From the IMG/VR virus record IMGVR_UViG_3300045988_039373, positions 22,795 to 86,794 of that record: a DNA stretch of 64,000 bases; one strand, 5' to 3'. Under the pieces are notes generated by a model. That model searched no databases. It saw only the letters and a program-made list of their open reading frames with translations, and had not been told where the DNA came from. Position numbers and translations under genes: made by a program. Each line of letters begins with the position of its first letter. Positions within the stretch are counted from its first letter, which is position 1. Positions 1 through 64,000 of the stretch are shown one piece after another. The stretch is from a virus.

Positions 1-568
1 AGTCCGAACTTCTTTGGTGATAGCAAATGTGTAATACCTTTTCTCCTTTACCATTCTGACGGATAAGGAAGTCATAATACATAGAGCAGGGTATACGTCT
101 ACTACCATCATACCAATCGGTATCTAATCCGTCCATATCACCATTGAATATTGGTAATACTGCTTTACGAGTGTCATTATCGTCCTTCAGTAATCTTATC
201 AATGGTTTAATAACATGGATGATTCTCTCATTATAGGTATAATCAAATTTACCATTTACCAAGAACTGTTCCCATAAATCTTTTCTTAATTCCCAAGCTT
301 TACCTGGATTAATTATATCAGAGGTATCAATCCTTTCTTGGAACTCAGCATCTGCCCATTCCTTTGAATGTGAGAATACAAATAACCATACTGGGTCTCC
401 CAATGAAGTTAAGCAATATTGTTGGCAAATGAGTTCTTTAGTAATAAAATCCTCATTACCTTCAATCACTTTATTCTGATAGGTCTTTGGTTTTACAGTT
501 TGACCATAACTGTTGAGTTCTCTGCCCATTTCGGACATTAACTCAAAACTGTTAGAATATATCCTCAT
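1..568 (-). CDS. Thymidylate synthase (ThyA) family enzyme, C-terminus cut by the window edge. Could be a thymidylate synthase or a dNMP hydroxymethylase/methylase.
   Basis: Not in the ORF track because it is truncated. I translated it by hand from the ATG at 568-566: MRIYSNSFELMSEMG...DTRKAVLPIFN...RRIPCSMYYDFLIRQNGKGEKVLHICYHQRSSD. This matches the ThyA-family pattern (R-rich loop, catalytic P-C, YQRS-D block). Confidence 0.75.
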   Translation of the reverse strand, partial: MRIYSNSFELMSEMGRELNSYGQTVKPKTYQNKVIEGNEDFITKELICQQYCLTSLGDPVWLFVFSHSKEWADAEFQERIDTSDIINPGKAWELRKDLWEQFLVNGKFDYTYNERIIHVIKPLIRLLKDDNDTRKAVLPIFNGDMDGLDTDWYDGSRRIPCSMYYDFLIRQNGKGEKVLHICYHQRSSD

Positions 569-581
569 ATAATATAAATAT

Positions 582-776
582 TTAATTGTATGACATTGTA
601 GAACTAACCCAGGTCATATGCCAGTAGCGATATACAAAATCATCAAAATCCTCTACCTCTTTTAATAACAAGGGTATATCTGGTTCTCCCCCGTTCTTTT
701 TAATCTCAAAAACTTGGTAATAGAATTTGTTTACTAATCCTATACGCTTCTGATTTAAAAATTCCTTAGCTTCCAT
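582..776 (-). CDS. Hypothetical 64-aa protein between the two TS-fold genes
   Basis: ATG start verified at 776. Tightly packed in the operon, and its start overlaps the stop of the upstream gene. Confidence 0.5.
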   Translation of the reverse strand: MEAKEFLNQKRIGLVNKFYYQVFEIKKNGGEPDIPLLLKEVEDFDDFVYRYWHMTWVSSTMSYN

Positions 777-1686
777 TGTTCTTTTGTTTTAAAAGTTTCT
801 TTTTATAGGCTTTACGTTGAGAGTAAGAGATTACATTCTCCGGGTATTCTATATCCTCGTATTCAAGAAGTAATTCTTTTGCTTTCATTGATTTATATGT
901 TTCCTCATATAAATCTGGTCGAAGCACTTTAAAACTTCTAAAGAATACCTTGAATGAAGAAAATTCCTTCTCGGTACCATTTTGGAATTTTTTCCATATC
1001 TCTTTTATCCTCTTATTCCATGAATTCTCTTCTGCTCCCTTAAGTACCTTCTTCAAAGGTTTATGGGTATGATACATTAGAAGTGTCTCCACATTTCCGT
1101 ACATTTGAGTCGCAAATAGGTTGATTTGTACTGACTGGTCCGGCCCATATACGTACTCTGACATTCGTTGAATTAATAGGAAATCGAATATTAACCTCTT
1201 GGTAATCTCCGAAGCCCGAACTACCATTGTAATAACTGGGATGTCTTCCCCGAATCGTTTTGAAAAAGTCGCAGCTATTAGACATTGTTTACCGTTATCA
1301 TGGTGATTGTTAAACATATAAGTTATATTGTAATTCTGATTATACTTATTTCTCAGTACTCTCAGTTTACTACGCAACAAGTCAAGCTTATTAAAGTCTA
1401 TGTAGTTATTCAATAAGCTAGTCCACTTAGTTTCTTTATAATTGAAACATCTCCCATAATCAAATTCTGGGTCTACCCAGGCATTGCGTATCTTTATGAA
1501 TACGTTATACACTACTGCTACCCCACTATTGGCAATAGCCCCCTTTGCAAATAAAGCAGGCTCTAATCTTAGGAATCCCTCATTGAGTTTTTCCCATGCC
1601 TCTTGTGAAGTAGCAAATTCTAACGAATGGAGGGACTCCTCCGGATTAAGTTGAAGTCCCTCTAATTTATGGTTCCATCCTGACAT
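766..1686 (-). CDS. Highly divergent thymidylate-synthase-fold paralogue (possible dCMP-specific hydroxymethylase or methylase)
   Basis: Start re-set to the ATG at 1686 (MSGWNHKLEG...), directly after the TAG stop of the upstream gene at 1690-1688. Has a Cys block GKQCLIAATFSKR, then MVVRASEITKRLIFDFLLIQRMSEYV (aligns by eye to YQRSxDxxLGxPFNIASY), then INLFATQMYGN (aligns to GDxHxYxNH). Confidence 0.5.
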   Translation of the reverse strand: MSGWNHKLEGLQLNPEESLHSLEFATSQEAWEKLNEGFLRLEPALFAKGAIANSGVAVVYNVFIKIRNAWVDPEFDYGRCFNYKETKWTSLLNNYIDFNKLDLLRSKLRVLRNKYNQNYNITYMFNNHHDNGKQCLIAATFSKRFGEDIPVITMVVRASEITKRLIFDFLLIQRMSEYVYGPDQSVQINLFATQMYGNVETLLMYHTHKPLKKVLKGAEENSWNKRIKEIWKKFQNGTEKEFSSFKVFFRSFKVLRPDLYEETYKSMKAKELLLEYEDIEYPENVISYSQRKAYKKKLLKQKNNGS

Positions 1687-1687
1687 G

Positions 1688-2533
1688 CTAGTAATTAGTA
1701 TTTTGTCTCCATAAATTGAGACGTTGTTTTTTAAAGAATAAACTAAATAATCCACAAGGAGTAAACCCATTCATGGCTAAAAATCCCATATAGAGATAGA
1801 ATGACTTTACCAAAGATTCCTGAAAATCTATTTCTTTGGTCATCACTTGAGTTTGTTTCCAGGGTCTACATTTAAGGAAGTTCCTTGCTTTATTAAGTTC
1901 ATATATTACTTCCCATAAATATAGCTTCTCATTTTCATGAGATATCTCGCTCATTTCATGAAAACCTGGGGTATAAGAAACTATCTTATCATATTCTGCT
2001 CTATCTTCTCTTGCCCAATCAGTTGGACTTAGTATAGGGTATTTCCTTACACTTCGATGGTCTGGGTACTTGATGAGTAAGTCTTTGACTCCAATTGCCA
2101 TTACCTCAAATAAACTCTTTGCATCTTGGTATTTTAATATATCTTCTGGCAATATATTAGAATACAAAAGCAAAGTAAAGAAGAATCCCAAGGCATCTGC
2201 TTGTTCCTCATTTGCATTTGCTAGATGATTTAATACCTGAGTATATTCCTCTGAGGTTAAACAATCATTATTCCATCCATAATCACGATATATAGATACT
2301 ACTTCATCGGTAGATTCGAATCCTTCAGTTAACTCTTCAATAACTCTACCAATAAAATCCTTTAGAATAACTTGGCTCTTTGGATTATTTATATCTAATG
2401 GGTAATCTGGTAGCTTTTCTATGGATTTATACCCAGAGAATTGCTCTATCCCAAGAACATACATTTCTTGTAATATCCGTGCCTCAGTTTCTTCTACCTG
2501 AGGCACTTGTTCATTTATATTCCTGATGTCCAT
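1688..2533 (-). CDS. All-alpha NTP pyrophosphohydrolase (dimeric dUTPase / MazG-like family)
   Basis: Acidic metal-binding helices IEELTEGFES and NANEEQADALGF, plus a CRPWKQ motif typical of dimeric dUTPase-like enzymes. ATG verified at 2533. Confidence 0.5.
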   Translation of the reverse strand: MDIRNINEQVPQVEETEARILQEMYVLGIEQFSGYKSIEKLPDYPLDINNPKSQVILKDFIGRVIEELTEGFESTDEVVSIYRDYGWNNDCLTSEEYTQVLNHLANANEEQADALGFFFTLLLYSNILPEDILKYQDAKSLFEVMAIGVKDLLIKYPDHRSVRKYPILSPTDWAREDRAEYDKIVSYTPGFHEMSEISHENEKLYLWEVIYELNKARNFLKCRPWKQTQVMTKEIDFQESLVKSFYLYMGFLAMNGFTPCGLFSLFFKKQRLNLWRQNTNY

Positions 2534-2535
2534 GA

Positions 2536-3075
2536 TTATTTACTTCCTGATGAACCAAAACCATTCCCTCCTCTACTTCCCCACATCTGGGATTCAGTAT
2601 AAAATTCCTCTTGTTGAATCTCTTCTGGTTCAGTAATATAGATAGGTACATGAATAAATTGTACCAGCTTCTGGCCAGCCTCAATAACCTGGGCTTCTTG
2701 AGAAGTGTTGTATACTCCAATGTGTATCTCTCCAACATAGGGAGAATCTACTATCTCGGCAGTAAAGATTAACCCTTTCTTAGTAGCTATACCAGATTTG
2801 TTTGCTGCCATTAACATAGATGCAGGAGGTTCTAGCAAACCTTTGATACCTGATGGGATAAGTATACGATGACCTGGTTTTAAAGCTATATGCCTTACGA
2901 ATGATTCACTAAAGGGTATATCCAAATCATATCCTCCTGAATCAAATTCATTCTTAGAGTGGATATCCTCTGAAGTCAAGTTGGTTGGTACATAAAAATC
3001 TAACCCAGCATCATTTGGGTTTGCTCTGTTGGGAGATACTACCTCCCTTACTTTGATAAATCTAAATCTGTTCAT
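2536..3075 (-). CDS. dut: Trimeric dUTP pyrophosphatase
   Basis: Classical dUTPase motifs: AGLDFYVP, NKSGIATKKGLI, IVDSPYVGEIHIGVYN, GQKLVQF, and C-terminal RGGNGFGSSG. Confidence 0.9.
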   Translation of the reverse strand: MNRFRFIKVREVVSPNRANPNDAGLDFYVPTNLTSEDIHSKNEFDSGGYDLDIPFSESFVRHIALKPGHRILIPSGIKGLLEPPASMLMAANKSGIATKKGLIFTAEIVDSPYVGEIHIGVYNTSQEAQVIEAGQKLVQFIHVPIYITEPEEIQQEEFYTESQMWGSRGGNGFGSSGSK

Positions 3076-3278
3076 AATATATTACATTTACGTAAAAGTT
3101 GTCCAAAGGTTAATTTCTCGGGTCTAGAAACATGTACTCCCAATGAATTACACATTCTAATTACATCGGTAGAACCTTCCATACACAAATTAGCAAGTAC
3201 ATCACTTTGCTTTACAAAATAGTTTGGGTTGTTAAGGTATACCTTGAACATAGCCCATATCATCTCTATTGGTTTCAT
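3072..3278 (-). CDS. Hypothetical protein (68 aa)
   Basis: ATG verified. Start and stop overlap the neighbouring genes. Confidence 0.5.
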   Translation of the reverse strand: MKPIEMIWAMFKVYLNNPNYFVKQSDVLANLCMEGSTDVIRMCNSLGVHVSRPEKLTFGQLLRKCNIL

Positions 3279-3661
3279 TATTTAATACACTCTTTATAAA
3301 GTTCTCTAATACGTTTTCTAGGTACTTCAAATTTCTCAACGGTTTTGGTAATAACCTCTTTTCTGTCTTTCCCTTTCCGAATCAAGCCTCGGATGTATTT
3401 CTTGATACCAACCGTATCTTCTAATACATCCAAATCCTTGTATTGATTCTTCTGTTCTAGCTCTTTCCTTGTGATATTCAAGTTCTGAGACATCTTGAAT
3501 GCACATAATTCTGAGTCTCCGCATAGCTTACACTCTTTAGTTGATAGGTCATACCCAATACCGAAGCAAGGGTCTCCATTAGTTCCCAGAGTACTAACAT
3601 CTATGGGAGTAAGGATATCTTGCTTCGATAAGTCAGGAAGTTGTTTCTTTTTCTTAGCCAT
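3278..3661 (-). CDS. Hypothetical basic protein with a Cys cluster (127 aa)
   Basis: ORF with a verified ATG. Contains CFGIGY...CKLCGDSELC and a Lys/Arg-rich C-terminus. Confidence 0.55.
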   Translation of the reverse strand: MAKKKKQLPDLSKQDILTPIDVSTLGTNGDPCFGIGYDLSTKECKLCGDSELCAFKMSQNLNITRKELEQKNQYKDLDVLEDTVGIKKYIRGLIRKGKDRKEVITKTVEKFEVPRKRIRELYKECIK

Positions 3662-3679
3662 TATAGGTCTTTTTTATGT

Positions 3680-3985
3680 TTATAAATAAATGTATATTTC
3701 ACTGTTATCTTCTATGGGAACATAGGAATAACCGATGTTATTAATAAATAGTTCCCTGAGTTTATATAATTCTTGGTATGAATTTCTATCATGGCTCTCT
3801 TGACATACTTTGACTACCATACCATTACTCCAGTACAAACAAAAGAAATGAGTAAAGCATTCGGGAGTATTTTGAGAAGTTTCCAAGCTTGATATCCATA
3901 TCAAATCTCTACAGTTGAATACATGTTTAGGATTATGTACCTCCCCAACAACAAGAGATTTAAACCATTCCCTAATCTTCTTCAT
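3680..3985 (-). CDS. Hypothetical protein
   Basis: The track ORF 3680-4102 overlaps the next gene heavily. The internal ATGs at 3988 and 3985 (MMKKIREWF...) give a compact arrangement. Confidence 0.4.
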   Translation of the reverse strand: MKKIREWFKSLVVGEVHNPKHVFNCRDLIWISSLETSQNTPECFTHFFCLYWSNGMVVKVCQESHDRNSYQELYKLRELFINNIGYSYVPIEDNSEIYIYL

Positions 3986-4178
3986 CATAAGTGTAATTAA
4001 TGTGTTTACAATTGGGACAGACCCATTCTTTGAAAGGCCATCCCTTAATTTCCAAATCCTTTTTATGAAAACGTTTCTTACATGAATGACATTGATAGCC
4101 ATCCTTAGAAAGTATGAAGTCTAAAGCGAGTATTATTATCATAATAACAACCGCTGTAATTAAAATATATTTCTCCAT
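3972..4178 (-). CDS. Membrane-anchored zinc-ribbon protein
   Basis: The track start at 4181 is GTG, and an ATG lies at 4178. N-terminal TM helix ILITAVVIMIIILALDFIL, then CHSCKK...CPNCKH. Confidence 0.5.
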   Translation of the reverse strand: MEKYILITAVVIMIIILALDFILSKDGYQCHSCKKRFHKKDLEIKGWPFKEWVCPNCKHINYTYDEED

Positions 4179-4345
4179 CACTGAAAGCCTTTGATTTTCT
4201 TTTTAGTGTTATTGGGTTTCCTTAAAAGTACCCAGCAATAAATACCGGATGCAGAGATTTGGATTATCTTCCAACCATCTGATAATAGAGTAGTTAGTTT
4301 AGTATCATCCTCATCTCTGATACATATTAGTTTATCATTATTCAT
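4178..4345 (-). CDS. Small hypothetical ORF (55 aa, below the ORF-track cutoff)
   Basis: Hand translation from the ATG at 4345: MNNDKLICIRDEDDTKLTTLLSDGWKIIQISASGIYCWVLLRKPNNTKKKIKGFQ. Its TGA overlaps the next ATG (TGATG). Confidence 0.3.
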   Translation of the reverse strand: MNNDKLICIRDEDDTKLTTLLSDGWKIIQISASGIYCWVLLRKPNNTKKKIKGFQ

Positions 4346-4420
4346 AATGCCTATATGCTTATTAATTGTAATCTTCTTTTCCTCCTACGGAGAAAAAGTA
4401 AATACTCATAGTACTTCTAG

Positions 4421-5908
4421 TTAACTCTTAATAAGGCTATGGTTAGGATGTTTCTTCCATAGCTTATCTAACAATATTACTTTCAATTCTTGTCTCTGAT
4501 AATATTGCTTCCTATGCTTACCATGCCTATCTAAATAAGGGCCAGGATAATGAAGGTCATCCAGGTATACTTTCTTTTTCGATTTATCGGTTCTTACCAA
4601 ACGACCAAGAAACTGAATAGATTTTTCCTGACTATCCATGCTTGCTGCATTAAGTAAATACCTAAGCTTAGGAAAGTTTTTACCTCGAGCAATGATTGTA
4701 GTTGATACCAAGATATCTATTTTGCCTTCCCTAAAATCCATCATTATTTGTTGTCTTAACTTAGAGGGAGTATTAACATGCACATAGGCAATATTATAGG
4801 CATCGCCCAGTTTCTTTTTAAAGAACTTATATAGATTTTCACAATGTGCAATATGCTTGCATACTACAAGAGCAGGATATCTACCTTGATTAATATTCCA
4901 TCGTAATCGATTATAAGCCATGGTCCACGCGGTATTATTTTCGGTAATAGAATCATCATATATCTCCTTATAGGATATACAATCAGATTCCCAATTACCA
5001 TACCAAGGTTTACCGGGTACCATCTTTACGATAGTTTTAGTTGAGTAACCCTTCTTGATGGAATCCTTAAGTTTAAACTCAGCAATCACTTTACCAAAGA
5101 AACATTCTAGGTTCATATTCTTAACCCTATCCTTAGCAAGCTTACTCATATAAATCGTACCAGATAATCCTATACGAATTCTGGTATTAAATAACCGAGT
5201 GATTACATTCTGATATTGCTTACTACCTCCTTGGTCAGCCTCATCTATAAGTACCATATCTATTTGAGATAATTCCTTTTGATAGAATCTCATATTTCTC
5301 GAAATAGATTGAACCATACCTATAGTAAAGTTACTCCAGTTTAAAACCTTGCCTTGAACAAAAGTGATATCTTCTCCGGGAAGATATTGCTTAAATTCTT
5401 CTCTAGCTTGATTTAACCAATCCGAATCATTAGTTATTAGCAAAGTCTTTAACTGCTTCTTATAGGATAAATATAAAGACGACATGATAAGTGTTTTACC
5501 TGCATTAACAGTGTAATCTAATACGCCAATATGAAAAGGTGTATTCCCTATCTTATTATTGATAACTGCCTTAACAGCTTTCTCTTGCTCTGGTCTTAAT
5601 TTATATTTGCCTATATTCGTAACTACTTTACTGACTTTAGGTAAAGGTTGTCTCATATCTACAACTTTAGGTTTAATCCCCATCTCAATACACATATCGT
5701 ATACTTTGGGAAGTAAACCTATTTTAAATTGCCCAGTCTTGGTGATGTAATGAATCTTACCGTCCCAATTCTGCATACCTCTTTGCCTTGTACGTAAGTA
5801 GAAAGCATTTGGATGTCGAATAGCGAACTCATTATAAAGTTTTTGTGCGAACTTAAGAGGTAAGTCGAGTTCGCACATATTCCCATTCTGTATGATTATC
5901 CTACTCAT
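4421..5908 (-). CDS. Superfamily-2 DNA helicase (DEAD/ResIII, UvsW-like)
   Basis: Walker A VNAGKTLIM, DEAD box LIDEAD, motif III LSGT, motif VI TTIIARGKNFP. Confidence 0.8.
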   Translation of the reverse strand: MSRIIIQNGNMCELDLPLKFAQKLYNEFAIRHPNAFYLRTRQRGMQNWDGKIHYITKTGQFKIGLLPKVYDMCIEMGIKPKVVDMRQPLPKVSKVVTNIGKYKLRPEQEKAVKAVINNKIGNTPFHIGVLDYTVNAGKTLIMSSLYLSYKKQLKTLLITNDSDWLNQAREEFKQYLPGEDITFVQGKVLNWSNFTIGMVQSISRNMRFYQKELSQIDMVLIDEADQGGSKQYQNVITRLFNTRIRIGLSGTIYMSKLAKDRVKNMNLECFFGKVIAEFKLKDSIKKGYSTKTIVKMVPGKPWYGNWESDCISYKEIYDDSITENNTAWTMAYNRLRWNINQGRYPALVVCKHIAHCENLYKFFKKKLGDAYNIAYVHVNTPSKLRQQIMMDFREGKIDILVSTTIIARGKNFPKLRYLLNAASMDSQEKSIQFLGRLVRTDKSKKKVYLDDLHYPGPYLDRHGKHRKQYYQRQELKVILLDKLWKKHPNHSLIKS

Positions 5909-6492
5909 TTGATAATTACCGTTACACCCTTAGTAGATTTATCCATACCCATTGCTTCCTTGAGAAGTTTAATATGATGCTCCTCATCCGCAATCAATTT
6001 CTCAAGGAAATAATTCACGTCATCGTAATCTGGGCGTTCTTCGTATTGAGCAATTGCTCTTTGAATTTTCTTGTAGTGACCAATAGTTTCTATCTCGGAA
6101 TTCAAAGCAATCTTTAAAGCTTGTTCCCAAGTAGAACCAATCTCAATCGTAGGATTAATATTCATGGTAGAGTAATCCTCATAGGGATCTGCCTTTTGTA
6201 AAAAGTCCGATATCTTATCAAGGTGTCTCATCTCTACCAAACCAATACCCAACATCAATTCTGATATTTCTTCAAATCTAGAAGACTGTTGGGTATACAT
6301 AATGATGGCACTTAGTTCTGAGAACTTGGCATTCTTCCAAATCACATAGAACATATTAATTATCTCATCAGGCCATGGTTCGATATCCTTAAAATCTGGA
6401 TAATCCACGGATTGGTCTGAATACTTGAGGACATCTATAAAAGCATTAGCTGCATCCTCTACTCTGTTTCCGAAAAATTGTAAACCTTTCAT
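5905..6492 (-). CDS. Ferritin-like di-iron four-helix-bundle protein
   Basis: Two ExxH motifs (VEMRHL and DEEHHIKLL), each preceded by a spaced Glu (FSELSA, NSEIETIGHY). Confidence 0.5.
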   Translation of the reverse strand: MKGLQFFGNRVEDAANAFIDVLKYSDQSVDYPDFKDIEPWPDEIINMFYVIWKNAKFSELSAIIMYTQQSSRFEEISELMLGIGLVEMRHLDKISDFLQKADPYEDYSTMNINPTIEIGSTWEQALKIALNSEIETIGHYKKIQRAIAQYEERPDYDDVNYFLEKLIADEEHHIKLLKEAMGMDKSTKGVTVIIK

Positions 6493-6493
6493 A

Positions 6494-7315
6494 TCATTTT
6501 CTTATTTTATCCCAAAGGGAACCTTCAACTTCTGGTTCACCTTCAAGTAGTTGTTTATTCTTATATTTATATAAATACTTATTGTATCTTTCAATTGCTT
6601 TATCCGTATACATTTGTGCAATATCCGGTAACCCATTGCACCATGCAAGAGATTCAAACTGAGCATCGATGAAGGTCTTATAATTCCAGCCCTCCTCTTT
6701 TAGGAATTCACCTACCTTTGCAAAGTGTACATACTTCTCGGGTTGATTTTCATAAGACTCATATATACCAGTTGCCTTAGCAATCTTACCTATGAAATAA
6801 TCATGTATCTCTTTAGTAAGTTCTAAATCTGAATGTTGTAATTCTATCTCAGCATCTATCTGATTAGTAATGTTCTCCTGCATGGATAATAACCTTTGCA
6901 TAACATTACGATAATCAGTCATCCTCTTTAACCCAGTCTCAATGTATTTAATAAAACCTTCCCGGGTATCAAATTTGAAATCTTCACAGAAGTTATTACA
7001 TACTTCTGCAAGCTTTTTACAATTTGCCCATTCCCGAGAATTACTTTCATTTATTTTACGAACCCCTCTATGCTTTAACTTTATACGAGTTGCATATAAA
7101 ATATCAGCAACAAGGGCAGCATCCCCCTTAGATGCTAGTAAAATGTTATTAACTCGCTTAGTATTCTTATTGTTAGAAACTAAGACTGCTCTATGATTTA
7201 TTGCCTCCTTTCGAGCAATAACAAAAAAAGCCTCAACTGGGAAATTATCTACCTCTAGGGTATTTAATATTTCCTCAAATTGAGACTTAGTTATATGGAT
7301 AGATGGTTCACGCAT
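6494..7315 (-). CDS. Hypothetical replication-module protein (273 aa)
   Basis: Long ORF with a verified ATG, between the ferritin-like gene and the primase. No motif recognised. Confidence 0.6.
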   Translation of the reverse strand: MREPSIHITKSQFEEILNTLEVDNFPVEAFFVIARKEAINHRAVLVSNNKNTKRVNNILLASKGDAALVADILYATRIKLKHRGVRKINESNSREWANCKKLAEVCNNFCEDFKFDTREGFIKYIETGLKRMTDYRNVMQRLLSMQENITNQIDAEIELQHSDLELTKEIHDYFIGKIAKATGIYESYENQPEKYVHFAKVGEFLKEEGWNYKTFIDAQFESLAWCNGLPDIAQMYTDKAIERYNKYLYKYKNKQLLEGEPEVEGSLWDKIRK

Positions 7316-7348
7316 AAATATATTATTTTATAATATAATAGGAACTCC

Positions 7349-8302
7349 CTATTTCAATGAGTTTCTGATTGATATCAATTCTTGATAACTTTGGTACCTG
7401 GTAGCATATACTAGCTTAAGTGTCTGACTTCTCCCTAAATCATTTACGTCTTTTCCGTCTGGTAAAAACACCACCTTGACTTTTTTATATGCAACAAGCT
7501 TGAGAGCCAAGTTGATGGCATATTCTTTTGCGTCTGGGTCCAACAATATAATAAATCTTTCGCATTGGGATTTAAGTAACTCATTGACTTGGAATGCAGA
7601 TATAGCTTTGCCCATTGTGGCAATTGCTCTATCCCCAATTGTGAGAGCATTAAGTGCCCCTTCGCAAATGAATACCGACCGATACATCTCCAACGCATCA
7701 TGATTAAAGATGATAAATTGTTTTCCCAAACCGGTGATGTCTTTGTCTGGGTTATTATATCTGGGTCCTTTGCCAATAACATTTCGAGCATTGTAATACC
7801 TAAGTTGTCCTCGATAATAAAACGGGATGATAAGGTACCCATATGTCGTACCCATTGTTCCATATCCGATACCACATCTTGAAAACTTCTCGAGGTTAAA
7901 GCCGCGTTTCTTGATATATCCACGAATGCTTTTTGCAAGTTGGCTGTCTCCGAGCGAAATATTTCTAAATCCATCTGGGAGATATACGGGCTTACTTTCG
8001 GCAAGTTCGATTTTCTCTTCCTTAAACTGTAGTTCATCAAATTGGCCATTGTTCAAAAAATTAATTAGTTCATGGTACTCAGTAAATCCTTCTATATCCA
8101 TTATTAGTTGAGCAGGAGAAGGATGGGCATTACATCTAAAACAATTGGTTCTATACATAGAAAGGTTAACTCCCAACTTATGTTCTCTCCCACAATAGGG
8201 GCAAGTTGGTATACGCATCCAGCCATGCCGGTAATCGTAACCTCCCAATCGTTTAATAAAGTATGTCCTTAGTCTAGATTTAAACTGATTGGTTATTTTC
8301 AT
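7349..8302 (-). CDS. DNA primase (zinc finger + TOPRIM)
   Basis: Zinc finger CPYCGREHKL...CFRCNAH. TOPRIM Glu in VFICEGALNALT and DxD in ILLDPDAKEY. Confidence 0.8.
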   Translation of the reverse strand: MKITNQFKSRLRTYFIKRLGGYDYRHGWMRIPTCPYCGREHKLGVNLSMYRTNCFRCNAHPSPAQLIMDIEGFTEYHELINFLNNGQFDELQFKEEKIELAESKPVYLPDGFRNISLGDSQLAKSIRGYIKKRGFNLEKFSRCGIGYGTMGTTYGYLIIPFYYRGQLRYYNARNVIGKGPRYNNPDKDITGLGKQFIIFNHDALEMYRSVFICEGALNALTIGDRAIATMGKAISAFQVNELLKSQCERFIILLDPDAKEYAINLALKLVAYKKVKVVFLPDGKDVNDLGRSQTLKLVYATRYQSYQELISIRNSLK

Positions 8303-8424
8303 ACTCTCTTATAGCTTTCCTAATTACTTTTCGAAGTTTCTTTAAATCCTCTAAATCTAAATCATTGATACAAGTTGTTTGCCAACCATTATGAGATATT
8401 TCTAAAGCTACCCCATCAGACCAT

Positions 8425-9006
8425 CTATCTTTTACTACCTCTACTTTCTTTGTTTTCATAACTGTTATTTAATATATTACGAATTACCCTATCACCAACT
8501 CCAAATCTCTTTCCTAGAACCCTTAATAAAGTTTTGTTTACTTTCCATTTAGTAAACCCTAATTGGATTAGTTCAGATAGTAATGTATTATAATAAGCTT
8601 TTACTTTAGGTATATCATTTAAGTTTAATTTACGATGTATATTATCCTTACCCATTACTGAAATCAGATTATTACCATCCCTGATAGATTGGTATACATT
8701 TTCTTTCTGGGTACCCCATTTTAGATTCTTATAATAATTATTATAAATATCGTTATCTAAGTGCATTACTACAGGTAAATTATTGGGGTTAGGTACATAA
8801 ACAGTAGCTACTAATCTGTGAACAAAAATCTTTGTAGACTTACCATCCCTATAAAGGGATACACTATAGTATTTGGGACGTTTCTTTGGTATTAGTGGGG
8901 TAAACTCATTACTTAATTTACCCCTACTTCCTCGGACATATCTTGAATATACGCTCCCAGTTTTAGAAACGTAGTATCCCATAAATCCTGGTATATTATC
9001 TTTCAT
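8425..9006 (-). CDS. HNH homing endonuclease (NUMOD4-like N-terminus + HNH_3-like core)
   Basis: IPGFMGYYVSKTGSVYS at the N-terminus and VMHLDNDIYNNYYKNLKWGTQKEN. Free-standing between the primase and helicase genes. Confidence 0.8.
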   Translation of the reverse strand: MKDNIPGFMGYYVSKTGSVYSRYVRGSRGKLSNEFTPLIPKKRPKYYSVSLYRDGKSTKIFVHRLVATVYVPNPNNLPVVMHLDNDIYNNYYKNLKWGTQKENVYQSIRDGNNLISVMGKDNIHRKLNLNDIPKVKAYYNTLLSELIQLGFTKWKVNKTLLRVLGKRFGVGDRVIRNILNNSYENKESRGSKR

Positions 9007-10442
9007 TATATATCTCCTTGCTTTTTGTTATATTTCTCTATATTAGCATCTGGGTTACTAGAACTTTTTAGAGAATTATCTAGTTGTTCTCCATATACCC
9101 TGTCATATTCTTTTCGTTGTTCTCTAGTAAATTCGGTACACCGTTGAGTTTCTGTAGAGCATTTAAAAAGAGCTCTACCTGATGGTAGACCATCCCTTTG
9201 AACCACTATCTCGGCCCTTAATATATCATCCCTTTCTTCTTGTTCTGTAGCATTTAACCCCATAATTACTTGAGCATTTCTTACTATGGCTATAGAACCA
9301 GATATATCATTTTCATCATATCTGGTTTTTCTATGTTTTTTACCCTCTCTAGTAATATGATGTGCAGTCCAGATTATATCAAGTTTCATTTCTTCGGCTA
9401 AGTTACTCAAGTCTATATATACATTAGATATTCTTTCGAAATCTTCCCTATCCCCCGCTATTGATGCAAGTTTACCAGCGTAGTCAACCATAAGAACTTT
9501 AATATCGATTCCTTGATTACGAAGTTGAATTATCTTTTCCCTTATATAAGTGGTATTAGTAATCATTGCTGGTACACGCTCAACCACTAATTCAACTCCA
9601 AACCTTGCAAGTTTCCTTAAATGCTTTGCCTCGAGTTTATCATATTCACCTGAATATAATTCCTTCTTGGTTTTATTAATACTTGATTGAATGAAACGGT
9701 CCATGATTTGGTCCTGACCATTTTCTGTATCTATATATAATACTGACTTCTTCATTCTGAGATAACCTCTTGCAAGGTTTACCATAAAGAATGTCTTCTT
9801 TGCTTTGGGTTTATCCAATATCACATTTACAGAATGCTCTGGATAACCTCCTGCATTGGTAAGGTCATTCAATTGCCTATATGGGCAAGGTATTACTGAT
9901 GGTTCAGATTGTCTTTTAAACTGTCTTTCTGTAACATCTCGTATCATATATAGGGGTTCATCCTCTTTCTTAGGTTTACTTTTCTGTAGTACCTTTTCAA
10001 TCTTCCTTGAATACTCTTCATATTGTTCGAAGTTATCCAAGTCGAAGGAATCATTTAGGTTCTTCATTTCAACGTAAGTAGAGAACTGATATATCCTTTC
10101 CTTGATATATTCTGAATCAGATAAAGGAATATGATACAGATTACTTATCAGTTTTTGAATACTGGGCAAGTCATCCTTAGTTACTAAATCGACGTATGCC
10201 TTTGATTCTAGCAATTCTTTTATCACCTGCTTCAGGATATTTTCTGAAGGCATCTTGCCTTGCTTTTTAAAATACTTTGATATGCCCTCGAATATAAGAG
10301 CATGTTCTATGAGAACCAGATAACTTGATTTAACCCGACGTAGGACTAAACCACCTTCTTTATCCCTTAAAATGAACCGGAGTATCTCTAACTGGAAGTC
10401 CGGAGTGAAACTAAATTTAACTAAATCTTTAAACTTTTTCAT
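9006..10442 (-). CDS. DnaB-like / RecA-fold replicative helicase
   Basis: The track start at 10511 is TTG, and the first in-frame ATG is at 10442 (MKKFKDLVKF). Degenerate P-loop LDKPKAKKTFFMVNLA, Walker B KVLMVDYAG, and IIWTAHHITREG. Confidence 0.65.
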   Translation of the reverse strand: MKKFKDLVKFSFTPDFQLEILRFILRDKEGGLVLRRVKSSYLVLIEHALIFEGISKYFKKQGKMPSENILKQVIKELLESKAYVDLVTKDDLPSIQKLISNLYHIPLSDSEYIKERIYQFSTYVEMKNLNDSFDLDNFEQYEEYSRKIEKVLQKSKPKKEDEPLYMIRDVTERQFKRQSEPSVIPCPYRQLNDLTNAGGYPEHSVNVILDKPKAKKTFFMVNLARGYLRMKKSVLYIDTENGQDQIMDRFIQSSINKTKKELYSGEYDKLEAKHLRKLARFGVELVVERVPAMITNTTYIREKIIQLRNQGIDIKVLMVDYAGKLASIAGDREDFERISNVYIDLSNLAEEMKLDIIWTAHHITREGKKHRKTRYDENDISGSIAIVRNAQVIMGLNATEQEERDDILRAEIVVQRDGLPSGRALFKCSTETQRCTEFTREQRKEYDRVYGEQLDNSLKSSSNPDANIEKYNKKQGDI

Positions 10443-10588
10443 ATCTATATTGCAATATTTATAAACTAATAGATTTTGATAGTACCGAGATAGTTCTGAG
10501 CATGTTGACAACTATCTAGAAACATACTAATCCACTACCTTAAGCTCAAGTATATTTAATATTATTATTTTATATAAGAAAAAATACT

Positions 10589-10596
10589 TATATTTG
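10589..10596 (+). promoter_or_regulatory. Bacteroidota-type -7 box TATATTTG for the plus-strand gene at 10619
   Basis: Exact TAnnTTTG match 23 nt upstream of the ATG, within CTTATATTTGCATAACG. This is the same TATATTTGCAT core as the other promoters in the window. Confidence 0.6.
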
Positions 10597-10618
10597 CATA
10601 ACGAATATTTAAAAGAAC

Positions 10619-11272
10619 ATGGGAAAAAGTAAAGGAAATAATGGCTCAGAGCTTCATAGATTAAAACCTATGCAGGAATATGATGAAGCTACATTCAACA
10701 GACTTTATAAAGTTTGTAAGCCAGTAATCAGAAATCTTACCCGACAGATTGATTATAAAAGGTTTAATCTTACACCTGATATCATTCAGTCTTATTTCTG
10801 GGATAAGATGTTATTTGTTTTCAACAAATACTATGGTGAATGTACTGAAGAACATCTTAAAGCAAGAATCCTTGCATCACTTAGTACATTCAAGAATAAA
10901 CTACTTCGTTCGGCATACGGAGAACAAGCAGAGTATAATCAAAATCTCTTTAAGCTTGATGATTTGTTTGATAATGACAAAGAATTAGAGGATGATAGTG
11001 AACAAGAGAAAGCTAAATCCGAAATGCTTGATATGATGTATAAGTATATGAAGGATAAACTTTCTCCCGATGCCCATCTCCTATTCGAGGTATTATTAAC
11101 TCCCCCTCCTTTTATTAAAGAGAGGCTTGGAGATAGTACTCGAATTACCAACATAATGCTTATAGAGTTTTTCGAAATGCCTAAGACTAATGATTCTATG
11201 AGATATATCTCAGAACTTAGACAAGATATCCAATACTGGGAAGATAGAGCTAAGGAAGAACTTAAGTATTAA
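10619..11272 (+). CDS. Hypothetical regulator, possibly a sigma-factor-like protein
   Basis: The only plus-strand gene in 0-51 kb. The N-terminal part (FNRLYKVCKPVIRNLTRQI...DIIQSYFWDKMLFVF) resembles sigma region 2. The product call is weak. Confidence 0.4.
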   Translation: MGKSKGNNGSELHRLKPMQEYDEATFNRLYKVCKPVIRNLTRQIDYKRFNLTPDIIQSYFWDKMLFVFNKYYGECTEEHLKARILASLSTFKNKLLRSAYGEQAEYNQNLFKLDDLFDNDKELEDDSEQEKAKSEMLDMMYKYMKDKLSPDAHLLFEVLLTPPPFIKERLGDSTRITNIMLIEFFEMPKTNDSMRYISELRQDIQYWEDRAKEELKY

Positions 11273-11282
11273 CACAAAAGAA

Positions 11283-11306
11283 AAGGGACGTTTCCCAACG
11301 TCCCTT
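11283..11306. terminator. Bidirectional hairpin between convergent genes
   Basis: Perfect 10-bp stem AAGGGACGTT / AACGTCCCTT with a 4-nt loop (TCCC), between the 10619-11272 (+) and 11405-12760 (-) genes. Confidence 0.7.
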
Positions 11307-11404
11307 CCCAACAGATTTTCAAAATCAACTATGCAAACACGATTTGTAAAGTGTCAAATACTAATAACTAATTCAATCTATATTATGAAGTGGAATGAAG
11401 TTAC

Positions 11405-12760
11405 TTAGGATGATATCTTTTGGATATATCGTAATGTAATAGTCGGTGGCAATTTTTCGATATTCAGAGTCTCTACCGAAGTCTCTTGTAAGAAACTTTC
11501 ACCAAGCAAATTCCAGCTCACTACAATAGCACCATCCTGGATTCCTTTAGTTGGAGTTCCTCTACCAAAGTCACCATTTAAACCTGTCTCTCTATTAAAG
11601 AAAGATTGAGGACGAACGTTCTCCCAGTTGTTAGCATTATCCTGCTTACCTTTAGATACACCAAGAGCATGTCTATGCTTAGGCAAATCATCACCCTTAA
11701 TCTGGATAAGGAAGTTACCCTGAGTAGGAATATAATAATCTCCCACATTCTGCAACATAGTTTCATCACCAATTTGAATACCTCCTGCTTGATAACCCAT
11801 AACTATTCTACCAGATGCCTTTGTATATTCTGCCCAACCCTCAGGTATTACATCAGTTTCCCAGAGGATAATAGAACCGATTGGGAGATTAGCAGTACTC
11901 AGGGATTCGGCAAACTCTTTTCTGATTGCCTCGAGTTGAGCATCAATGTATTGTTTGATGTTCAATGTATTACCTGCTTCATCTACTACTGGGAACCCAG
12001 TATTCATTTCTTCGGTTCTCTTTATGGATTCTTTGAATGAACTGTGAGTTGCAGTAGTAAAGGGTATCTCCTGGAATTTACCCTGGTAAGGTACGATGGC
12101 AAAGTTCTCATTTCGTTTTGTCATTGCATCGGTTCCTTTACCATAGATACCAATAAGAACAACCGAATTTTTATTATTAGAGTAATAAGGGCAAGCACTC
12201 TCTACCATCTCTAGAAGATTGCTATAGGTCATATTATAATCGGAATATACATCACTATTAAGTATACTCGGAGTACGATTTGCCTCGGCAATCGGATAGT
12301 AGATATCATTAGCCTTTTTGAATAAATCATAGAAGCTTTCTGAGGATTCATTCCAATAGGCTACGAAGTCTACTGGATTATCTACGGGTTCTGAGATAGT
12401 AGTATGTACTGCAAAAAGTAATACCTCTTCAGTTGAGCCCTGAGTACCTTGGATGTTTTCAATGGTAAGGGTTTGCTCATCAGAGATAAATACATATCCA
12501 TCTCTTGAGATACAACCAAAGTTTACATCAGGTAATTCCCCATCTTCTGAAGCTTTTGCCATGTACCTTGCCATGATACGGTCTTTGATTACATTAGCAT
12601 ACTTACTTCCTGATACTCCCTGAGGAGATACTGTTAACCTATTACCATTTATGGTGGCTGAGCCAAAACCACAGAATGGTCCTAAACCAGAGGGAGCAGC
12701 AATTGCCTCTGCTGCTTCCTTTGATTTAATGATACCTTCATACTTAAAGTACGTCTTCAT
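11405..12760 (-). CDS. Tail fibre / receptor-binding protein with a C-terminal tail-collar-like domain
   Basis: Last gene of the tail module. LPIGSIILWETDVIPEGWAEYTKASGRIVMGY resembles the phage tail-collar motif. Confidence 0.65.
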   Translation of the reverse strand: MKTYFKYEGIIKSKEAAEAIAAPSGLGPFCGFGSATINGNRLTVSPQGVSGSKYANVIKDRIMARYMAKASEDGELPDVNFGCISRDGYVFISDEQTLTIENIQGTQGSTEEVLLFAVHTTISEPVDNPVDFVAYWNESSESFYDLFKKANDIYYPIAEANRTPSILNSDVYSDYNMTYSNLLEMVESACPYYSNNKNSVVLIGIYGKGTDAMTKRNENFAIVPYQGKFQEIPFTTATHSSFKESIKRTEEMNTGFPVVDEAGNTLNIKQYIDAQLEAIRKEFAESLSTANLPIGSIILWETDVIPEGWAEYTKASGRIVMGYQAGGIQIGDETMLQNVGDYYIPTQGNFLIQIKGDDLPKHRHALGVSKGKQDNANNWENVRPQSFFNRETGLNGDFGRGTPTKGIQDGAIVVSWNLLGESFLQETSVETLNIEKLPPTITLRYIQKISS

Positions 12761-12777
12761 TATTGTTATTTTTAAAG

Positions 12778-13293
12778 TTATTTATTGTTATTTTTAAAGT
12801 TATTCTTTTGTTCTGCCATATCTTTAAATGCTTCACCCAAATCCTTAAACTTGAAGGTTAACAATTTAAAGAGAATCTTCCATATACTGTACTTCTTTTT
12901 GATACCATGTATTTCGCAGATATGACCATAGATACTATCTACTTCAAAGCAATAGCATAATACCATTACTGTAATAGATACTACGATTGGGTCCATTCCG
13001 TATGGTTCGCCTATGGCCTTACCAAGTACAGCTCCCAATAAAACATAGCAGATATAATCTACTATCTTATTTAGAGTTCTTCTTCCAGCTCTAGACTTTC
13101 GAATTTCTATACCTTGGATTCTACTGGCAGATACTCCAAACCATAAATCTGATAGGATTAAGATTATTGCCAGTACTATCATCCATCTCAAATCATAAAG
13201 AATTTGAGTACACTCTCCCAATATGCCCACAGTAAATGTCTTGAATAAAGACTGAGTTGTGGTCTCAGTGATTCTATCGATTGTATTTATCAT
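12778..13293 (-). CDS. Multi-pass membrane protein, holin-like
   Basis: The track start at 13311 is TTG. The ATG at 13293 forms an ATGA overlap with the upstream stop. Three or four TM helices, and SDLWFGVSASRIQG...SRAGRRTLNKI resembles the holin 4_1-type pattern. Confidence 0.45.
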   Translation of the reverse strand: MINTIDRITETTTQSLFKTFTVGILGECTQILYDLRWMIVLAIILILSDLWFGVSASRIQGIEIRKSRAGRRTLNKIVDYICYVLLGAVLGKAIGEPYGMDPIVVSITVMVLCYCFEVDSIYGHICEIHGIKKKYSIWKILFKLLTFKFKDLGEAFKDMAEQKNNFKNNNK

Positions 13294-15752
13294 TGTTCTA
13301 CTATTTGCCAAGATTGATTACTGTAGGTTGTAATGGTGAAGGTCTTTTCCGATAGGTCATCGAATTCCCATTCCAACTTTTGAGGATTAACACTTAATAG
13401 GTCTGCATCTACTACTGTGAACTTAGTTCTCTTAGAAGTATCTGCAACGGATTCAAAGATATATTCTCCTGCTTGAGCAGTAATGAATTCATAACCTTGT
13501 CCACCAGCATCATAGGTATTAACCTTGCCCACTTCCCTAATTCTACTATCGAAATCTGGTTTATTCGAAGTACACTTAATTAAGGTAGATACTTGTTTAA
13601 CAGTACCCTTTAGTTCGGCATACTCTGGAGTACAAGATATCTCAATGATAGTTGGATAATCTTCCAGGATTACTTGGCATCTTAGAGAAGAACCATCATC
13701 AGCTACGAAAGTATAGGTACCTGCTTTGGTAAGAGTAATCTCTTCACCCAGATTATAGGTTTCTCCAGTCTCATCACAAGTAGCAGTACCATTTACATTT
13801 ACTCCGTTCTTCATTTCTTCCAGTGAGAACTTACAAGCAGACTTCTCATCCACCAAAGCATATACTGCATAGGTATCATCGATTTGGTCTTCTGGTAAAG
13901 TCCAATCTGGTTCTTGCCAATGTTCATCGGTAGTATCTGAAGGAACTATCTTTAACTTATTCTGATATACTGTTGGAGAATTGCTTACGGTCCAGATAGT
14001 CCTTGCAGATGGGTAAGCTACAGATTGGAAAGTATAAGTACCTGACCTATTAGTATTATATACATAACCATTCTTAGCATCGAATACTTCCCCGGTTTCT
14101 ACTACTCTTACTCTGTAGTCATCACCATTACCTGAGATACGTTGAATACTTACTGTGGTCTTGGCTGAACCATTAAACAAAGTAGAAGATGGTGGGTTAA
14201 TACTAACTCTATAGATTGCGGTCTTACCAGAAGTTACTTTGAAGATACCTACACCTTCTTCGGTTTCCCTTTTATCAAGAGTACACCTAAACTTATAGGT
14301 ACCATAACTGCTGGCAGTAAACTTATCTCCATTCTTAAATAACTTAGTGTCACCTACCAACCTGCAGTATAAGTCTCCAGTAAAGGATTCCGGGTAATTA
14401 GATTCGATGGTTAGAGTAGTAGTTGCATCCCTTATACTTTGTTTATCACCAACTCGAAACTCTGATGGAGTACATCTTACTTTATAAGTAATCTCTTGTC
14501 TGGTTACTACAAAGGAAGTTTGTTTTACTGGGAACTCTACAATCTCAAAGTAATAAGTACCGGGTTCTTTAAATTCCCAAGTTGCTCCTGATACTTTTAC
14601 TTGGTCAGTTCCTGACAATCGAACATTATAAGTTTTGATTTGTCCCTTATAGGATACGTTAGCCCTTACTACCGTATACACACTTAGCTTTGATGGTGTT
14701 ATCTCTGCAGTAACTGGGTCACAGGTAATTGAGTATACCCTGTTATAAGATTCTTGACCTACGGTGATTTGGGTTATCTTGGAATTATCCCCAACGCTTC
14801 GGAAATAATAAGTACCCGCTCTTGGTATATTAAATACAAAACCACTGGGATGTTTTGTATATCCCCAATTTACCTTATCACTTGATATCTGAAACCTTAA
14901 ATCAGCATTAGGCCAATCAGCAGTTACGGTTACCATAACAGGTACTTCATATACTTCTGAAGTTATCAGATTTGGTTGGTCAGGATTTACTAATTCTGCC
15001 TTGATTGCATACCCATCATTTACCGTAAACCCATATTGGATATTGAATGATACATGGTAAGGTATGAATCTTCGGAAGAAACTTTCTACAGCTTCCCTAA
15101 ATCTTTTGAATGCCTCAGAGTTCGAAGTATACCCATGACCTGTAAGGCTAAATGTTACCGGTATACATTGAGAACAATCGAAAGTATTATCATAAGAATA
15201 CTTGTCATCATACAAGAAGTATTGGTCAAAGTAAGGGTGACCTTTTATCCAACCGTCGTAAGAATCTGCCTTAGCTGGGTCTGAGACTGTACAGGTTAAC
15301 CCATATAGCCTCATCATTATTTCGAAGAATTCAGCTGTACCTCGTATCTTGAATAGAGATACCGAATATCTTAGAATATTTCTTACTTGAGTACTGGTTA
15401 AAGTGAAAGGCCCCTCCTTTGGTATTATCCAAAGCTTTGATAATTCCTGGAGTTTACTGTCTGAGTAGAAACCATTAAAGTACTCTGACCACTTCTGGGC
15501 ATCTATTGTGTTCCCATAAGCGAAGGGCATTTCTCCGAGGAATTGCCAAAGAAAGTTGAGATACATGTCTGGAGTTTTATCTATATCGATAATATCCAGA
15601 ATGTTATCAATGTCTTTAGTAATATAATCTTCAAAATGCTCTCCACAAATTTCTAGAAACCTCTCCAGAATGCCCTTACCATTTACCTTATAAGTATCTT
15701 GGTCCTTATATTCGAATGGTAAAAAATCAATTAGGTTTTTGAGGTTTATCAT
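13290..15752 (-). CDS. Baseplate-peripheral / fibre-associated protein with about six tandem Ig-like modules
   Basis: Lies directly downstream of the baseplate J-like gene. Recurrent module signature G-T/E-Y-x-F: AGTYYFRSVGD, PGTYYFEIVE, YGTYKFRCTL, SGTYTFQSVAY, AGTYTFVADDG, AGEYIFESVAD. Confidence 0.6.
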   Translation of the reverse strand: MINLKNLIDFLPFEYKDQDTYKVNGKGILERFLEICGEHFEDYITKDIDNILDIIDIDKTPDMYLNFLWQFLGEMPFAYGNTIDAQKWSEYFNGFYSDSKLQELSKLWIIPKEGPFTLTSTQVRNILRYSVSLFKIRGTAEFFEIMMRLYGLTCTVSDPAKADSYDGWIKGHPYFDQYFLYDDKYSYDNTFDCSQCIPVTFSLTGHGYTSNSEAFKRFREAVESFFRRFIPYHVSFNIQYGFTVNDGYAIKAELVNPDQPNLITSEVYEVPVMVTVTADWPNADLRFQISSDKVNWGYTKHPSGFVFNIPRAGTYYFRSVGDNSKITQITVGQESYNRVYSITCDPVTAEITPSKLSVYTVVRANVSYKGQIKTYNVRLSGTDQVKVSGATWEFKEPGTYYFEIVEFPVKQTSFVVTRQEITYKVRCTPSEFRVGDKQSIRDATTTLTIESNYPESFTGDLYCRLVGDTKLFKNGDKFTASSYGTYKFRCTLDKRETEEGVGIFKVTSGKTAIYRVSINPPSSTLFNGSAKTTVSIQRISGNGDDYRVRVVETGEVFDAKNGYVYNTNRSGTYTFQSVAYPSARTIWTVSNSPTVYQNKLKIVPSDTTDEHWQEPDWTLPEDQIDDTYAVYALVDEKSACKFSLEEMKNGVNVNGTATCDETGETYNLGEEITLTKAGTYTFVADDGSSLRCQVILEDYPTIIEISCTPEYAELKGTVKQVSTLIKCTSNKPDFDSRIREVGKVNTYDAGGQGYEFITAQAGEYIFESVADTSKRTKFTVVDADLLSVNPQKLEWEFDDLSEKTFTITTYSNQSWQIVEQ

Positions 15753-17470
15753 ACTATCTCATTTACGGTTAGTGTTAACTGTGAAGCATTTTCGAATACC
15801 GGTAAATTAAAACCGGGGTCTTCGTAATCATGATTAGGTTCTGATACGGTAATTGAATAACGGTACCCGGATTGGTAACTGTTGTTCTGTATATCCAGAG
15901 AGAAGTCAAACCCATTTGCCTTATCTACTACCTGGAGTGAACTACCAACAGAACCTGTAGCTACATAACCATTCGATACTGAACGTACTGTAAAAGTTGT
16001 AGAAGAATTGAAGGTTATGAAGTAGGTCATAGACCCAGTAGCCTTATTCAATTTGAACTGTCCCAATGCAAGTTCCTTGTTACCATAAATGGTAGTAGGC
16101 CAAGGCTTGATATAAAACTTGGTAAGGTGTAGGTAATCTATGGTAGACAGATTATCAATCAGAGCATAGATATCAGATACCCTTACGCTTCCTCCAATCT
16201 CTGCTTGTTCTGGAGAGTAGGCATTATATAATGCTGTAAGGATTTGTGTCTGTATCTCTGCAGTCTTATAAGACTTCTTTCCAGTGACATCCATCTCCAG
16301 GATGATTTGAACTTTTCCTGCAGATTTAACCTTGAGCCAGGTAGTCATAGGAGCCCTCTGAGATAGTAAGTTGTATACTCTACTAATTAACTCAGAAGAA
16401 GCTACTGCTCCACCATCTGGGCTAATATATACCGTAAGCTTTCTACCACATTCGTAATCTGCTTTTGCCTTGTTAACCCCATCAACTAACATTGCCAAGC
16501 TTTCGAAATCCTCTTTGGTAATTGCTACTCCCAGAGTCTTAACACTCAAAGGTATATGTTCCTTGAGCATAGTGAAGTTCTCATAATTAGAACCACCTCC
16601 TGCATCATAAGCATTACTTACTGTAGCATCAGTGATTGATGAGGATATAACTGAGGGTACTGATGTAATGGTATTACTCTTTACATTACCTTGAGAACCA
16701 TTGGTTAAGTAGAATACCACATTGGTTATCTTTGCACCTGCTGCAGGTTTCTTACCAAAGGTACCATCTCCAAACATTATATATGGGTTTAGAGATTCAT
16801 CTACCGATACCATAAAGTGTTTATCCGTAGGTTTAGACTTTGCAAAGGTTTCTACCAATACCCAAGATTCCCCACCTATCTGTAAAGACATAGAGCCATG
16901 TTCATAATACTTACCGTTGGGTAATGTACCCAAGTTAAGTTGTACTCTATCTCCTGTAGGTATTACCATGTTATTGAGAGCACTTGTAGTATACTTCTCA
17001 TGTTGAATAATTGGTACCTTGCAGGTAGTTACATTTGAATACCAGGTAACATCTCGGGCAGATAACCAGCTATTACCACTTTGGTCTGTAAATAGAGTTC
17101 CTTGTGGTATGGTTAACTTTGCACCAATAGAGTTACCAGTAATGCTTCTAGATAAGATTACATCTACGGTAGCGGCAATCGCTGCTCGAGCATGGTAATC
17201 TACCAAGGCACCATGTTTAACTACCGAATCATATCTACGAGCTGTAGATAAGAAAGTTTCCCTTGCCATATTGTCTACATAGTAATGTAGTACTTCAGCA
17301 ATCGCTGCAAACAAGGAGAGAATGATAATAAGGATGTTTCCCTCCGAATAGTCCGTTATGAGTTTCTGACCATCCTTGTCCTTGAGACCCATAAGGGATT
17401 CTACCAGCTTGGCCTTAATCTGTTGGTAAGACCTCTGGTATGGGTTAAGCCATTTATTTGTGATTCCCAT
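15749..17470 (-). CDS. Baseplate wedge protein (gpJ / T4 gp6-like)
   Basis: Size (573 aa) and position immediately after the gp25-like gene. Confidence 0.6.
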   Translation of the reverse strand: MGITNKWLNPYQRSYQQIKAKLVESLMGLKDKDGQKLITDYSEGNILIIILSLFAAIAEVLHYYVDNMARETFLSTARRYDSVVKHGALVDYHARAAIAATVDVILSRSITGNSIGAKLTIPQGTLFTDQSGNSWLSARDVTWYSNVTTCKVPIIQHEKYTTSALNNMVIPTGDRVQLNLGTLPNGKYYEHGSMSLQIGGESWVLVETFAKSKPTDKHFMVSVDESLNPYIMFGDGTFGKKPAAGAKITNVVFYLTNGSQGNVKSNTITSVPSVISSSITDATVSNAYDAGGGSNYENFTMLKEHIPLSVKTLGVAITKEDFESLAMLVDGVNKAKADYECGRKLTVYISPDGGAVASSELISRVYNLLSQRAPMTTWLKVKSAGKVQIILEMDVTGKKSYKTAEIQTQILTALYNAYSPEQAEIGGSVRVSDIYALIDNLSTIDYLHLTKFYIKPWPTTIYGNKELALGQFKLNKATGSMTYFITFNSSTTFTVRSVSNGYVATGSVGSSLQVVDKANGFDFSLDIQNNSYQSGYRYSITVSEPNHDYEDPGFNLPVFENASQLTLTVNEIV

Positions 17471-17471
17471 A

Positions 17472-17897
17472 TTATTGTGTATTTAATGAATTATCCGAGT
17501 GATCATAGGTGATGTCGAGGTACTGACTAGAATTTGTTCCATTTACTACATAAGCTACTTCTATATGTATTTTTGCATCAACTCTAGTAACTGTGATGCT
17601 TTGGAAGGTTATTCGCTGTTCCCATGCACCTATGGCTTGTTTTAAAAACTCTTTAATTATAAAACTTAGGGCTTGTGAGTTTGGTTCCTCAATACATTGC
17701 CAAAGTTTACTACCAAAGTTTTCCTGTCGAAATCTCTGGCCAATCATGTAATATAGGATAGCACTTATATTATCCCGGATAAGTTTGAAATCCCCATTTA
17801 CTGGGTACCAACCGGTTTCTCCCTTTTCGTTTCGAGTAAGTTGAATAGGAAACGTTACTCCTATACCAACTATATCTGTGAAGTAATTCTTTTCCAT
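17472..17897 (-). CDS. Baseplate wedge protein, gpW / T4 gp25-like
   Basis: The track start at 17909 is TTG, and an ATG lies at 17897 (TAATG overlap). GVTFPIQLT...LIRDNISAILYYMIGQRFRQENFGSKLWQCIEEP matches the gp25-family pattern. Confidence 0.75.
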   Translation of the reverse strand: MEKNYFTDIVGIGVTFPIQLTRNEKGETGWYPVNGDFKLIRDNISAILYYMIGQRFRQENFGSKLWQCIEEPNSQALSFIIKEFLKQAIGAWEQRITFQSITVTRVDAKIHIEVAYVVNGTNSSQYLDITYDHSDNSLNTQ

Positions 17898-18619
17898 TAG
17901 TGTATACAAGATTTATCCTCATAATCATCAATCTGAAATTGTGAGAATGGTTTAGTTACTTGAGTTACAGTAGGACCTGAAGAACCTGGTCCAGTAGTTA
18001 CACCTGAGTGTACATGAGAGTTGAACATACTTCTTAATTGTTCGAGTTCCTTAACCGTTTGGTTTAGTTTCTCGGTTAGCTGTTCGATGTTGATGATACC
18101 TCTATTTTCTCCCTCATTTATTACTACGGTATCACCTGAGTTAATACCAATGCTTTTCTTAGAAGCCACCACTACATCTGATTCAGAGTATACTGACACA
18201 GTACCATTGAAGTATAAGTTCAGAGTTCCTTCATCGTCATTAATAACAATCAGATTACCTTCTGGAGTAACTAAGCCCATCTTATTGGGCCCATTCAAGG
18301 GTTCAGGGATTTGTTGTAATCCCCATCCATGATATTCCCAAAGAGGTTTAGTTGGGTCTCCGAATTCGAAAGTAACAAAAACTATATCGCCTATCTTAGG
18401 AGCCAAGAACTTGAAGCCTGTACTAATTGAACCATGTTGTCCTTTTGGTAAGGCCCATGCAAAAGTACCTCCCATTACTTCTGGGATACATACTTTCACC
18501 CTATTCATATTCTTCTCAGTATCTTCATTGTCTATGACTATACCTCGATAAACTGAGTAGTACCTACCAAGGCCTTCTAGGCCTTCTTCGGTTATTATCT
18601 TTGCAGTTTCGTATCCCAT
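17897..18619 (-). CDS. Baseplate central spike (gpV / gp5 OB-fold type)
   Basis: RVKVCIPEVMGGTFAWALPKG...PKIGDIVFVTFEFGDPTKPLW is the typical gpV/VgrG OB-fold signature. Confidence 0.75.
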   Translation of the reverse strand: MGYETAKIITEEGLEGLGRYYSVYRGIVIDNEDTEKNMNRVKVCIPEVMGGTFAWALPKGQHGSISTGFKFLAPKIGDIVFVTFEFGDPTKPLWEYHGWGLQQIPEPLNGPNKMGLVTPEGNLIVINDDEGTLNLYFNGTVSVYSESDVVVASKKSIGINSGDTVVINEGENRGIINIEQLTEKLNQTVKELEQLRSMFNSHVHSGVTTGPGSSGPTVTQVTKPFSQFQIDDYEDKSCIH

Positions 18620-20537
18620 AATTACTTACATAATTACTTAATCTTATTTTTTTCTTTAGGTATTCCTTGAAGTTCTTCATGGCCACTGCCTGATAATCAA
18701 ATTTAACCCAATAATCATCTGGCACCTGAACTTCCTTGATTGTAATCTTGCCAGGTATGTACTTACCGGTAGATGTAGTAAGATTACCTTCACTGATAAT
18801 CATACCTTCGGCTTTTTCAAGTGGGTCTTTTGCAACTACTTCGGTATAGTAAGCTTTCTTCCGTATAAACTCATCTGCAGCTCTCCAGTCTTTTAATTGA
18901 CCATTCTTGTCCATGAAGTTCTCTACGAAGTATACTACCTCGTTATAGGTGAAGTCAAGTACCAATTCATTAGTATTACTCAAAGCCTTTTTATCTTTAC
19001 CCTTATCCGTCTTACTGTTTGCCTTAGCTTCATTGGCTACAATAGTTTGAGTAGATAAACCGGACTTAGCTGTAACTGAACCTGATTTACCAGCATTCTT
19101 AACTAATTCTAAATTAGTTACATAACCTTGACCTGCATCCATAGAGTGAGTACACTGTTTAATATACCAAGGTCCTGACCAACGTTTACCTACATTCTCA
19201 ATTATGATAATCTGAGATGATGCTAGAGAAGGTCTGCCCACTACTTGCATTTTACATACAATACGTTTCTCTGTATGCTTTAAACCGCCATTAGCATTAG
19301 CATTAGCTGCCCAAGCATATTTATCGGCTCCCCCATATCTACCAAATAGGTTATGATAAAGCTTATAGATGGGCACATCCATATTAGCCTTTTTCCAATG
19401 TTGTACTTTCACACTGATACTGTAAATTCCCAAGCTTTGATTAAGAGGGTTCTTATACTTGATAACTGGAGTGTCATCTATTACGATTGCATACGGGTCA
19501 TCTTTTAAAGCTTGTATACCTCGATTTACACTTGCCATGTCTTCAGATCCCCAAGCAGTAGCACCTCCCTTATTAGCATGTTGAGGGTCATAATCTCTTG
19601 GGTCTACATCTTCTACAGTCATGTAAGTCATTTGGTCTTCACCTTCAAATAGATACCTCTCATTCTTCAATATCTTATAAAGATTAGCCTCTAACTCTTT
19701 ACCTGTTTTTGAATTACGTAATGCTTGTTGTACGGCAGATTTACGGTCACTTGGTAAATTAGAAACTGCTTGATTGATGGATTCTTTTAGTTCAGTAAGG
19801 CTCATCTCATCTAGATGTTTCTGTTTACCATTCCTATAAGCTTCTGCAGGGTTAGCAGCATTGTATTCAGCTACGTCACTATTCCAATCGTAATTCAATT
19901 CTTTCTCTGCTGCAACCGCTGCTTTGAAATTCATATCATTAGCTAGAGCATGTTCTATCTGAATACTTCGTACTTTCCAAATATCTTCGGGATTATTCTC
20001 TGCCCCATATTTACCTACTGAAGTATGCCAATTTTTGTAGTATACACCATTTGCCTCATTGGGCATTACTTGAGGTAAGTTGTTATCTTCTGGTTCTTTT
20101 ATACCTGTAGTGACTACATTTAAGTCTTTAGTCTCTGGACTTACCAAAGGAGATAGAGTTGCCTTAACTCTTTTGGTAATGTTCTCCATGGCAAAAGATA
20201 CACTAAGTACCTCACCATTCTCACCTTGATAGGTATAAGTATGAACTGGTTCCTCATTGAACTTACGATTATGTATATAGATAACTCCATCCCTGGAATC
20301 TACATACCAAGGCCCATTAGTATAACCTTTCATCTTCTGTTCTAATTGAACCAAGATATTCTTACCCACCAAACCAAAGTCGCTATCAATTAAAGCCTTT
20401 AAATCCTCAGGCATAGCTACTTGAGCTACTCCACTAAACCGGTTAGCATAAAGCACCTTTCCAGTAGTAGTTCGAGTATTTTCTGTAGGCACTTGTAGTG
20501 ACTCATATACTTTATTACTTATTATCTGTTGTTCCAT
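18564..20537 (-). CDS. Baseplate hub / tail protein (gpD / Mu gp44 position)
   Basis: 657-aa ORF upstream of the spike gene. Call is by position only. Its basic C-terminal tail overlaps the spike gene start by 56 nt. Confidence 0.45.
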   Translation of the reverse strand: MEQQIISNKVYESLQVPTENTRTTTGKVLYANRFSGVAQVAMPEDLKALIDSDFGLVGKNILVQLEQKMKGYTNGPWYVDSRDGVIYIHNRKFNEEPVHTYTYQGENGEVLSVSFAMENITKRVKATLSPLVSPETKDLNVVTTGIKEPEDNNLPQVMPNEANGVYYKNWHTSVGKYGAENNPEDIWKVRSIQIEHALANDMNFKAAVAAEKELNYDWNSDVAEYNAANPAEAYRNGKQKHLDEMSLTELKESINQAVSNLPSDRKSAVQQALRNSKTGKELEANLYKILKNERYLFEGEDQMTYMTVEDVDPRDYDPQHANKGGATAWGSEDMASVNRGIQALKDDPYAIVIDDTPVIKYKNPLNQSLGIYSISVKVQHWKKANMDVPIYKLYHNLFGRYGGADKYAWAANANANGGLKHTEKRIVCKMQVVGRPSLASSQIIIIENVGKRWSGPWYIKQCTHSMDAGQGYVTNLELVKNAGKSGSVTAKSGLSTQTIVANEAKANSKTDKGKDKKALSNTNELVLDFTYNEVVYFVENFMDKNGQLKDWRAADEFIRKKAYYTEVVAKDPLEKAEGMIISEGNLTTSTGKYIPGKITIKEVQVPDDYWVKFDYQAVAMKNFKEYLKKKIRLSNYVSNYGIRNCKDNNRRRPRRPW

Positions 20538-21028
20538 TACTGAAAGATTTCTATGATTACACCAGTAGAATTATCACAACCATTGTCCAAGAAGGTAGAT
20601 AACTTATAACCTTCCATATCCGAAAAGTTATAAGCAGGCTGATACCTTAAATCACCTGTGGAATCAATGCACTTAATAGTTACATGAGTACCTGTAGAAT
20701 CAAAAGTAGCTTCGAAGTCCCTTACCTTGATTACCTTTATGGGACCAGATACGAATTGACCATCGGGATAAATATAACCCCACTGAAGGCAGATTACCTG
20801 ACCCTCTTGTAAAGCCTCGATATCTACGGTATCTGGATTGCCAGTATCAAAAGTGATGGTAGCCAAATTCTCTTTCTCTTCATCGTATTTATAATTCCAG
20901 GTACTTATATACGCTCCAAGAGGAATGCCCGTAAGAGGATTCTTAATAGGCATTCCTTTAAAATCGAAAAGGGCCAAATAAGGTTGGCCCATTCCATTAT
21001 ACAATATAGGTTTCTGTTTAGCCGGCAT
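20537..21028 (-). CDS. Tail/baseplate assembly protein (163 aa)
   Basis: ATG verified. Start and stop overlap the neighbouring genes. Call is by position. Confidence 0.45.
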   Translation of the reverse strand: MPAKQKPILYNGMGQPYLALFDFKGMPIKNPLTGIPLGAYISTWNYKYDEEKENLATITFDTGNPDTVDIEALQEGQVICLQWGYIYPDGQFVSGPIKVIKVRDFEATFDSTGTHVTIKCIDSTGDLRYQPAYNFSDMEGYKLSTFLDNGCDNSTGVIIEIFQ

Positions 21029-21308
21029 ACACTGGGATTTTTATAATGGTTCCACTTTCTAATTCCTTAAATGGATTGAGGATAGTATTTGCTTCAGCAA
21101 TTAGAAACCATTTACCAGAATCCCCATAATACCGATAAGCAATATTCTGCAAAGTCTCACCATCCTTAACGGTATGTTGAAGATCATCATTAGAAGAAGG
21201 TACTGATGTCTGTACTGCCTCTAAAGAATAATCTCCATCGCCATAGTTTAAAACATAGGCCTGGTTATAGGGACTTGCACCTTTTAAATATTGAGATGTA
21301 TCAATCAT
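21018..21308 (-). CDS. LysM-domain tail protein (gpX-like)
   Basis: Start re-set to the ATG at 21308. LysM motif HTVKDGETLQNIAYRYYGDSGKWFLIAEANTILNP. Confidence 0.75.
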   Translation of the reverse strand: MIDTSQYLKGASPYNQAYVLNYGDGDYSLEAVQTSVPSSNDDLQHTVKDGETLQNIAYRYYGDSGKWFLIAEANTILNPFKELESGTIIKIPVYAG

Positions 21309-22218
21309 ATTTAATGCCCTCCGTCTTCTTAAGTGAATCAGTATTAATAAAATCTCCATAGGATAAATTATAAGCACTTACTCTCTTGAAGATTAATTCC
21401 TGAGTTGCTGCTGCAGGCAATAACTTACCATTGCCAAATGTAGCAGGTTTACCTGGTACCCTTACTCTATAACCATTCTGAAAGTTCTTCAGAGTATAGG
21501 TTGCAGAGGTAAGGATATAATAATGATTTTCGAATATACCAGAATCTCCCCACTCGATTTGGATTATTGGAGGTGCTGCTTGATAACCGTTTGCCTTCGT
21601 CCAGGCTTCAAGTAATCTACATTTATTTATCACTTCCTCTGGGTTATCCAAAGTAGTTGAGAACCAAGATACATTAAATTGAATGATATCTTCAGCTCCC
21701 GTGAAATGATACATAGGTGTATTACGACCCATAGACTTAATAGTTGCCCAAGTAGTTTCTCCTCGAAAATCTAATTCGGGAGGTCGATTCTGTAAAGTAA
21801 TATATTGGGTTGGGTTAGCAGACATGTTATAAATCCGTACTTCGTTTTGATATCGGATGTCTGCCTTTACTTCGAAGTTTCTGTAGTTAGTGGTATTCTT
21901 ATTACCCTTTGCTGGGTCTACTCCTTCCCCTTCCTCCATCCTTGGAAATTGTAATTCCATTCTCCATTTTGCCTGGAGTTGTTTGTTCAGAGTTGGGTTC
22001 TTAGAAGATATCTGAGCTTCTCCGGGTACCCCATTAGGGTCATAGATTTTACCCTTGAGAGCACTATCTTTTGGAAGAGTAGAAGTAGCTCGGTTAAGTA
22101 ATATCCGAGCTCTCCAAAGTTTATTCAAAGGGCCAGTAAGAACACCTGCTGTATCTCGAGTAAGGTCATTGTATTTTTCAACAACTTTACCAGCTGCCTG
22201 TCCTAATATTCTAGCCAT
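21301..22218 (-). CDS. Tail protein downstream of the TMP (DNA-circulation / tube-initiator position)
   Basis: Position only, as in Mu-like gene order. Confidence 0.4.
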   Translation of the reverse strand: MARILGQAAGKVVEKYNDLTRDTAGVLTGPLNKLWRARILLNRATSTLPKDSALKGKIYDPNGVPGEAQISSKNPTLNKQLQAKWRMELQFPRMEEGEGVDPAKGNKNTTNYRNFEVKADIRYQNEVRIYNMSANPTQYITLQNRPPELDFRGETTWATIKSMGRNTPMYHFTGAEDIIQFNVSWFSTTLDNPEEVINKCRLLEAWTKANGYQAAPPIIQIEWGDSGIFENHYYILTSATYTLKNFQNGYRVRVPGKPATFGNGKLLPAAATQELIFKRVSAYNLSYGDFINTDSLKKTEGIKYD

Positions 22219-22229
22219 AATATTTTAGT

Positions 22230-24173
22230 TTATAATCCTAATACTACTCCAGTATAATCCTGTTGACTACCAAGGGAATAGTCACCCATAGATTGCCCAT
22301 CAATTGTAATACCAATCTTGCCCTCTTTTAAACCATCCCTGATGGCAGACTTCATGGCATTGATAAACCTTTCTTCATTCTGAGCTCTGATAGCTAAGGG
22401 GTCATCCTCCTTGTTATTCTGAGCATCGGTATTTTTATCTATCGAACTGATAAGTCTACCACCTACCTCGATTAATAGAGGTAAACCTATGCTAATGGCT
22501 AAACCCCAGGGTCCTCCTAAGAACCCCATAAATCTACCCATCATACCAGTTAAACCTTTAGCAGCAACCTGACCTGCTGCTCTACTACCAGCATTAGCAA
22601 CAGCTCCACCGACTGCCCCTCCCATAAGATTACCTGCCATAGTAGTTGCCATTGGTACACCTGGGTTAGGTGTTTTAACATATCTACCATTTGACATATT
22701 GTAGAACCTACCCTTGCTATTCATACCAATACCACTTGACATCATCTGGAGTTGAACCATAGTTCTCATAAGGTTAACCATGCTTACCATGTGAGCTTCC
22801 ATGATGGCAAATTGGGTATTGGTCTTTATAGCCGCAGCTGACATACCTTCGGTAGAAGCAGTAGCTATAGTTTGTAGGTAACCTATTGACCTTATGACGC
22901 CTCGTACAGTCCTAAAGCCTGCAACTATTGTACCTACTACTACACCTGTAGCAGCTACTCTTAAAGCAAAACTACCTCCCCAAGTTTCTGAAATAGAATT
23001 AACTATGCCCAGGAACTTAACTCCGAATTGGAGAACTGGAGTAAATACTCTACCCATTGCAGCACCTGCAGTTACCGTTAAGTTCTCAAGTGAGGATTCC
23101 CATCGGTCAATTACACCTGCATCGGTTTTAAGTCTTTCCTCATTCATCTGGTTAACTGCACCCATGTTCTTATTATAGGTAGCAAGTATCTGTCCCATTT
23201 TATCTCTACCAGAGGCAATGTCTCTAAGTACTGGGAGCATACCACGATTACCACGAACACCAAAGATATTGAAGAATGTTGGGGTTTCGACACGAGAAGG
23301 CATATCTGCTGCTGCCTTAGCAAACTTCTGATATACAGAGTACAGGTCAATAAGATTACCTTGAGCATCGAAGAAGTCATCTGGACTTAAGCCCATGTCT
23401 GCTAAAGCGTTATAGCCTTTCTTCTTTTGGTTAACAAGAGATAGTTGTAAGTAACGTATCATATTTGCCAGAGAGGTACCAGCCATAGAACCTTGTATAC
23501 CCATGTCTCCCAATACACCAATAGCCGCAGCAGTTTGCCTAAGGTCTACACCAGCAGTTGCCATATCTGCTCCCGCATAAGATATGGACTGAGCTAAGTC
23601 CTGTAAAGATATATTTGCATTAGTAACTGCAGTATATAAATCATCGGTTACTCTAGCGGCTTCAGTCATTGGGATTTGGTACATTGACATGATATTAGTC
23701 ATCAAGTCAGCTACACCACCTTTACCTCCCACTGGCATTGTAAAGATTGAAGCCAGCTTAGAAGCCGGCCCAATCATTTCCTTAATAGCATCGAATTTAT
23801 TACCTGCCATAGCCAGGTATCTTTGTCCTGATGCAACATCCGAAGCAGTAAGAGGTGTCATAGCATTGACATCTTTTGCCAATTGTAACATCTCCTTCTG
23901 TTCTGCAATGGTAGCACCAGCAATCTTCGAAGCAGTCCAAACTTCATTTTGAACACCTGCAGAGTATTTATAGGCCCTGGCCATTCCCCCTACGAGCTGC
24001 ATTCCGAAGTCTAGTGAATTAGAAGCTGACATCTGAATACCTCGGTTCCAGGTATTCATATCGTTCATCATAGTTCTAAATGAACCAGATATCTTACCAG
24101 CTTCCTGAGAGAATCGGTCTCTTAAAACCATGGCAACACCGACCTCTATTACACTCCTACTGGCATTTATCAT
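22230..24173 (-). CDS. Tape measure protein
   Basis: 647 aa, rich in Gly/Ala/Met with hydrophobic segments. Lies between the chaperone and the baseplate genes. Confidence 0.85.
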   Translation of the reverse strand: MINASRSVIEVGVAMVLRDRFSQEAGKISGSFRTMMNDMNTWNRGIQMSASNSLDFGMQLVGGMARAYKYSAGVQNEVWTASKIAGATIAEQKEMLQLAKDVNAMTPLTASDVASGQRYLAMAGNKFDAIKEMIGPASKLASIFTMPVGGKGGVADLMTNIMSMYQIPMTEAARVTDDLYTAVTNANISLQDLAQSISYAGADMATAGVDLRQTAAAIGVLGDMGIQGSMAGTSLANMIRYLQLSLVNQKKKGYNALADMGLSPDDFFDAQGNLIDLYSVYQKFAKAAADMPSRVETPTFFNIFGVRGNRGMLPVLRDIASGRDKMGQILATYNKNMGAVNQMNEERLKTDAGVIDRWESSLENLTVTAGAAMGRVFTPVLQFGVKFLGIVNSISETWGGSFALRVAATGVVVGTIVAGFRTVRGVIRSIGYLQTIATASTEGMSAAAIKTNTQFAIMEAHMVSMVNLMRTMVQLQMMSSGIGMNSKGRFYNMSNGRYVKTPNPGVPMATTMAGNLMGGAVGGAVANAGSRAAGQVAAKGLTGMMGRFMGFLGGPWGLAISIGLPLLIEVGGRLISSIDKNTDAQNNKEDDPLAIRAQNEERFINAMKSAIRDGLKEGKIGITIDGQSMGDYSLGSQQDYTGVVLGL

Positions 24174-25074
24174 TTCGTTTTCTTTTTAATCTGTTTATAA
24201 TATTGCTCGGCCATATCCTTAAATATTTTTCTTATCCTATACGGAAGACGTAAAAAGCCGAAATAATCTAAGGTTATCTCGGCTCTAGTGATATAAACAA
24301 AATCACTTTCTAAACTTACTCTTCCGTCAGGTAGAAAAAATTAGGTGCCCAAGCTATAGGATAGTTTCTTTCTTCCCCAGTCTCAGGATGGGTGATATGA
24401 GAATCCCCTTTGAATACTGGGTCTATAGATAGGATATACTTTCTCATCTCAGCCATATCCTTTGCACTGAATGGTGTAAAGTTTGATACCTTCTCCCAGT
24501 TGCCATCTACATTCAAGTAAAGATTACGACAAAGGAGAGGAGCATTCTTTGTTTGTTTTTCCATAGGCAAAGCCATGAACATCTGTTCTCCTTTACCAGT
24601 CATACAGTCGAATTTGATAAGCTTACCTGAAGAGAGAGTGTACTCATGGTCCGTAAGTTTTTTACCTTCCGGGTAGAAAGGAATGGCATCCGGTTTTTCC
24701 TTGAGCTCTTCTTCAGAAGGTACCTGACCGTAATCAAAAAGATATTCGTGAAGATCTTGGCCATACATAACCTTCCCTCCTTCTTTTCCCCAATCATATT
24801 CAAATTCTACTTCGTCTCCCAAAGAGAAGATTCGAGAATTGAAGATAATACAGTACCGGTCATTAACTGGTAAGTTAAGTGCATCCTCAATGGTTAACTT
24901 CCCACTGGGTGTTGCATCTGTATCTACTACGATTGCTGCAATGAACTTGGTAAGGTTCATCAAAGTTTTCATGTCTGAAAGGTTACTGAGAATATCTTCA
25001 TCAGCACCATTCTGTTCTCTAATCTGGTATTTATAACCAGACGGTCCGATAAATCCAAATGTTCTAAATTCCAT
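24170..25074 (-). CDS. Tail assembly chaperone, predicted -1 frameshift fusion product (lambda G-T analogue)
   Basis: After T_TTT_TTC the -1 frame is open for 54 codons (LPDGRVSLESDFVYITRAEITLDYFGFLRLPYRIRKIFKDMAEQYYKQIKKKTK). It stops at a TGA (24172-24170) that overlaps the TMP ATG (24173-24171). I checked this nucleotide by nucleotide. Confidence 0.65.
24316..25074 (-). CDS. Tail assembly chaperone (0-frame product)
   Basis: Lies between the tube gene and the TMP. Ends ...PNFFYLTEE, with a slippery heptamer 5 codons before its stop. Confidence 0.65.
   Translation of the reverse strand: MEFRTFGFIGPSGYKYQIREQNGADEDILSNLSDMKTLMNLTKFIAAIVVDTDATPSGKLTIEDALNLPVNDRYCIIFNSRIFSLGDEVEFEYDWGKEGGKVMYGQDLHEYLFDYGQVPSEEELKEKPDAIPFYPEGKKLTDHEYTLSSGKLIKFDCMTGKGEQMFMALPMEKQTKNAPLLCRNLYLNVDGNWEKVSNFTPFSAKDMAEMRKYILSIDPVFKGDSHITHPETGEERNYPIAWAPNFFYLTEE
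24334..24340 (-). promoter_or_regulatory. Slippery heptanucleotide T_TTT_TTC (programmed -1 ribosomal frameshift site)
   Basis: The minus strand reads AAT TTT TTC TAC CTG ACG GAA GAG TAA. It fits the X_XXY_YYZ pattern in the 0 frame. Confidence 0.65.
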
Positions 25075-25129
25075 GTTAATTACTTTTTATGTTTACAAAT
25101 GTTCATAGTATTCCCTATAACAACAAGAA

Positions 25130-25165
25130 AGGGGTGAGACATCCTATCTCAGGAATCCCACCCCT
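25130..25165 (-). terminator. Hairpin with a T-rich tail after the tail tube gene
   Basis: The minus strand reads AGGGGTGGGA...TCTCACCCCT followed by TTCTTGTTG. The stem has one mismatch. Confidence 0.55.
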
Positions 25166-25197
25166 CCACCGAATCTTAGTGAAAATAGACTAAGGAA

Positions 25198-25662
25198 TTA
25201 GTATTTATCTGCAGTACCAACTGAGAACTCAATGGACTCAATGGTATTCTCTGAAGCCATTCTGTCCAAGTCTAAGCCAGTAACTTTACAGGGCCAAACC
25301 TCTTCGAAGATATGGGTGTTAAGAACTGAGACTCCGTCTTCAGCAAGTTCATTTACGATTGCAGTTTCCCATATCTGAGCAGGAGGTAATCCCCCACCGG
25401 CAATCATATCTTGGCAAGCATAGAGCCAATCATGAAGCCAGGTATCTGAACCTGCAGTAGTCATAAGTTTCTCTACGATAAGATTACCAACTGAAACCCT
25501 ACCTGGAGTTTTAACGTCTCTATTGACATCCCCATGAGCAACCTGGTCAATCTCTACATCTGGCAAAGTACAAGTTTGGAACAGATAAGTATTGATAGGG
25601 TGCTTGGGGAACATGATACTCCACAAGAACTTCTTCCGTGGATTTTTTACTTTTGCTCCCAT
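25198..25662 (-). CDS. Tail tube protein (T4 gp19-like)
   Basis: 154 aa, immediately downstream of the sheath gene. KFLWSIMFPKHPINTYLFQTCTLPDVEIDQV resembles the gp19-family N-terminus. Confidence 0.7.
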   Translation of the reverse strand: MGAKVKNPRKKFLWSIMFPKHPINTYLFQTCTLPDVEIDQVAHGDVNRDVKTPGRVSVGNLIVEKLMTTAGSDTWLHDWLYACQDMIAGGGLPPAQIWETAIVNELAEDGVSVLNTHIFEEVWPCKVTGLDLDRMASENTIESIEFSVGTADKY

Positions 25663-25674
25663 CGTTATAATTGT

Positions 25675-27447
25675 TTAAGCGTTATTACTTGATTCCACAA
25701 TTGATACAGACTTGGAAGCTGCATCAATTACAATCTCCATAGTTACCTCTTGCATAGGAACTACATCCTTATATTTAAGGATAGCACGGTACTTACCTTG
25801 ACGAGCATCTGCCTCGTTGTTAACTGAGAGATCATCCCAAGAGGTTGCATCTTGGTCACCCATCCAGGTATATTCTGTCATGGCATCTTCATCTACCAGA
25901 GAGTCTAGTGTAGGTTTAACCTCCAACCAAATTCTCTTCCAAGTACTCCAAACATTAGGCTCTTCAATGTACTTGTTAAGTACAGGGCGAAGAAACTTCT
26001 TCAGATACAAGTTCAGTCTTACGATTGAAAGGAATCGTTCTGAATCTTGTTTTACCTGAGAAGAGAAGCAATGCCAAAGCATGGTTTGTTTGCCTGCATC
26101 TGGAGTATCCTTGATTACCATTTCATTGATGCAATTCTGGGCCAGAGTATTCAATTCTGAATACCGAGAAGGAGAACCATAGTTCGGGCATACTGGTCCA
26201 ACGGCATCCCCAATAACTCCTCGGTTCATACCTGCAAAGGATTTCCAGGGTCCGTATTGAGTAGCAGAAGCATCTCCCAAACCTGCAATGGTACCTACTA
26301 CATCGGAATCCTGAAGATTACCTTTTTCATTGTAGTACTTAAGTCCACCACCGAAGTAGGCAATGTACTTAGAGTTACCTACAGTGCCCAAGCAAGTCTG
26401 TACCCAAGTTACCTGAGCTTTGTAGTCTCTGGCCTGAGTACCCTGAGTATAATGGGTAAGATGTTTCGGAACTTCGATATAGAGTACCCATTCCATCAAT
26501 TCCTTTGCCATATCTGCAGCAGCCTTGTATACCTTGAGTACATCTGCATCAGCAGTAAGGTGTTGAGAAATATGGGAAATGAATAACTGATAGAAATCAG
26601 TGTAATCCTTTACGAAGTCCAGAGAAGCAACCCATTCTTCGGCAGTAGGTGTAGAACCTGCAGAACCGATAGTACCGGTGAACTTCTTTTCATCTTCGGT
26701 AGGAGCAGCACCACCTACGGTTAATGTGATGGCATTCTTAGTACCATCTACATTATCAGTAAGCCATTTGATAAGGTTCTCGAAAGAAGAACCAGCAACT
26801 ACTACCGGCTTAATATATTCTGAATTCTTAGCAAATGCACTAAGAGCCAGGTAATCTACCGAAGTATCATTGTTTTCATCTGCAGTTTTGTAAGTGATTA
26901 CTGGACCTTGTTCAAGTACCTGCCCATTGCCAGAATAGATTTTGTAATACAGGGTGTTAGCCTGTTTGTAGAAACCTACCTGGAAACTATCGGTACTACC
27001 GATTGGGTCTCCATAGCCTTTGGTTACTAAGCCTAAGCTATAGGTAGTCCCACTTGAGGTAATTGTGATGAGTGCTGCAGGTGTAGCCGGGTCTGGAGTA
27101 GCAGAAGCCGGTACTATACCTTCCTCTTCAGATTTAGCAGCAGCCTTTGTTTTACTTGCTGCAGTTGCAGCCACTGTACCCTGGGTAGCTCCCTTACCAA
27201 GTACTCGAATAACACGAAGCTTAGAACCACCTGTCAAGGCTTTTTCGATATTTGATACAGAACCATCGGGAACAATCTCAGAACCATAAATCCTTTGGAA
27301 CTGAGAGAAAGTAGAGATGATTTCTGAGGGGTCATCGTATGGGCCCTTAGTAGTTCTAGCCAATACACAAGAAACTCCTAACATAGGAGTAGTTTGAAGA
27401 ACATTGTTGTTCTTAAACTTAAAATCTACATGAGGTGAAGTTGGCAT
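25675..27447 (-). CDS. Contractile tail sheath protein
   Basis: 590 aa, upstream of the tube gene. An Ala/Thr-rich insertion sits in an otherwise sheath-like arrangement. Confidence 0.75.
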   Translation of the reverse strand: MPTSPHVDFKFKNNNVLQTTPMLGVSCVLARTTKGPYDDPSEIISTFSQFQRIYGSEIVPDGSVSNIEKALTGGSKLRVIRVLGKGATQGTVAATAASKTKAAAKSEEEGIVPASATPDPATPAALITITSSGTTYSLGLVTKGYGDPIGSTDSFQVGFYKQANTLYYKIYSGNGQVLEQGPVITYKTADENNDTSVDYLALSAFAKNSEYIKPVVVAGSSFENLIKWLTDNVDGTKNAITLTVGGAAPTEDEKKFTGTIGSAGSTPTAEEWVASLDFVKDYTDFYQLFISHISQHLTADADVLKVYKAAADMAKELMEWVLYIEVPKHLTHYTQGTQARDYKAQVTWVQTCLGTVGNSKYIAYFGGGLKYYNEKGNLQDSDVVGTIAGLGDASATQYGPWKSFAGMNRGVIGDAVGPVCPNYGSPSRYSELNTLAQNCINEMVIKDTPDAGKQTMLWHCFSSQVKQDSERFLSIVRLNLYLKKFLRPVLNKYIEEPNVWSTWKRIWLEVKPTLDSLVDEDAMTEYTWMGDQDATSWDDLSVNNEADARQGKYRAILKYKDVVPMQEVTMEIVIDAASKSVSIVESSNNA

Positions 27448-27504
27448 AATTCTATTGTGATTAAAGTTAATTACTCGTTTAATTTATACCCTAGAGTATT
27501 GTAC

Positions 27505-28209
27505 CTATTCCTTAGGTATCTTCAACTCTAGCATTTCATTTTCGTTTTGTTCGAACAATCCAATGAGAGCAGTAATATCTTTGATAGGTGTAAGTGTACC
27601 TTCTTCCAAAAGCTTTTCTGGGAGAATACCATCTTTACATACGTAGGTATATACCTTCTCAAGTATACCATGTTCTACATCGGGATGATCATAATAATTA
27701 CCAATTTCAATGAATAGGTTTCCGGTTGGGTCAAGCCTGCCCTTGCTCCATTCCTCTAAGTCATTAAAGTATGGTCTTACATATCCTCTAGCAGGTAAGC
27801 CAGTATATAAGATTGTATGCAATAATCTCATATCTGCTTGTGTTTGAGAAACGAGGTGTATATCAACTGTGATATCTTTAGTTTCATAGGGAAACTCTGA
27901 AGCTTGGTAATTACCATCTTCTAACTTATCACCGATGATATATTTGTTCACTCCAATATCACCAGCATAATAACCTTGCAGTTCGATTGTTATTCTGGGA
28001 AGAGTCTTAGGTCCTTTTACTTGATTATTCCCTATACCAAACAAAGGTATAAACTTAGGCATACCCTTGATAGCCTCTGCGAAACGTTTTTCGTTTTCTT
28101 GAGACAAAGGTAAGAAGTCTTCGGGATTTAAGGTAAGACCCATTTCTAGCATTGTGCTGAGGAGACATATATAGAATGTTCTCTCAACTACTTCTTCTGA
28201 ATTTACCAT
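27505..28209 (-). CDS. Neck/tail-terminator region protein (234 aa)
   Basis: Position only. Confidence 0.45.
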   Translation of the reverse strand: MVNSEEVVERTFYICLLSTMLEMGLTLNPEDFLPLSQENEKRFAEAIKGMPKFIPLFGIGNNQVKGPKTLPRITIELQGYYAGDIGVNKYIIGDKLEDGNYQASEFPYETKDITVDIHLVSQTQADMRLLHTILYTGLPARGYVRPYFNDLEEWSKGRLDPTGNLFIEIGNYYDHPDVEHGILEKVYTYVCKDGILPEKLLEEGTLTPIKDITALIGLFEQNENEMLELKIPKE

Positions 28210-28211
28210 AA

Positions 28212-29159
28212 TTAAGCTTGGTCAGGGATAACTCTAAGTCCTTCATCTGCATTTGCCCAATTTACTTGGCCATCCCCTACTTGTATTTGAGCATCGACTA
28301 CTAGAGTGTATAAAATTCCAAAAAACCTACAGTCATAATGAACAGTACAGGTTAATTCATCAACACTGGTAGTTGCTGCTGCAGGATAATTCGTAAACCA
28401 TAGTTTCCAAGGAATGGGTTCTCCACTTGGATTTGGGATATTACCATTAACTGTTTCCCCAATCTTGGGTACTCTGAAGGGCCTAATAAACGTAGCTACC
28501 TCTTCCCCATTTATAGTGTACACTATGTAACCTCTAAAGGTAGCAGTCTTCACAGCAGGATTATTTGCTGCAGAGTGACCCAATCCTGCCACTGGCCTAA
28601 TTTCATAAGTAACTACTTTAACACTTGGAGATTGGGTTATATTAAGGGCTTTCTCAAATTTTTCGCTTTGAATTAGCTTAACTACTCCGGTTCTTTCGAT
28701 AGGGTCATAAGTACCTGACTGATACTCACTATTTCTTGATAGAGTTTTGATAATAGCTTTTCCTGGGTTATTACCTTCCCCTACTTCTTGAGTTACCTCT
28801 AACCAATCTACCGTAGTTTCGATTTTCCAATCTACTGCCCGATATTCATCCTGGGGTACATTGTTGAGGAACTTTTGTTGATAGCTATATACTTCTATCT
28901 CTAAAGTCTCACCTTTTTTAGTACCATCAAAGGTATGAGTAGTTACGTCTGGAGAAATACTCCAATAAGTATTCCAGGATTCTGCAGGAGTAGTATTGGC
29001 TTTCTGAACCAAGGTTACTTCTCTTTCTACGCCCTGTACTACTACCTTGAGAATCTGTTCTTTGATATTATCTCGGTCTTCATTTATTGCCTTCGGTTTT
29101 ACACGAATAGTGGCAGTACCTGTTCCGGATAATGCGGATATTTCAAAATCTGCTGCCAT
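28212..29159 (-). CDS. Virion protein with BACON/Ig-like modules
   Basis: Module ends REVTLVQKAN and ERTGVVKLIQSEKFEKALNITQSPS, and a W-containing start TVDWLEVTQ. This is BACON-like. Confidence 0.5.
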   Translation of the reverse strand: MAADFEISALSGTGTATIRVKPKAINEDRDNIKEQILKVVVQGVEREVTLVQKANTTPAESWNTYWSISPDVTTHTFDGTKKGETLEIEVYSYQQKFLNNVPQDEYRAVDWKIETTVDWLEVTQEVGEGNNPGKAIIKTLSRNSEYQSGTYDPIERTGVVKLIQSEKFEKALNITQSPSVKVVTYEIRPVAGLGHSAANNPAVKTATFRGYIVYTINGEEVATFIRPFRVPKIGETVNGNIPNPSGEPIPWKLWFTNYPAAATTSVDELTCTVHYDCRFFGILYTLVVDAQIQVGDGQVNWANADEGLRVIPDQA

Positions 29160-29716
29160 TATTTTACCCTCCTTATTTCTTTTCTGATTTCATTTCGTAT
29201 TTCCTTTTGTAAGGCCGCCTTTCCACCTGCAGCCTTAAATGCAGGACCCCAGAGAGGACGAGGTGGTAAGTTACCATCTCTACTACCATACTCGAGCATG
29301 ATAGCAATCTGATTCAAAGTTTTTCTAGAAGTCTTACCTGTGTAGGTAATCTTCCTGATTCCAATTGGTAATCCTACAAAAGTCCTCTTCTTACCTTTTA
29401 CTATGGTAACGGACTTTGCATATTGACCAGTAAGGTTTAGCATGGTATGTTCTCCATACTTCTTAATGGTACCCGGAGAATGGGGTGGCCAAGATACTCC
29501 AGAACCCTTTGGAGGCATACCCGTATTTAAACTACGCCTTACTATACGAAGAAGTTGATTGCCAAACTTCTCTGTACCTTTCGCATAGCCTTTTGTTAAG
29601 ATACTTGGGGTTTGAGCAATCAACCTTTCTGCACGAGCTTGTTCTCGTTTATCTACGTATATTTCTAGTGAACCAATTGGGGTCGATAGATTAATATTAA
29701 CCGACTTACTTGGCAT
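29159..29716 (-). CDS. HK97 gp10-like head-tail joining / tail completion protein
   Basis: The track start at 29752 is TTG, and an ATG lies at 29716. MLEYGSRDGNLPPRPLWGPAF matches the gp10-family signature. Confidence 0.6.
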   Translation of the reverse strand: MPSKSVNINLSTPIGSLEIYVDKREQARAERLIAQTPSILTKGYAKGTEKFGNQLLRIVRRSLNTGMPPKGSGVSWPPHSPGTIKKYGEHTMLNLTGQYAKSVTIVKGKKRTFVGLPIGIRKITYTGKTSRKTLNQIAIMLEYGSRDGNLPPRPLWGPAFKAAGGKAALQKEIRNEIRKEIRRVK

Positions 29717-29717
29717 G

Positions 29718-30239
29718 TTACTTGTCTTTAAATAATCCCAGCTCTTCAGCAATTTTCTCCAGGAGTGCTTCTGACCTATTCAATCTGACATCCACATTAC
29801 CCATATAGGCTTTAAATTCTTCGAACTCAGGAGCTGGTTTACCGGGTTCTTTGTAATTGATAGAGCCTAAGATTTTATCACATTCTGATACAATTGCCTC
29901 ATACCTTTCTCGGTTATTGAGGATATTCACGGCATTCTGTCTCTGATTAGAAACTTCACTGACAATGTTATCCAGGTTAGTGGTATAATAAATACCATTG
30001 TAAATACCTTCCTCTGCCTGAGATGGCAAATAGATTGTGATTTGTGATACTGAATCTTGTATCACAAGTTCAAGGCTATTTACAAACCCATCCTTAACCA
30101 TGGATGCCATGGGTTTACTTTCACCTACCTTCAAAATCCTTGCCTGGTCGAAGATAGGATAGAGAGCACGTCGGTCTCTTTCTAAGGAGAAGATTATATC
30201 CCCTTTCTGCAACTTTTGAAAAATCATTTTATCGTCCAT
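29718..30239 (-). CDS. Hypothetical head-tail connector-region protein (173 aa)
   Basis: ATG verified. Position only. Confidence 0.45.
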   Translation of the reverse strand: MDDKMIFQKLQKGDIIFSLERDRRALYPIFDQARILKVGESKPMASMVKDGFVNSLELVIQDSVSQITIYLPSQAEEGIYNGIYYTTNLDNIVSEVSNQRQNAVNILNNRERYEAIVSECDKILGSINYKEPGKPAPEFEEFKAYMGNVDVRLNRSEALLEKIAEELGLFKDK

Positions 30240-30240
30240 G

Positions 30241-30441
30241 TTACCTCTTATTTATTAAATTTAAACCAAATGAAACTGCACCTGGGTTCTTCTGCATGAA
30301 GTCTACCAGGTTTAAGAATTGATAGTATCCAAATTGATCTATGAGTACCTGAGCTTTGTTTGCTACTTCTTGTGCAATCTCTATGTTAGGAGCGGGTAAT
30401 GCCAATTGTATCTTAAATTCGGTGAGTTGTTCTTGTTCCAT
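30241..30441 (-). CDS. Hypothetical protein (66 aa)
   Basis: ATG verified. Packed in the operon. Confidence 0.45.
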   Translation of the reverse strand: MEQEQLTEFKIQLALPAPNIEIAQEVANKAQVLIDQFGYYQFLNLVDFMQKNPGAVSFGLNLINKR

Positions 30442-30470
30442 AATTCCTTAGTTATTGGGTTAAAACGAAA

Positions 30471-30501
30471 AAAGGAGTACACCGGTTAGATGCACTCCTT
30501 T
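30471..30501 (-). terminator. Intrinsic terminator inside the virion operon
   Basis: The minus strand reads AAAGGAGTGCA-tctaaccgg-TGTACTCCTTT followed by TTTCGTTTT. Confidence 0.7.
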
Positions 30502-30526
30502 TCAATCATCTTAGTTTTTGGCAAAT

Positions 30527-31144
30527 TTAAGCCGGTGTAGTAGTGGTACCTTTCAAGGCGGCAACTACCTGGCTAATGATGTTCTGGTCTCTTTGAGCAT
30601 CAACTACCCGGTTAAGGCGAGCAATCTCCTGGTCTTTGGCAGTGTTCTCGATGAGGCACTTGATTTCCTGTTGGCCATTCTTGAGGTCACAGCAGCAACG
30701 TTCCAACTGAAGAGCCAAGTCAGATTTTACTTCTTTAATCAAGCCTTTGGTTTCACAGCAGCAATCCGACTGTTGGTGTTCCATGTGGCAGAGACGATCC
30801 ATAACACGGTTGAAGCCTGCGCCCATTTGGTCACGAGAATCTCGGATATCCGAATTAGTTTTGTAACCCAAATCGCAAAGACCTCTTTCCGTAGTGAAAC
30901 GGTTGTTAAGGATTTCTCTACCAACACCGGCAACATCTTTTGCTACCCCACTGATTTCTTGAGTAACTCCACGAGCAGCATCAGAGATATCTTTGTAGAT
31001 ACCTGCCTTTGCTTCTTGAACCGTAGCTTCTACTTTCTGAATATCAGCTTTTGTGTCATTGATTTTGTCCCATACGGAAACTGCAGCAGCACCAAAGCCA
31101 CCACCTACCAATGCACCACCAACGGCTCCCCATCCAGAGCCCAA
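30527..31144 (-). CDS. Glycine-zipper membrane segment + coiled coil + paired CCC-motif protein, unknown function
   Basis: N-terminus GSGWGAVGGALVGGGFGAAAVSVW. Contains SDCCCETKG and ERCCCDLKNG. The only start in this frame is a TTG at 31144. An ATG at 31233 opens a 43-codon ORF that would need a -1 shift to join this frame. Confidence 0.5.
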   Translation of the reverse strand: MGSGWGAVGGALVGGGFGAAAVSVWDKINDTKADIQKVEATVQEAKAGIYKDISDAARGVTQEISGVAKDVAGVGREILNNRFTTERGLCDLGYKTNSDIRDSRDQMGAGFNRVMDRLCHMEHQQSDCCCETKGLIKEVKSDLALQLERCCCDLKNGQQEIKCLIENTAKDQEIARLNRVVDAQRDQNIISQVVAALKGTTTTPA

Positions 31145-31303
31145 CCGGAATGATCTCTATATCCGCAACCATCGTTACAGCCTCTGTCCGCGATTACAAC
31201 GCCATCGCCGGCACCTTTTACTTCTACTCCCATAATTGTAAGATTTTAAAGATTAATACTTAGGTTAATTATACATTAAATACAGAATGGTGTTGTATTT
31301 TTA

Positions 31304-33154
31304 TTACCCCAAATTAAATACGTATTCATAAGTAATTGTTGCAGCATTCTGAGTTATGTTGACTGTAAGCTCCCAACCCTCATCATCGTTTTCTGCTTGC
31401 CTTAATTTAATGGTACCTGACCTTGTTGATTCTACGGTGTTCTCCGTTAAGGTTAAGGTTAACCCATAGTTTCCATTATCACTGGATAGTGTTGTAATGG
31501 CTACATTTGTAACCCAACTTGGTTTTGAAGTTACGGTTAAAGCCAAGGGATATCTTGTACTTACCTCAGAACCATTTATTACCTTAGTCTTAAAAGAATA
31601 AGCTACATCAACTGTAAAGTTATTACCTCCCAAAGCTGACAATCCGGTTCTAGTGGTAGTTCTTGAACCAGTAGGGGAAGTGAATGCCAAGTAATACTTA
31701 TAAGATACTGAAGCAGCACTCTGTGTAACTGTGATTGTCTTAGTAGTTGCCCCACTATAGGATGCAGTTACTACACAGCTTCTACTTGAAGTACCCGAGT
31801 TCTCCGTAGCAGTAAGTACCGTCTTAGCAGCATTCAAACTAAAACCAGTACCACTTGCACTAACCGTAGGTGTAGCACTCTTCGAAGAACCTGCACTTGT
31901 TGACCCTGAACTCCAATGGTTGGTAGTAGGTATACTTACACTGGCATAAATATTAACACTACCTCCTGAATTAGAGATAGAGTATGAACTTGCAAATAAG
32001 CTTATTACTGGTGTACCATCAGTAGTACTGGTAATTTTATTCTCTGCCTGGTATACATCGAGAGTTATAGATTTCGATTTACCATTCAGAGATACAGTAC
32101 AAGTAAGGGAGCCTACCCTTGTTCTAGCCTTTGCAGTAGTTCCCAAAGAACCTGCACTAACTGCAGTACCATAACTAATGCTAGCACCGCTTGTAATTGT
32201 GCCTCCTCCAGTTGTAGAACCATTCCATCCCCAAGTCTGAGAATATGAGGGCATAGTTGAGAATGAACTTCTACTTCCTCCACTTGCAGGTATATCGGAT
32301 ACACTTCCTCCACTTACAGTGATTTCACTATAGGTTCTATAACCTGCAGATTGAGAACAACTGATAGTTAGTTTCTTATTGGTTTCTGCCTGAGTTAATA
32401 CTACACTACCCGACTTTGCCGAAGTAGAAGTATTATTTGCCATAGTTACTGAAGTACCAGTACCGGTAACTCCGGTATTAGCCCTGGTATAACTTAAGGG
32501 AATTTGATTACCATAGGTATGTCCATTTCGGTATTCCTGTTTATAAGAGGTTACAGTAAATGTTTTTGTTCCTCCAGTTGCCCCAAAAGACAGAGAAGTG
32601 GGATTCACTGAGAATGTTTGAGACCAACTTTGAGATGCTGCTGCCTGGGTAAATGTGAATTCCACGGTTTTACCAGATTCAGATTGAGTAGCCAACCCCT
32701 TACCAGACCTTGAGGTTAGGTCTAGATTCCCTGAAGCTTTCCAAGGCTTTCCATCTGCCGGCTTACTATAGTTAGTAATCCAACTTGGTTTACTGTTTAT
32801 TACGTAATTAACACTAACAGCAGACCCATTAGCTACATTATCCCAATATTTCTGCTTCGTACTGGTAAACTCAAAATCAAAATTAGAACTACTGGGGTTA
32901 CCTAAAGCATCAAAACTTATACTGGAGTATCTCAAAGTGAATGTATACTTATAAGTTACCTTATGAATATCTTCGAGTTTAACAGCTTCGTTATTACCAT
33001 AGGAACTAGCATTGGAGATTTCCAAGCCAACGTAACTTTCCCCCGTTCCTGTAGAGGCGAGTGCTAACAATTCAGCCTTGGTAGGGCAGTCATTACCTGT
33101 CTTACCAAGGCCTACTTTAGTTTTGACAGCACTCCATGTTGCTATCTCTCCCAT
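31304..33154 (-). CDS. Ser/Thr-rich multi-BACON/Ig-like domain virion protein (616 aa)
   Basis: Repeated module ends VEFTFTQAAAS, KLTISCSQSAG, KSITLDVYQAEN, KTITVTQSAAS, LTVNITQNAAT. Also KPSWITNY / KPSWVTNV and ...STRSGTIKLRQ. Confidence 0.6.
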   Translation of the reverse strand: MGEIATWSAVKTKVGLGKTGNDCPTKAELLALASTGTGESYVGLEISNASSYGNNEAVKLEDIHKVTYKYTFTLRYSSISFDALGNPSSSNFDFEFTSTKQKYWDNVANGSAVSVNYVINSKPSWITNYSKPADGKPWKASGNLDLTSRSGKGLATQSESGKTVEFTFTQAAASQSWSQTFSVNPTSLSFGATGGTKTFTVTSYKQEYRNGHTYGNQIPLSYTRANTGVTGTGTSVTMANNTSTSAKSGSVVLTQAETNKKLTISCSQSAGYRTYSEITVSGGSVSDIPASGGSRSSFSTMPSYSQTWGWNGSTTGGGTITSGASISYGTAVSAGSLGTTAKARTRVGSLTCTVSLNGKSKSITLDVYQAENKITSTTDGTPVISLFASSYSISNSGGSVNIYASVSIPTTNHWSSGSTSAGSSKSATPTVSASGTGFSLNAAKTVLTATENSGTSSRSCVVTASYSGATTKTITVTQSAASVSYKYYLAFTSPTGSRTTTRTGLSALGGNNFTVDVAYSFKTKVINGSEVSTRYPLALTVTSKPSWVTNVAITTLSSDNGNYGLTLTLTENTVESTRSGTIKLRQAENDDEGWELTVNITQNAATITYEYVFNLG

Positions 33155-33155
33155 A

Positions 33156-36100
33156 TTAATCTACATCTTTAAGATTTCTGAGTTCTGAGATTTCAGCCTT
33201 CAAAGCCTTAATCTCTTCGTAAAGAAGTTTAATACCTTCGATTGCCAGAGTAGACATCTTATGGTACTTAACTTGTTTTACCAATACATATTCTTCACCG
33301 TCGATAACAACCGTTTCGAATTCCTCAGGATTAGGAACTGAATCCTTAGTTCTTGGGTCTTCTTCCACATAATGGTTAAACCCTGCTGCTTCCAAACCTT
33401 GTGCAATGGTACCTTCATCTTCCTTACCATCCATGATAAAGGATTCTGTAGGTATACTGCAAATCTGTTCCAAAGTATGGGTTAATGGTTTGATGTTAGA
33501 TTTCAATCTTTCATCGGAAGACTCTTTCCAGAAACCGGAAGGAGCAGTAGTCTTAGCAAATACTACCTGGTCAGTAGTTGCCAATCCCAATTGAGCTCTA
33601 GTTACTGTATGAGGATTATCCTTTCTACCTGCATGACTATTGATAGAAGTCTGAGCAGTAGTACCTGCAGCCTTAGCATCAGCAATAGCAGTAGCTTGAG
33701 CAGTAGATACTGGCTTATCAGCATCAGAAGTATTATTAACATTACCCAATCCAACCTGAGTTTTAGTAACTGTATGAGGATTAGATTTATTGGCAATGTG
33801 ATTATTTACCTTAGTTTCTAAGGCAGTTACATCTGAACCAGTATCGGCAATCAAATCGTCAACGTAAGTTTTCAATTCTGTACGAAGAGCATTGATGGCA
33901 TTAGTTCTATTGGTAATCTCATTTGCCAACCCCTGTACGGTATTATCCAAGTTAGTCTTATCTGCTGCAGTCATTACACCTGCAGTAGTCTTAGTTGCTG
34001 CAAGTATATCTCTAATTAAATCTGTAGCACCTTCATAAGTCTTACCCTCTGCACTCTTAGTTTTATTATTAAGAGTAGCTCTTACATTAGTTGAATTATG
34101 GGTAAGAGTGAATCCAGTAAGAATAATTCCTGGAAGAGAACTATTAAAGGTATCATGAGCATTATCTTTTGCAATACGGGCCTCTTGTTCAGCTTCAATA
34201 GCATCTGGTAAGGTTTGATTAAGCTTTATTACACTATCGGCATCCATCAGACCAGCTTCTTGAGTAGTGGCTGGGGTTAGAGGGATTACCATCCCATCGG
34301 GTTTATCAATGTAATGCCCTTGACCATCCGTAGCAGAATAGTTACATAAGATAATAACATTACGCTTATTTTTGTTAGCTATTGAAACCTTACTAATTAA
34401 ATTTTTAGGCATGCTAGATACCACATCCTCAAGATGCTTACCTCTACTACCTTCGAAAGCAGTACCTGCGATTTCCCCAATGATAAGAGACGAAGTATTA
34501 CTGTCTACGAATTTAGTACCTGACCAACGGAATTGGTATGGAGGTTCACCATCGGCAACATTTATATAAATCTTACCAGATTCTCCAACTACGGGAGTTT
34601 GGTGACCTGCATCCGTATACAATTGAACATTAGTAAGACCTCCAGTGGGGCTTACATCATAGGTAGCATATACTTCAAGTACATCATCTACATATGAAGG
34701 CAAATGGTTAGCAGGTACTAACCCCTTCCCATCCAATGGAGCAAAGCCATCAGCCTTACCCTTAGTTGCTACAAAGGCATCATGTTTAGCTTCTAGAGTA
34801 TTAATATTATTCTGTAACTTAGTTTCAAGGGTAGTATCTGCCGCAGTTCTATCGGCAATCTCCTTATCAATCCTTGCACCCAATGCAGTATCAGCAGAAG
34901 TACGAGCAGTTGCTTCATCGTTTACAGCTTTAGTAAACTTGGTATCTAAAGCAGTATCTGCAGCTTTTCTATCAGCTACTTCTTGAGCAAGAGCGGCTTC
35001 TGATTTACCGTCCAAAGCTTCGATAGCATCTTTACGGTCCTGAACCTCTTGAGCAATAGCATTGGGTAATGTCTCATCCAGATTAACTTTATCTTGGGCG
35101 GTCATTACACCAGCTTTCTCTGTAGTAGCTGCTGGGATATAAGTAGTCTTATAATCTTCAGGCTCATGAGTATAAATACCCTCTTCTTTTTTAGAAGAGA
35201 AATTATGAGTTAAAGTAACATGACTGCTTTGTTGACCTACCTCAACTGGTTTATCACCAGATAAGATAATAATATTATCTGGTATAGAATCAAACAGCTT
35301 CTTATCTGCTGCAGTTTGTACACCAGCTTTCTCTGTAGTAGAGGCAGGCAATGTAATAGGATTCTGTTCTACTGTACCATCTTCAACTACGGTCTTAGTA
35401 GCAGCTATGCCAACAGTAGTTTCATTGGGAGTTACTGCACCAAGGGCAAAGTTAGCAGTAGAGATTCTATCCAATTCTACCTTATCTTTCGCAGTCATCG
35501 TACCAGCCTTAGTAGCCGATACCTGAGGCAAATCGAAAGTTTCGGTAGTATCAGCATTCAAACCGTTATCCTTAGTTACGGTTACTGTTACCTTATTAGC
35601 ATCAGAAGCTGCAGAGAGATCAGTTAAAGAATTTGGGTCTAACCCATCTAACTTAACCTTGTCTGCTGCAGACATAACTCCAGCAAGAGTTTGAGTTACC
35701 GGAAGTAAATTCTTGGTAGCTTCTACTTCTTCACCATATTGGTTATTTGCCTTATCCTTGGTTGAAGTCTTTACTTTGAAAGAAAGCTGAGTATCTGTTC
35801 GGGTTACAGTACTAACATCGGTAACCATGGTGTCTGGCAAAGCATCGGAAGTACCTTCTTCAGCTTCCAATCTTTCTTCATGGTCATCGGTAATGTTAGT
35901 GAATTTATTATCTAAGGCAGTATCAGCATCGGTTCTGTCCTGAATTTCTTTATCGATACGTTTACCCAAAGCTGTATCGGCAGCAATACGGGCAGCTTCT
36001 TCTGCATCGATGTTATCCTGGAGAACTTTATCTGCGGCCTTTCTTTCCTCTCTCTCTGTATTAAGGTCAGAAGTATTCTGATCAATCTTTGCTTCCAACC

Positions 36101-39100
36101 GAATATCTTCAGCTTTACGAGCAGCAATTTCGTTATTTAACAGATCCGTAATGGCCGTATAATTACCATTGATATTATCCTGAATACCCTGGATTAATTC
36201 CAGGTTACGTTGGATATTAGCAGTATTCTGAGTTACCAGAGCATTAGTAGCATTCAGGGAAGTTAACAACTCTGTACGAGTTTCACTTACAAAAGTTCTC
36301 AGCTCATTTACCGTAGTAGTAAGAGTATTACTCAGGTTAGTGAATGATTGTTGTAAAGTATTATCTCCCTGTTCTCGTAAGTTCTTTTCGGCTTCAAGCT
36401 TATTCTCCAACTCTGTAAGCTTAGCAGTCATAGTTGCTGCAAAGTTGGGGTCATCACCGAGAGCCTTAGCAATCTCTGCCAAAGTGTCCAATACTTCAGG
36501 GGCTGAACCAATAATCTTTTGGATTGCAGCCTCTACTTGTTCTGCATTCTGAAAGTCAGAATCGTTTAATAACTGAGAAACCTTAGTGATATAGTTTGCA
36601 TGTTCTTCGATGCCATCCAACTTGGCATACAGCAAGTCAGTGAAATCATTTGAAGAAAGTACCTTGCCATCTACCTTATCTACCTTCTTATCGTCCATTG
36701 CCTGGTCTGCAGCAATTCTATCTGCTTTCTCCTGAGCAACAGCATTACTGATAAGAGTATCTTGATTAGCTCTTTCAGTTGATTCTTTATCGATATTGGT
36801 TTGAAGTAAAGTATCTCCAGCTAAGCGGTCATTCTTTTCGGTAAGGATATCCTTATTAATACCAGCCATATCATCCTTGTGATTCTGAAGGTTGGTATCA
36901 ATCTTGGCCTCAAGAGAAGTCTCTTTGGCAATTGCTCGGTCTTTCTCTGCATTAATAGCAGTAGTGTTGGCATTTACCTTTGCTTTTAGTTCATTCATAG
37001 CATCGGTATTACCTGCCTCTAGAGAATCAATACGAACTCCCAAAGCATTATCACCAGCAATACGATTTTCCTTTTCTTGTTCAAGCTTAGTGTTAATATT
37101 ACCTACTTCGGATTCCAAAGCTTGTTTGGTATTATCCAACTTAGCAGTAAACTCAGTACTCAAAGCTTTATCAGCTGCAGTACGGTCTGCTACTTCTTTA
37201 TCTAAGTTAACCTGGAGAACTTGGTCGGCAGCCTTTCTTTCTACACTCTCAGTATTAAGGTCGATATTGAGAGTATCGATACGAGAACTCAAGGCACTAT
37301 CAGCATTAGTACGATCAATGATTTCTTCGTTAATCATATCCTTAACTTCCTTGTAGTTATCACCTACAGTCTTAGTTAAGTTTGTGATTGCCTCTGAATT
37401 TCTTTCAATACTATGTTGGTTAGTGGCAATAGCAGTAGTATTTGCATTTACCTGCTCAGTAAGCTCATTACGCAATGTATTGATAGACTCTTGCATACTC
37501 AATGCCAAGTCTGAAATACGTTGGTTAACGTTAGCCAGACTTTGAGTATAGGCTTCATCTGCAGTCTTTCTTTCGGCAATCTCTTTATCCAAGCTAGATT
37601 GAATTGCGGCATCTGCATCTTTACGGTCTTGGATTTCCTTGTTAAGATTGTCTTTTACAACTCCAAGAGCAGCATCACCAATAGCAGACTTATTGTCTAC
37701 ATATTCTTTCAGTTTAGTTTCAAGAGCTGTATCAGCATCCTTACGAGCTTGAACTTCAGCAGCTACCTCAGCACTGTTTGCCTCATCACCCGCAATTCGG
37801 TCTTCGATTTCTTGGTTAACCTGTTCTGTGATTGCAGCCAATTTCTTGGTAATGGTAGCAGCAAAGTTGGGGTCATTTCCAAGGGCATCAGCAATTTCCT
37901 TAAGAGTATCAAGTACTTCTGGAGCAGAACCAATAATCTTTTGGATAGCTGCATTTACCTCTTCCTCAGTTTGGAAACCAGAATCGTTGATAAGCTGAGA
38001 AAGATGCGTAATATAATTTGCCTTTTCCTCAATTCCATCAAGTTTAGCTTTGAGTATATCGGTAAAGTCATTCTTAGTCAAAGAATAGCCTTCACGTTTA
38101 TCTACTTTCTTAGTATCAAGATCTTTATCACCTTTTTCTCTAGCAGCAGCCTCGGCAGCAATAGCATTAAGCAATTGCTCCTTGTCTTCTACACCCTGCT
38201 CTTTTACATCTTCGATTTTGTGTTCAAGAACTAAATCCTGAGCAGCACGAGTAGTAGCCTCTGAATCGATATTGTTCTGTAATACTTGGTCTGCAACAGT
38301 ACGGGCCTGAACTTCTTTATCAATATTACCTTGAAGAGCATTATCTGCATTGGTACGGTCTGTTACCTCTTTAGAGATTTCATTGTGAAGAACTTGGTCC
38401 TCAGAATGACGGTCTACCTTCTCTTGGTCAATTTTACCTTGAAGAGCTAAAGTATCTGCCTGGCGATTAGTGATTTCTTCGTTAATCTTAGAATCCAGTA
38501 CAGTATCTGCGTTAGTACGATTTGCAGTTTCTTCTGCAATCTTTGACTCAAGGGATGCCTTATCATTGATATGGAGAGTTTTAAGGTCATTTACACTTTC
38601 CTTAATCTCATTATCGGCAGCAATACGTTCATCTTTTTCCTTTTGGATAAGATCCTTGAGTTCCTTCTCAAGTTCACCATTACCTTGATTTACCTTATCT
38701 TCAAGGTCTTTGATATCTTCAGCATTCTTATCTACCTTCTTCTCAACTCGGTCGATTTCAGCTTTTAAGTCTGCCTTAACGGTATCAATCTTCTTATTGA
38801 TTTGGTCTAACCCATATTCTAGGTTATCCTGAACTGCAGCTACTGCAGCACCCAGAGCAGCTTCGGCTTCCTTAGCACGATTAACCTCTTCGGTTAAAGC
38901 AGTACGAAGGTCGGTTAATTTATTAGTGATAGTAGTTGCAAAGTTGGGGTCATTGCCCAATGCTTCTGCCAACTCTTTAAGAGTATCAAGGGCATCATCA
39001 GCACCATCAACCAAATCACTAATCATCTGTTTAACTTCTTCCTCAGTTTGATATTTCAAATCATTCTCAAGCTGAGAAACTTTAGTGATATAATTTGCAT

Positions 39101-39320
39101 GTTCTTCGATGCCATCAAGTTTAGCCTTCAACTCATCGGTAAAATCATTTTTCGATAAGTCGTATCCTTCTTTCTTATCTACCTTATTCTTGATAGAAAG
39201 TACGAAGGCCCAGAACTCATTTATAGTTCCCCCAAAGCCAGCACGAACAAAGTCATCATAGTAACCCTGTAACAACCGCTGGTCAATCTCTTCGCAGGTG
39301 TAATATTTACTTACATACAT
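33156..39320 (-). CDS. Giant (2054 aa) coiled-coil fibre protein with a C-terminal S74-type intramolecular chaperone domain
   Basis: Three copies of a ~91-aa module containing LDTLKELAEALGNDPNFA (phage fibre repeat). Six copies of T-x-x-AGVMTAxDKxKLD. Contains NPHTVTKTQVGLGNVNNTSDADKPVS, and SSDERLKSNIKPL opens the S74 chaperone domain. Confidence 0.85.
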   Translation of the reverse strand: MYVSKYYTCEEIDQRLLQGYYDDFVRAGFGGTINEFWAFVLSIKNKVDKKEGYDLSKNDFTDELKAKLDGIEEHANYITKVSQLENDLKYQTEEEVKQMISDLVDGADDALDTLKELAEALGNDPNFATTITNKLTDLRTALTEEVNRAKEAEAALGAAVAAVQDNLEYGLDQINKKIDTVKADLKAEIDRVEKKVDKNAEDIKDLEDKVNQGNGELEKELKDLIQKEKDERIAADNEIKESVNDLKTLHINDKASLESKIAEETANRTNADTVLDSKINEEITNRQADTLALQGKIDQEKVDRHSEDQVLHNEISKEVTDRTNADNALQGNIDKEVQARTVADQVLQNNIDSEATTRAAQDLVLEHKIEDVKEQGVEDKEQLLNAIAAEAAAREKGDKDLDTKKVDKREGYSLTKNDFTDILKAKLDGIEEKANYITHLSQLINDSGFQTEEEVNAAIQKIIGSAPEVLDTLKEIADALGNDPNFAATITKKLAAITEQVNQEIEDRIAGDEANSAEVAAEVQARKDADTALETKLKEYVDNKSAIGDAALGVVKDNLNKEIQDRKDADAAIQSSLDKEIAERKTADEAYTQSLANVNQRISDLALSMQESINTLRNELTEQVNANTTAIATNQHSIERNSEAITNLTKTVGDNYKEVKDMINEEIIDRTNADSALSSRIDTLNIDLNTESVERKAADQVLQVNLDKEVADRTAADKALSTEFTAKLDNTKQALESEVGNINTKLEQEKENRIAGDNALGVRIDSLEAGNTDAMNELKAKVNANTTAINAEKDRAIAKETSLEAKIDTNLQNHKDDMAGINKDILTEKNDRLAGDTLLQTNIDKESTERANQDTLISNAVAQEKADRIAADQAMDDKKVDKVDGKVLSSNDFTDLLYAKLDGIEEHANYITKVSQLLNDSDFQNAEQVEAAIQKIIGSAPEVLDTLAEIAKALGDDPNFAATMTAKLTELENKLEAEKNLREQGDNTLQQSFTNLSNTLTTTVNELRTFVSETRTELLTSLNATNALVTQNTANIQRNLELIQGIQDNINGNYTAITDLLNNEIAARKAEDIRLEAKIDQNTSDLNTEREERKAADKVLQDNIDAEEAARIAADTALGKRIDKEIQDRTDADTALDNKFTNITDDHEERLEAEEGTSDALPDTMVTDVSTVTRTDTQLSFKVKTSTKDKANNQYGEEVEATKNLLPVTQTLAGVMSAADKVKLDGLDPNSLTDLSAASDANKVTVTVTKDNGLNADTTETFDLPQVSATKAGTMTAKDKVELDRISTANFALGAVTPNETTVGIAATKTVVEDGTVEQNPITLPASTTEKAGVQTAADKKLFDSIPDNIIILSGDKPVEVGQQSSHVTLTHNFSSKKEEGIYTHEPEDYKTTYIPAATTEKAGVMTAQDKVNLDETLPNAIAQEVQDRKDAIEALDGKSEAALAQEVADRKAADTALDTKFTKAVNDEATARTSADTALGARIDKEIADRTAADTTLETKLQNNINTLEAKHDAFVATKGKADGFAPLDGKGLVPANHLPSYVDDVLEVYATYDVSPTGGLTNVQLYTDAGHQTPVVGESGKIYINVADGEPPYQFRWSGTKFVDSNTSSLIIGEIAGTAFEGSRGKHLEDVVSSMPKNLISKVSIANKNKRNVIILCNYSATDGQGHYIDKPDGMVIPLTPATTQEAGLMDADSVIKLNQTLPDAIEAEQEARIAKDNAHDTFNSSLPGIILTGFTLTHNSTNVRATLNNKTKSAEGKTYEGATDLIRDILAATKTTAGVMTAADKTNLDNTVQGLANEITNRTNAINALRTELKTYVDDLIADTGSDVTALETKVNNHIANKSNPHTVTKTQVGLGNVNNTSDADKPVSTAQATAIADAKAAGTTAQTSINSHAGRKDNPHTVTRAQLGLATTDQVVFAKTTAPSGFWKESSDERLKSNIKPLTHTLEQICSIPTESFIMDGKEDEGTIAQGLEAAGFNHYVEEDPRTKDSVPNPEEFETVVIDGEEYVLVKQVKYHKMSTLAIEGIKLLYEEIKALKAEISELRNLKDVD
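33159..33534 (-). other. Peptidase_S74-like auto-cleaving chaperone domain of the fibre
   Basis: ESSDERLKSNIKPLTHTLEQICSIPTESF... The Ser-Asp-Glu-Arg-Leu-Lys start is encoded at 33511-33534. Confidence 0.7.
36414..36686 (-). repeat. Fibre internal repeat, copy 3 (offset 2499 nt from copy 1)
   Basis: KVDKVDGKVLSSNDFTDLLYAKLDGIEEHANYITKVSQL...LDTLAEIAKALGDDPNFAATMT. Confidence 0.8.
37836..38108 (-). repeat. Fibre internal repeat, copy 2 (offset 1077 nt from copy 1)
   Basis: KVDKREGYSLTKNDFTDILKAKLDGIEEKANYITHLSQL...LDTLKEIADALGNDPNFAATIT. Confidence 0.8.
38913..39185 (-). repeat. Fibre internal repeat, copy 1 (aa 46-136)
   Basis: KVDKKEGYDLSKNDFTDELKAKLDGIEEHANYITKVSQL...LDTLKELAEALGNDPNFATTIT. 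Confidence 0.8.
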
Positions 39321-39331
39321 ATTTATAAAAT

Positions 39332-39757
39332 TTAAGGATTAATTACTGAACGTTGACGACCCAGTAAGAATTCCGAATCTATATCCCTGAATGGTTCTCC
39401 CTCTGAACCACAGAAGGCATTCATTGGTATATTCGGATTTTCTGGATCTACATCTCCACCGTCTTCTATATCCCCCCGAATACAAGCATAATCAGGAAGC
39501 TTATTTACACGGAATTTCATTACCTGGCCTATACCAGGATGAGGTATTATTTTATCCCAGATATCACCGAAGTAATCTTGAAAGCAGGTGACAAATTTGT
39601 TTCCGGTCATTGATTGAAATGCCGTTACATCATTGCCATTACCTTTCATTTCAATATGAACTCCAGATGTACCATTAAGGATAACCAGATTACTATCAAA
39701 CCAGATTCCACTGGAAGTAGTAATTGGGGTCCACCTCAGTACTAACATCTTTGCCAT
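39332..39757 (-). CDS. Hypothetical virion-module protein (141 aa)
   Basis: ATG verified. Position only. Confidence 0.5.
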   Translation of the reverse strand: MAKMLVLRWTPITTSSGIWFDSNLVILNGTSGVHIEMKGNGNDVTAFQSMTGNKFVTCFQDYFGDIWDKIIPHPGIGQVMKFRVNKLPDYACIRGDIEDGGDVDPENPNIPMNAFCGSEGEPFRDIDSEFLLGRQRSVINP

Positions 39758-39769
39758 ACACTTAATGTT

Positions 39770-40246
39770 TTATTCTACAAATTCAATTTTGGTATCTCGG
39801 TCTCTCTTTAGGATAACCATGAAAACTAGGGCCTCATCCTTTGCCTGAGCAGTCTGAGTATCTCCAGAAGGCTTATACGTTATACCATTAATTACAAACC
39901 TATCTTGTTCCCAATTAAAATCCCAATAACCCTCCGGTGTAAGATAACCGATTTGTTCTATATAAGATTTAGAAATTAGTATTGATAAGTTTTCGTCATC
40001 CAATTCTCCTGAGACGGTTGCCTTGTTGATAGGCCAGTTTCTGAAAGCATTGTAGTAACACAATGCTTCGATTTGGATGTTATAATATTTAGGTATACTG
40101 TCTTCGGCATGACTGAGAAGCTGATTAACATGTTTGGCCCAAGTTATGGTTTGTCTACCAGCATCCCAATCTAAGAAGTCAGTGATAATTTTCTTGTATC
40201 TATCCCAAGAGCGGTTCTTTACCATTCTCCAGGGTTCTTTTGTCAT
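39770..40246 (-). CDS. Hypothetical virion-module protein (158 aa)
   Basis: ATG verified. Position only. Confidence 0.5.
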   Translation of the reverse strand: MTKEPWRMVKNRSWDRYKKIITDFLDWDAGRQTITWAKHVNQLLSHAEDSIPKYYNIQIEALCYYNAFRNWPINKATVSGELDDENLSILISKSYIEQIGYLTPEGYWDFNWEQDRFVINGITYKPSGDTQTAQAKDEALVFMVILKRDRDTKIEFVE

Positions 40247-41139
40247 AACTTAGTTAAGATTGATTTCTTACCACCTTTTACTGGAGCACTTGGGTTGGGT
40301 CCATCTAATACTCCAGGTTGCCTTCTGTTAACTACTTTAGGAACTACGGTTCTGAATACTTCATCACAGAATGGTAAGTAGATTTCCAATCGTGAAGCTA
40401 ACATACAAAGGTTCTTTCTTAATTCATCTATTAATCCACCTGGTTGCATTGCTTGAGAAAGTGTTTTCCATAGGGAACTTGTAGCATCTGCCAAGGTATC
40501 ATAATATTGCACTTCAGTAGGCCCAGTAGTGATTTGTTTAATCCTATCACCTCGGGCAAGTTCGGGTTTAGAAGTACCATCACCAGTTTGTTCTTTGGTA
40601 GAAGTTAATTGACTTAAGTATTCGGAAGTACTCGTTAATAGATTAAGTATCTTCACATTGAGAAAATCCCAGGCAGCCAATTCCATTATTAATTGGTTTT
40701 CTAGTGCTTCATACCATAATTCATCCGTATACTTATCTGGTGCAATTGTATGGTTTACTAGAGGTCCAATGTAATATTGCCACTTAGTGATGTAAATAGA
40801 TTTCTCTTCCCTGGTCATCCCATCGGATATTTCTGAAGGGATATAATGGTCGATTAAGTTATATATTGTATCGGCTAATGCCGTATGCCCATAATCACAA
40901 ACTACCAGAGTCTTATCTACGGTGATATCTAAACCGCTAGAGTTAGTTACATGTAATGTTACGGTATAGAAACCGGGAGTTTCATAAGAATAGGAAACAT
41001 GTCTTCCACCATTGAAAACCTCTCCCTTATCATCGCCAAAGTCCCAGTCAAAAATAGATTTGGCCGGGACTTTGGATATGACTCTGAATGAAACTTCCAG
41101 ACCTGACGTAACGTACAAAAAGTCCAGATTGTTATTCAT
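40243..41139 (-). CDS. PKD-domain protein (298 aa)
   Basis: FDWDFGDDKGEVFNGGRHVSYSYETPGFYTVTLHVTNSSG is a canonical PKD signature. Confidence 0.65.
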   Translation of the reverse strand: MNNNLDFLYVTSGLEVSFRVISKVPAKSIFDWDFGDDKGEVFNGGRHVSYSYETPGFYTVTLHVTNSSGLDITVDKTLVVCDYGHTALADTIYNLIDHYIPSEISDGMTREEKSIYITKWQYYIGPLVNHTIAPDKYTDELWYEALENQLIMELAAWDFLNVKILNLLTSTSEYLSQLTSTKEQTGDGTSKPELARGDRIKQITTGPTEVQYYDTLADATSSLWKTLSQAMQPGGLIDELRKNLCMLASRLEIYLPFCDEVFRTVVPKVVNRRQPGVLDGPNPSAPVKGGKKSILTKL

Positions 41140-41168
41140 ATTAGTCTGTCTTATGTAATTTTCATAGA

Positions 41169-41570
41169 TTACCCTTTAGAAGAGGATTCGAATTCTTCCA
41201 GCAAAGCCTGAAGAATTGTTTCTACTGTATCATCTTTCTCGGCAACGATTTCATGAAGACCTGCTACCAGTTTCAGTTCTTCCAGGGAATAGCCCTTTGC
41301 AAGTTTTTCAAGAGTCATGCCTTTCTTGAACTGAGCATTCAGTCTCTTATCCAACTTTTCGATGTCGGCCTCTGAATACTTTTCGATTTCTGATTTATCA
41401 GCAATGATAATCAGATGGCCAGAGGCAATTGCCTTCTGAATCTTTGGTGCACGGAATTGACGACGAGAGAGTTCCTTGTCTTCTCCTCTACAAACGGTAA
41501 TACCAGTTGATTGGTCATGAAAACTGTAAGCTCTTGGTCCCACAGTTACTGTATATTTATCTTTAGCCAT
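41169..41570 (-). CDS. Hypothetical protein downstream of the MCP (133 aa)
   Basis: ATG verified. Lies after the MCP terminator hairpin. Confidence 0.5.
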   Translation of the reverse strand: MAKDKYTVTVGPRAYSFHDQSTGITVCRGEDKELSRRQFRAPKIQKAIASGHLIIIADKSEIEKYSEADIEKLDKRLNAQFKKGMTLEKLAKGYSLEELKLVAGLHEIVAEKDDTVETILQALLEEFESSSKG

Positions 41571-41597
41571 ATTTCCTAAGATTTAAAAATGATTAAA

Positions 41598-41635
41598 GAG
41601 AGGATAGGTCTTTTTTTTTAGTTACCTACCCTCTC
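41598..41635 (-). terminator. Hairpin after the major capsid gene
   Basis: 12-bp stem GAGAGGATAGGT / ACCTACCCTCTC with one mismatch and a T-rich loop. Confidence 0.55.
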
Positions 41636-41670
41636 AGGGAATTTATATAGATGAAACCGTACGTCCCTTA

Positions 41671-42792
41671 TTATTCTAGGTTAACCATCAAATATGGGTC
41701 TACGTTCATGAACTCGGGGAAGCCGAATTCTGAGAACTTCTTGTCAGCAGCCAGCAACAGAGTTGCATCCTGGTACATCTTAGAGAAGCCAGTAGTCAAG
41801 CTTGCATAGATTGCCTGAGTCTGGTTAGAAACGATTCTTTCAGATTCAAGCATCAACTGACGAGCAGTAAGCTTAATCAAGGCAGCAGATGTATCAATCA
41901 ACAGCAACTGTTGGTCGGGTGTACCCGGGTGAATGTAGAAGTCAGCATTCTTGGGAACAGGAGACTTAACATTCAGGGTAGCTTCTGTAGTACCAGAGTG
42001 ACGATCCTTGAATTCCGGCAAGTTCAGCATTTCGATTGCCTGGTCTTCACCACCAATCATAGTTTGGAAGTTACGTCCCATACGAGCAGCACGTACCCAA
42101 ATATGCAGAAGGTCTTTGTAAGTGATACCATTAGTTGTTTCGTATACACCGATTACCGGGGCAGACTCAGAGCCATCAGGGTTGTTACCATTGATAGCAA
42201 CGTCCATAGCCAGAGTATCCAGAGCATAACCCAACTGAACGCCAAAATCACGAAGGTAGATTCCCAAGACATCGAGCGAAACATAGTTACGAACTTCATC
42301 AGTAAGTTTGAAACCTTTTCCGATTTTGAAGAGGCTAACTGATTTCTGTCCGAAGCTAACATCACCCAATGGGATAGTTTCTGCCTCATTAACCTTTGCA
42401 GGGGCAGCATCCGACATGTTAACCATCGGCATGATTGCTTGTAAACCATTGATTGGTTGGTCAGATGCAATGATATTTGGATAGAACGGAGCCTGGCGCA
42501 TACCCAATGTGATAGCAGCACGGATGATTTCCGGAACAATCCAACGAATATTCTGTTGGGGCATTGTAAAGATGTTCTGCATCGTGTCCACTTTTGGATT
42601 GATGCCCATCTTTTCAAAAAGTTCATCTTCTGAAATACCCCATTTACCGGTAACCAATTCTCCAAAAGTTACCTCTACAGGCTTCTTGTCCTGTGAACCG
42701 GAACGAACAGCTTCCAAGCTTCTTACCATTTCCGGCAGCTCATTCATAAAATCCTGAGCCTTCAACTTTGTAATATCTATTTTATTTTCCAT
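41671..42792 (-). CDS. Major capsid protein (HK97-fold expected)
   Basis: 373 aa, downstream of the protease/scaffold gene and a small decoration-like gene, and followed by a hairpin. Call is from position and size. Confidence 0.7.
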   Translation of the reverse strand: MENKIDITKLKAQDFMNELPEMVRSLEAVRSGSQDKKPVEVTFGELVTGKWGISEDELFEKMGINPKVDTMQNIFTMPQQNIRWIVPEIIRAAITLGMRQAPFYPNIIASDQPINGLQAIMPMVNMSDAAPAKVNEAETIPLGDVSFGQKSVSLFKIGKGFKLTDEVRNYVSLDVLGIYLRDFGVQLGYALDTLAMDVAINGNNPDGSESAPVIGVYETTNGITYKDLLHIWVRAARMGRNFQTMIGGEDQAIEMLNLPEFKDRHSGTTEATLNVKSPVPKNADFYIHPGTPDQQLLLIDTSAALIKLTARQLMLESERIVSNQTQAIYASLTTGFSKMYQDATLLLAADKKFSEFGFPEFMNVDPYLMVNLE

Positions 42793-42805
42793 AACTTCTT
42801 TTCTC

Positions 42806-43276
42806 TTATTTGATGAGTACTTGAATTACCTCATTTGCCTCTTCTGCTGGATTAAGGGCAATGAACTGGGTTGAAGTTGCTTGGTTAGCTTTTACGAATC
42901 TATCGTTAAGCAATTCTCCATCGGGAGTTACATAGCCAGCTTCGATATTTTCGTTTGATACCCAGTTACAAATCATGTAACCTTCCATAGCTACTGTTAC
43001 CTCTACCGGGAAATTTCTTTGAGGTTGATAAGCAGGGTTAACGTTATCCGTTACTGCTACACCCAAATAAACTTGAGTAGCTACATCAGTGCAAGGGTAA
43101 ATCAAACCTTCTTCATTCAAAGCTACTGGCATACCCTGTACGATTTTCTCTCCAGCTTTAACATTGAAAGCCTGGTGCAATTTGTGTGACTCACTTTTGT
43201 AAATCACCGCTCTCGGGGTTCTTTCCCCAAAGAGAGTAAGTTGCTGAGGGTCGTTTACGATTTTAGTTTTTTCCAT
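42806..43276 (-). CDS. Small capsid-associated protein (decoration / DUF2190-like position)
   Basis: 156 aa, between the protease/scaffold gene and the MCP. Confidence 0.4.
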   Translation of the reverse strand: MEKTKIVNDPQQLTLFGERTPRAVIYKSESHKLHQAFNVKAGEKIVQGMPVALNEEGLIYPCTDVATQVYLGVAVTDNVNPAYQPQRNFPVEVTVAMEGYMICNWVSNENIEAGYVTPDGELLNDRFVKANQATSTQFIALNPAEEANEVIQVLIK

Positions 43277-43297
43277 AACGCGGATTATTTATATTAG

Positions 43298-44812
43298 TTA
43301 TTTGATTTTGTTTCGATACAAGTTATCGATTACATTCTTAGTACTCGGAGATTCTGAATTCCGTTGGGTATCAGTACCCTGGGTTCCAGTTTTACCCTCG
43401 GTATCATCCTCAGCAATTGAGGAAGCACGGTTGACGTCCTTAGAACCACATTTTGAGCAAGTGAGAGGGAACTTCTCTTCCAAGCGAGCTTGGTAATCCT
43501 TTGTCAAGGAAACAAGAGTAGTAATACCAGTAGTCTCGGCATTGAGCATCGTAACGATTGTCTCATCTACCTTATCACCCATCAACTTCTTGTAAGTTTC
43601 TACGGCATTTTCACGGAGAGAAGCAATGTGATTCTTTCCTACAGTTGCCATTTCCTTCAAGTTAGCTACTTCAGCATTCAAGTTGGTAATCTGTTCCGTA
43701 AGAGAAGTTTTCTCTGTAGTAAGATTATCTACCGAAGTTTGCAATTCGTTTCTGGATGATACCAAAGTCTGAATGCAGGCAATTACATTTTCCTGATTCA
43801 TCTCTTTACCTTCTTCCAGGGTAAGCATGTTATCCCCAAAAAGGCTTTCAAGAAATTTTTGTAATTCGTTCATGTTATCTTTATTTGAATGATTATCATT
43901 GGCATCATTATCATTAAAAGAACCCTGAGTATCGTTCTTTTCTTGATATGATGTTAAATCTGATTTATAATCAGTAAAGAAGTATTGCTTCGATTTATCA
44001 TCTCTATACTCTTCATAGGATGCCCAAGTTCTTTTGGCAAAGGTTGGGTTAATGATTTTACCATCCGAGCCAATTTTCTGGGCAAATGAATCAGCACCAT
44101 GTGAAACTAGTGAGGTCTCAAGGTAACGAACAATTTCAGTAACCATTCTACGTACCATAACTCCCTTAGAGTCATAAGTACCCAGTTTCTGATAAAATTC
44201 GTTATCTTCCATTTGGGGATGGGATTTATCCCACTTAAATTGTACAGTAACTGAATTACTATGAATTGAAGGTGGCTCCATAAGGATGCCTCTAGCAATT
44301 CTTGGGTTTGCCTTACCATCGATTTTCAGAATACCGTTGATACCAGCGGGTATAGTAAAGCTACCGTCTTTATAGGATTCCTGCCACATTACTTGTGATA
44401 CAGCACCAATAGCATTACCAATGTTGGTTTCATGGTCACAGTTTACTGTTTGACCAAGCAACATCTTCATAGAAGCCTTTAGTACTCCGTTCTGTCCAAA
44501 GTCTGTCGGGTTCCAATTCTTAGATACAATCGTTTCTGAAAGTAATCTGAACATTGGTTCGATAAACTCTTCGTCCTTAGGAGTTAGTTCCGATTTGTCT
44601 AGGTTGGGATAGTAAGTATTATAATCTATATCCCCTCCCCAAAACCCAAATTGAGCAATGGAATCCGGTGTAGGATTTTTCCATTTGTAATAATTCTCTG
44701 AGAAAGCCTTGGCTCCCACTGCTTCTGGGATATACCCAGCCATAATGGTATGGCCTTGACCTATCACCATAGAATCAAGATGCTCTTTGTTTTTCTTTGT
44801 AAATTTACTCAT
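43298..44812 (-). CDS. Prohead protease fused to a coiled-coil scaffold-like C-terminal half
   Basis: Lies after the portal gene. The N-terminal half has VNCDHETNIGNAIG and SIHSNSVTV. The C-terminal half is a heptad-rich coiled coil plus CSKCGSKD. Confidence 0.55.
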   Translation of the reverse strand: MSKFTKKNKEHLDSMVIGQGHTIMAGYIPEAVGAKAFSENYYKWKNPTPDSIAQFGFWGGDIDYNTYYPNLDKSELTPKDEEFIEPMFRLLSETIVSKNWNPTDFGQNGVLKASMKMLLGQTVNCDHETNIGNAIGAVSQVMWQESYKDGSFTIPAGINGILKIDGKANPRIARGILMEPPSIHSNSVTVQFKWDKSHPQMEDNEFYQKLGTYDSKGVMVRRMVTEIVRYLETSLVSHGADSFAQKIGSDGKIINPTFAKRTWASYEEYRDDKSKQYFFTDYKSDLTSYQEKNDTQGSFNDNDANDNHSNKDNMNELQKFLESLFGDNMLTLEEGKEMNQENVIACIQTLVSSRNELQTSVDNLTTEKTSLTEQITNLNAEVANLKEMATVGKNHIASLRENAVETYKKLMGDKVDETIVTMLNAETTGITTLVSLTKDYQARLEEKFPLTCSKCGSKDVNRASSIAEDDTEGKTGTQGTDTQRNSESPSTKNVIDNLYRNKIK

Positions 44813-46299
44813 CTTGCTTTAGTATTTTGGTCTCCTCGAGAAGGAGCCGGGTTATTCTTATCTCTTGACCTACGAGCAGATTGGTTTTTATCATCTTGCC
44901 TTTGTTTCTTCTTAGTTCCTTCTTGTGGGTCTATATTACCTCCCTTAGCAAATTGGTCCTCAAGTGAAACTCTTGGTTCTTTCTCATCAGGAGAATCATA
45001 ACCCATTGCCCAAGCATATTGCTCTTGACTAATGATACCAGCCTTATACAATAAGTCAAGGTTCTGTATCTTATACTGAAGACCTTGTTGGATTTTAACT
45101 TCATCAGAAACTGTAGAAGTTCCCCAATCAATCTTCATCCCCTTATTATTAAAGCCTGCCAGACGCAGTTCTAGAGAATAAAGTCGGTCTAATACATAAG
45201 CTACAAGCATTTGGATATTTTTTAACTGGCTAATCATCTTAGACAGCATTATACCAGTTGCACCTTCACCAGTAGTAGATGATACCCCAATGATAGAGCC
45301 ATTAACTCCCAACCCATTTGCTACAGATTGTTGGTTCATATTCCAAGGCTTCTCGATATTACCGAGCTCCTTAGTAGTAGAATTTAGTTTGAATTCATGG
45401 TCATCTATGTAACCAGCAACTACCCCATCCTTCATACCCTCTTTAACATTACGTTTAAGGATATTGAGTTCATGGTATAATCTGGATTCATAAGATTTGA
45501 TACTCTCATTTGGCCTTTGTGGAGATTTCTGCATCTTAGCTTCTAAGAAACCAACCATACCACAAATCTCCATGATATGTTTGAAGTTAATCTTCATATC
45601 ATTTTGTCCTTTGAGAGAATCCAATGCAGGCATAAATGGAGGAACTCCATAAGGTTCATCGGTATCATTGAACATACCAACATAGAAGTAGGTTTCTGGG
45701 TTAAGCTTAATGTAATCTTGTTGCTTAACAAAGAAATTTATATTCTTTTGGTAAGGAGCATACACCCCATTTAATTCACGTTTAAACTTGATATGCTCTG
45801 GCTTAAGGAATAATACAGTAGCCAAACCATCAAGCTTGTCATTTGGTACGCCTTCTACAGATATTGCCCCACTTACAAGAAGTTGAACAATCATTTTGTT
45901 AACTAAACCATCTATACCAGCAGTATATCTGGTCCATCCCTTGGTGGCTTTCTTAAGATGTTCTCTCATCTTTGAAGCCTCTTCATCGGTATTATTAGGG
46001 AAAGTTACTGTATGACTGGTGTTAGCTAACTTAAACATATCTTGCAATGCGATGCCCATATCAGGATTTACTTTATATAAATCCCGAATTAAAGGTATCA
46101 CATCAACACGAAAAGAGGGTTCAACTAATTTAGTCAACCCTTGTAATGATGTAATTAAGTTATCGCTATCATCGTCAACTGAAACCCTACCAGGCGAAAT
46201 CGATGTGGCAGGCTTCTCCTCTTTATTAGAGGATGTACCATTCTTGGGAGGGTCCTTCTTACGTCCCCAACCCCAACTAAAATTGAAGTACTTTTTCAT
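44809..46299 (-). CDS. Portal protein
   Basis: 496 aa, immediately downstream of TerL. Basic C-terminal tail. Confidence 0.75.
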   Translation of the reverse strand: MKKYFNFSWGWGRKKDPPKNGTSSNKEEKPATSISPGRVSVDDDSDNLITSLQGLTKLVEPSFRVDVIPLIRDLYKVNPDMGIALQDMFKLANTSHTVTFPNNTDEEASKMREHLKKATKGWTRYTAGIDGLVNKMIVQLLVSGAISVEGVPNDKLDGLATVLFLKPEHIKFKRELNGVYAPYQKNINFFVKQQDYIKLNPETYFYVGMFNDTDEPYGVPPFMPALDSLKGQNDMKINFKHIMEICGMVGFLEAKMQKSPQRPNESIKSYESRLYHELNILKRNVKEGMKDGVVAGYIDDHEFKLNSTTKELGNIEKPWNMNQQSVANGLGVNGSIIGVSSTTGEGATGIMLSKMISQLKNIQMLVAYVLDRLYSLELRLAGFNNKGMKIDWGTSTVSDEVKIQQGLQYKIQNLDLLYKAGIISQEQYAWAMGYDSPDEKEPRVSLEDQFAKGGNIDPQEGTKKKQRQDDKNQSARRSRDKNNPAPSRGDQNTKAR

Positions 46300-47798
46300 C
46301 TTGGTTGTACGATTACGTTAGTTTTTCCTTTCCTTATGTGATTACATATTGCTTTTCCAAAGATATCATCATCGGCATATACATCTCCTTCAAGGTCTAC
46401 ATCTACAGCTGAATTGTTAGCCCTATGTTTACCCATTGCAACAGGTCTACCTAAACCATCATAAATGAAGGTATAAGCTTCTTGTACAAAGAATGGGTCC
46501 TTAATGATTACGTGATCTAATCGAATATCTTCTTCCAAGTTTTCTATTATCACTGAACGATTCTTTTGGGTGGTTAACCAACCAGGGGATTTATCCATTT
46601 CAGGTCTACTTTTACCTTTTTTCTTCAGCATCTTCTGGTAGTAGTAAAGGTTAGGGTAGCCTTCATCTTGAAGCTTAGAAGTTACTGATAAACCAACGTC
46701 ATTGGATTCTGGAGCTATTACTGCCCAGTTAAACAACTTCCCAGTATCACCAAGTAACTTAGCATAAGCTCCCACTGCCATTCTTCCCTTATATACTACT
46801 TGTTCTTCTCCTAGCTTATCCATACAAGTAAATGAAGAGTAGTCAGAAGCTCTACCAGTTGAAACGTCTGCACCAATGAAATATTCTTTATCTGATTCGG
46901 GTTCACAGAATTGTCGGTATTGACCATTAAATCTCTTCTTAATAACTGGGTAATCACTAAGGCAGTCTTCGATAGCTTTAATATCGGCTAAGTCGAAGAC
47001 TGTATTACCAGATGATAAGAAGTCACCATCAATTTCTTGTGCAGTTCGTTTTGCTCCCAAAGCAGAAGACATTTGGTTATACCAATTGATATCTCGTTCT
47101 GGGTGCATTTGCCAGTATAATCGAATTGGGTTAAAAGGATTACCTCCTGCAATGGCATCTACCCAAGTTGAGTGATAGAAATTACCAACTCCATAGGGAG
47201 TGGAATTGACGATGGCAGCTCCACCAGTGGAAAGAGTAGGGAATGCAGCAGCCCAAATTTGAGCAGCCCATCTTACTACTGCTGCCTCGTCAATTACCAG
47301 AAGAGAAAGGGATTCCGAACGACCGGCTTCGGATGATGTCGGAATTGATTCAATAAATGACCCATTATCAAATTCTATCATGGAAGCAGAACCGTATTCT
47401 CCAGCTCTACCATTGATTATGGGAGTTTGAAGGTACCATGGAAGATTCTTGTACATGAACTTAATCTTCTTAAGCACCTTCTTAGCAGTTGTGTCTTTGA
47501 TAGAGATAATGTTTATCTTTTTGTTGGGATGGTACATCGCCAACCAAAGACAGTACATTGAAATAAGTTCTGTAATTCCTGCCTGACGGAACTTGAGAAT
47601 GATATTGAATCGTTGGGCAATGAAATTGTAGAGAACTGATTTCTGAAATGGGTATAAATCAAATCTTACCTTTCCTCTTACTGGATGTATCACATAGCAA
47701 AAAAGGCTAAAAAAGAAAACATCACTAGAAACTCGGGATAGGTTTGATAGCTCCTCCCGAGTTAATGTAGTTCTAGTTTCTGAGATAGTCTTTGCCAT
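46296..47798 (-). CDS. terL: Terminase large subunit
   Basis: Walker A-like FRQAGITELIS, Walker B LLVIDEAAV, and a C-terminal nuclease Asp block IGADVSTGRASDYS. Confidence 0.85.
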   Translation of the reverse strand: MAKTISETRTTLTREELSNLSRVSSDVFFFSLFCYVIHPVRGKVRFDLYPFQKSVLYNFIAQRFNIILKFRQAGITELISMYCLWLAMYHPNKKINIISIKDTTAKKVLKKIKFMYKNLPWYLQTPIINGRAGEYGSASMIEFDNGSFIESIPTSSEAGRSESLSLLVIDEAAVVRWAAQIWAAAFPTLSTGGAAIVNSTPYGVGNFYHSTWVDAIAGGNPFNPIRLYWQMHPERDINWYNQMSSALGAKRTAQEIDGDFLSSGNTVFDLADIKAIEDCLSDYPVIKKRFNGQYRQFCEPESDKEYFIGADVSTGRASDYSSFTCMDKLGEEQVVYKGRMAVGAYAKLLGDTGKLFNWAVIAPESNDVGLSVTSKLQDEGYPNLYYYQKMLKKKGKSRPEMDKSPGWLTTQKNRSVIIENLEEDIRLDHVIIKDPFFVQEAYTFIYDGLGRPVAMGKHRANNSAVDVDLEGDVYADDDIFGKAICNHIRKGKTNVIVQPR

Positions 47799-47801
47799 TA
47801 C

Positions 47802-48413
47802 TTAAAAGTTATACGTTATTTGAAATTCGATGTCAGTACCTATACCAGATTTTATCTTTGGGTAGTAAAAGGTATTGACTCCGAATTTGTAATTAAATCT
47901 CTTAGTCTTGATTGAAAGACCAGCTCCCATATCGAAGAGATTATTGAAAGGTCTGTATTTGCCATAAACGTATGGACTAAGTGATAACCTTGCAACTTTC
48001 TTTCGAGTTAATTGACCTTCATACCAGTTGTAGTTGTACTTATCTAAATCGATTGGGAATAATCTAGTTGAATAAGTGTTAGTCTCCTTATTGAACAGAC
48101 TTAAGTTCAACTTATCTTTCTTCAAAACAATTTGAACCAGGGAATCTTGGTCACTGATAACTGGCTGCCTTAGCATGGAATCAGGAAAGAGAGTTGGCTG
48201 CTTATTACCATGAACTAAGATTTTACCTGGTTCAACTTTTTCTGAGTACTTCTTCTCTGGTTTGAAGGGTTTCTTTGTGTATACTGTATCTGGGATTCCA
48301 TTGACCGCTTGTTCCAGGGAATCAACCTCTCGAGAAAGTTTGTAATTCCTGAAGCAAAGGTAAATAGTAAATCCTAGAAGTACAATAAACAAGGCCCTCT
48401 TAAATGTCTTCAT
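47802..48413 (-). CDS. Signal-anchored protein with an OMP-like beta-rich C-terminus ending in Phe
   Basis: N-terminal helix ALFIVLLGFTIYLCF. The C-terminus has alternating beta pattern ...FGVNTFYYPKIKSGIGTDIEFQITYNF. Confidence 0.45.
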   Translation of the reverse strand: MKTFKRALFIVLLGFTIYLCFRNYKLSREVDSLEQAVNGIPDTVYTKKPFKPEKKYSEKVEPGKILVHGNKQPTLFPDSMLRQPVISDQDSLVQIVLKKDKLNLSLFNKETNTYSTRLFPIDLDKYNYNWYEGQLTRKKVARLSLSPYVYGKYRPFNNLFDMGAGLSIKTKRFNYKFGVNTFYYPKIKSGIGTDIEFQITYNF

Positions 48414-48627
48414 ACTTGATGAATTTCTTAATCTTACTCTTCAACCAATAGCGTTCTACTGAACTTAAGTTTGACTTAATAATGTGGAACTTGAATTGAA
48501 AAGTACGATTGGTTTCAATAATCTCAAAACGTATTGAAGGTAAATTCCGATAGATAACCCGAAAGAACTTAATGATGTTATTAATGTTCAATTCGGTAAT
48601 TGGGTACTTTGCATTAATCATTCTCAT
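48400..48627 (-). CDS. Hypothetical 75-aa protein, first gene of the packaging/virion operon
   Basis: ATG verified. Too small and featureless to call a small terminase. Confidence 0.4.
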   Translation of the reverse strand: MRMINAKYPITELNINNIIKFFRVIYRNLPSIRFEIIETNRTFQFKFHIIKSNLSSVERYWLKSKIKKFIKYEDI

Positions 48628-48689
48628 AATTCGGTGTATTAAAGTTTTTCAAATCGAAATAGTCGTACGCTTTAATGATACTATCTATC

Positions 48690-48710
48690 GGTAATCGCTA
48701 AGCGATTACC
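48690..48710. repeat. Perfect 10-bp inverted repeat GGTAATCGCT-a-AGCGATTACC
   Basis: Read directly in the intergenic region upstream of the packaging operon. Confidence 0.9.
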
Positions 48711-48736
48711 TTTATCGAACGAAGTGAGATAATATC

Positions 48737-48744
48737 CAAATATA
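48737..48744 (-). promoter_or_regulatory. Candidate -7 box (TATATTTG on the minus strand) upstream of the packaging/virion operon
   Basis: Exact TAnnTTTG match 110 nt upstream of the ATG at 48627. No good -33 TTTG. Confidence 0.35.
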
Positions 48745-48880
48745 CTACTTACGATATGATATATGAATAGCTATATATACGCAGATAAATATATAGATAT
48801 ATATACGTAGTATATTATATATCTATATATTTCAAGGTACCCCAGAAACTTATATATAAGACTTTATATATAAAGCTGAA
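48745..48880. repeat. AT-rich (TATATA)n-type low-complexity tract with repeated ATATATACG(C/T)AG
   Basis: CTATATATACGCAG at 48771-48784 and GATATATATACGTAG at 48796-48810. Also TATATAAGACTTTATATATAAAG. Confidence 0.7.
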
Positions 48881-48882
48881 AC

Positions 48883-49938
48883 TCATGGTTTCTTGGTATT
48901 TGCCTTTTTGAGGCATTCCTTAAACCAATAACCTATTTCACCTACTGCCCCTTTGGCAATTGTATATCTTGCCTTGTTAAGCCAGTAATGGTAATCCTTA
49001 AAATCACCCTCGAAGGTATCACCATTTTTGTGAAGGTAGATTTCGAATTTATCGGGGAATCCCATAATTGCCTTGAAGTCTTCGATTCCCAAAGGGTAGC
49101 CATCGGGTCTAAATTGCCTATCTGCAGGTCTGAGAGTTAAGGGAGGTTTATCATACTCCAATCGATACACTCCTGGAAGAGTACTCATCTTTGCAGTTTT
49201 GATAGGCCATTTCTTTTCATCCTTGAAATCTCTAACCCAGAGTCTATGTATCTTTGCTACCGTGAGATTCTTCTTCTCAGGAAGCTTTCGATAGTCATAC
49301 ATTGCCAGAGTTTTACTCATGAACGGAATCTGGTTAGTATTATTTTCCTGAGAAAATGTGAGTGGTTTTAGTAAATTTCTAGTAGTTGTTGGGGTTTTTA
49401 CTTTAAATACTTCATCAAAAGCCTTCAAGTATTTCTTACCGGTCTTTTTATGTACTCCAATGATGAGTAATCGCTTCCTTGATTCCTGAGAGTTTCCGTA
49501 GTCTAAAACTGACCTTTCGTGAAAAATTAATTTATAGTCTTTGAATGTTTCCTCAAAGAAATCCTTGGGAAGCAATGTTAGCAGTCTTGGTAGATTTTCT
49601 ATAAGAAATATCTTGGGTTTATACTCGAGTATTGATGCAATTACTAGATTAAGACTACGGTTATCTTTAGGATTACCCAATTCCTTTACTTTGGATAACC
49701 TCATTACTGAGGCTGCTCCGCAATCAGGGCTTGATATAATTATGTCTACTTTCTCATTGAATTCTTGTAAACAAAAGCCCTTATAGAACGGTATATCCCC
49801 AAAATTTAATTTCCATTGTTCTTCGCCTGGAGTGTGGAATACTCCCCTTATCTCTATGTTCCCTAACAAATTCTTCTTAAAAGGGAACAGGAGTGCACCC
49901 TGTCCAGCGCACACTCCCAATACCCTTAACTTTTTCAT
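48883..49938 (-). CDS. DNA (cytosine-5) methyltransferase with a variant catalytic motif
   Basis: Motif I LGVCAGQGALLFPF, motif IV-like SSPDCGAAS (P-D-C instead of P-C-Q), motif VI FLIENLPRL, motif VIII QESRKRLLIIGV, and a motix X-like TIAKGAVGEI. Confidence 0.7.
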   Translation of the reverse strand: MKKLRVLGVCAGQGALLFPFKKNLLGNIEIRGVFHTPGEEQWKLNFGDIPFYKGFCLQEFNEKVDIIISSPDCGAASVMRLSKVKELGNPKDNRSLNLVIASILEYKPKIFLIENLPRLLTLLPKDFFEETFKDYKLIFHERSVLDYGNSQESRKRLLIIGVHKKTGKKYLKAFDEVFKVKTPTTTRNLLKPLTFSQENNTNQIPFMSKTLAMYDYRKLPEKKNLTVAKIHRLWVRDFKDEKKWPIKTAKMSTLPGVYRLEYDKPPLTLRPADRQFRPDGYPLGIEDFKAIMGFPDKFEIYLHKNGDTFEGDFKDYHYWLNKARYTIAKGAVGEIGYWFKECLKKANTKKP

Positions 49939-50378
49939 TTCTTGTAACTTCTCAATTTGATATATTTAATCCAAGCAAATGGTTTACGGTCTTCCAAATA
50001 ACTCAGATTTTTATCATTATTGTGAGCTTCTTCTTCAAAACTTACATCATGATACCTTTCATTCTGTTTATCCCATTTGGCAAAACACAGAATGAGAAGA
50101 TATTCGATAATATACCAAAGGTAGAAGAGACCAAAACAGAGAACTACTACCCACCAGAAGGATATATCGAATAATACCCAGAGTATGATACCAAGTATCA
50201 AACCGACTATACTACACTCAATCTGTTGTATCTGATGAATACACTCATGATTGATATCATCAGGTTTACACTCTTCTACTTTGTGTTTGAAGAATGAGTT
50301 ATACACCAGAGTAATTGCTTTGTAACTGGGGAAAAGAAATACTTTTGCTACCCAGCTGTTAAAATGACATCTTTTCAT
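49935..50378 (-). CDS. Two-TM membrane protein with an HExxH motif (lysis-cassette membrane component or small metalloprotease)
   Basis: HECIH, followed by two hydrophobic helices and FEEEAHNND. Overlaps the endolysin gene stop. Confidence 0.4.
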   Translation of the reverse strand: MKRCHFNSWVAKVFLFPSYKAITLVYNSFFKHKVEECKPDDINHECIHQIQQIECSIVGLILGIILWVLFDISFWWVVVLCFGLFYLWYIIEYLLILCFAKWDKQNERYHDVSFEEEAHNNDKNLSYLEDRKPFAWIKYIKLRSYKK

Positions 50379-50971
50379 AATTTACCTTTAAAGTTTTCGT
50401 AAGCATTTCTTAGTTTTTGGTCGTAGGCATTCTGGGCATACCCGGGACCATTATACTTCTTGGCAAAGCCAGCCCAGTCTTTTGCTTTGAGTTCTTTCAA
50501 ACAACCAGAATTATACATGAAGTGATACATTAATTCCAGTTGATTTGCATGAGATTCTGACACCTTGTGAACAAATTCGAAGACATCTTTACACCCACAA
50601 AGGTTGTGATTGAAGCCCATAATCTGGAACATACCCCAACTTGCAGACTTCAATGCACATTCTTCGTCAATTTCTTTGGCTAATTCGAGTCTTTTGTACT
50701 CGTGTACACCTCCCAAGTACTTCGATTTATCCCATTTAGGGAAGAAAATCGTAGAATATCTCTTACAAAGGTAAGCTAAATCTCTGTCAGGGAATTTCTT
50801 ATGTACTTCTTTGTACATAATGTGACCCTCAAAAAGAATTTGAGGCCTACCGTCAGCTAAAAACCCGTCTCTACCGGCAGCTTCCACCAATTGGACAGCT
50901 TTCAATAGGGCAGGTTCTAAACCTAAGCGAATAGCAAGGTCTTTAATCATTTCATTTGTTAGTTTATCCAT
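50375..50971 (-). CDS. Endolysin, N-acetylmuramidase family (PF11860-like)
   Basis: LKAVQLVEAAGRDGFLADGRPQILFEGHIMYK and ASWGMFQIMGFNH are typical of this muramidase family. Confidence 0.75.
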   Translation of the reverse strand: MDKLTNEMIKDLAIRLGLEPALLKAVQLVEAAGRDGFLADGRPQILFEGHIMYKEVHKKFPDRDLAYLCKRYSTIFFPKWDKSKYLGGVHEYKRLELAKEIDEECALKSASWGMFQIMGFNHNLCGCKDVFEFVHKVSESHANQLELMYHFMYNSGCLKELKAKDWAGFAKKYNGPGYAQNAYDQKLRNAYENFKGKL

Positions 50972-51004
50972 AACTTATCAGTTTTAATGGTTCAATTTTA
51001 GTAA

Positions 51005-51034
51005 CAAAAGTATTGCTTATAACCCATTTTCAAT
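51005..51034 (-). promoter_or_regulatory. Bacteroidota-type promoter for the lysis operon
   Basis: -7 box TACTTTTG (rc of 51005-51012), and ATTG 18 nt upstream (rc of 51031-51034). The ATG lies 34 nt downstream. Confidence 0.5.
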
Positions 51035-51081
51035 ATGTTTCGAGGTTCTATTATCATATATAACTTATAAAATAATGCAAT

Positions 51082-51579
51082 ATGGACAAGAAAAATGAGT
51101 GCCAGATATGTGGCAAGCCCATTAATTTAGAGGAATTTGATGAAACTCGGGAAATCCCTCAACTTATGGCAAGAAAACAAATTTGTTTTCAATGTGCTTT
51201 TTGGTCTAATCGATTAGCTTATGATAAAGAGCTTGAGAAAGAGGGTAAAATTGCGGTAATTACTCCAGATTATTCTCACTGGGTAACTAAAATTCCCGGA
51301 AATATTTTAATGGTGCCCTCGGCTTTTGGTGGTATTTACCAAACTAAACTCCAACCAGTAAACACTCTGGGAGTTATTGATGAAGACCGAAAGAAGCTTT
51401 TCATTATCCGTTATAATAACATCACTCACCAAGGCACTATACCAGAACATCTAAGAAAGCTTTTTAAAGTAAACGGAGTAATTCTATCTCCACAGGAATA
51501 CAAAATGCTAGAAGATTACCGAGGCAATGCCTATGAATTTATTAAAAATATGATTGATAATGCAATAAATAAGAAATAA
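51082..51579 (+). CDS. Zinc-ribbon protein (165 aa)
   Basis: CQICGK...CFQCAFW. ATG verified. Confidence 0.55.
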   Translation: MDKKNECQICGKPINLEEFDETREIPQLMARKQICFQCAFWSNRLAYDKELEKEGKIAVITPDYSHWVTKIPGNILMVPSAFGGIYQTKLQPVNTLGVIDEDRKKLFIIRYNNITHQGTIPEHLRKLFKVNGVILSPQEYKMLEDYRGNAYEFIKNMIDNAINKK

Positions 51580-51584
51580 TTTCG

Positions 51585-51592
51585 TATATTTG
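51585..51592 (+). promoter_or_regulatory. -7 box TATATTTG (plus strand)
   Basis: Within ATGCAATAAATAAGAAATAATTTCGTATATTTGCATAAAG, the same architecture as the minus-strand early promoters. Confidence 0.55.
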
Positions 51593-51622
51593 CATAAAGA
51601 AAAATTCTTAATAAATAAAGAT

Positions 51623-52018
51623 ATGAAAAAAGAAAAGAAAGAAATCAAAAAGCTTAAAGAGGGGGATGAGGTTCTCTTCACCTTATCTGGAAGACCCATC
51701 ATTGAGAAAGTTACAGTGGAATCTATTGATAAAAAAGGTGGATTCGCAATGCTCAGTAACCGAGTAAAAGTTGCAAGAACCTTGGGTCCTGATGATACAT
51801 ATCCAAGATTGGATGGGCAAAAGGGAGAAGTTCGTCCGCTTACCGAAGAAAATGAAAGAGTATTCCTTGCATATAAGGCCTATTTCTCAATTAAGAGAAA
51901 CATAGAATTACTTGATAAAGGGATGAGAAGTATGAAAGATTCGAAAGCTTTCGATATGATGATTGAATTTGATAAGAAGCTTACCAAGATTATTAACAAA
52001 TACCTCAAAGAACAATGA
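51623..52018 (+). CDS. Hypothetical basic protein (131 aa)
   Basis: The track start at 51590 is a TTG inside the -7 box. The first ATG is at 51623 (MKKEKKEIKK...). Confidence 0.55.
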   Translation: MKKEKKEIKKLKEGDEVLFTLSGRPIIEKVTVESIDKKGGFAMLSNRVKVARTLGPDDTYPRLDGQKGEVRPLTEENERVFLAYKAYFSIKRNIELLDKGMRSMKDSKAFDMMIEFDKKLTKIINKYLKEQ

Positions 52019-52206
52019 CTACAGTATTAGCGATAATTTACTTGGTATGTTTGCCATTCACGGTATTTTTTGTAAGGGCTTGCTTGGATTATTTACCCTA
52101 TACTCACAAAATACCCTCTCTCGTTTTATTCATCTCGGTATGGATAGTATTACCTCTATTTCCAATTTATCTATTAATCAGATACATAAAATACAAATTA
52201 CTATGA
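52015..52206 (+). CDS. Small two-TM membrane protein (63 aa)
   Basis: ATGA overlap with the upstream stop. Hydrophobic helices VLAIIYLVCLPFTVFFV and VWIVLPLFPIYLLI. Confidence 0.5.
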   Translation: MTTVLAIIYLVCLPFTVFFVRACLDYLPYTHKIPSLVLFISVWIVLPLFPIYLLIRYIKYKLL

Positions 52207-52502
52207 GATACTTTTTTGACAGAGATGGTAATTATGCTGGGTCATCAATGCAAGGGTGGGAGATTCTTCTCCTACTCTTGTTCCCAGTTGCTCTAATAAT
52301 CTTCCTCGTATTCTTACCTTTCTATGTATTTCATAAATACAGTTCTAGAGAAGAGGATAAAAAATACGAGGAAGAACATCCAGAAATACTAAAAGTAGAT
52401 TCTTATATTACCTGCTGGTATCCATGGCATAGATATTCTGTTGCATATACACTGGCTCTTATATTCTGGGTAATTGCTTTTATAATTGGGATATTATCTT
52501 AA
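52203..52502 (+). CDS. Small membrane protein (99 aa)
   Basis: The ATG at 52203 overlaps the previous TGA. Helices ILLLLLFPVALIIFLVFLPFYVF and LALIFWVIAFIIGIL. Confidence 0.5.
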   Translation: MRYFFDRDGNYAGSSMQGWEILLLLLFPVALIIFLVFLPFYVFHKYSSREEDKKYEEEHPEILKVDSYITCWYPWHRYSVAYTLALIFWVIAFIIGILS

Positions 52503-52510
52503 TACAGGTA

Positions 52511-53248
52511 TTAAGTTGGAGCTACCCAATAAAAATTCAAATCTAATGGATATTTTTTAGTGGGGTTAAACCTACTGGAGAGTATAGGAGTATCACTGCT
52601 AGCAGAGGGAGTTGAAACTTTTGTAAGAGTATAGGAACCCAATCCAGTTGTTTTTGTTGTAAAGTATGAATTACTTGGTAAATTGTAGTTAGGCATAAAA
52701 GCATTACCATTCTTATCGAGGCAGGACCAAGACAACATGTTGAAATTTCCCGGGTACAGGTTAGCAATATAGACATTAATAGCATATCTATTTTGATTTA
52801 CTATCCAATTCTTATTTCTGTTACCATCAGCCATAGATCCACCTTCGCCACTAATATTGGTAGTAACCTTAAAAAAAGCACTCGTGTCTACTCCATTGAT
52901 GGTTATAGGATTAAAATGTATTTCCCAATATTCTTTTTCTTCGGGAGTAGTAAGGTGTAGATTTATTTTATTACCAGATTCATTTTGTGTAAGTATACAA
53001 AGCCCAGAAGTACCGTCATTTCGTGCAGTAATCTGAATACTATTGTTACTCTTGTCTTCCTCCAGAACATAGTCCGGGGTATTGATGCTAGCAGAATAAC
53101 CAACTCCAATAACCCCGGACAATTTGCCATTTACATACTTACTCTTTTGAGATTGTATTGTCCATCTCTCAGAGTTTCCCTGTCTTATTTCTGCATATAC
53201 ATCTTTGGTGGATCCCCCCCCCCCTAATTTAAGAACTTTATTTTCCAT
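52511..53248 (-). CDS. Beta-rich secreted/virion-type protein carrying a G11 tract in codons 9-12
   Basis: MENKVLKLGGGGSTKDVY... ATG verified. Lies downstream of a BACON-like gene. Confidence 0.6.
   Translation of the reverse strand: MENKVLKLGGGGSTKDVYAEIRQGNSERWTIQSQKSKYVNGKLSGVIGVGYSASINTPDYVLEEDKSNNSIQITARNDGTSGLCILTQNESGNKINLHLTTPEEKEYWEIHFNPITINGVDTSAFFKVTTNISGEGGSMADGNRNKNWIVNQNRYAINVYIANLYPGNFNMLSWSCLDKNGNAFMPNYNLPSNSYFTTKTTGLGSYTLTKVSTPSASSDTPILSSRFNPTKKYPLDLNFYWVAPT
53214..53224 (-). repeat. Homopolymer G11 (C11 on the plus strand) inside the 5' end of the coding sequence
   Basis: The plus strand reads gat-ccccccccccc-taat. The coding strand reads TTA GGG GGG GGG GGA TCC. Confidence 0.95.
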
Positions 53249-53262
53249 AATGTATAATGTTT

Positions 53263-54204
53263 TTAGATTGATACTGTTCCTCCTGCACTTGGTACTATAA
53301 ATGACCCCTCTGATATCCAGGTAGCACCCGATTTAGTATATACAGCTACTTTATCTCCAGTAGTACATTCTATTCGAGAACCAGGTTCTGAGTCATTGGC
53401 ATAGAATGGAATCTTCATAGTAGTAGTACTAGTTGCTGAGAGACCCTGTATATACATCTGATCTGAAGATGATGTATTCTGTGGCCTAGCTCCCCTGCCA
53501 AAGAGATAGTAGCCTGTACCTGTGGGCAATCCAGAGAGAGTGAATGTTGAAGCCTGTTGTGGCTTCTGAGTTACTGGTATACTAAGGTTAGCATCCCCAC
53601 AGGTTAAGAAGATATGCCCTGAACGGTTAGCTCCAGTTTGATTACTCGATAAAGCGGTCAGGGATAACATGTAATGGTTCTCAAGAGTATCCACTGGGGC
53701 AACGGATACTGAGCACCAATCGGGAGCATTACCCACATGGGGAGTTTCTGGCTTTTTAGACCCATCACTACCCTTTAAATAGGCCATCACAAGGATTTGA
53801 GCAGTATTATATTTATCACTACCTAAAGGCAATGTGTTTGAAACCATTTTTATGTATCCACTATAGGTTACACCAGCCTTCTGAGTTACTGTGAGATTGA
53901 TTTTGTTATTAGACCCATTTTGGGTAAATGTCAGAGTAGTAGACCTTGAGGACCCAGTATTTTTTGAATAGTTAATTTTTACATCTAAGTAACCATCTCC
54001 AACGGTAACTCCTCCCCAAATAGCCCAACTTACGGAGGCTGAGCCCAAAGTACAAGAGGGTGTAGAGGTTGAAACTACTTTGCCATTTACCAGTTTCCTT
54101 TTGAGGGAAGTGATACGGTAGGTTATAGTACCACCCTCTGAAGATACAGTATCTGTACCTGTATCTGTAATTGCACGTGCTAGTTTGAATAATGTTTCTT
54201 CCAT
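53263..54204 (-). CDS. BACON/Ig-like multi-domain protein (313 aa)
   Basis: SVSWAIWGG...NTGSSRSTTLTFTQNGSNNKINLTVTQKAG and APDWCSVSVAP...GANRSGHIFLTCGDANLSIPVTQKPQ. Confidence 0.6.
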   Translation of the reverse strand: MEETLFKLARAITDTGTDTVSSEGGTITYRITSLKRKLVNGKVVSTSTPSCTLGSASVSWAIWGGVTVGDGYLDVKINYSKNTGSSRSTTLTFTQNGSNNKINLTVTQKAGVTYSGYIKMVSNTLPLGSDKYNTAQILVMAYLKGSDGSKKPETPHVGNAPDWCSVSVAPVDTLENHYMLSLTALSSNQTGANRSGHIFLTCGDANLSIPVTQKPQQASTFTLSGLPTGTGYYLFGRGARPQNTSSSDQMYIQGLSATSTTTMKIPFYANDSEPGSRIECTTGDKVAVYTKSGATWISEGSFIVPSAGGTVSI

Positions 54205-54304
54205 ATCTTTATAAGTTTTTGGTTTATAGAAAGAACTTTGATATTGTAATCTACCAGAGGGATAATCCGAAGTCTATGATATTATATAATCAATATAAAG
54301 AATT

Positions 54305-54580
54305 ATGAGAAAGTATCAGTATCAGATTTACTACCATACAAGCAGAGGAAGGTACTTCATTAAGATTAGGTATTCCTTCCTGGGATTGGTGTTTTGGCTT
54401 ACACTTAGAGATAAGTATTCGAGTAATATAGAAACCTTCCTTGATAAGGATAAGGCAATTGAAAGGGCAGAAGATTATTTAAGATATTTATACCTAAAGA
54501 GAAAAAATAGTAGGGTGTTAAAGGTTACTGGGAGAATAGATATTACCAGTAGGTTAAAATCAGTGAGGGAGGATTATTAA
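54305..54580 (+). CDS. Hypothetical protein (91 aa)
   Basis: ATG verified. Confidence 0.5.
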   Translation: MRKYQYQIYYHTSRGRYFIKIRYSFLGLVFWLTLRDKYSSNIETFLDKDKAIERAEDYLRYLYLKRKNSRVLKVTGRIDITSRLKSVREDY

Positions 54581-54581
54581 G

Positions 54582-54848
54582 ATGGTGAAGGTTGAAACAA
54601 TTAGGGATGATAATGAAAAGAGGATTCTTAAATGCCAAGAAGATAATCGGATTTGGTATCAGATATGGATTACCCAATTGGATATGAATTGTATAGAAAG
54701 GTACTTTGATGGGTATGGTGAAGTTAAGAGGTGGTGGTTAAGGAATCTTCAACAGTATTATGTTTTCTTTTATGAGAAGAAAGGTGGTAAGGTTCGAGGA
54801 GTTCTTGGGAAAGATAGGACTAAGGATTTAATTCGTGCTATACTTTAA
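54582..54848 (+). CDS. Hypothetical protein (88 aa)
   Basis: ATG verified. Starts 1 nt after the upstream stop. Confidence 0.5.
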   Translation: MVKVETIRDDNEKRILKCQEDNRIWYQIWITQLDMNCIERYFDGYGEVKRWWLRNLQQYYVFFYEKKGGKVRGVLGKDRTKDLIRAIL

Positions 54849-54920
54849 TTAGTTGCCAGAGACCTAACATCCCTGGCTTCTTTGTGTGTTATGTGAGCAT
54901 GTGTGGTTGTGGGATATCTA

Positions 54921-54965
54921 GGTATGCCCTTAATACGAGGTGTCAAAATTTCCTGGTACTAAAAA
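54921..54965 (+). repeat. Direct repeat unit 1 (about 45 bp)
   Basis: GGTATGCCCTTAATACGAGGTGTCAAAATTTCCTGGTACTAAAAA. Confidence 0.75.
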
Positions 54966-54982
54966 TGTGTATTTGTCCTCAA

Positions 54983-55026
54983 GGTACCCCTTAATGTGAG
55001 GGTTTCGAAAGTTGTGGTACTAAAAG
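54983..55026 (+). repeat. Direct repeat unit 2 (about 44 bp, roughly 70% identical to unit 1)
   Basis: GGTACCCCTTAATGTGAGGGTTTCGAAAGTTGTGGTACTAAAAG. Confidence 0.75.
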
Positions 55027-55069
55027 GGGAGTACGGTTCCGTTAAATTTAACATTTAAAAATAAAAAGT

Positions 55070-55097
55070 AAGGGATAAACATTTTTATTTATCCCTT
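55070..55097 (-). terminator. Intrinsic terminator of the AT-rich cassette
   Basis: Perfect 10-bp stem AAGGGATAAA / TTTATCCCTT. On the minus strand it is followed by ACTTTTTATTTTT. Confidence 0.7.
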
Positions 55098-55104
55098 TGC
55101 TTTC

Positions 55105-55401
55105 TTAATTATCTACTAAATGATTATTTAAATTTTCTTTAAATTGTTCATTTAAACAATAACATAAGTATAGTAAAAAAGTTTTAAAAGAAAATTTTTT
55201 ATAAATTGTATATTCAACTTCATTTAAATAGTTCATGCTTATTTGTTCAATCAATAGAAATTGCTCTACATTAATTAATTGAAAAGTTTGCACGTCAATA
55301 ATAGTAGATATTATTCTATGATTTGACTTTAAAAGAATATAAACTACAAATAAAGCACTAACAAAAACAGCTAATAAGATAAAAAACAAAATTAATAACA
55401 T
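55105..55401 (-). CDS. Small membrane protein (98 aa) of the AT-rich island
   Basis: N-terminal TM helix LLILFFILLAVFVSALFVVYILL. ATG verified. Confidence 0.55.
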   Translation of the reverse strand: MLLILFFILLAVFVSALFVVYILLKSNHRIISTIIDVQTFQLINVEQFLLIEQISMNYLNEVEYTIYKKFSFKTFLLYLCYCLNEQFKENLNNHLVDN

Positions 55402-55418
55402 AATAATTTTATTTTTAT

Positions 55419-55446
55419 GATAGGGAGTAAAATTTTACTCCCTATC
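55419..55446. repeat. Perfect 28-bp palindrome GATAGGGAGTAAAATTTTACTCCCTATC between the two island genes
   Basis: Read directly. Could act as an attenuator/terminator hairpin or as an operator. Confidence 0.9.
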
Positions 55447-55455
55447 TGATTTTCT

Positions 55456-55866
55456 TTACTTCATTGATTTTTTCACGATTTCGAGACCTTTTATTAATAT
55501 CTCTTTCTTTTCTTCTTTAGTGTTTTCGCTTGCAATCGAAGAAAAGGAAAAATCATTTAAAACATAGACTTGTTTATAAAAGTCTATAAAACCCTCAATT
55601 AGTTTTTTATCTGCATTGTTTGCAATGGTTGAAAGAAAATTGAAAGTTACGTTTCTAAACTTTTTACGTAACGATTTGATTTGCTTTTCGTTTGCACCCT
55701 CAAAAAGTTCTTTTTTATAAATTTCTGTTTTTGTACCTAAAGAAGTTTTGAAAAGTCCTTGATTTTTTTCTTTTACAGACTTTAAAACGTCTAAAGCAAT
55801 TAAACTATTTGCTTTGCTGTTTGCACTTGCTTTTTCTACACTCACTTTATTAATTTGATTTTTCAT
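55456..55866 (-). CDS. Lys-rich hypothetical protein (136 aa) of the AT-rich island
   Basis: The track start at 55926 is TTG, and the first ATG is at 55866 (MKNQINKVSVEK...). No motif recognised. Confidence 0.55.
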   Translation of the reverse strand: MKNQINKVSVEKASANSKANSLIALDVLKSVKEKNQGLFKTSLGTKTEIYKKELFEGANEKQIKSLRKKFRNVTFNFLSTIANNADKKLIEGFIDFYKQVYVLNDFSFSSIASENTKEEKKEILIKGLEIVKKSMK

Positions 55867-55970
55867 AATAAAAACGCTTGAATATTTTATTATTATTATT
55901 TTATAACCTTTTTGATAGATATTCAAGACTTATTAAACTATCTAATAAGGTTTGTTTCATTTCTATATTG

Positions 55971-56001
55971 CAAATATAAGAACTATTTTTTAATCTACAA
56001 A
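55971..56001 (-). promoter_or_regulatory. Canonical Bacteroidota promoter P1 (TTTG-N19-TATATTTG)
   Basis: The rc reads TTTGtagattaaaaaatagttctTATATTTG. Confidence 0.7.
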
Positions 56002-56076
56002 ATTTTTAGAAAAATATTTTCTTAAAAAGTTTTAATTAAAAATTTATTCAAATATCGCTTTGTTTTTCTCACATTG

Positions 56077-56107
56077 CAAAGATACGAACTTTATTTTAAT
56101 CTACAAA
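56077..56107 (-). promoter_or_regulatory. Duplicated promoter P2 (TTTG-N19-TATCTTTG), 106 bp upstream of P1
   Basis: The rc reads TTTGtagattaaaataaagttcgTATCTTTG. The surrounding ~55 bp is an imperfect direct repeat of the P1 region. Confidence 0.6.
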
Positions 56108-56351
56108 CATTTTCAAGAAAAATTTTTGAGAAAATGAATAATTTTATTTTCAAAATTATTTTTGTGAAAAATTCATAAAATAGAAAATATTGTGCACCCT
56201 AAAAGGACTTAATATTTGCACTTAATTTTGGAGGTTCACAAGGGTAATCTTCGCACGCCTTGTAGTGGGCATATATGATATGTATAAGGATATTCCTATA
56301 TGGCCTATGCCTGTCCTCTAGGAAGTGTGTTATATACCTGTATATTGATAA

Positions 56352-56365
56352 GGCTATTAATGGAC
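56352..56365. promoter_or_regulatory. Dyad-symmetric site GGCTATTAATGGAC (family GGCCAT-WW-ATGG)
   Basis: Embedded in ATAAGGCTATTAATGGACTAAGGT. Confidence 0.5.
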
Positions 56366-56435
56366 TAAGGTGATAAAGAATTAAGGCCCTTAAGATATAT
56401 CCCTCTATAAAAACCCCTTAGTCCTAATTCTATAA

Positions 56436-56449
56436 GGCCATATATGGAC
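56436..56449. promoter_or_regulatory. Dyad-symmetric site GGCCATATATGGAC
   Basis: Embedded in ATAAGGCCATATATGGACTATGGT. The core CCATATATGG is a perfect palindrome. Confidence 0.5.
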
Positions 56450-56519
56450 TATGGTAAGCCTATGGGGAAATGGGTTTCATAGATTAGCCTATAAGGGCTT
56501 ACTAAGTTAGCGTAAGTAA

Positions 56520-56549
56520 AACCCAGATACCTTAGTTAGGCTCTGGGTT
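56520..56549 (-). terminator. Intrinsic terminator after gene 56556-56831
   Basis: The minus strand reads AACCCAGA-gcctaactaaggta-TCTGGGTT followed by TTAC. Confidence 0.65.
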
Positions 56550-56555
56550 AATATA

Positions 56556-56831
56556 TTAATCGAAGTATACCTGAAAGGTTATATACTTGATGTTGAAGGT
56601 AAAATCGGGTTCAATTTCCTCTGGGTCAGGGATTTCGGATGAGAATTCCATAAGGCAATCATCTGTGTTAAGGTAGATAGATATTTCCTTAGCTTTCGAT
56701 TGCATTAGTTCTGGCAATATCGAATCGAATTGTGAAAGTGAATTGGCAATGTAAGATGCCCATGGATAATCCCTAGCGTAATTTACTAAGGTAAGAATGA
56801 TGAGATTTGAAATTTGATTAAGAGCTTTCAT
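56556..56831 (-). CDS. Small acidic protein (91 aa)
   Basis: ATG verified. Lies between two hairpins. Confidence 0.55.
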   Translation of the reverse strand: MKALNQISNLIILTLVNYARDYPWASYIANSLSQFDSILPELMQSKAKEISIYLNTDDCLMEFSSEIPDPEEIEPDFTFNIKYITFQVYFD

Positions 56832-56855
56832 ATGTTTATATTTAATGTATTAATA

Positions 56856-56881
56856 AGGGGTACCCTGTTATGAGTACCCCT
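56856..56881 (-). terminator. Hairpin AGGGGTAC / GTACCCCT after gene 56894-57286
   Basis: 8-bp stem and 10-nt loop. Contains two GGTACC-type half-sites. Confidence 0.5.
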
Positions 56882-56893
56882 GGGATTAATGAT

Positions 56894-57286
56894 TTAGCAA
56901 GTGAAAGGAACTGTTACTGTGTAAAGGTTTTCGAATTCGTTTACCTTAGGTGCCTGACCAAAGCATGCCTCTGGGTCATAGGCAAAGGTATCCCGTAAGC
57001 ATTCAAGGCAAGTGATGCCAGCAGTATCATCGTCATCGAAATGTTCTGGGTCATTGATGGTAAAGGTTAATATGTGTACCCCAGCATCTTGGTTATCGAT
57101 AGTTTGGATTGATACTAGAGTTAAGTAATCAGGAATGATTGTGTTCTCCTGTAGTTCCTGTAAGTAAGGCTTAATGAAGTCTAGCATGCCTGATGGATAA
57201 GAAGGATAGGCATCAGGTGCAGCAATTAATGAAAGATTAATACTCTTTGCAAAATTAAAATCAGTTGTTAAAATACTTGTTTTCAT
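56894..57286 (-). CDS. Strongly acidic small protein (130 aa)
   Basis: About 21 Asp/Glu against about 5 Lys/Arg, including HFDDDDTAG. ATG verified. Confidence 0.6.
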   Translation of the reverse strand: MKTSILTTDFNFAKSINLSLIAAPDAYPSYPSGMLDFIKPYLQELQENTIIPDYLTLVSIQTIDNQDAGVHILTFTINDPEHFDDDDTAGITCLECLRDTFAYDPEACFGQAPKVNEFENLYTVTVPFTC

Positions 57287-57318
57287 ACGTCTATATTTAA
57301 TTAGTTATTATTACAATG

Positions 57319-57350
57319 CAAATATAAATATAATATATTATATATGCAAT
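57319..57350 (-). promoter_or_regulatory. Early-type promoter (ATTGCATAT...N...TATATTTGCAT)
   Basis: -7 box TATATTTG (rc of 57319-57326), and ATTG at rc 57347-57350. The ATG lies 33 nt downstream. Confidence 0.6.
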
Positions 57351-58057
57351 AACCTCAATTGCCTTCGTAGGTTATTAAGGGCCTTGAATTATATTTACCT
57401 TAGTCCTTGAGGCCATGAATGGAGATTGCCATTTACCTTCCCTACCTATAACCTATATTATATAATACCTAATGGTTCTTGGTAATCAAGGTACCCCTAA
57501 ATCACAAAATTGTCCTAGAATACAAAAGTTAATGCTAATATAAATACTAAGCAAATAAATTACAGAGTTACTAGGAATATTACCTAAATATGCCCCTTGA
57601 AGGCCTTAAATCCTATAAACCATTTAGCCCTAAAACCTAATATTTTAATTGCCCAATCACAAATCCGATTACCTTTCCCCAACCAATCTATTATATAATA
57701 GCTATATAAAATGGCTGCTCAGGCAATCGGATTTAGGGGCCATTAATGGTCGGATTTATTTGCCTTTTTAGGCCTTTTTGAGTTTGCCTTTAAAGTGTGT
57801 AGTAGAGCTATATGGTATAGTGGCTATATAGTGAGTTGAGTGGCTTTGTATAGTAGAGGGGTTATCACTTGCCTTGTTTGCCTAAATCCCCAAAACCCCC
57901 GGCGAGGTACCTTGATATATGTATTAGGTATTATTATATTAATAGATGGTATATTAGTTATAGAGGGGATAGGTAGATATTATATTATGTACCTTAGTTA
58001 GCGTTAGTATGATTTTGTTTTATTTTTGTGTTGGGTGGTGTGGGAGGTACCCGGTAT
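57351..58057. other. About 700-bp non-coding tract dense in dyad-symmetric and iterated motifs (candidate origin or regulatory hub)
   Basis: No ORF of 60 aa or more in any frame, and hand-checked ATG-initiated minus-strand ORFs are at most 13 aa. Contains GGCCATGAATGGAG (57411-57424), GGCCATTAATGGTC (57738-57751), the inverted repeat AAATCCGATT (57661-57670) / AATCGGATTT (57725-57734), the palindrome CTATTATATAATAG (57688-57701), and 7 copies of TTGCC. Confidence 0.5.
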
Positions 58058-58261
58058 TTATTCCAGGTACCTTGATATGTGGGATAATGTTATCAGGGCT
58101 ATGGTGTATATTATTAGGGTTAGTAGCTGTGAGATGATATATCTTATTTTGTTTGTTGGGTGGGTATGCTTGTGGGCTTGGTAGATATCCTCATTTCGTA
58201 TTAGGATGAGGATAGTTCCTACGGATAGTATTATTCGGATTATGTGATAGAGGATGTTCAT
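58058..58261 (-). CDS. Small two-TM membrane protein (67 aa), last gene of the early operon
   Basis: ATG verified. ILSVGTILILI and LLTLIIYTIALITL. Confidence 0.5.
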   Translation of the reverse strand: MNILYHIIRIILSVGTILILIRNEDIYQAHKHTHPTNKIRYIISQLLTLIIYTIALITLSHISRYLE

Positions 58262-58506
58262 GGTAGTGATATTATATCGATTATGGTTATATCTGTTAGG
58301 TTTACTTTAAGGATCTCTCTTAGCTTTAGCCTTATGTAGGTACTATGTTTATGCCATGGGTTTATTTCTTGTTTGGGGTAGCGGAGGTAGGTATTAAGTT
58401 CCTCGGTTCTGTACACTACGTTCATTTCTTCGCAGAAGCCTTCGGTAGTCCCAGGTAATGGTCCCGGGACTTCGAATGATACTAAGAATTTACCTAATGT
58501 TAGCAT
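58258..58506 (-). CDS. Hypothetical early protein (82 aa)
   Basis: ATG verified. Overlapping stop/start. Confidence 0.5.
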   Translation of the reverse strand: MLTLGKFLVSFEVPGPLPGTTEGFCEEMNVVYRTEELNTYLRYPKQEINPWHKHSTYIRLKLREILKVNLTDITIIDIISLP

Positions 58507-58509
58507 AGT

Positions 58510-58857
58510 TTATAGTTCGTTGGTTAGTATTCTTATATCGGTAAATTGATTCATATATTCCTCTTCTGAGGATATGTCAAGGCATTTGCATGCTATGTAG
58601 TGGCCGTACATTGATATACCTGTTTGATAGCCTTGGTCTTCGTTTAGGAAGTTAGCTAATGGTATCTTGTCTACTGAGCATATCTTCTGATGACCTGGTA
58701 AGGTTTCTGAATCCGTATATCCTACAAAGTTATAAGTATCAGTGTTATCGGTCAGGATAGCAAATATCTCGATTAGCCAGTTAAAGTCCTCTAGAGGTAC
58801 TCTGTCTAACCATTCCCATCCGATTGGGTATTCGTTTATTGTTATTGTTGGTTTCAT
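58510..58857 (-). CDS. Hypothetical acidic early protein (115 aa)
   Basis: ATG verified. Confidence 0.55.
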   Translation of the reverse strand: MKPTITINEYPIGWEWLDRVPLEDFNWLIEIFAILTDNTDTYNFVGYTDSETLPGHQKICSVDKIPLANFLNEDQGYQTGISMYGHYIACKCLDISSEEEYMNQFTDIRILTNEL

Positions 58858-58861
58858 GATG

Positions 58862-59188
58862 TTAATTGAGTTGAGGGTTAAACATTTGTTTTGGTTGGCC
58901 TAATAGGCAGCAATGAGGATAACCTGCTTCATCGAGGATTCCCAGTATAAGATATCGATTGGTATCTCTGGGAATTTCGAAATAGAAAGCTGGTTTCATG
59001 TCGCCATCTATGAATGTAAAAACTATCTGAGTGTTTTCTAGTAACCCATTTAGTTGTACATGAGAAAGGTAGTTATAAATAGCTTCCCTTTGATTTCTTG
59101 GGTTTTTACCCCATGAGATGAGCATATCGTCATACCAATTTGGATTATCGCATAGCTTTTTAAGTTGTTGTTGAATATACGGTGTCAT
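58862..59188 (-). CDS. Hypothetical early protein (108 aa)
   Basis: ATG verified. Confidence 0.55.
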   Translation of the reverse strand: MTPYIQQQLKKLCDNPNWYDDMLISWGKNPRNQREAIYNYLSHVQLNGLLENTQIVFTFIDGDMKPAFYFEIPRDTNRYLILGILDEAGYPHCCLLGQPKQMFNPQLN

Positions 59189-59478
59189 GATTTGAAGTAA
59201 TAATATAAGTCCTCGATTAGTTTATCCTGTTCTTCCCATATAGTATCTGATACTACGTATTCTGATACGAAATAGTTATAGAAAGGCCCAAATAGTATTT
59301 TTAATACTATGTCCTTGAGTTCGATATTGAGTTGTTCCTCTTCTTCGGTAGAACTGGGTTTGATTGCCTGAAGTTCTGCCTTATAGGATGCCGTTACGGC
59401 ATCCTTTAGGGTTTGAATATATTCTGGGTTAGTTTCCTTGAGAATACTTAATTGTGATTTGAGTTCTTTACTTATCAT
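59185..59478 (-). CDS. Hypothetical acidic early protein (97 aa)
   Basis: ATG verified. Confidence 0.55.
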   Translation of the reverse strand: MISKELKSQLSILKETNPEYIQTLKDAVTASYKAELQAIKPSSTEEEEQLNIELKDIVLKILFGPFYNYFVSEYVVSDTIWEEQDKLIEDLYYYFKS

Positions 59479-59830
59479 GGGGCTTAGCGATTATGGATAT
59501 GAATCCCTGTGGATATTGAGTATAGAATAATTGGTAGTTCCCTGTGGGCAAGAAGACTTGCATTATATTTGCAAGTAAGGGATAGATTTTCCATTGGTTT
59601 TCCTCTAGAAACTTGTTCCAGTCTTCAGATTCTTCTGGATAATTCCCAGATAGTTGGATATGGTACTGTTCCTGGTCAGCAATAAATAGGTTAGTTACTA
59701 CCTGTATTTCATCTGATTCCTTTTTGTATTGGGTGATTGGATACCAGATGCCTTCGGTTTTCCATTTATTAAGTTGGAACAGAGACATGCCCTGTTCCAG
59801 TACGTTGAGTAATTTATATAAGTTTACCAT
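59468..59830 (-). CDS. Hypothetical early protein (120 aa)
   Basis: ATG verified. Confidence 0.55.
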   Translation of the reverse strand: MVNLYKLLNVLEQGMSLFQLNKWKTEGIWYPITQYKKESDEIQVVTNLFIADQEQYHIQLSGNYPEESEDWNKFLEENQWKIYPLLANIMQVFLPTGNYQLFYTQYPQGFISIIAKPHDK

Positions 59831-59835
59831 AGTGA

Positions 59836-60357
59836 TTATTTATTTAGTTGGTTAAATAATTCTGATACTGCAAGTTGTTGGAAGATTTCTGTTTCCCTGT
59901 GGTCTGATTCCCATTTTTCGATAGCATTGTAGATATTGGTATATTGGGATATCATGTCCTCATCTTGTTCATCGTCTTGGATAAATTCCCGGAGATGTTT
60001 TTTGAGTCCGGTTATGATATAATCCTGATGTTCAGGGATTAATTGAAGAACTCCGAATAGGATAGCCTCTACCTGTGAGGGTGAATAATCGTAATATTGG
60101 TCGTCGGCACCCTTTGTTAAGTCCATGTGAGAAATAATGTTTTCCCTGAGATTTTCGAAGAGAACTTCCTCTGAAGCATATGTGATGATATATCCTGAGA
60201 TATAAGCAGCAAAAAGTTCATCCTCTAAGTCGATTGAGTAAACTTGGATATTGGTAGCTTCCTTGTTAATGAGAAGACCATCGGAGTAATCATAAGTATA
60301 AATGGGGTGGGAAGCAAGCAGTTCCCGGATGGCCTCTAAATTTTTTAATTCTTTCAT
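59836..60357 (-). CDS. Strongly acidic early protein (173 aa)
   Basis: ATG verified. Asp/Glu-rich, e.g. FIQDDEQDEDMISQ. Confidence 0.6.
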   Translation of the reverse strand: MKELKNLEAIRELLASHPIYTYDYSDGLLINKEATNIQVYSIDLEDELFAAYISGYIITYASEEVLFENLRENIISHMDLTKGADDQYYDYSPSQVEAILFGVLQLIPEHQDYIITGLKKHLREFIQDDEQDEDMISQYTNIYNAIEKWESDHRETEIFQQLAVSELFNQLNK

Positions 60358-60399
60358 AACGTGTCTATATTAAAATTATTTGAGAAATATTTCTCATTG

Positions 60400-60407
60400 C
60401 AAATATA
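60400..60407 (-). promoter_or_regulatory. -7 box TATATTTG (minus strand) for the 60357-58058 operon
   Basis: CATTGCAAATATAC on the plus strand. The ATG lies 43 nt downstream. Confidence 0.55.
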
Positions 60408-60465
60408 CAAAATTATTTCTAAACTTGTTTTTATAACTACTTTTATTTTTATAAATAGGGAGGTT

Positions 60466-60492
60466 CTGGGAGGTGTTTTGAGTGCCTCCCAG
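60466..60492 (-). terminator. Hairpin CTGGGAGG / CCTCCCAG after gene 60502-60873
   Basis: 8-bp perfect stem and 11-nt loop. Confidence 0.55.
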
Positions 60493-60501
60493 AGGGTTTT
60501 G

Positions 60502-60873
60502 TTAATATTGCCCTGTCATAGTAATGATAATGAAAAGGGATTCATCATTGAAATGTACCTGGATAGTATCTCCATATGAGTTTGACATGTAATGATGATT
60601 AGGGTTAAGTTCTTTTAATGGGTGATGTTCATCCCAATGAGAATTAATGAATTCTATCACGTATTGTTCAAAAGCATCGGATTCTCTGCAGTAGGTTTCT
60701 ACCTTTTCGTCATCGTCTATGGGATACTCCCGGAATTGGAGATTGAGAGTTCCCATATATGATTCATCCGGATTTGAGATTTCGTTAACTGATTGAGCAG
60801 TGTAACCAAAAGCATCAAGAGTTCCATCAAAGTAACCCATAATGTGATTTGAGATTTCGTTAATAGTTGTCAT
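60502..60873 (-). CDS. Acidic small early protein (123 aa)
   Basis: ATG verified. YPIDDDEKVETY. Confidence 0.55.
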   Translation of the reverse strand: MTTINEISNHIMGYFDGTLDAFGYTAQSVNEISNPDESYMGTLNLQFREYPIDDDEKVETYCRESDAFEQYVIEFINSHWDEHHPLKELNPNHHYMSNSYGDTIQVHFNDESLFIIITMTGQY

Positions 60874-60936
60874 AAGAAATAAGTTTTGTGACCCCGTTCA
60901 AGGTCGGTTAATAATTATATTTATTTTTCTCTTATG

Positions 60937-60968
60937 CAAATATAGAAATAATATTTTAAATATGCAAT
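60937..60968 (-). promoter_or_regulatory. Early-type promoter (ATTGCATAT-N-TATATTTGCAT)
   Basis: -7 box at rc 60937-60944, and ATTG at rc 60965-60968. Confidence 0.6.
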
Positions 60969-60973
60969 AATTA

Positions 60974-61007
60974 AGGGAGCCCAGATGTTAGTGTTTCTGA
61001 ACTCCCT
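60974..61007 (-). terminator. Hairpin AGGGAG...CTCCCT after gene 61033-61416
   Basis: 6-bp outer stem plus a partial inner stem. Confidence 0.4.
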
Positions 61008-61032
61008 GAGGTATATTAACTGATTGGGGGGA

Positions 61033-61416
61033 TTAGTATAATTCATCGGCCAGCATTGGTTCCTTGGGCTTATTTAATTTCTCTTTAGAACGTCTTGTAG
61101 CCCAATTCTCGTAGGGTTTGTAACTGAAGCTACGTGTTGTTTCATCGTATGCAGCATATACCATTTGTTTACGGGATATTCTCCTCCCGTAAGTTTTCTT
61201 AAGATTAGCAAACCAATCTAGATACTCCTGTAAAGAGTTAAAGATTTCTTTGTTCCCGTCTAAATCATTTTTAGGACGGGTTTTCCATGTTGCTTCTATA
61301 TAGCATTGATGTAGGGTGATTGAAATAAAGTATCGGCACCAACTACCACCAAAGATAGTGCCCGTGGAGAATTCTATCTCCCGGGCAACTAATGGACTAA
61401 CGTTATACTTTGTCAT
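61033..61416 (-). CDS. Hypothetical basic protein (127 aa)
   Basis: ATG verified. Confidence 0.55.
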   Translation of the reverse strand: MTKYNVSPLVAREIEFSTGTIFGGSWCRYFISITLHQCYIEATWKTRPKNDLDGNKEIFNSLQEYLDWFANLKKTYGRRISRKQMVYAAYDETTRSFSYKPYENWATRRSKEKLNKPKEPMLADELY

Positions 61417-61799
61417 GCGATTGAGAAATTAAGTTGGAAAATCCAGTTGTTTCTATCGAGTTGATTGAATGATATGAACCTCCCATCGTTATCTGTGAAT
61501 TCGTTCATGAATTGAACTGCAGCAGATGCTAATTGTCCCTTATAGGGATTAGTATCGGCAGTTATCACGGATTCGAAAATGAAAGAATAATAGGTAGTAT
61601 CATAAATTTGTACCTGGTTTATATCCAAGCAATTGAGTTTGTAATCATCCTCTAGTTTGATTAAGAGTCCCATTAGAAGATTAAGAAGATTACCCTGTTC
61701 ATCAGAGTCAAGTTCAAATGTAGATTTCTTTTCTAAGAAATTGCGAACTACCTTAGTTAGTTCGTCTGCCTGATTGTAAGTTACTGAGTTCGTTTTCAT
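61413..61799 (-). CDS. Hypothetical acidic early protein (128 aa)
   Basis: The track start at 61829 is a TTG inside the -7 box. The real ATG is at 61799 (MKTNSVTYNQ...). Confidence 0.55.
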   Translation of the reverse strand: MKTNSVTYNQADELTKVVRNFLEKKSTFELDSDEQGNLLNLLMGLLIKLEDDYKLNCLDINQVQIYDTTYYSFIFESVITADTNPYKGQLASAAVQFMNEFTDNDGRFISFNQLDRNNWIFQLNFSIA

Positions 61800-61835
61800 A
61801 TTTTTGTCTATTTTAAAATTGATATGCAAATATAA
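61797..61835 (-). repeat. 39-bp exact repeat, copy A (promoter -7 box + 5'UTR + ATG)
   Basis: CATATTTTTGTCTATTTTAAAATTGATATGCAAATATAA, identical to 63919-63957. Confidence 0.95.
61827..61834 (-). promoter_or_regulatory. -7 box TATATTTG (minus strand)
   Basis: Part of the 39-bp exact repeat shared with 63919-63957. Confidence 0.6.
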
Positions 61836-61904
61836 GCATTTTTATTTTTATAGAAAAATATATCTAATTTATTTTTAGGGAGGCTGAGGATGTGTACACG
61901 CTAT

Positions 61905-61931
61905 GAAAGGCAGTCTAATCCACTGCCTTTC
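61905..61931 (-). terminator. Hairpin GAAAGGCAGT / ACTGCCTTTC after gene 61937-62458
   Basis: Perfect 10-bp stem and 7-nt loop. Confidence 0.6.
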
Positions 61932-61936
61932 AATTA

Positions 61937-62458
61937 TTAAGGTAATTGGGGAGTTAGCAAATATAGAGCCTCTCTTATAATTGAACTCTCCATAGGTTCT
62001 AAAGAGGGTTCCTTGTTCATTAGTCCACCTTTCTTCTTTTCGTTTTCAAATACTTCATGTATGGCTTGCTTTAGTTTAGTAGCTAATACCTCTGATAACT
62101 CCTGAGATTTAAGAGAGATAAGTAACCCTTTTCGTATTTTCTCAATATCTTGGTCATTCTTAGTAATGGGTTTTGCTTCTACTAATTCTTGTATACCCGA
62201 GGAATATTCATCTAACCGTTCATATCCCAAATGTTGTAGGTCATTAATGAAGATACTGAATTCATCGTAAGTAAGTCTAGTATCAAAACCTACCCCATGG
62301 TATAGTTGTACTAAAGGTGTAAGGATTCTCCTCAATGTATTGAAATCCTTTAGGTGGTCTAATTCTATTTCGGACCTAATAGGTACTTTATATACCTTTT
62401 CACCCTTCAGTACTACTAACAGAATCATTAGTCTTGGTGGTAGTCTTTTCTCGTTCAT
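61937..62458 (-). CDS. Hypothetical early protein (about 173 aa; start uncertain)
   Basis: The track start at 62464 is TTG. In-frame ATGs lie at 62458 and 62428, and both overlap the upstream gene end at 62400. Confidence 0.5.
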   Translation of the reverse strand: MNEKRLPPRLMILLVVLKGEKVYKVPIRSEIELDHLKDFNTLRRILTPLVQLYHGVGFDTRLTYDEFSIFINDLQHLGYERLDEYSSGIQELVEAKPITKNDQDIEKIRKGLLISLKSQELSEVLATKLKQAIHEVFENEKKKGGLMNKEPSLEPMESSIIREALYLLTPQLP

Positions 62459-62771
62459 AAGCAAGTTTTTGTATTACAAGTTGTACATAGGTATTTCTTT
62501 CCTTATATATGAACATTACCGAGAGAAGTATCTCATGTTTCGGTAATATCATCTGTATGAAATTGCCTGGGGCAATTACTGTAGCTACTACTGGAGAACC
62601 CTCCTGAGAGAAATTGTCCAGTATCATTTCTGCCCTCTTAATGGGTTCTGGTTTTGTTGGGTCCAAAGTTAGGACTGGAGCAGTTATACATTCCTTGATA
62701 CCTTGTGTTAAGGCATTATATAACCATTCATCTTTTATATCCTCTACTTGGAGGTTTTTCATTGTAATCAT
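62400..62771 (-). CDS. Hypothetical early protein (123 aa)
   Basis: ATG verified. Confidence 0.5.
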   Translation of the reverse strand: MITMKNLQVEDIKDEWLYNALTQGIKECITAPVLTLDPTKPEPIKRAEMILDNFSQEGSPVVATVIAPGNFIQMILPKHEILLSVMFIYKERNTYVQLVIQKLAYEREKTTTKTNDSVSSTEG

Positions 62772-63079
62772 ATCCTAAACCTATTTAGAGTCCATACACC
62801 CAGGATATTAGAGAATACCCATAGTTCCCAGTTTTTGTAAAAGTTATAGGGTTTACTGAATTGAGATGTTTGAAATATTATCTGATTTGGTGTTCTAGAT
62901 AACATTTCTGCATGGCAAGTTAATACTCCAGAAGATAATTGAGCTTTAAAAGCTTTAATAATATCTTCATCACTTTTAGTCTCTAATGAGGTAAGCAATT
63001 TAATAAATTCTACCTCTACACCTTGAGACATGTTTACATTTCTGAAGGCAAACTTTTCTTTATTTTCCATATTCGTCAT
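62768..63079 (-). CDS. Hypothetical early protein (103 aa)
   Basis: ATG at 63079, with an alternative at 63070. Confidence 0.5.
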   Translation of the reverse strand: MTNMENKEKFAFRNVNMSQGVEVEFIKLLTSLETKSDEDIIKAFKAQLSSGVLTCHAEMLSRTPNQIIFQTSQFSKPYNFYKNWELWVFSNILGVWTLNRFRI

Positions 63080-63701
63080 TTTTAGATAAGAACTCTTGAG
63101 CTAGTTCATCTTGAGTTCTTTCGATTATGTTCTTTACGATTGTTTTATTTTCTACTCTAGCCCACATACATAGCATGCCCAATTGAGCATCCATATAGCA
63201 ATCTATAAGAGAGGGGTCCTTTCTAAATACGTCCCATTGTTTTACGAAATTGGTTCGAACCAAATCCCTATAACCCTGGTCTGATATACCTTCTTGGTCT
63301 ATATAAGCAGATACCCTTTTTCTTACTTCTAAAAGGATTTTCTCTAAGCTTTCCGGTAATCTGAAATTTTCTGGTAAGCTATGATATACCAGAGCATTTG
63401 GTATCAATTCCTCAAAAGTGAACTGATTATCGAATAGTTTCTTTGGGTATCTACCTGAAAATATCAAGGGTATCTTATACCTTAGCAATGATGGTACTAT
63501 GTCGTATATAGCATAATGTTTCCGATATTCCTGATAGACATCGAAATATAGATTCTCATCGAATATACCAGATTTCCTCATTATTGCCTGTAAAGTATTA
63601 TAAGCAGCATTGATATGAGTATTACTCAATTTGAATACTAAGTTGCCATTTTTAATGGAAATGAGTTCACTACAGCATCTCTTTCGTCTAAATAAGTTCA
63701 T
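63060..63701 (-). CDS. Hypothetical early protein (213 aa)
   Basis: Start re-set to the ATG at 63701 (MNLFRRKRCC...), 5 nt after the upstream TAA. Confidence 0.55.
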   Translation of the reverse strand: MNLFRRKRCCSELISIKNGNLVFKLSNTHINAAYNTLQAIMRKSGIFDENLYFDVYQEYRKHYAIYDIVPSLLRYKIPLIFSGRYPKKLFDNQFTFEELIPNALVYHSLPENFRLPESLEKILLEVRKRVSAYIDQEGISDQGYRDLVRTNFVKQWDVFRKDPSLIDCYMDAQLGMLCMWARVENKTIVKNIIERTQDELAQEFLSKNDEYGK

Positions 63702-63705
63702 GTGA

Positions 63706-63921
63706 TTAAAATGTAAAGTCAATGTATATTTTCCTTTTTCCCTTGAGAAATTTTTCGTGATTTGAGTCATCATACTTATGGCAAGCATAAGTCTTAGATG
63801 ATTTATCATAATGGTCTCTTACCCATACTGGAGCAGTATCAGTTGGTTTTAATTTAAAGTATGTACCCTGATTAACCTTGTTAACCCGAGTCTCTTTGTA
63901 AGATGTCTTTGGTAGTTCCAT
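63706..63921 (-). CDS. Hypothetical basic early protein (71 aa)
   Basis: The track start at 63951 is a TTG in the -7 box. The real ATG is at 63921 (MELPKTSYK...). Confidence 0.55.
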   Translation of the reverse strand: MELPKTSYKETRVNKVNQGTYFKLKPTDTAPVWVRDHYDKSSKTYACHKYDDSNHEKFLKGKRKIYIDFTF

Positions 63922-63957
63922 ATTTTTGTCTATTTTAAAATTGATATGCAAATATAA
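63919..63957 (-). repeat. 39-bp exact repeat, copy B
   Basis: Identical to 61797-61835. Confidence 0.95.
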
Positions 63958-63980
63958 TTCTTTCTTTTTAAATATGCAAT
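63949..63980 (-). promoter_or_regulatory. Early-type promoter (ATTGCATAT-N-TATATTTGCAT)
   Basis: The plus strand reads ATGCAAATATAATTCTTTCTTTTTAAATATGCAAT. Confidence 0.6.
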
Positions 63981-64000
63981 ATCCGGATATAACTATGGGA

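Follow-up and report, generated by a model that had tools for sequence, protein, structure and literature searches.

The question raised by this locus is whether the phage that carries it replaces one of the bases in its DNA and, if so, which one. The source is an abundant human-gut phage of ~85 kb, and the host is probably a member of the Bacteroidota. We analysed a stretch of 64,000 nucleotides, referred to as the window. Positions 2-3075 form a tightly packed operon, with all four proposed enzymes encoded on the minus strand. A preliminary description of this DNA listed four consecutive genes. All four are present, but a 64-aa ORF that it did not mention lies between two of them. The features are as follows.

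TS1: 2..568, minus strand; enzyme of the thymidylate synthase (TS) family, predicted dCMP type; N-terminal 189 of ~247 codons, running off the window start
Conserved 64-aa ORF: 582..776, minus strand; between TS2 and TS1, no function assigned
TS2: 766..1686, minus strand; 306 aa, highly divergent TS-fold protein with a conserved catalytic-type cysteine
PPase: 1688..2533, minus strand; 281 aa, all-alpha NTP pyrophosphatase of the dimeric-dUTPase family PF08761, candidate dCTPase
Dut: 2536..3075, minus strand; ordinary trimeric dUTPase, PF00692

The mechanical ORF call for TS2 spanned 766-1770. Homologues are 301-308 aa long and begin at an internal methionine. In the junction sequence, this ATG lies 1 nt past the PPase stop codon. 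Hence, we set the gene at 766-1686. The first 11 nt of the 64-aa ORF overlap the 3' end of TS2. This ORF is also called in contigs L001 (10914-11108), L020 and L045 and has no match in Pfam or PHROG. In other lineages the site holds Cpn10, an HNH endonuclease or nothing.

TS1 resembles enzymes that act on dCMP

TS1 is cut by the window edge and the part inside ends exactly at ...YHQRSSD. This fragment alone matches phrog_160 'thymidylate synthase' (1e-9) and scores 15.7 bits with PF00303, under the Pfam cut-off of 24.3. Full-length copies were taken from contigs L020 and L045 (9122-9865), which are 98% identical in DNA. The L020 copy scores 44.0 bits with PF00303, which places it above the cut-off.

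TS1 was aligned with E. coli ThyA and T4 gp42 (alignment A2). Cys146 is conserved, in the P-C context of ThyA, as are Arg166, Ser167 and Asp169; Tyr94 and His207 are also present. Conversely, Asn177 of ThyA is replaced by Asp, His147 by Ser and Leu143 by Arg. The part inside the window (RIPCS...YHQRSSD) already contains the Cys, the Arg, the Ser and Asp169. Asp177 of this exact gene falls 8 codons past the window edge and was read from the 98% identical contigs. The pattern R-I-P-C-S ... QRSSD ... GND, with Asp177 and a residue other than His at 147, occurs in 79/79 near-identical contigs bearing TS1. Position 177 is also Asp, and never Asn, in all 69 distant copies with a readable motif. Asp177 is accepted as the residue that determines specificity for dCMP (PMC13326640). 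In the MetaGPA study, Asp177 and non-His147 were the best discriminators between TS homologues from cytosine-modified contigs and those from unmodified ones (PMC8670742). Hence, the target base would be cytosine, not thymine. The preliminary description had allowed for either base; only cytosine is retained. Asp177 marks TS1 as an enzyme that would use dCMP rather than dUMP, a substrate inferred without enzyme data.

That description had also placed the first gene in the ThyA family. Membership of the TS family is upheld by the full-length copy, and the fold is that of E. coli ThyA. However, TS1 is not ThyA. It scores 31.8-47.7 bits against NCBIfam ThyA equivalog models with cut-offs of 174-327 and fails them all; T4 gp42 falls in the same range. 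The best result is 47.7 against 174.55 (TIGR03283) and, for NF002495, 31.8 against 327. These scores and Asp at the Asn177 position speak against conversion of dUMP to dTMP by TS1. TS1 also lacks the C-terminal ~35 residues that, in ThyA, close over folate.

The best PDB sequence match of TS1 is AfhB of phage HY126 (9iqu; 3e-9), followed by MilA (1e-5). TS1 shares Asp177 and Asp169 with T4 gp42, has RSSD-x6-ND where T4 has RSND-x6-ND, and is of similar size (~245 aa). However, the two are only ~21% identical, and TS1 has Arg, not Asp or Glu, at the Leu143 position. This position is said to separate methyl from hydroxymethyl products, with an acidic residue giving water access and hydroxymethylation (PMC13326640). 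In all TS1 copies it is Arg (R-[IVM]-P-C), neither hydrophobic nor acidic, and so the TS1 product cannot be predicted from it.

TS2 is a divergent relative of the TS fold

No Pfam or NCBIfam model matches TS2, and its PHROG match is of 'unknown function' (phrog_34294). The suggestion that it is a very divergent TS-fold protein, to be checked by structure search, was borne out. The AlphaFold (AF2) model has a pLDDT of 92.2. Foldseek returned 12 PDB matches at E<=1e-3. All 12 have the TS fold, with probability 1.00 and TM-scores of 0.36-0.54; they include MilA (1e-5), AfhB 9iqu (7e-5) and the T4 dCMP hydroxymethylase, dCH (2e-4). A structure search of BFVD gave the same TS-fold picture. By sequence profile the link is only moderate. 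Alignment with TS profiles by hhalign gave E values of 7.5e-5 and 1.3e-4 (probability 54-62%); a search of the PDB with the TS2 profile (A1) found no TS, and hhalign alone joins the two by sequence profile. The top structural match, MilA, is a CMP 5-hydroxymethylase (mildiomycin; 5jnh, 5b6d). It is cytosine-specific and has Asp at position 177, as do TS1 and TS2. However, MilA belongs to bacterial secondary metabolism, takes a ribonucleotide and is only 11-13% identical to TS2 (TM-score ~0.4), which has a different C-terminal domain.

The hhalign alignment pairs C135 of TS2 with Cys146, R157 with Arg166, E160 with Asp169 and D168 with Asn177. Among 71 sequences of 19-56% identity, Y83, K87, W88, Y95, C135, R157, R164 and D168 do not vary, and 70 of the sequences have Glu at position 160. 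The core motif of Cys, Arg, an acidic residue (E or D at 160) and Asp is kept in 136/136 ORFs from 16 clusters. The TS2 alignment has no counterpart of the Arg126'/Arg127' pair. In the model, ~29 residues run from the N-terminal hairpin to the helix before the Cys strand. The equivalent stretch of ThyA has ~70 residues and carries E58, W80, W83 and Y94. Judged by secondary structure against these ThyA boundaries, TS2 appears short of much of the folate-binding segment. The C-terminus is predicted to be a different, helical domain. TS2 is essentially confined to phages; a search of 185,579 species genomes gave four matches, all on MAG contigs. We conclude that TS2 is an unannotated TS-fold relative, nearly phage-restricted, the chemistry and product of which are not established. 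We take it to be a second Cys-dependent dCMP-modifying enzyme, though this activity is inferred.

PPase belongs to the family of T4 gp56 and Dut is canonical

PPase scores 20.4 bits with PF08761 (7e-4), below the cut-off of 22.9. However, homologues at 27-36% identity exceed it, scoring 30.9 and 46 bits, and the domain is present in nearly all database relatives. T4 gp56 is itself assigned to PF08761. PPase also matches phrog_12184 'nucleotide pyrophosphohydrolase' (9e-18), and JGI names its homologues 'dimeric dUTPase (all-alpha-NTP-PPase superfamily)'. The metal-binding motifs EExxE (E66, E67, E70) and EExxD (E109, E110, D113) are invariant, as are K269, N273 and R276; Y281 is nearly so. The resulting C-terminal K-x3-N-x2-R-x4-Y motif is common to T4 gp56 and the Campylobacter jejuni dimeric dUTPase 1w2y. 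The motifs also align to the MazG-like proteins 1vmg and 2gta. Hence, the earlier assignment to dimeric-dUTPase/MazG-like NTP-PPases is confirmed by the invariant motifs and the homologues that pass PF08761. The structural model is all-alpha (pLDDT 93.9), but Foldseek found nothing in the PDB below E 0.2. The substrate specificity of PPase cannot be read from its sequence. It is a candidate dCTPase by inference only, as it is coupled to TS-fold enzymes of the Asp177 type and a separate Dut is present.

Dut is the classical enzyme that it had been called. It matches PF00692 (3e-15; 56.5 bits against a cut-off of 22), phrog_135 (6e-24) and TIGR00576 (5e-20). All five trimeric-dUTPase motifs are found in the translation: AGLDF, NKSGIA, VDSPYVGE, KLVQF and RGGNGFGSSG. 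Dut is an ordinary dUTP sanitiser. The preliminary description had drawn an argument from two pyrophosphatases of different folds. Both are indeed present, but many phages carry Dut and a MazG-like enzyme together. Hence, the argument is weak alone.

The module recurs in diverse phages

We compared 73 diverse IMG/VR loci with TS2, representing 16 TS2 clusters at 70% identity. PPase is present in 72, most often directly upstream of TS2, and 70 have an Asp-type TS1 downstream of TS2. The order PPase-TS2(-TS2b)-TS1 recurs in 70/73, and 63/73 have two tandem copies of TS2. This recurrence and hundreds of conserved homologues show that these are real genes rather than chance ORFs. The module also occurs in Logan contigs and in Clostridium perfringens phage E1, where it adjoins a protein of the 'thymidylate kinase' PHROG. 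In MT121964, a relative, TS1 is directly followed by genes for an IspD cytidylyltransferase and a LicD phosphotransferase. This fits a hydroxyl acceptor such as 5-hydroxymethylcytosine.

Gene content varies at the margins. In at least two lineages (L093 and L157), PPase-TS2 lacks a TS1 partner within 6 kb; L090 and L091 have PPase with a TS1-type gene and no TS2. The relatives L086, L090, L091 and L157 encode dCMP deaminase, which was not found in this phage's own lineage.

A proposed pathway for cytosine replacement

The reading that we favour, as probable rather than secure, is pre-replicative cytosine replacement in the style of T4, in which dCTP is converted to dCMP and then to a 5-substituted dCMP. 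It rests on the Asp177 signature, a gp56-family PPase translationally coupled to TS2, conserved synteny and a nearby dNMP-kinase-like gene. Similarly, the preliminary description proposed pool remodelling by a module like T4 gp42 plus gp56, with a non-canonical pyrimidine, and this remains the best-supported interpretation. No chemical analysis of the DNA is available.

Briefly, PPase, placed in the gp56 family by its motifs and homologues, would hydrolyse dCTP to dCMP. This would remove the canonical triphosphate and supply the next enzymes. TS1, judged by its residues, would add a one-carbon unit from methylene-tetrahydrofolate to C5 of dCMP. The inferred product would most likely be 5-hydroxymethyl-dCMP, with 5-methyl-dCMP as the alternative. 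TS2 may act on C5/C6 of dCMP or of what TS1 makes, using a different co-substrate. The modified triphosphate could then be formed by host NDP kinase and a P-loop 'thymidylate kinase'-like protein of the phage. The gene for this kinase-like protein lies outside the window, downstream of the DNA polymerase gene (PolA), an arrangement conserved in several of these phage lineages; its activity is inferred. The phage family-A polymerase would incorporate the product.

Other features of the window count against this reading. A C5-cytosine DNA methyltransferase-like protein is encoded (PF00145; 2e-13). On fully 5-substituted cytosine such an enzyme would serve no purpose, and its presence thus argues against complete replacement. 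GATC is depleted 11-fold; hence, the phage still relies on site avoidance. The window ORFs that were scanned include neither a glycosyltransferase nor any other transferase acting on a hydroxymethyl group, and sugar-activation and arabinose genes are likewise missing from them.

Alternative explanations

One alternative is ordinary nucleotide supply and sanitation. TS1 would make dTMP for an AT-rich genome, PPase would do MazG-type house-cleaning, Dut would remove dUTP and the DNA would be canonical. Database annotators do label TS1 homologues 'thymidylate synthase', genome GC is only 34-42%, and the methyltransferase-like gene and avoidance of GATC point to ordinary DNA that is exposed to restriction. 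Also in its favour, some relatives (L087 and L133) have a canonical ThyA of the Asn type alongside the module. However, a relative with true ThyA as an extra gene implies that TS1 and TS2 do not supply ThyA function. With Asp177 unbroken in close and distant copies, and TS1 far under every ThyA equivalog cut-off, we regard this explanation as unlikely. Thymine replacement can be discounted almost entirely. Here, dUMP would be hydroxymethylated as in SPO1, and PPase would be a dTTPase or dUTPase. Dut would provide the dUMP, and all-alpha PPases do serve as dUTPases or dTTPases in some thymine-replacing phages. However, Asp occupies the Asn177 position in TS1 and TS2 alike, and the dUMP hydroxymethylases known to us keep Asn.

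Cytosine could instead be modified by different chemistry, with TS1, TS2 or both acting as flavin-dependent 5-hydroxy-dCMP synthases like RB69 gp48 or HY126 AfhB. These TS-fold, dCMP-acting enzymes have Asp177 and show that the fold can abandon folate chemistry (PMC13326640). By sequence, no solved structures come closer to TS1 (9iqu, 9iqc), and by fold they rank among those nearest to TS2; AfhB has the top target-normalised TM-score (0.54) among the top PDB matches for TS2. The apparent loss of folate-binding segment from the TS2 model would also fit. Nevertheless, this is improbable. Every verified 5hodCMP synthase is reported to have the diagnostic D169N change (PMC13326640), whereas this residue is Asp in TS1 and almost always Glu in TS2. 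Nor do the window ORFs that were scanned include sugar-activation or glycosyltransferase genes. A separate doubt concerns TS2, which may be no pathway enzyme but a nucleotide-binding regulator, scaffold or heterodimer partner, leaving TS1 alone to modify dCMP. Poisoning of host ThyA and modulation of TS1 are examples of such roles. TS enzymes function only as dimers, with active sites shared between the subunits, TS2 shows no Arg126'/Arg127' equivalent, and L090 and L091 have a TS1-type gene and PPase without TS2. We think this possible but doubtful; the catalytic-type core is kept in every TS2 ORF compared, and L093 and L157 pair TS2 with PPase in the absence of nearby TS1. Furthermore, tandem duplication into TS2a and TS2b with motifs kept looks like enzymatic diversification.

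Comparison with known systems

T4-style replacement of cytosine, our preferred reading, is best compared with the 5-hydroxymethylcytosine pathway of T4 (gp56, gp42 and gp1). Both systems pair a gp56-family PPase with a gp42-like TS homologue and a kinase or kinase-like gene. However, this phage has a separate trimeric Dut, whereas T4 handles dUTP with gp56. The kinase is of a 'thymidylate kinase' PHROG type, with no demonstrated likeness to gp1; a glucosyltransferase was not found, and TS2 has no T4 counterpart. MetaGPA modules (PMC8670742) likewise place a PF00303 homologue with Asp177 and non-His147 beside an all-alpha NTP-PPase, and share dCMP deaminase with the relatives that encode it. 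In contrast, they use PRA-PH (PF01503) instead of PF08761, and carbamoyltransferases as the downstream enzyme. A term search of the main text of that study found no second, TS2-like TS-fold gene. Although chemical data are lacking, a modified cytosine most likely replaces ordinary cytosine in the DNA of this phage.

Organisation of the operon

The first 3.1 kb of the window form a compact operon on the minus strand. The genes are transcribed in the order Dut, PPase, TS2, a 64-aa open reading frame (ORF) and TS1.

Genes of the minus-strand operon (window coordinates)
2536-3075, minus strand: Dut, trimeric dUTPase, 179 aa
1688-2533, minus strand: PPase, putative all-alpha NTP pyrophosphatase, 281 aa
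766-1686, minus strand: TS2, predicted thymidylate synthase (TS)-fold protein, 306 aa
582-776, minus strand: 64-aa ORF, no family match
2-568, minus strand: TS1, thymidylate-synthase family, 189 codons to the window edge, last residues YHQRSSD

A few bases separate the Dut stop codon from the PPase start. The PPase stop codon (TAG) is followed by a single base and then the ATG of TS2. Called mechanically, the TS2 ORF spans 766-1770. Nearly all of the 120 homologues listed are 301-308 aa long, counted from an internal Met, and an exact-sequence look-up of the longer, 334-aa version returned no match. This is part of the reason for taking the internal Met as the real start. The complete TS1 (247 aa) was obtained from the related IMG/VR contigs L020 and L045, which match the window at 98% identity across its first 600 nt. 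Past TS1, genomes of this group carry genes for a family-A DNA polymerase (PolA), gp32-like, RecA-like and exonuclease proteins, a 195-aa P-loop, kinase-like protein (19352-19939 in the related contig L001) and Mre11/Rad50-like proteins. The 64-aa ORF is lineage-specific and conserved, and shares 11 nt with the TS2 stop region. An unrelated 66-aa ORF fills the same slot in MT121964.1, a human-gut relative.

Megablast of window positions 1-6000 against 50,697 GenBank phage records gave no match. Therefore, the phage is not a sequenced isolate. The window belongs to a very abundant group of ~85-kb contigs from human-gut metagenomes. A BACON-domain protein is encoded at 53263-54204 on the minus strand (PF13004, 1e-13), and its BACON domains suggest a Bacteroidota host. 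The same argument has reportedly been made for crAssphage. Also on the minus strand, at 5905-6492, is a gene for a rubrerythrin/ferritin-like di-iron protein (PF02915, 7e-7; PF00210, 8e-7). It adjoins an SNF2-type helicase gene within the replication module, and is conserved in L001.

TS1 is a dCMP-type homologue

Full-length TS1 passed the PF00303 threshold (44 bits). Its scores against the NCBIfam ThyA equivalogs were all well short of the cut-offs and similar to those of T4 gp42. We aligned TS1 with E. coli ThyA, T4 gp42 and a Mosigvirus homologue. According to the alignment, TS1 retains Tyr94, Arg126, Cys146 (R-I-P-C-S), Arg166, Ser167, Asp169 and His207 (ThyA numbering), while His147 is replaced by Ser and Asn177 by Asp. 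TS1 and gp42 have a pattern in common: "RSSD-FVTHFG-ND" in the former and "RSND-VVFGFR-ND" in the latter. In the window's own copy, position 177 falls 8 codons past the window edge. The combination Arg(143), Ser(147), Asp(169) and Asp(177) occurs in 79/79 close loci carrying TS1, and also in all 69 distant TS1 copies with a readable motif.

Asp177 is accepted as the residue that changes the substrate from dUMP to dCMP (PMC13326640). The MetaGPA study compared TS homologues from cytosine-modified and unmodified viral contigs, and positions 177 and 147 discriminated best between the two sets (PMC8670742). The preliminary description had called this gene a recognisable ThyA-family enzyme with a PC catalytic block and YHQRSSD. 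The family and motifs hold. However, we rejected ThyA itself on the basis of Asp177 and the sub-threshold ThyA scores.

The best sequence match of TS1 among solved structures is AfhB (PDB 9iqu, 3e-9). The mark of the newly discovered flavin-dependent 5-hydroxy-dCMP synthases is D169N (PMC13326640). Despite its match to AfhB, TS1 fails this rule because Asp169 is kept. For want of D169N, we rejected such a synthase for both TS1 and TS2. Methylases have a hydrophobic residue at the Leu143 position, and hydroxymethylases an acidic one (PMC13326640). In TS1 it is a conserved Arg. Hence, this rule is silent on the TS1 product.

TS2 is a very divergent TS-fold protein

TS2 had no match in Pfam, NCBIfam or, as a single sequence, the PDB. 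The only PHROG hit was of "unknown function", and a TS2 profile matched nothing in the PDB except centrins, spuriously. An exhaustive HMMER search found homologues with 137 representatives at the 50% clustering level. Across 71 aligned sequences (19-56% identity), Y83, K87, W88, L91, Y95, C135, R157, R164 and D168 are invariant (TS2 numbering). Nearly so are W31, N35, N94, F125, G132, K133, E160, R174 and R250.

The same 71-sequence alignment gave a confident AlphaFold2 model (pLDDT 92.2, pTM 0.89). A Foldseek comparison with the PDB, proposed beforehand as a check, returned 12 matches at E<=1e-3. All 12 have the TS fold, as do nearly all of the 50 listed. Leading them are the CMP hydroxymethylase MilA (1e-5), the phage HY126 dCMP hydroxylase AfhB (7e-5) and T4 dCMP hydroxymethylase (2e-4). 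TM-scores were 0.36-0.54. Against a viral library, family members came first and TS or dCMP hydroxymethylases next. Profile-profile comparison with TS gave E-values of 7.5e-5 (6-sequence TS profile) and 1.3e-4 (20-sequence profile), at 54-62% probability. It paired C135 with Cys146, R157 with Arg166, E160 with Asp169 and D168 with position 177. This register is the same as that of the structure and provides independent support. By these pairings, TS2 retains the nucleophile together with an Arg for phosphate binding, an acidic side chain at 169 and the cytosine-type Asp. On the strength of the predicted structure and the profiles, we conclude that TS2 is a genuine, very divergent TS-fold protein, as had been suspected.

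In the TS2 secondary structure, only ~29 residues lead from the N-terminal hairpin to the helix before the Cys strand. The ThyA stretch with Glu58, Trp80, Trp83 and Tyr94 is much longer. From secondary structure alone, we infer that the folate site of TS2 may be reduced or altered. Beyond the last core strand are ~100 residues forming unrelated helices. We found no informative domain fusions in longer TS2 homologues.

TS2 is essentially phage-restricted. The 185,579 species genomes searched gave four matches, each on a MAG contig, and TS2 is present in thousands of gut-metagenome sequences. A literature search, with most subscription journals outside its reach, found nothing on TS2 or on this phage group.

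PPase belongs to the T4 gp56 family

The window PPase falls just under the PF08761 threshold and its relatives are above it. JGI names the relatives "dimeric dUTPase (all-alpha-NTP-PPase superfamily)". Among 58 sequences, the metal-binding EExxE and EExxD motifs never vary, nor does a C-terminal K-x3-N-x2-R motif; the final Tyr is nearly invariant. PPase has both its Pfam family and this C-terminal end motif in common with the T4 gp56 dCTPase. A PPase profile matched the C. jejuni dimeric dUTPase and MazG-like proteins in the PDB; the single sequence had no PDB match. The structural model is all-alpha (pLDDT 93.9). Foldseek found only generic helical bundles in the PDB (E>=0.2), so the family assignment rests on sequence motifs and Pfam. 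By these measures, PPase is a gp56-family enzyme.

The preliminary description had assigned the third gene to the dimeric-dUTPase/MazG-like NTP pyrophosphatases and the fourth to the classical dUTPases. Both assignments are borne out, and the Dut gene is complete. With Dut encoded next to PPase, the phage already has an enzyme for removing dUTP. From this and from the Asp177-type partners, we infer that PPase targets dCTP.

The module is conserved in relatives

We retrieved 73 diverse IMG/VR loci with a 14-sequence TS2 sub-alignment (all 14 have the RASEVTKR motif) and scored their ORFs with our own HMMs. PPase is present in 72/73 loci, most often directly upstream of TS2. A TS1-type gene lies downstream in 70/73, and two tandem TS2 paralogues (TS2a and TS2b) occur in 63/73. 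Clustering at 70% identity sorted the 136 TS2 ORFs into 16 groups, and the core C...R-x-x-[E/D]...R...D is found in 136/136. The PPase/TS2/TS1 triad also occurs in Logan contigs (24-37% TS2 identity) and in isolated Clostridium perfringens phages such as E1. In E1, a "thymidylate kinase" PHROG protein (3e-22) is encoded before PPase, and TS1 is followed by PolA. The window's lineage and others carry a related kinase-like gene downstream of PolA.

In more distant PPase lineages, TS2 is missing but genes of the kinase-like, PPase, TS1-type and dCMP deaminase kinds are present. Conversely, at least two lineages have PPase and TS2 with no TS1 within 6 kb (locus L093, 5396-6870; locus L157, 5176-7276). 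Hence, TS2 can be the module's sole TS-fold enzyme. Either TS1 or TS2 alone can thus partner PPase; both are present in the window's lineage. The gene after TS2 is PolA in L093; in L157, dCMP deaminase and then PolA directly follow TS2. A canonical Asn177-type ThyA lies between TS2a and TS2b in locus L133 (3668-4639). In locus L087, a ThyA of this same Asn177 type (2-658) is directly upstream of a 483-aa TS2. Since canonical ThyA is added to the module in these loci, TS1 and TS2 are not the dTMP suppliers.

Other genes accompany the module. Between the helicase and Dut/PPase, at 3278-3661 on the minus strand, the window encodes a 127-aa Cys-rich protein with G-x-x-x-DPCFG ... C-x-x-CGDSE-x-C (phrog_13400, unknown function). 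Clear homologues occupy the same position in the distant TS2-bearing loci L088, L092, L093, L109, L133 and L157, and the protein may belong to the module. HNH homing-endonuclease genes occur at varying sites in and around the module (window, 8425-9006, minus strand; L001, 8652-9158; L088, 1903-2394 and 3855-4346). They separate Dut from PPase in L001, and TS2 from TS1 in L088. Such insertions explain much of the spacing variation among relatives.

In distant lineages, two modules with PPase and TS1 but without TS2 contain an asparagine-synthase/glutamine-amidotransferase-like gene (PF00733, PF13537; L090, 9260-10774; L091, 4586-6004). It adjoins dCMP deaminase in L090 and PPase in L091, and is a candidate for a further base-modification step. 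A PF00145 gene, a family also found in the window, adjoins PPase in the distant locus L091.

MT121964.1 (L092; record positions 40285-55025) has tandem TS2 paralogues at 5989-6978 and 6971-7756. Directly after its TS1 are genes for an IspD-family cytidylyltransferase (9200-9898; PF01128, 1e-26) and a LicD-family phosphotransferase (9891-10763; PF04991, 8e-39). PolA is next. No IspD or LicD homologues were found in the window or in 80 close relatives. The pair could be a new phospho-alcohol DNA hypermodification system, and its location directly after TS1 fits decoration of a hydroxyl group.

Evidence against complete replacement of cytosine

The preliminary description had raised the possibility of a non-canonical pyrimidine in the phage DNA. 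Asp177, the PPase family and synteny favour a module of the cytosine-replacement type. Other evidence argues against complete replacement. At 48883-49938, on the minus strand, is a gene for a C5-cytosine DNA methyltransferase-like protein (PF00145, 2e-13; TIGR00675, 1e-8). Such a gene is hard to reconcile with complete replacement, because fully 5-substituted DNA offers no substrate. Its motifs are atypical, with SPDCG for PPC and ENLP for ENV. Across the whole window, GATC is depleted 11-fold (23 observed, 248 expected under a Markov model on trinucleotides). Hence, the phage still avoids restriction sites. ATGCAT is absent from the whole window (11.6 expected). CpG has an odds ratio of 0.52, without any excess of TpG/CpA. 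Depletion of GCGC and CGCG, evident under a mononucleotide model, disappeared under the Markov model and reflects a general scarcity of CpG and GCG/CGC. We therefore give it no weight as evidence. No hydroxymethyl-group transferase was found among the window ORFs scanned.

A putative pathway and its implications

The overall scheme would be pre-replicative cytosine replacement in the style of T4. PPase would convert dCTP to dCMP. TS1 would then produce a 5-substituted dCMP; a hydroxymethyl group is favoured because of the polar Arg at 143 and the IspD and LicD genes that follow TS1 in MT121964. A phage kinase and host NDP kinase would generate the triphosphate, which phage PolA would incorporate. 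TS2 would most likely be a second Cys-dependent enzyme, acting on dCMP or the TS1 product with a different co-substrate. The scheme builds on observed folds, families, residues and synteny; all substrates and products, and the DNA modification itself, are inferred. On balance, we think the presence of a cytosine-replacement pathway somewhat probable. Any specific chemistry for TS2 deserves far less confidence.

The TS1-PPase-kinase part is comparable to T4 gp42/gp56/gp1 and to MetaGPA modules. The new element is TS2, a branch of the TS fold with no match in Pfam or NCBIfam and only an "unknown function" PHROG. The fold was recently (2025-2026) found to support flavin-dependent C5 hydroxylation of dCMP (PMC13326640). 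TS2 adds a further, more divergent branch soon afterwards. More speculatively, TS2 may define a class of nucleotide-modifying enzymes with the TS fold that is new and essentially confined to phages. Its features would be a catalytic Cys, a cytosine-type Asp, what looks like a reduced folate site and a C-terminal domain that is itself novel. Such an enzyme would make an undescribed cytosine derivative in very abundant human-gut phages. The system has diversified in relatives by tandem TS2a/TS2b and, in one, by IspD and LicD, which would point to a new phospho-alcohol hypermodification on the hydroxymethyl group. We offer this full proposal tentatively and consider it rather unlikely as a whole.

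Should TS2 prove to make a new base, resistance of the DNA to restriction and CRISPR would extend to a large fraction of an abundant clade of human-gut phages. Library preparation would be biased, and nanopore, PacBio and bisulfite-type analyses would misread the DNA. On a conservative reading, an Asp177-type TS homologue beside a dCTPase is a marker of likely cytosine-modified phages. This is relevant to virome quantification and to work on host range, and offers a source of new enzymes for DNA modification.

Follow-up and report, generated by a model that had tools for sequence, protein, structure and literature searches.

The gene at 766..1686 on the minus strand of the 64,000-nt stretch of viral DNA analysed here (the window; positions 22,795 to 86,794 of IMG/VR record IMGVR_UViG_3300045988_039373), hereafter X, most likely encodes an active, cytosine-directed pyrimidine-C5 enzyme that would belong to a module with two thymidylate synthase (TS) homologues and would help to modify or replace the deoxycytidine of the phage DNA. 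Since X combines a TS fold with the catalytic Cys and a cytosine-type Asp, and since it is paired with a second cytosine-type TS, phages that carry it probably make a modified cytosine.

To our knowledge, nearly all pyrimidine hypermodifications described in phage DNA start with an enzyme of the TS superfamily, and each new TS active-site signature so far (N177D, L143D/E, D169N) has meant a new substrate, product or cofactor. X is not detected by profile databases and yet is widespread, including in the therapeutic mycobacteriophage Muddy. If the pair does make a modified cytosine, this would affect restriction and CRISPR evasion, the sequencing and assembly of carrier phages and the immune sensing of therapeutic phage DNA, and it would offer new enzymes for epigenetic sequencing chemistry.

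Fold and active site of X

The reading frame runs from an ATG at 1686 to a stop codon at 766-768 and codes for a diverged TS-fold protein of 306 aa. Its start, 1 nt past the stop codon of the NTP-pyrophosphatase gene upstream, is supported by the N-terminus MSGWN, which is common to X and its close homologues. X matched none of the Pfam and NCBIfam models and, as a single sequence in a phmmer search, nothing in the PDB; at E <= 0.1, PF00303 was hit neither by X itself nor by any of the 79 family members searched (0/79). In a PHROGs search, X matches PHROG 34294, a family of unknown function. Some GenBank records name its homologues 'pyrimidine hmase synthase'; the homologue in CPAS-15 is labelled 'colanic acid biosynthesis glycosyltransferase', which was judged to be a mis-annotation. 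A literature search for X, for DNA modification in PMBT14 or P744, and for paired TS homologues found no paper.

With an alignment rebuilt from a profile search, AlphaFold2 gave a confident model of X (pLDDT 92.1, pTM 0.89). The top Foldseek matches of this model in the PDB all belong to the TS superfamily (probability 1.00), and the list is led by the cytosine-specific enzymes MilA (1.7e-5), T4 dCH (1e-4) and AfhB (9iqu, 3.8e-4), with TM-scores against the superfamily that are low (0.35-0.54). In BFVD, the family's own members came first, followed by TS and dCMP hydroxymethylases. An earlier note on this DNA had proposed a TS-fold paralogue from the letters alone, and the model bears this out, as it predicts that X truly belongs to the thymidylate synthase / dCMP hydroxymethylase fold superfamily, if as an extremely diverged member. 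At the level of sequence, where X and ThyA are about 10% identical, the homology is marginal. A profile of the X family compared by hhalign with a TS alignment (E. coli ThyA, RB69 td, T4 gp42, RB69 gp48 and phage TS-like proteins) reached a probability of 83% (E 9e-6), and a repeat with larger alignments reached 28% (E 6e-4) in an unchanged register; overall, the probability spans 1.5%-83%, varying with the alignments chosen. The sole matches of the family profile in an hmmsearch of PDB sequences were 9iqc and 9iqu (E 0.06), which their Foldseek descriptions identify as a TS-fold dCMP hydroxylase.

The two hhalign runs and the hmmsearch agree on one register, in which V156-R157-A158-S159-E160 corresponds to Q165-R166-S167-C168-D169 of ThyA, F167-D168 to F176-N177 and C135 to C146; the hmmsearch alignment to 9iqc/9iqu pairs R...D with R...D. 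The by-eye alignment of the earlier note, which had placed an Asp where ThyA has Asn177, is thereby reproduced, and the Asp that it had ascribed to T4 dCMP hydroxymethylase (gp42) at this position is seen in the alignments. In ThyA, Cys146 is the nucleophile, Tyr94 is the residue of C5 proton abstraction and Asn177 is the uracil/cytosine specificity residue. Their equivalents in X are Cys135 (codon at 1282..1284, minus strand, aca, in reverse complement tgt), Tyr95 (1402..1404, minus, from the profile alignment) and Asp168 (1183..1185, minus, atc, in reverse complement gat). The codons of R157-A158-S159-E160, which equal ThyA R166-S167-C168-D169, occupy 1207..1218 on the minus strand, with Arg157 at 1216..1218 and Glu160 at 1207..1209 as read in the DNA.

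Conservation was assessed in 146 members of the X family that are about 20-55% identical to X. Tyr95, Cys135, Arg157 and Asp168 are conserved in 100% (Cys135 and Asp168 in 146/146), Glu160 and Leu91 in 99% and Lys87 in 95%. Position 160 is Glu in 145/146, Asp in 1/146 and never Asn, and position 164, which corresponds to the Gly173 site near C5, is Arg or Lys in 99%. A further conserved basic residue is Arg/Lys250. Position 143 of ThyA aligns to G132 and is Gly, Val or Ser across the family; Gln165 is replaced by Val and His147 by Leu. The earlier note had also described a retained Cys block and heavily altered QRS and H/Y motifs, and this holds, as QRS has become VRA and H207 has become L203, while Y209 is kept here as Y205 and is not conserved family-wide. 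At such divergence, the invariance of these residues is more than chance. The resulting signature keeps Cys146 and Tyr94, changes Asp169 to Glu, Asn177 to Asp and Gly173 to Arg/Lys, has no Arg126/127, and comes in addition to the known ones.

The residues that hold the ends of a mononucleotide, namely Arg21, Arg126'/127', Ser167 and His207, are without equivalents in X. From the four-arginine 5'-phosphate site (R21, R166, R126', R127') only the R166 equivalent, R157, is retained; the positions of R126/R127 are taken by Q117/N118, which vary within the family, and there is no conserved R21 equivalent. The Trp80 equivalent is present in X and kept in 54% of the family. Because of these losses and the partial conservation of Trp80, a ThyA-style binding of dCMP and folate by X is doubtful, and with the ThyA residues for holding the 5'-phosphate and the 3'-OH gone, dCMP is no more than a candidate for the form of the substrate.

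X is a basic protein (pI 9.27), and the body of the family proteins carries a charge of about +8. Behind a conserved YPE(D/N)xI(S/T)xxQRK motif, the last ~30 residues (...YSQRKAYKKKLLKQKNNGS; 769..858, minus strand) form a basic C-terminal tail, and longer homologues have AT-hook-like GRP motifs at the position of this tail. Several lineages carry Lys-rich or AT-hook-like (GRPPK, RGRPRK) tails and others acidic, SSB-like ones; a clear GRP hook is present in 4/239 family proteins. The long family members were searched for fusions of X with TS, and these yielded none, the additional length being charged low-complexity tails only.

The paired TS-like gene and the surrounding module

The partner TS-like gene enters the window with the first 189 of its 247 residues (2..568, minus strand) and runs off the window start (full gene L002:9820-10563). 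It matches PF00303 (E 1.7e-11), carries Arg143/His173/Asp177 and keeps Asp169. Throughout its clade, Y94, R126, C146, R166, D169 and H207 are invariant and the exchanges L143R, G173H and N177D are each found in 100%, while Arg127 is changed to Gln in 79/81 sequences. The partner is acidic (pI 5.42, charge about -5).

The pairing of the two genes is demonstrated by their neighbourhoods, just as the fold, the residue equivalences and the conservation are by the comparisons above. Among 80 loci retrieved with the partner TS, X lies on the same strand in 74, mostly directly upstream; as 3 of the 6 loci without X are contig ends, this amounts to 74 of about 77 informative loci. Seen from the side of X, all contexts examined (8/8) have the TS-like gene no more than two genes away, and overlaps of 4 nt are frequent. 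X and the separate Arg143/His173/Asp177 TS clade form a near-obligate pair. Between the two, the window has an ORF of 64 aa without any family match (582..776, minus strand), which shares 11 nt with the 3' end of X; at this place, other lineages have either no gene, or one for a GroES-like protein or for a GIY-YIG endonuclease.

Upstream of X, the conserved neighbouring gene (1688..2533, minus strand) encodes an all-alpha (MazG / dimeric-dUTPase-like) NTP pyrophosphohydrolase of 281 aa, a candidate dCTPase; a trimeric dUTPase is encoded at 2536..3075 (minus). The wider module has the order kinase, NTP pyrophosphatase, X, TS-like, (deaminase), PolA. A gene of the dCMP-deaminase family comes next after the pair in many phages with X; deaminase and DHFR genes were looked for in the present phage and neither was found. 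Phage contigs with modified cytosine are marked by Asp177 TS homologues that occur with a PRA-PH-type pyrophosphatase, a deaminase and PolA (PMC8670742; bioRxiv 10.1101/2024.12.05.627091).

The module is found in phages of four bacterial phyla, among them Bacteroides-type gut phages, phages of Clostridium, Pseudomonas, Serratia and Yersinia, and mycobacteriophage Muddy. Isolates with the module include PMBT14, CPAS-15, Yersinia P744, Muddy (gp47/gp46) and Triscuit (gp64/gp66), the latter a Microbacterium phage in which X, the partner TS and a canonical ThyA (gp67) lie side by side. Carriers that can be cultured are PMBT14 (P. fluorescens), Serbin (S. marcescens) and Muddy (M. smegmatis mc2155). 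X further occurs in several hundred IMG/VR contigs, including abundant human-gut phages, and in Clostridium perfringens phages. A pattern search of genome contigs gave one match, on a phage-like contig that had been assigned to a MAG; within the limits of this search, the clade therefore appears to be phage-restricted.

Proposed role and alternative explanations

By homology with ThyA and T4 dCH, Cys135 of X would add to C6 of cytosine, Asp168 and Glu160 would read N3 and the 4-amino group, Tyr95 would handle the C5 proton and Arg157 would hold a phosphate. X would cooperate with the Arg143/His173/Asp177 TS, a P-loop dNMP-kinase-like protein and the all-alpha NTP pyrophosphatase. Encoded beside the DNA polymerase gene, this module would serve to modify the deoxycytidine of the phage DNA or to replace it. 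Its own part could be a second chemical step on a C5-substituted deoxycytidylate made by the partner, or it could work in a mixed complex with the partner. Our inferences from the observed residues and gene order concern catalysis by X, the base (cytosine) and the form of its substrate, the cofactor and the sequence of steps. Of the two possibilities that the earlier note had left, a cytosine-directed enzyme of a new subfamily or a paralogue that is inactive and regulatory, the former is favoured, because equivalents of catalytic and base-contact residues that are 99-100% conserved in 146 homologues argue against a dead paralogue. This reading has to be broadened, as X is no lone paralogue but is paired, dCMP is no more than a candidate substrate form, and no known signature fits.

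From our point of view, the alternative that deserves most attention, albeit an unlikely one, is that X is a non-catalytic partner, which either regulates the TS-like enzyme or forms heterodimers with it as a pseudo-enzyme subunit. TS enzymes work as obligate dimers whose active sites are shared, and the almost constant adjacency of the two genes, often with translational coupling, would suit such an arrangement, as would the opposite charges of the two proteins (about +8 for X and -5 for its partner). X is without His207, Ser167 and the Arg126/127 loop, which is donated across the TS dimer, and the exchange of Arg127 for Gln in nearly all partner sequences fits as well. However, in a pseudo-enzyme one would not expect the equivalents of Cys146, Tyr94, Arg166, Asp169 (as Glu) and Asn177 (as Asp) to stay conserved at 99-100% over four host phyla, and the lack of X-TS fusions among the long family members also speaks against it. 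Since a heterodimer could still be catalytic at the site of X, this explanation overlaps with the main reading of X as an active, cytosine-directed enzyme. That the resemblance to TS is altogether spurious, with a Cys/Arg/Asp pattern arising by coincidence in an unrelated fold, we regard as extremely improbable: X has no Pfam or NCBIfam match, hhalign probabilities were low in some set-ups and AlphaFold2 on a shallow alignment (74-99% identical sequences) gave a pLDDT of 52, but the confident model matches the TS superfamily exclusively, three independent alignment methods arrive at one register, the invariant residues map one-to-one onto TS catalytic residues, and some GenBank labels of homologues point to a pyrimidine-directed synthase.

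It is also conceivable, though improbable, that X acts on cytosine in a context other than free dCMP, namely in DNA after replication or as dCTP or modified dCTP. In line with this, X has selectively lost those residues that hold the 5'-phosphate dianion and the free 3'-OH, next to invariant base-contact and catalytic ones, and has gained the conserved basic residues K87, R/K164 and R/K250; X proteins are basic and have Lys-rich, AT-hook-like or, in other lineages, acidic SSB-like tails, and the deaminase family linked to such modules prefers triphosphates (bioRxiv 10.1101/2024.12.05.627091). The charged tails, however, could merely tether X to the replisome, and clear GRP hooks are rare in the family. 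Against such a context also stands that we know of no TS-fold enzyme that acts on a polymer or a triphosphate. One could go further and speculate, as a rather unlikely proposal, that X and the Arg143/His173/Asp177 TS form an undescribed two-enzyme TS-fold system whose product is none of 5-methyl, 5-hydroxymethyl and 5-hydroxy cytosine, with X using its Cys for covalent catalysis at C6 of a substrate that is not a free 5'-monophosphate. A substrate of this kind is suggested because the mononucleotide-grip residues are selectively lost, new basic residues lie near C5 and the tails are basic or AT-hook-like. In the boldest version, X may act on cytosine, or on the partner's C5-substituted cytosine, in DNA or on a triphosphate, and would then be the first TS-fold enzyme to act on a polynucleotide.

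Comparison with known cytosine-type TS enzymes

X and E. coli ThyA have the core alpha/beta fold in common, and X has counterparts of Cys146, Arg166, Tyr94 and Phe176, in the present protein also of Trp80 and Tyr209, whereas it differs in its C-terminus and has lost the phosphate-binding arginines and His207. Rules that relate the residues at TS positions 143, 169 and 177 to enzyme type have been published (PMC13326640), and X fits none of the known cytosine-type signatures (hydroxymethylase, hydroxylase, methylase). The labels 'dCMP hydroxymethylase', '5hodCMP synthase' and 'dCMP methylase' were considered for X and rejected, as residues 143 and 169 do not fit.

Modules of the Xp12/PaMx74 type, which comprise a PRA-PH pyrophosphatase, a TS(Asp177), a 5mC-selective deaminase and PolA (bioRxiv 10.1101/2024.12.05.627091; PMC8670742) and contain a dCMP C5-methyltransferase, resemble the X module in layout, in their place next to PolA and in the Asp177 TS. 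X itself was looked for in the 5mC phage PaMx74 and is absent. The PaMx74 TS is ThyA-like and of full length, keeps R21, E58, R126/R127 and G173, matches PF00303 with 145 bits and has a DHFR alongside, in all of which it is unlike X; the X-paired TS clade differs from it as well, being short and carrying Arg143/His173. When expressed in E. coli, 5/7 deaminase-linked Asp177 TS homologues, among which the X-paired clade may not be represented, made 5mdCMP alone (bioRxiv 2024.12.05.627091), so that at least some such TS need no partner. The deaminase family linked to these modules prefers triphosphates (bioRxiv 10.1101/2024.12.05.627091).

T4 gp42 dCH (1b5d, 6a9a) and the CMP hydroxymethylase MilA (5jnh) have the same fold as X and are among its top Foldseek matches (TM-scores 0.36-0.43). 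Like X, they have the Cys nucleophile, the equivalents of Arg166 and Tyr94 and an Asp at the Asn177 position, and, as with X, a dCTPase-type pyrophosphatase and a dNMP kinase belong to the phage nucleotide module in which they are found. The T4-type signature, however, is an acidic residue at 143 (L143D/E) with Asp169 retained (PMC13326640), and where dCH has Asp/Glu at 143, X has Gly (G/V/S in the family). X further differs from dCH and MilA in having Glu for Asp169, in being without the Arg126/127 pair, His207 and a PF00303 match, in its helical C-terminal extension of ~100 aa with a charged tail, and in being nearly always accompanied by a second TS homologue.

The flavin-dependent 5-hydroxy-dCMP synthases, namely AfhB of phage HY126 (9iqc/9iqu), RB69 gp48 and DLP3 gp80, are marked by D169N (AfhB / RB69 gp48; PMC13326640), whereas X has Glu at this position and is also without Glu143 and the Arg126/127 pair. 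In hhalign against single families, the AfhB/gp48 branch is weakly favoured, with the best probability (32-39%). AfhB gives the best target-normalised TM-score against X (0.54), and the AfhB-type enzymes share with X an N-terminal helix motif, Asp177, a short TS core and a departure from Asp169.

Fold of protein X and its register with thymidylate synthase

Protein X is encoded on the minus strand by an ORF of 306 codons (766-1686), whose ATG at 1686 is placed 1 nt after the upstream gene's stop codon and whose N-terminus, MSGWN, is common to all close homologues. Searches of X gave only a sub-threshold chance match in Pfam and no match in NCBIfam or, by phmmer, among PDB sequences; PF00303 was matched by none of 79 diverse family members, and the PHROGs match, phrog_34294, is of unknown function. 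On a shallow alignment AlphaFold2 reached a pLDDT of 52, and on an alignment rebuilt from a profile search (62 sequences, 35-92% identity) a pLDDT of 92.1 and a pTM of 0.89, with none of the five models scoring below 90. With the X model, Foldseek retrieved exclusively chains of the thymidylate synthase (TS) superfamily from the PDB, namely the CMP hydroxymethylase MilA (1.7e-5), T4 dCMP hydroxymethylase (~1e-4) and AfhB, the flavin-dependent dCMP hydroxylase of phage HY126 (9iqu/9iqc; 3.8e-4), which had the highest target-normalised TM-score (0.54), followed by dozens of structures of ThyA. In the viral library BFVD, family members ranked at the top, and TS and dCMP hydroxymethylases came next. 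Since the TM-scores are modest (0.35-0.54), X represents a deep branch of the superfamily.

Aligned by profile against TS sequences that included E. coli ThyA, RB69 td, T4 gp42, RB69 gp48 and phage TS-like proteins, the X family matched over 181 columns (probability 83%, E 9e-6); a re-run with 146 X and 85 TS sequences was weaker (28%, E 6e-4), with an identical register. Comparisons with single sub-family profiles were individually weak (1.5-39%, RB69 gp48 being the highest), and the X profile found 9iqc/9iqu as its sole matches among PDB sequences (E 0.06), with R...D placed on R...D. The profile-profile alignment pairs W88, L91, Y95, C135, V156, R157, A158, S159, E160, R164, F167, D168, L203 and Y205 of X with W80, W83, Y94, C146, Q165, R166, S167, C168, D169, G173, F176, N177, H207 and Y209 of ThyA, respectively. 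An earlier by-eye alignment, which had put an Asp at the position of ThyA Asn177, is thereby borne out residue for residue, as all profile alignments share the same register. As such, the predicted structure provides a decisive signal for the TS fold and the sequences a marginal one, with a reproducible register, and we conclude from the model that X is a TS-fold protein.

The partner gene and the deoxynucleotide module

The minus strand encodes all genes at the site of X. Along the direction of transcription, a trimeric dUTPase (2536-3075) is followed by a 281-aa all-alpha MazG/dimeric-dUTPase-like NTP pyrophosphatase (1688-2533), X, a 64-aa ORF (582-776) that shares 11 nt with the 3' end of X and gave no match in family searches, the gene of a 247-aa TS-like partner (the first 189 codons at 2-568; full gene L002:9820-10563) and a family-A DNA polymerase. 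The dUTPase_2/MazG-like match of the pyrophosphatase is confined to residues ~191-281, the N-terminal ~190 residues being unassigned; the counterpart in phage PMBT14 has 139 aa. Between X and the TS-like gene, other lineages have an empty slot, a GroES-like Cpn10 gene (L089) or a GIY-YIG homing endonuclease (L084). The 86.8-kb record, of which the window is bases 22795-86794, bears direct terminal repeats, and its relatives are human-gut contigs of 75-90 kb. A P-loop AAA_28 kinase-like gene lies near recA. The complete genome has no gene of the dCMP-deaminase family (PF00383) and no DHFR (PF00186); in most other X-carrying phages, the TS-like gene is immediately followed by a deaminase. The replication and nucleotide region also encodes, just upstream of an SF2 helicase, a 195-aa rubrerythrin/ferritin-like di-iron protein (5905-6492, minus strand, Pfam E ~7e-7).

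From the side of X, the TS-like gene was at most two genes downstream in all eight contexts examined, several of them with a 4-nt overlap between X and the TS-like gene. Viewed from the partner, X was on the same strand in 74 of 80 diverse IMG/VR loci, nearly always directly upstream; among the remaining six, three reach a contig end, and in the other three the partner is preceded by a DHH phosphoesterase, a DNA methyltransferase or unrelated ORFs. X is hence tied genetically to a second TS homologue of the cytosine type within a deoxynucleotide module of the order (dNMP/thymidylate-kinase-like), NTP pyrophosphatase, X, TS-like, (dCMP-deaminase family), PolA. Isolates with this module are Pseudomonas phages PMBT14 and Almagne, Serratia phages Serbin and Tlacuache, Yersinia phage P744 (X labelled 'pyrimidine hmase synthase'), Brevundimonas phages, ten Clostridium perfringens phages including CPAS-15, mycobacteriophage Muddy (gp49-gp44) and Microbacterium phage Triscuit. 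The annotation of the CPAS-15 homologue (MN417334.1 13250-13999, L086) as 'colanic acid biosynthesis glycosyltransferase WcaC' looks like a mis-annotation; two other GenBank records name X 'pyrimidine hmase synthase'. In Triscuit, a single operon (MH047631.1 40049-43126, L186) encodes X (gp64), the Asp177 partner (gp66) and an additional canonical Asn177 ThyA (gp67), so that X and its partner are not simply the thymidylate synthase of this phage.

The partner is a bona fide PF00303 member (1.7e-11); among solved structures, 9iqu/9iqc and MilA are the nearest to it. Across 81 sequences, Y94, R126, C146, R166, D169 and H207 are invariant, L143R, G173H and N177D each occur in 100%, and R127Q in 79. 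According to published residue rules, N177D indicates cytosine, L143D/E hydroxymethyl and D169N a flavin-dependent 5-hydroxylase (PMC13326640); judged by these rules, the partner reads as cytosine-directed and is probably of the folate type. In combination, its Arg143/His173/Asp177 signature, residue 127 (Gln or Lys) and truncated C-terminus fit no published product rule (methyl, hydroxymethyl, hydroxy).

Conservation and possible activity of X

A search of 1.8 billion proteins yielded 151 clusters of X at 50% identity, and at least 474 IMG/VR loci carry the family. The only match among 185,579 prokaryote species-representative genomes, CALFLM010000093.1 (L192), is an 82-kb phage-like contig binned into a Romboutsia MAG and probably a mis-binned phage contig. 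In 146 diverse members, the invariant residues are Y95, C135, R157 and D168; conservation is 99% at E160 and L91 and 95% at K87, and basic residues occupy position 164 throughout (R or K in 99%) and position 250 in 89%. Each invariant residue with a ThyA counterpart is catalytic or base-contacting. The distant actinophage members Muddy gp47 and Triscuit gp64 keep Y95, C135, R157 and D168, and E160 is replaced. In the same 146 members, no conserved equivalents were found for R21, R126', R127', S167 and H207, which in ThyA bind the 5'-phosphate and 3'-OH of dUMP, and the W80 equivalent is kept in only 54%.

X is basic (pI 9.27; median family body charge +8) and the partner acidic (pI 5.42; median charge -5); a net charge of at least +4 over the last 30 residues occurs in 45% of X proteins versus 1% of partners. 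Long homologues (among P0162, P0182, P0191 and P0169) have low-complexity C-terminal tails with AT-hook-like GRPPK or KRGRPRK/RGRPRK motifs or histone-H1-like lysine runs, and a proteobacterial-phage clade ends in acidic DDE stretches that resemble the tails of SSB or T7 gp2.5. No X-TS fusion was seen among the long members inspected.

The earlier note had left the choice between a new cytosine-directed subfamily and an inactive regulatory paralogue. Purifying selection on X is strong at precisely the catalytic positions, and both the nucleophilic Cys and the Asp of the specificity position are kept. This pattern speaks against a pseudo-enzyme, which we therefore disfavour, and makes the cytosine-directed subfamily the likelier of the two. 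X is probably active on a cytosine ring via addition of the Cys to C6, with dCMP, a C5-substituted dCMP made by the partner, dCTP or DNA as candidate substrates, and the module probably replaces or modifies dC in the phage DNA. The Glu at position 169 and the variable Trp80 argue against simple ThyA-like folate binding; a flavoenzyme, AfhB, is among the closest relatives.

Comparison with known cytosine-modifying systems

Co-occurrence of Asp177 TS homologues with PRA-PH pyrophosphatase, dCMP-deaminase-family genes and PolA shows a statistical association with metavirome contigs whose cytosine is modified (PMC8670742). By themselves, several of these Asp177 enzymes make 5mdCMP, and the linked deaminases turn 5mdCTP into dTTP (bioRxiv 10.1101/2024.12.05.627091). 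X was undetectable in both studies because they were Pfam-based, and our literature search found no paper describing it. The characterised 5mC phage PaMx74 has a pyrophosphatase, a ThyA-like TS (Asp177), a deaminase and DHFR and lacks X, whereas the present phage has neither of the latter two enzymes. X itself falls outside the hydroxymethylase, hydroxylase and methylase classes by their membership tests, though it lies within the TS fold superfamily.

Follow-up and report, generated by a model that had tools for sequence, protein, structure and literature searches.

The window, a 64,000-nt stretch of phage DNA, carries one gene that is broken into two reading frames. We consider it very probable that this locus is a single late-transcribed accessory gene, and that the window holds an allele of a 235-aa gene from which one G has been deleted. 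The same assessment covers the fate of the gene among relatives: it is lost recurrently and mostly independently, it is dispensable, and its value depends on context.

The phage is a gut myovirus of about 86 kb that would belong, by description, to the candidate family 'Flandersviridae'. Members of this family have been described as phages of Bacteroidales hosts with genomes of 85 kb, a contractile sheath and BACON proteins (PMC8008677). Contigs related to the window are 85-87 kb long, and matches to sheath and BACON proteins are present.

One gene in two reading frames

The features of the locus are the following.

30527..31233, minus strand: whole gene, 707 nt, the frameshifted allele of a 708-nt gene of 235 codons (233-238 aa in relatives)
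31105..31233, minus strand: ORF1, ATG at 31233, 42 aa, made of native residues 1-31 (MGVEVKGAGDGVVIADRGCNDGCGYRDHSGW) and 11 out-of-frame residues, then TAG at 31107-31105
30527..31144, minus strand: ORF2, first possible start TTG at 31144, 205 aa, native residues 32-235
31140..31142, minus strand: GGG run, site of the 1-nt deletion, GGGG in relatives according to DNA alignments (Trp31-Gly32, TGG GGC)
31070..31141, minus strand: hydrophobic glycine-zipper segment GSGWGAVGGALVGGGFGAAAVSVW, Gly at each fourth position, five times (GxxxG x5)
30755..30763, minus strand: first CCC motif, SDCCCETKG
30689..30697, minus strand: second CCC motif, ERCCCDLKNG
30518..31153, plus strand: antisense ORF, 211 aa, co-extensive and in exact codon register with the sense gene
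30469..30503, minus strand: intrinsic terminator, hairpin of 15 pairs, preceded by an A-tract and followed by a U-tract (UUUUUUCGUUUU)
30241..30441, minus strand: g66, second gene of a three-gene cassette, intact in the window
29718..30239, minus strand: g173, third gene of the cassette, intact in the window

An earlier note on this DNA had drawn attention to the two ORFs, the Cys triplets, the glycine zipper, the TTG and the ATG, and all of them are found where it had placed them. ORF2, whose protein begins MGSGWGAVGGALVGGGFGAAAVSVW, lies in the -1 frame relative to ORF1 and overlaps it by 39 nt. The frames thus bear out the note's claim that the ORF opened by the ATG at 31233 overlaps the TTG ORF and that a -1 shift fuses the two. 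Upstream, the frame of ORF2 is closed by a TAG at 31159-31157, and hence the TTG at 31144 is the earliest start possible; a further TTG lies at 31111. We rejected the idea that TAG is recoded, as in some gut phages, and that ORF2 extends upstream in this way: there is a TAA at 31177-31175, a suppressor tRNA is missing, and the comparison with relatives shows a plain frameshift.

A DNA alignment of the junction shows TGGGC in the window and TGGGGC in relatives. Three further differences flank this site, and none of them alters the protein read in the fused frame. Inserting one G yields an ORF of 235 aa, and exactly this repaired protein is recorded on two contigs. Among the best 120 of the 896 homologues found (96-100% identical), nearly all are 233-238 aa long, and those inspected read ...RDHSGW-GSGWGAVGG across the junction. 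ORF1 and ORF2 are two halves of one ATG-initiated gene of 235 aa. The indel that had been suspected near 31140-31150 is exactly there. What does not hold is the picture of a peculiar gene without an ATG, since the normal form, found in hundreds of near-identical relatives, is a plain ATG-initiated ORF of 235 aa.

The earlier note had also raised the possibility that the indel is an assembly error. According to this explanation a homopolymer was miscalled, and the true phage has GGGG and a normal 235-aa gene. The lesion is indeed a 1-nt change in a run of Gs, most relatives have GGGG and the exact repaired protein exists. However, the exact frameshifted 42-aa product of ORF1 occurs on 558 contigs (920 index blocks) in four archives (NCBI, JGI, ENA and Logan). 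The assemblies that bear it come from at least three assemblers, SPAdes, MEGAHIT and Logan among them. The exact 205-aa product of ORF2 is found on 6 contigs, and the other lesions of the gene (nonsense mutations, start losses and large deletions) are not homopolymer errors. An error is therefore highly improbable; the GGG indel is a real natural allele. The same G run is shortened on two further haplotypes (L020 and L038), and siblings of one haplotype with three Gs (G3) and four Gs (G4) co-circulate.

No other 707-nt stretch of the window is as rich in G+C as the gene: its G+C content is 0.477, the highest value of 6330 such stretches, compared to a mean of 0.372 (sd 0.034). At the 60-nt scale 19 of the 20 positions with a G+C content of at least 0.6 lie inside the gene. 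The maximum of 0.63 at 31083 agrees with the roughly 60% noted before, and the local peak is accounted for by the glycine-zipper segment. Part of the high G+C content of the gene is due to its many Gly and Ala residues and to codon choices similar to those of the major capsid gene. Near-coextensive ORFs of more than 200 aa do exist on both strands, as had been observed: 205 aa on the minus strand and 211 aa on the plus strand. The antisense ORF is open because the sense gene contains no TTA, CTA or TCA codon. It is not a gene but a by-product of codon usage and should be ignored in annotation. The locus itself should be annotated as one frameshifted gene instead of a TTG-initiated gene plus a small Cys-rich ORF.

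Recurrent loss and selection

How often is the gene broken in related phages? We selected loci through neighbouring genes, in one survey through g173 (29 evaluable loci) and in the other through g234 (70 evaluable IMG/VR genomes). Assembled contigs are the basis of both surveys, and most of them come from a single IMG/VR data set (3300045988). In the g173 survey the gene is fully intact in only 3 of 29 loci, and in 2 more it carries nothing but small in-frame deletions. In the g234 survey the gene is intact or nearly intact in 16 of 70 genomes and absent from 24. Point lesions (M1R, nonsense mutations and frameshifts) affect another 9, and partial deletions the remaining 21. The flanking genes at the same loci are intact almost without exception (g616 in 69/70, g185 in 76/76, g234 in 80/80), and so are the sheath (77/77) and tube (76/76) genes. 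Noisy IMG/VR contigs were rejected as the source of the lesions, since the neighbouring genes are intact in the same contigs.

In relatives, g616 and g185 are separated by anything between 26 and 1616 nt. Deletions end in direct repeats of 2-10 nt (microhomology). The two small genes after the split gene are affected as well: g66 is often deleted or fused, and about a third of the relatives have either a truncated g173 or none. The surveys show more than 40 independent lesions of the gene and these two genes. Because the gene is deleted or broken in most loci while its virion neighbours are intact, it is a dispensable accessory gene.

Large internal deletions keep the reading frame in 5 of 7 cases (P about 0.045). 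The C-terminal part might therefore retain some use, although an in-frame bias is partly expected because repeats that encode the same peptide share their codon phase.

A similar lesion is familiar from phage lambda. Hendrix and Duda reportedly found in 1992 that a 1-bp frameshift splits stf into orf401 and orf314 in laboratory lambda PaPa. In both cases a frameshift of a single base leaves a tailed phage with two ORFs in place of one dispensable late gene, and the split form, sequenced first, is widely propagated. The cases differ in that the lambda lesion arose under laboratory passage, whereas the lesions of the window gene are natural, numerous and independent. Furthermore, Stf is a fibre with a known role, while the product here is a predicted membrane protein.

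Intact alleles have a pN/pS of 0.08 at a pS of 0.31 (31% of synonymous sites differ), a ratio that indicates strong purifying selection. The nearest cultured relatives of the cassette are found in Parabacteroides phages, at 56/49/29% identity for its three proteins; the latter two values refer to the 62-aa (g66) and 179-aa (g173) proteins of phage PD691P6. In this phage, which grows on P. distasonis DA691, the counterpart of the split gene is PD691P6_00037. A cassette shared at this distance and a pS of 0.31 mean that the gene was not recently acquired. No second lesion was found in ORF2 in any of the 12 G3 genomes examined, which argues for positive selection for loss and not for mere hypermutability.

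Taken at face value, the value of the gene would depend on context: some lineages or situations would favour keeping it, and in others selection would act against it time and again. Tentatively, we propose that the three-gene cassette (CCC membrane protein, g66 and g173) may be under antagonistic selection in the human gut. Intact forms would be maintained over long times and loss would be reselected within hosts or individuals, with the GGGG run at codons 31-32 as the most-used, possibly reversible, off-switch. This proposal is possible, but we would not bet on it. Selected loss could have several causes; possibly a defence system that is widespread in Bacteroidales senses the protein, or the protein is costly in persistent infection.

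Expression of the split allele

The G3 allele of the window is most likely a null allele or a strong hypomorph, and recoding does not seem to be involved. Programmed -1 ribosomal frameshifting or transcriptional slippage could in principle fuse ORF1 and ORF2 into the full-length protein: the 39-nt overlap has the -1 configuration, a -1 shift after Trp31 gives the exact native sequence, and ORF2 is intact in all G3 genomes examined. As a possible stimulatory structure, the 105 nt of G+C-rich sequence around the overlap fold to -33 kcal/mol in a single fold, a value made moot by the lack of a slippery site and of a conserved layout. Yet ORF1 contains no slippery heptamer of the form X XXY YYZ, and a -1 shift changes at least one of the first two bases of every codon in 31158-31108, so that P-site re-pairing is not available in the overlap either. 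The GGG run is too short for known transcriptional slippage. The two-ORF layout is not conserved, as relatives have a single ORF of 233-238 aa. Moreover, unambiguous null alleles of the gene are common, and hence no rescue mechanism need be invoked. We regard recoding as scarcely credible. The locus resembles the lambda G/GT tail assembly chaperones in having two overlapping ORFs in -1 configuration within a block of virion genes. It differs from them in lacking a slippery heptamer and a conserved layout, and in not being located between the tube and tape-measure genes.

Alternatively, ORF2 could be translated from the TTG at 31144, or by reinitiation at the TTG at 31111, to give a membrane protein without the 30-residue Cys-containing N-terminus. 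The frameshift would then be a switch between two forms. All 12 G3 genomes examined have an open ORF2, the G3 allele is very successful and pN/pS among G3 genomes is 0.14. The TTG at 31111 ends two bases upstream of the ORF1 stop (TTGGTAG). The co-circulation of G3 and G4 siblings and the fact that the same G run was struck on three haplotypes would fit a switch, and the tendency of large internal deletions to keep frame would fit a modified function. However, TTG starts are rare, and the sequence upstream of the TTG at 31144 is G+C-rich coding sequence. Recombination with intact alleles confounds the low pN/pS of the G3 genomes, in which one and the same G3 5' segment is joined to 3' parts up to 59 synonymous changes apart. 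In many other alleles the anchor or even the entire gene is gone, and this suggests loss and not remodelling. An internal start is thus unlikely, although it deserves some weight, and we retain loss of function as the reading of the G3 allele.

Protein family, neighbourhood and possible function

The intact 235-aa product has a short acidic N-terminus that contains Cys, then a glycine-zipper anchor and a helix that is predicted to span about 175 residues; it also carries an invariant CCC motif. The glycine-zipper segment is presumed to anchor the protein in the membrane. In alignments of the wider family the first CCC motif provides the only invariant residues besides Met1, and the homologue from Parabacteroides phage does not conserve the second. 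In the DNA, the motifs are a direct repeat of 12 nt with copies 66 nt apart. AlphaFold models residues 54-230 as a single helix with low confidence (pLDDT 54; 55 for g173). Hence, of the claim that the CCC motifs stand in a coiled-coil context, the positions of the motifs hold, while the coiled coil is a prediction only.

Weak matches connect ORF2 to PHROGs 16490 (E = 1.1e-5), 9415 (E = 4.1e-5) and 5105 (E = 1.6e-4), and the 235-aa form to PHROG 9415 (E = 8.6e-4). Homologues found with phmmer match phrog_16490 at E-values of 1e-19 to 1e-50; for the PD691P6 homologue there is a match to phrog_9288 at 4.6e-6. The protein would therefore belong to the function-unknown PHROGs 16490, 9288 and 9415 transitively, not directly. 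Like their members it combines an N-terminal segment that is rich in Gly or hydrophobic with a long helical region and the invariant CCC. Its anchor is a pure glycine zipper, whereas distant relatives have a classical hydrophobic helix at this position. Compared to the Clostridium-type members, it lacks a Cys-rich C-terminal tail. In Clostridium perfringens phage XP41-N3 the PHROG 16490 relatives are part of the early/accessory region, and a crAss-like phage has them at yet another position.

Further searches added little. Pfam, NCBIfam, PADLOC and PDB returned only sub-threshold noise for the protein, its relatives and the family profile (ApoLp-III, XaxA, ZorA and HA2). Gly-zipper_Omp, Gly-zipper_YMGG and Rick_17kDa_Anti of Pfam gave no match at E-values up to 0.1. 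A megablast of positions 29000-34000 against GenBank phages gave no match, and the best 120 matches of a profile search for distant homologues were close relatives only. Two apparent distant homologues, P0168 and P0203, were rejected as poly-G sequencing artefacts. A single-protein scan of 185,579 GTDB genomes found no copy except on one mis-binned contig. A literature search for the Parabacteroides phage isolates gave nothing.

The split gene is located between two blocks of virion genes. On one side are the head genes (TerL, portal, protease and MCP, along with two large BACON/Ig-like proteins) and on the other side the neck and tail genes (tail-completion/Neck1, sheath, tube and tape measure). 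The strong terminator reported earlier is there: its hairpin starts 23 nt past the stop codon and folds to -26.3 kcal/mol (z = -6.8; none of 200 shuffled sequences folds equally well). Relatives retain this hairpin and differ only in the loop and at one stem position, and phage PD691P6 has a different GC-rich hairpin at the same position. The 70-nt spacer upstream of the gene gave no hit in a scan for sigma-70 promoters, a type that does not include those of Bacteroidota.

Morons in late operons have many of these properties. Examples are lom and bor of lambda, and gp15 of HK97, a superinfection-exclusion membrane protein. The gene shares with morons a deviant composition, its own terminator, presence or absence among collinear relatives, a predicted membrane protein as product and a position in the virion block. 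The proposal of a recently acquired moron is thus half right: G+C content, terminator and presence/absence are moron-like, but the distance to the homologues in cultured Parabacteroides phages speaks against recent acquisition. In contrast to morons, the gene is old in its lineage and part of a conserved three-gene cassette. There is also no sign of lysogeny in the phage of the window (PMC8008677; GTDB scan), so expression from a prophage does not apply.

What, then, does the protein do? It would most likely act at the host cell envelope during infection (for example in exclusion, or in the modulation of the envelope or of lysis timing) and not as a part of the virion. The earlier note had suggested an ejection or pore protein, or a virion component bonded by metal or disulfides. 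The position in the late virion block, the codon usage resembling that of the major capsid gene, and the hydrophobic glycine zipper followed by a long helix would all suit a virion protein. Neither version survives as an essential function, however, since, of 70 genomes that are otherwise intact, 24 lack the gene and 30 carry it in broken form, with its virion neighbours in place. In addition, the Clostridium-phage homologues lie outside structural modules. We give an essential virion-borne ejection or pore protein, or a structural component of this kind, very little chance.

An inner-membrane spanin similar to Rz, or another lysis component, is to be considered too. The protein shares with Rz an N-terminal anchor, a long helical domain and cysteines, which is the architecture of an i-spanin, and in the crAss-like phage cr116_1 and in PD691P6 a homologue lies within a few genes of lysis genes. 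A spanin of the Rz type has an outer-membrane lipoprotein partner, but none is embedded in or adjacent to the window gene: the embedded ORFs (including one of 65 aa) have neither lipobox nor Cys, and the next gene (66 aa) has neither signal sequence nor Cys. Homologues also occur in phages of Clostridium perfringens, about 4 kb from holin and amidase genes. This host is Gram-positive, and its phages need no spanin. A role as spanin or lysis component is very unlikely.

The pattern of loss matters beyond this locus. In a very prevalent group of human gut phages, independent events have destroyed a strongly conserved gene in most of the genomes sampled and have left the virion genes next to it untouched. 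Genes that are conserved and yet destroyed in this manner are typical of the interface between phage and host: immune triggers, exclusion genes and costly accessory functions. The loss pattern hence singles out the function-unknown family of PHROGs 16490, 9288 and 9415 in phages of gut Bacteroidales and Clostridium. If antagonistic selection does act on the cassette, then the lesions would be a natural knock-out series leading to a new phage-host conflict gene in a highly prevalent human gut phage. The same cassette is present in a cultured Parabacteroides phage, which makes the family accessible to experiment.

One gene split by a one-base deletion

The locus lies downstream of genes for TerL, portal, protease and major head protein, followed by proteins of 2054 aa and 616 aa. 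On its other side follow a tail-completion/Neck1-like protein, sheath, tube and tape measure.

Features of the locus in the window
31233-31105, minus strand: ORF1, ATG 31233, 42 codons, stop TAG 31107-31105
31144-30527, minus strand: ORF2, TTG 31144, 205 codons, -1 frame relative to ORF1
30755-30763, minus strand: first CCC, within the ORF2 product
30689-30697, minus strand: second CCC, within the ORF2 product
30518-31153, plus strand: antisense ORF, 211 codons
30503-30469, minus strand: hairpin and U-tract (terminator), 15 pairs, -26.3 kcal/mol, z = -6.8 against shuffles

Checks of ORFs, motifs, G+C, hairpin and neighbours recovered every sequence feature that the earlier note had described. 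The 205-aa ORF2 product begins with GSGWGAVGGALVGGGFGAAAVSVW, with Gly at every fourth position, five times; upstream, a TAG (31159-31157) closes its frame. The hairpin (30469-30503) is bordered by an A-tract and, at its other end, a T-tract. It could stop transcription from both directions.

A search of 5.8 billion proteins returned 896 homologues. Nearly all of the best 120 of these (96-100% identical to the 205-aa ORF) are 233-238 aa long. The homologues that we inspected start with MGVEVKGAGDGVVIADRGCNDGCGYRDHSGW and continue directly with GSGWGAVGG, which is ORF1 residues 1-31 joined to ORF2 in one reading frame. Hence the gene is not peculiar for lacking an ATG, as had been supposed. At the junction, relatives read CAT TCA GGA TGG GGC TCT GGT and the window reads CAT TCC GGT TGG-GC TCT GGA. 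The earlier note had suggested looking for an indel around 31140-31150, and there is one: compared to relatives, the GGGG run is short by one G (31142-31140). None of the three substitutions beside the missing G alters an amino acid in the fused frame. Adding one G yields a 235-aa ORF, and the identical protein is recorded on two contigs. ORF1 and ORF2 are the two parts of a single gene that has lost one base.

Assembly error does not cause the split, since the exact 42-aa ORF1 product is found on 558 contigs (920 index blocks) from unrelated samples, across archives (NCBI, JGI, ENA, Logan) and assemblies (SPAdes, MEGAHIT, Logan). The exact 205-aa ORF2 product is found on six contigs. Programmed recoding would need a layout and a signal that we do not see: relatives do not keep the two ORFs, ORF1 contains no X XXY YYZ heptamer, and P-site tRNA re-pairing in the -1 frame is possible at no codon of the ORF1/ORF2 overlap. 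For transcriptional slippage the GGG run is too short. Because records of the ORF1 product are many and recoding signals are absent, the window allele is a genuine frameshift in wide circulation.

Natural inactivation of the gene

Other short or odd members of the protein cluster carry further, different lesions within the first 45 codons, all of them in short-read assemblies. They comprise a nonsense mutation at Trp31 (TGG to TAG), insertions or tandem duplications of +2, +4/5, 11 and 16/17 nt, and, on a third haplotype, the same deletion in the G run. To avoid ascertainment bias, loci were also fetched via the neighbouring genes g173 or g234. The g173 survey covered 12 ENA/JGI and 19 IMG/VR loci (29 evaluable). 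Of these 29, 3 had a fully intact gene and 2 more carried only small in-frame deletions; neighbouring genes were intact almost always. The g234 survey covered 80 IMG/VR loci, 70 of them evaluable.

State of the gene and its neighbours in the g234 survey
Intact or nearly intact: 16/70 loci
Point lesions (M1R start loss; nonsense at codons 6, 31, 35; frameshifts): 9/70 loci
Partial deletions: 21/70 loci
No trace of the gene: 24/70 loci
Neighbours intact: g616 69/70, g185 76/76, g234 80/80, sheath 77/77, tube 76/76, g252 76/76

In these loci the distance from the g616 stop to the g185 start takes almost every value within 26-1616 nt. Thus deletions are tolerated across a unit of three genes, those for the CCC protein, g66 and g173. 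Lesions in g66 or g173 also occur with the first gene intact (loci L094, L095, L105, L119, L123, L125). Deletion ends sit in direct repeats of 2-10 nt, and direct repeats in the window correspond to alleles observed in relatives. The CCC protein gene is a hot spot for inactivation in nature: dozens of different, independent lesions disable it in most of the genomes sampled.

Intact alleles differ at 31% of synonymous and 2.5% of non-synonymous sites (pN/pS 0.08), and therefore the protein has been kept by selection over long times. The 5' segment of the window-type allele (G3, GGG run) is joined to 3' parts up to 59 synonymous changes apart, and the window's exact haplotype circulates in both a G3 and a full-length (G4, GGGG run) version. 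Hence there must be frequent recombination or recurrent mutation of the G run, which is shortened on three haplotypes. ORF2 carried no further lesion in any of 12 G3 genomes, although lesions were present in well over half of the others. We infer that selection against the full-length protein drives the lesions, not hypermutability alone. The C-terminal part may matter, as is weakly hinted; the frame is preserved in five of seven large internal deletions (P about 0.045).

Composition, relatives and host phage

No other 707-nt stretch of the window is as G+C-rich as the gene (0.477 versus a mean of 0.372, sd 0.034), which also holds 19 of the 20 positions at which 60-nt windows reach 0.6. Gly/Ala codons and third-position usage account for this (GC3 0.415 versus 0.327, sd 0.044). 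A recently acquired moron had been one of the proposals for the island. Its high G+C is real, but third-position usage resembles that of the major head gene (GC3 0.445) and does not point to a recent foreign origin. Likewise, the co-extensive antisense ORF exists but is a by-product. It is in exact codon register with the sense gene, so its stops would be sense TTA, CTA and TCA, which the gene lacks (chance 6e-5 under average and about 0.04 under capsid-like codon usage).

Searches of Pfam, NCBIfam, PADLOC and PDB found no relative of the CCC protein. AlphaFold predicts, at low confidence, a single helix (residues 54-230) preceded by a disordered N-terminus. An exhaustive phmmer search gave few distant homologues (23-42% identity), which share a hydrophobic/Gly-rich N-terminal segment, a long helical region and an absolutely conserved CCC. 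They match PHROG 16490 (function unknown) strongly, and a Parabacteroides homologue matches PHROG 9288; the window protein matches PHROG 16490, 9415 and 5105 weakly. Family members occur in Clostridium perfringens phages, in lemur and rodent gut phages and in a crAss-like phage (annotated 'spike protein/glycoprotein'). The member in C. perfringens phage XP41-N3 sits among early/accessory genes, adjoining an antirepressor and Gam/Erf, ~4 kb from holin/amidase genes. The nearest cultured relatives, Parabacteroides distasonis phages PD691P6, PD482P1 and PD691P3, have the whole cassette (56, 49, 29% identity) and the hairpin after its first gene; the next gene is not shared. Database proteins P0168 and P0203 are not distant homologues: they are the same protein with nearly all changes towards G (A to G, I to M, D to E, Q to E, T to S/R), and resemble poly-G artefacts that arise in reads from two-colour sequencing chemistry and were then assembled and translated into public data.

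The g66 and g173 genes (29718-30441), separate in the window and PD691P6, are fused into a single 233-244-aa ORF in very many relatives (e.g. L119, L125, L131). P0163 is a database protein in which a g66-like N-terminus runs into the C-terminal half of the CCC protein, which implies that the cassette was rearranged or duplicated in some relative. For the 315-aa gene (28212-29159), residues 1-282 alone match in 59 of 80 related IMG/VR loci; hence the last ~33 residues exist as two alternative alleles. The Neck1-like ORF (29159-29752) has 197 aa from a TTG overlapping the end of g173, and its true start is probably an internal codon because relatives are called at 185-191 aa.

The related contigs, from human gut metagenomes, measure 85-87 kb and encode sheath and BACON proteins. 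By description we infer the candidate family 'Flandersviridae', reported to be detected as often as crAss-like phages and to be possibly obligately lytic (PMC8008677). In Flandersviridae-like myoviruses, BACON and Ig-like proteins were recently described as epithelial adhesins (PMC13370021). Directly upstream lie the 616-aa and 2054-aa genes (31304-39320); the 616-aa protein has sub-threshold BACON matches, and in a related locus the 2054/2082-aa protein has a faint Peptidase_S74 match. No prophage copy was found in 185,579 GTDB species genomes. The sole match there, a 4.9-kb low-coverage phage contig in a Collinsella MAG (USJQ01000103.1, 'uncultured Collinsella sp.', L156), is most likely mis-binned.

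A possible role at the cell envelope

Variable genomic position, occurrence in phages of Gram-positive hosts and dispensability argue against a spanin or holin, and also against an essential virion or ejection protein; an ejection or virion protein was among the earlier proposals. These three observations suit an accessory role for the CCC protein at the cell envelope. Exclusion or modulation of envelope/lysis timing ranks first among candidate functions, as a tentative possibility of rather low probability. The oddities that drew attention to the locus come down to an ordinary event, a one-base homopolymer deletion in a gene that the phage can do without. The population pattern is the part worth following up, since it concerns a conserved, predicted membrane protein in a gut phage of very high prevalence.
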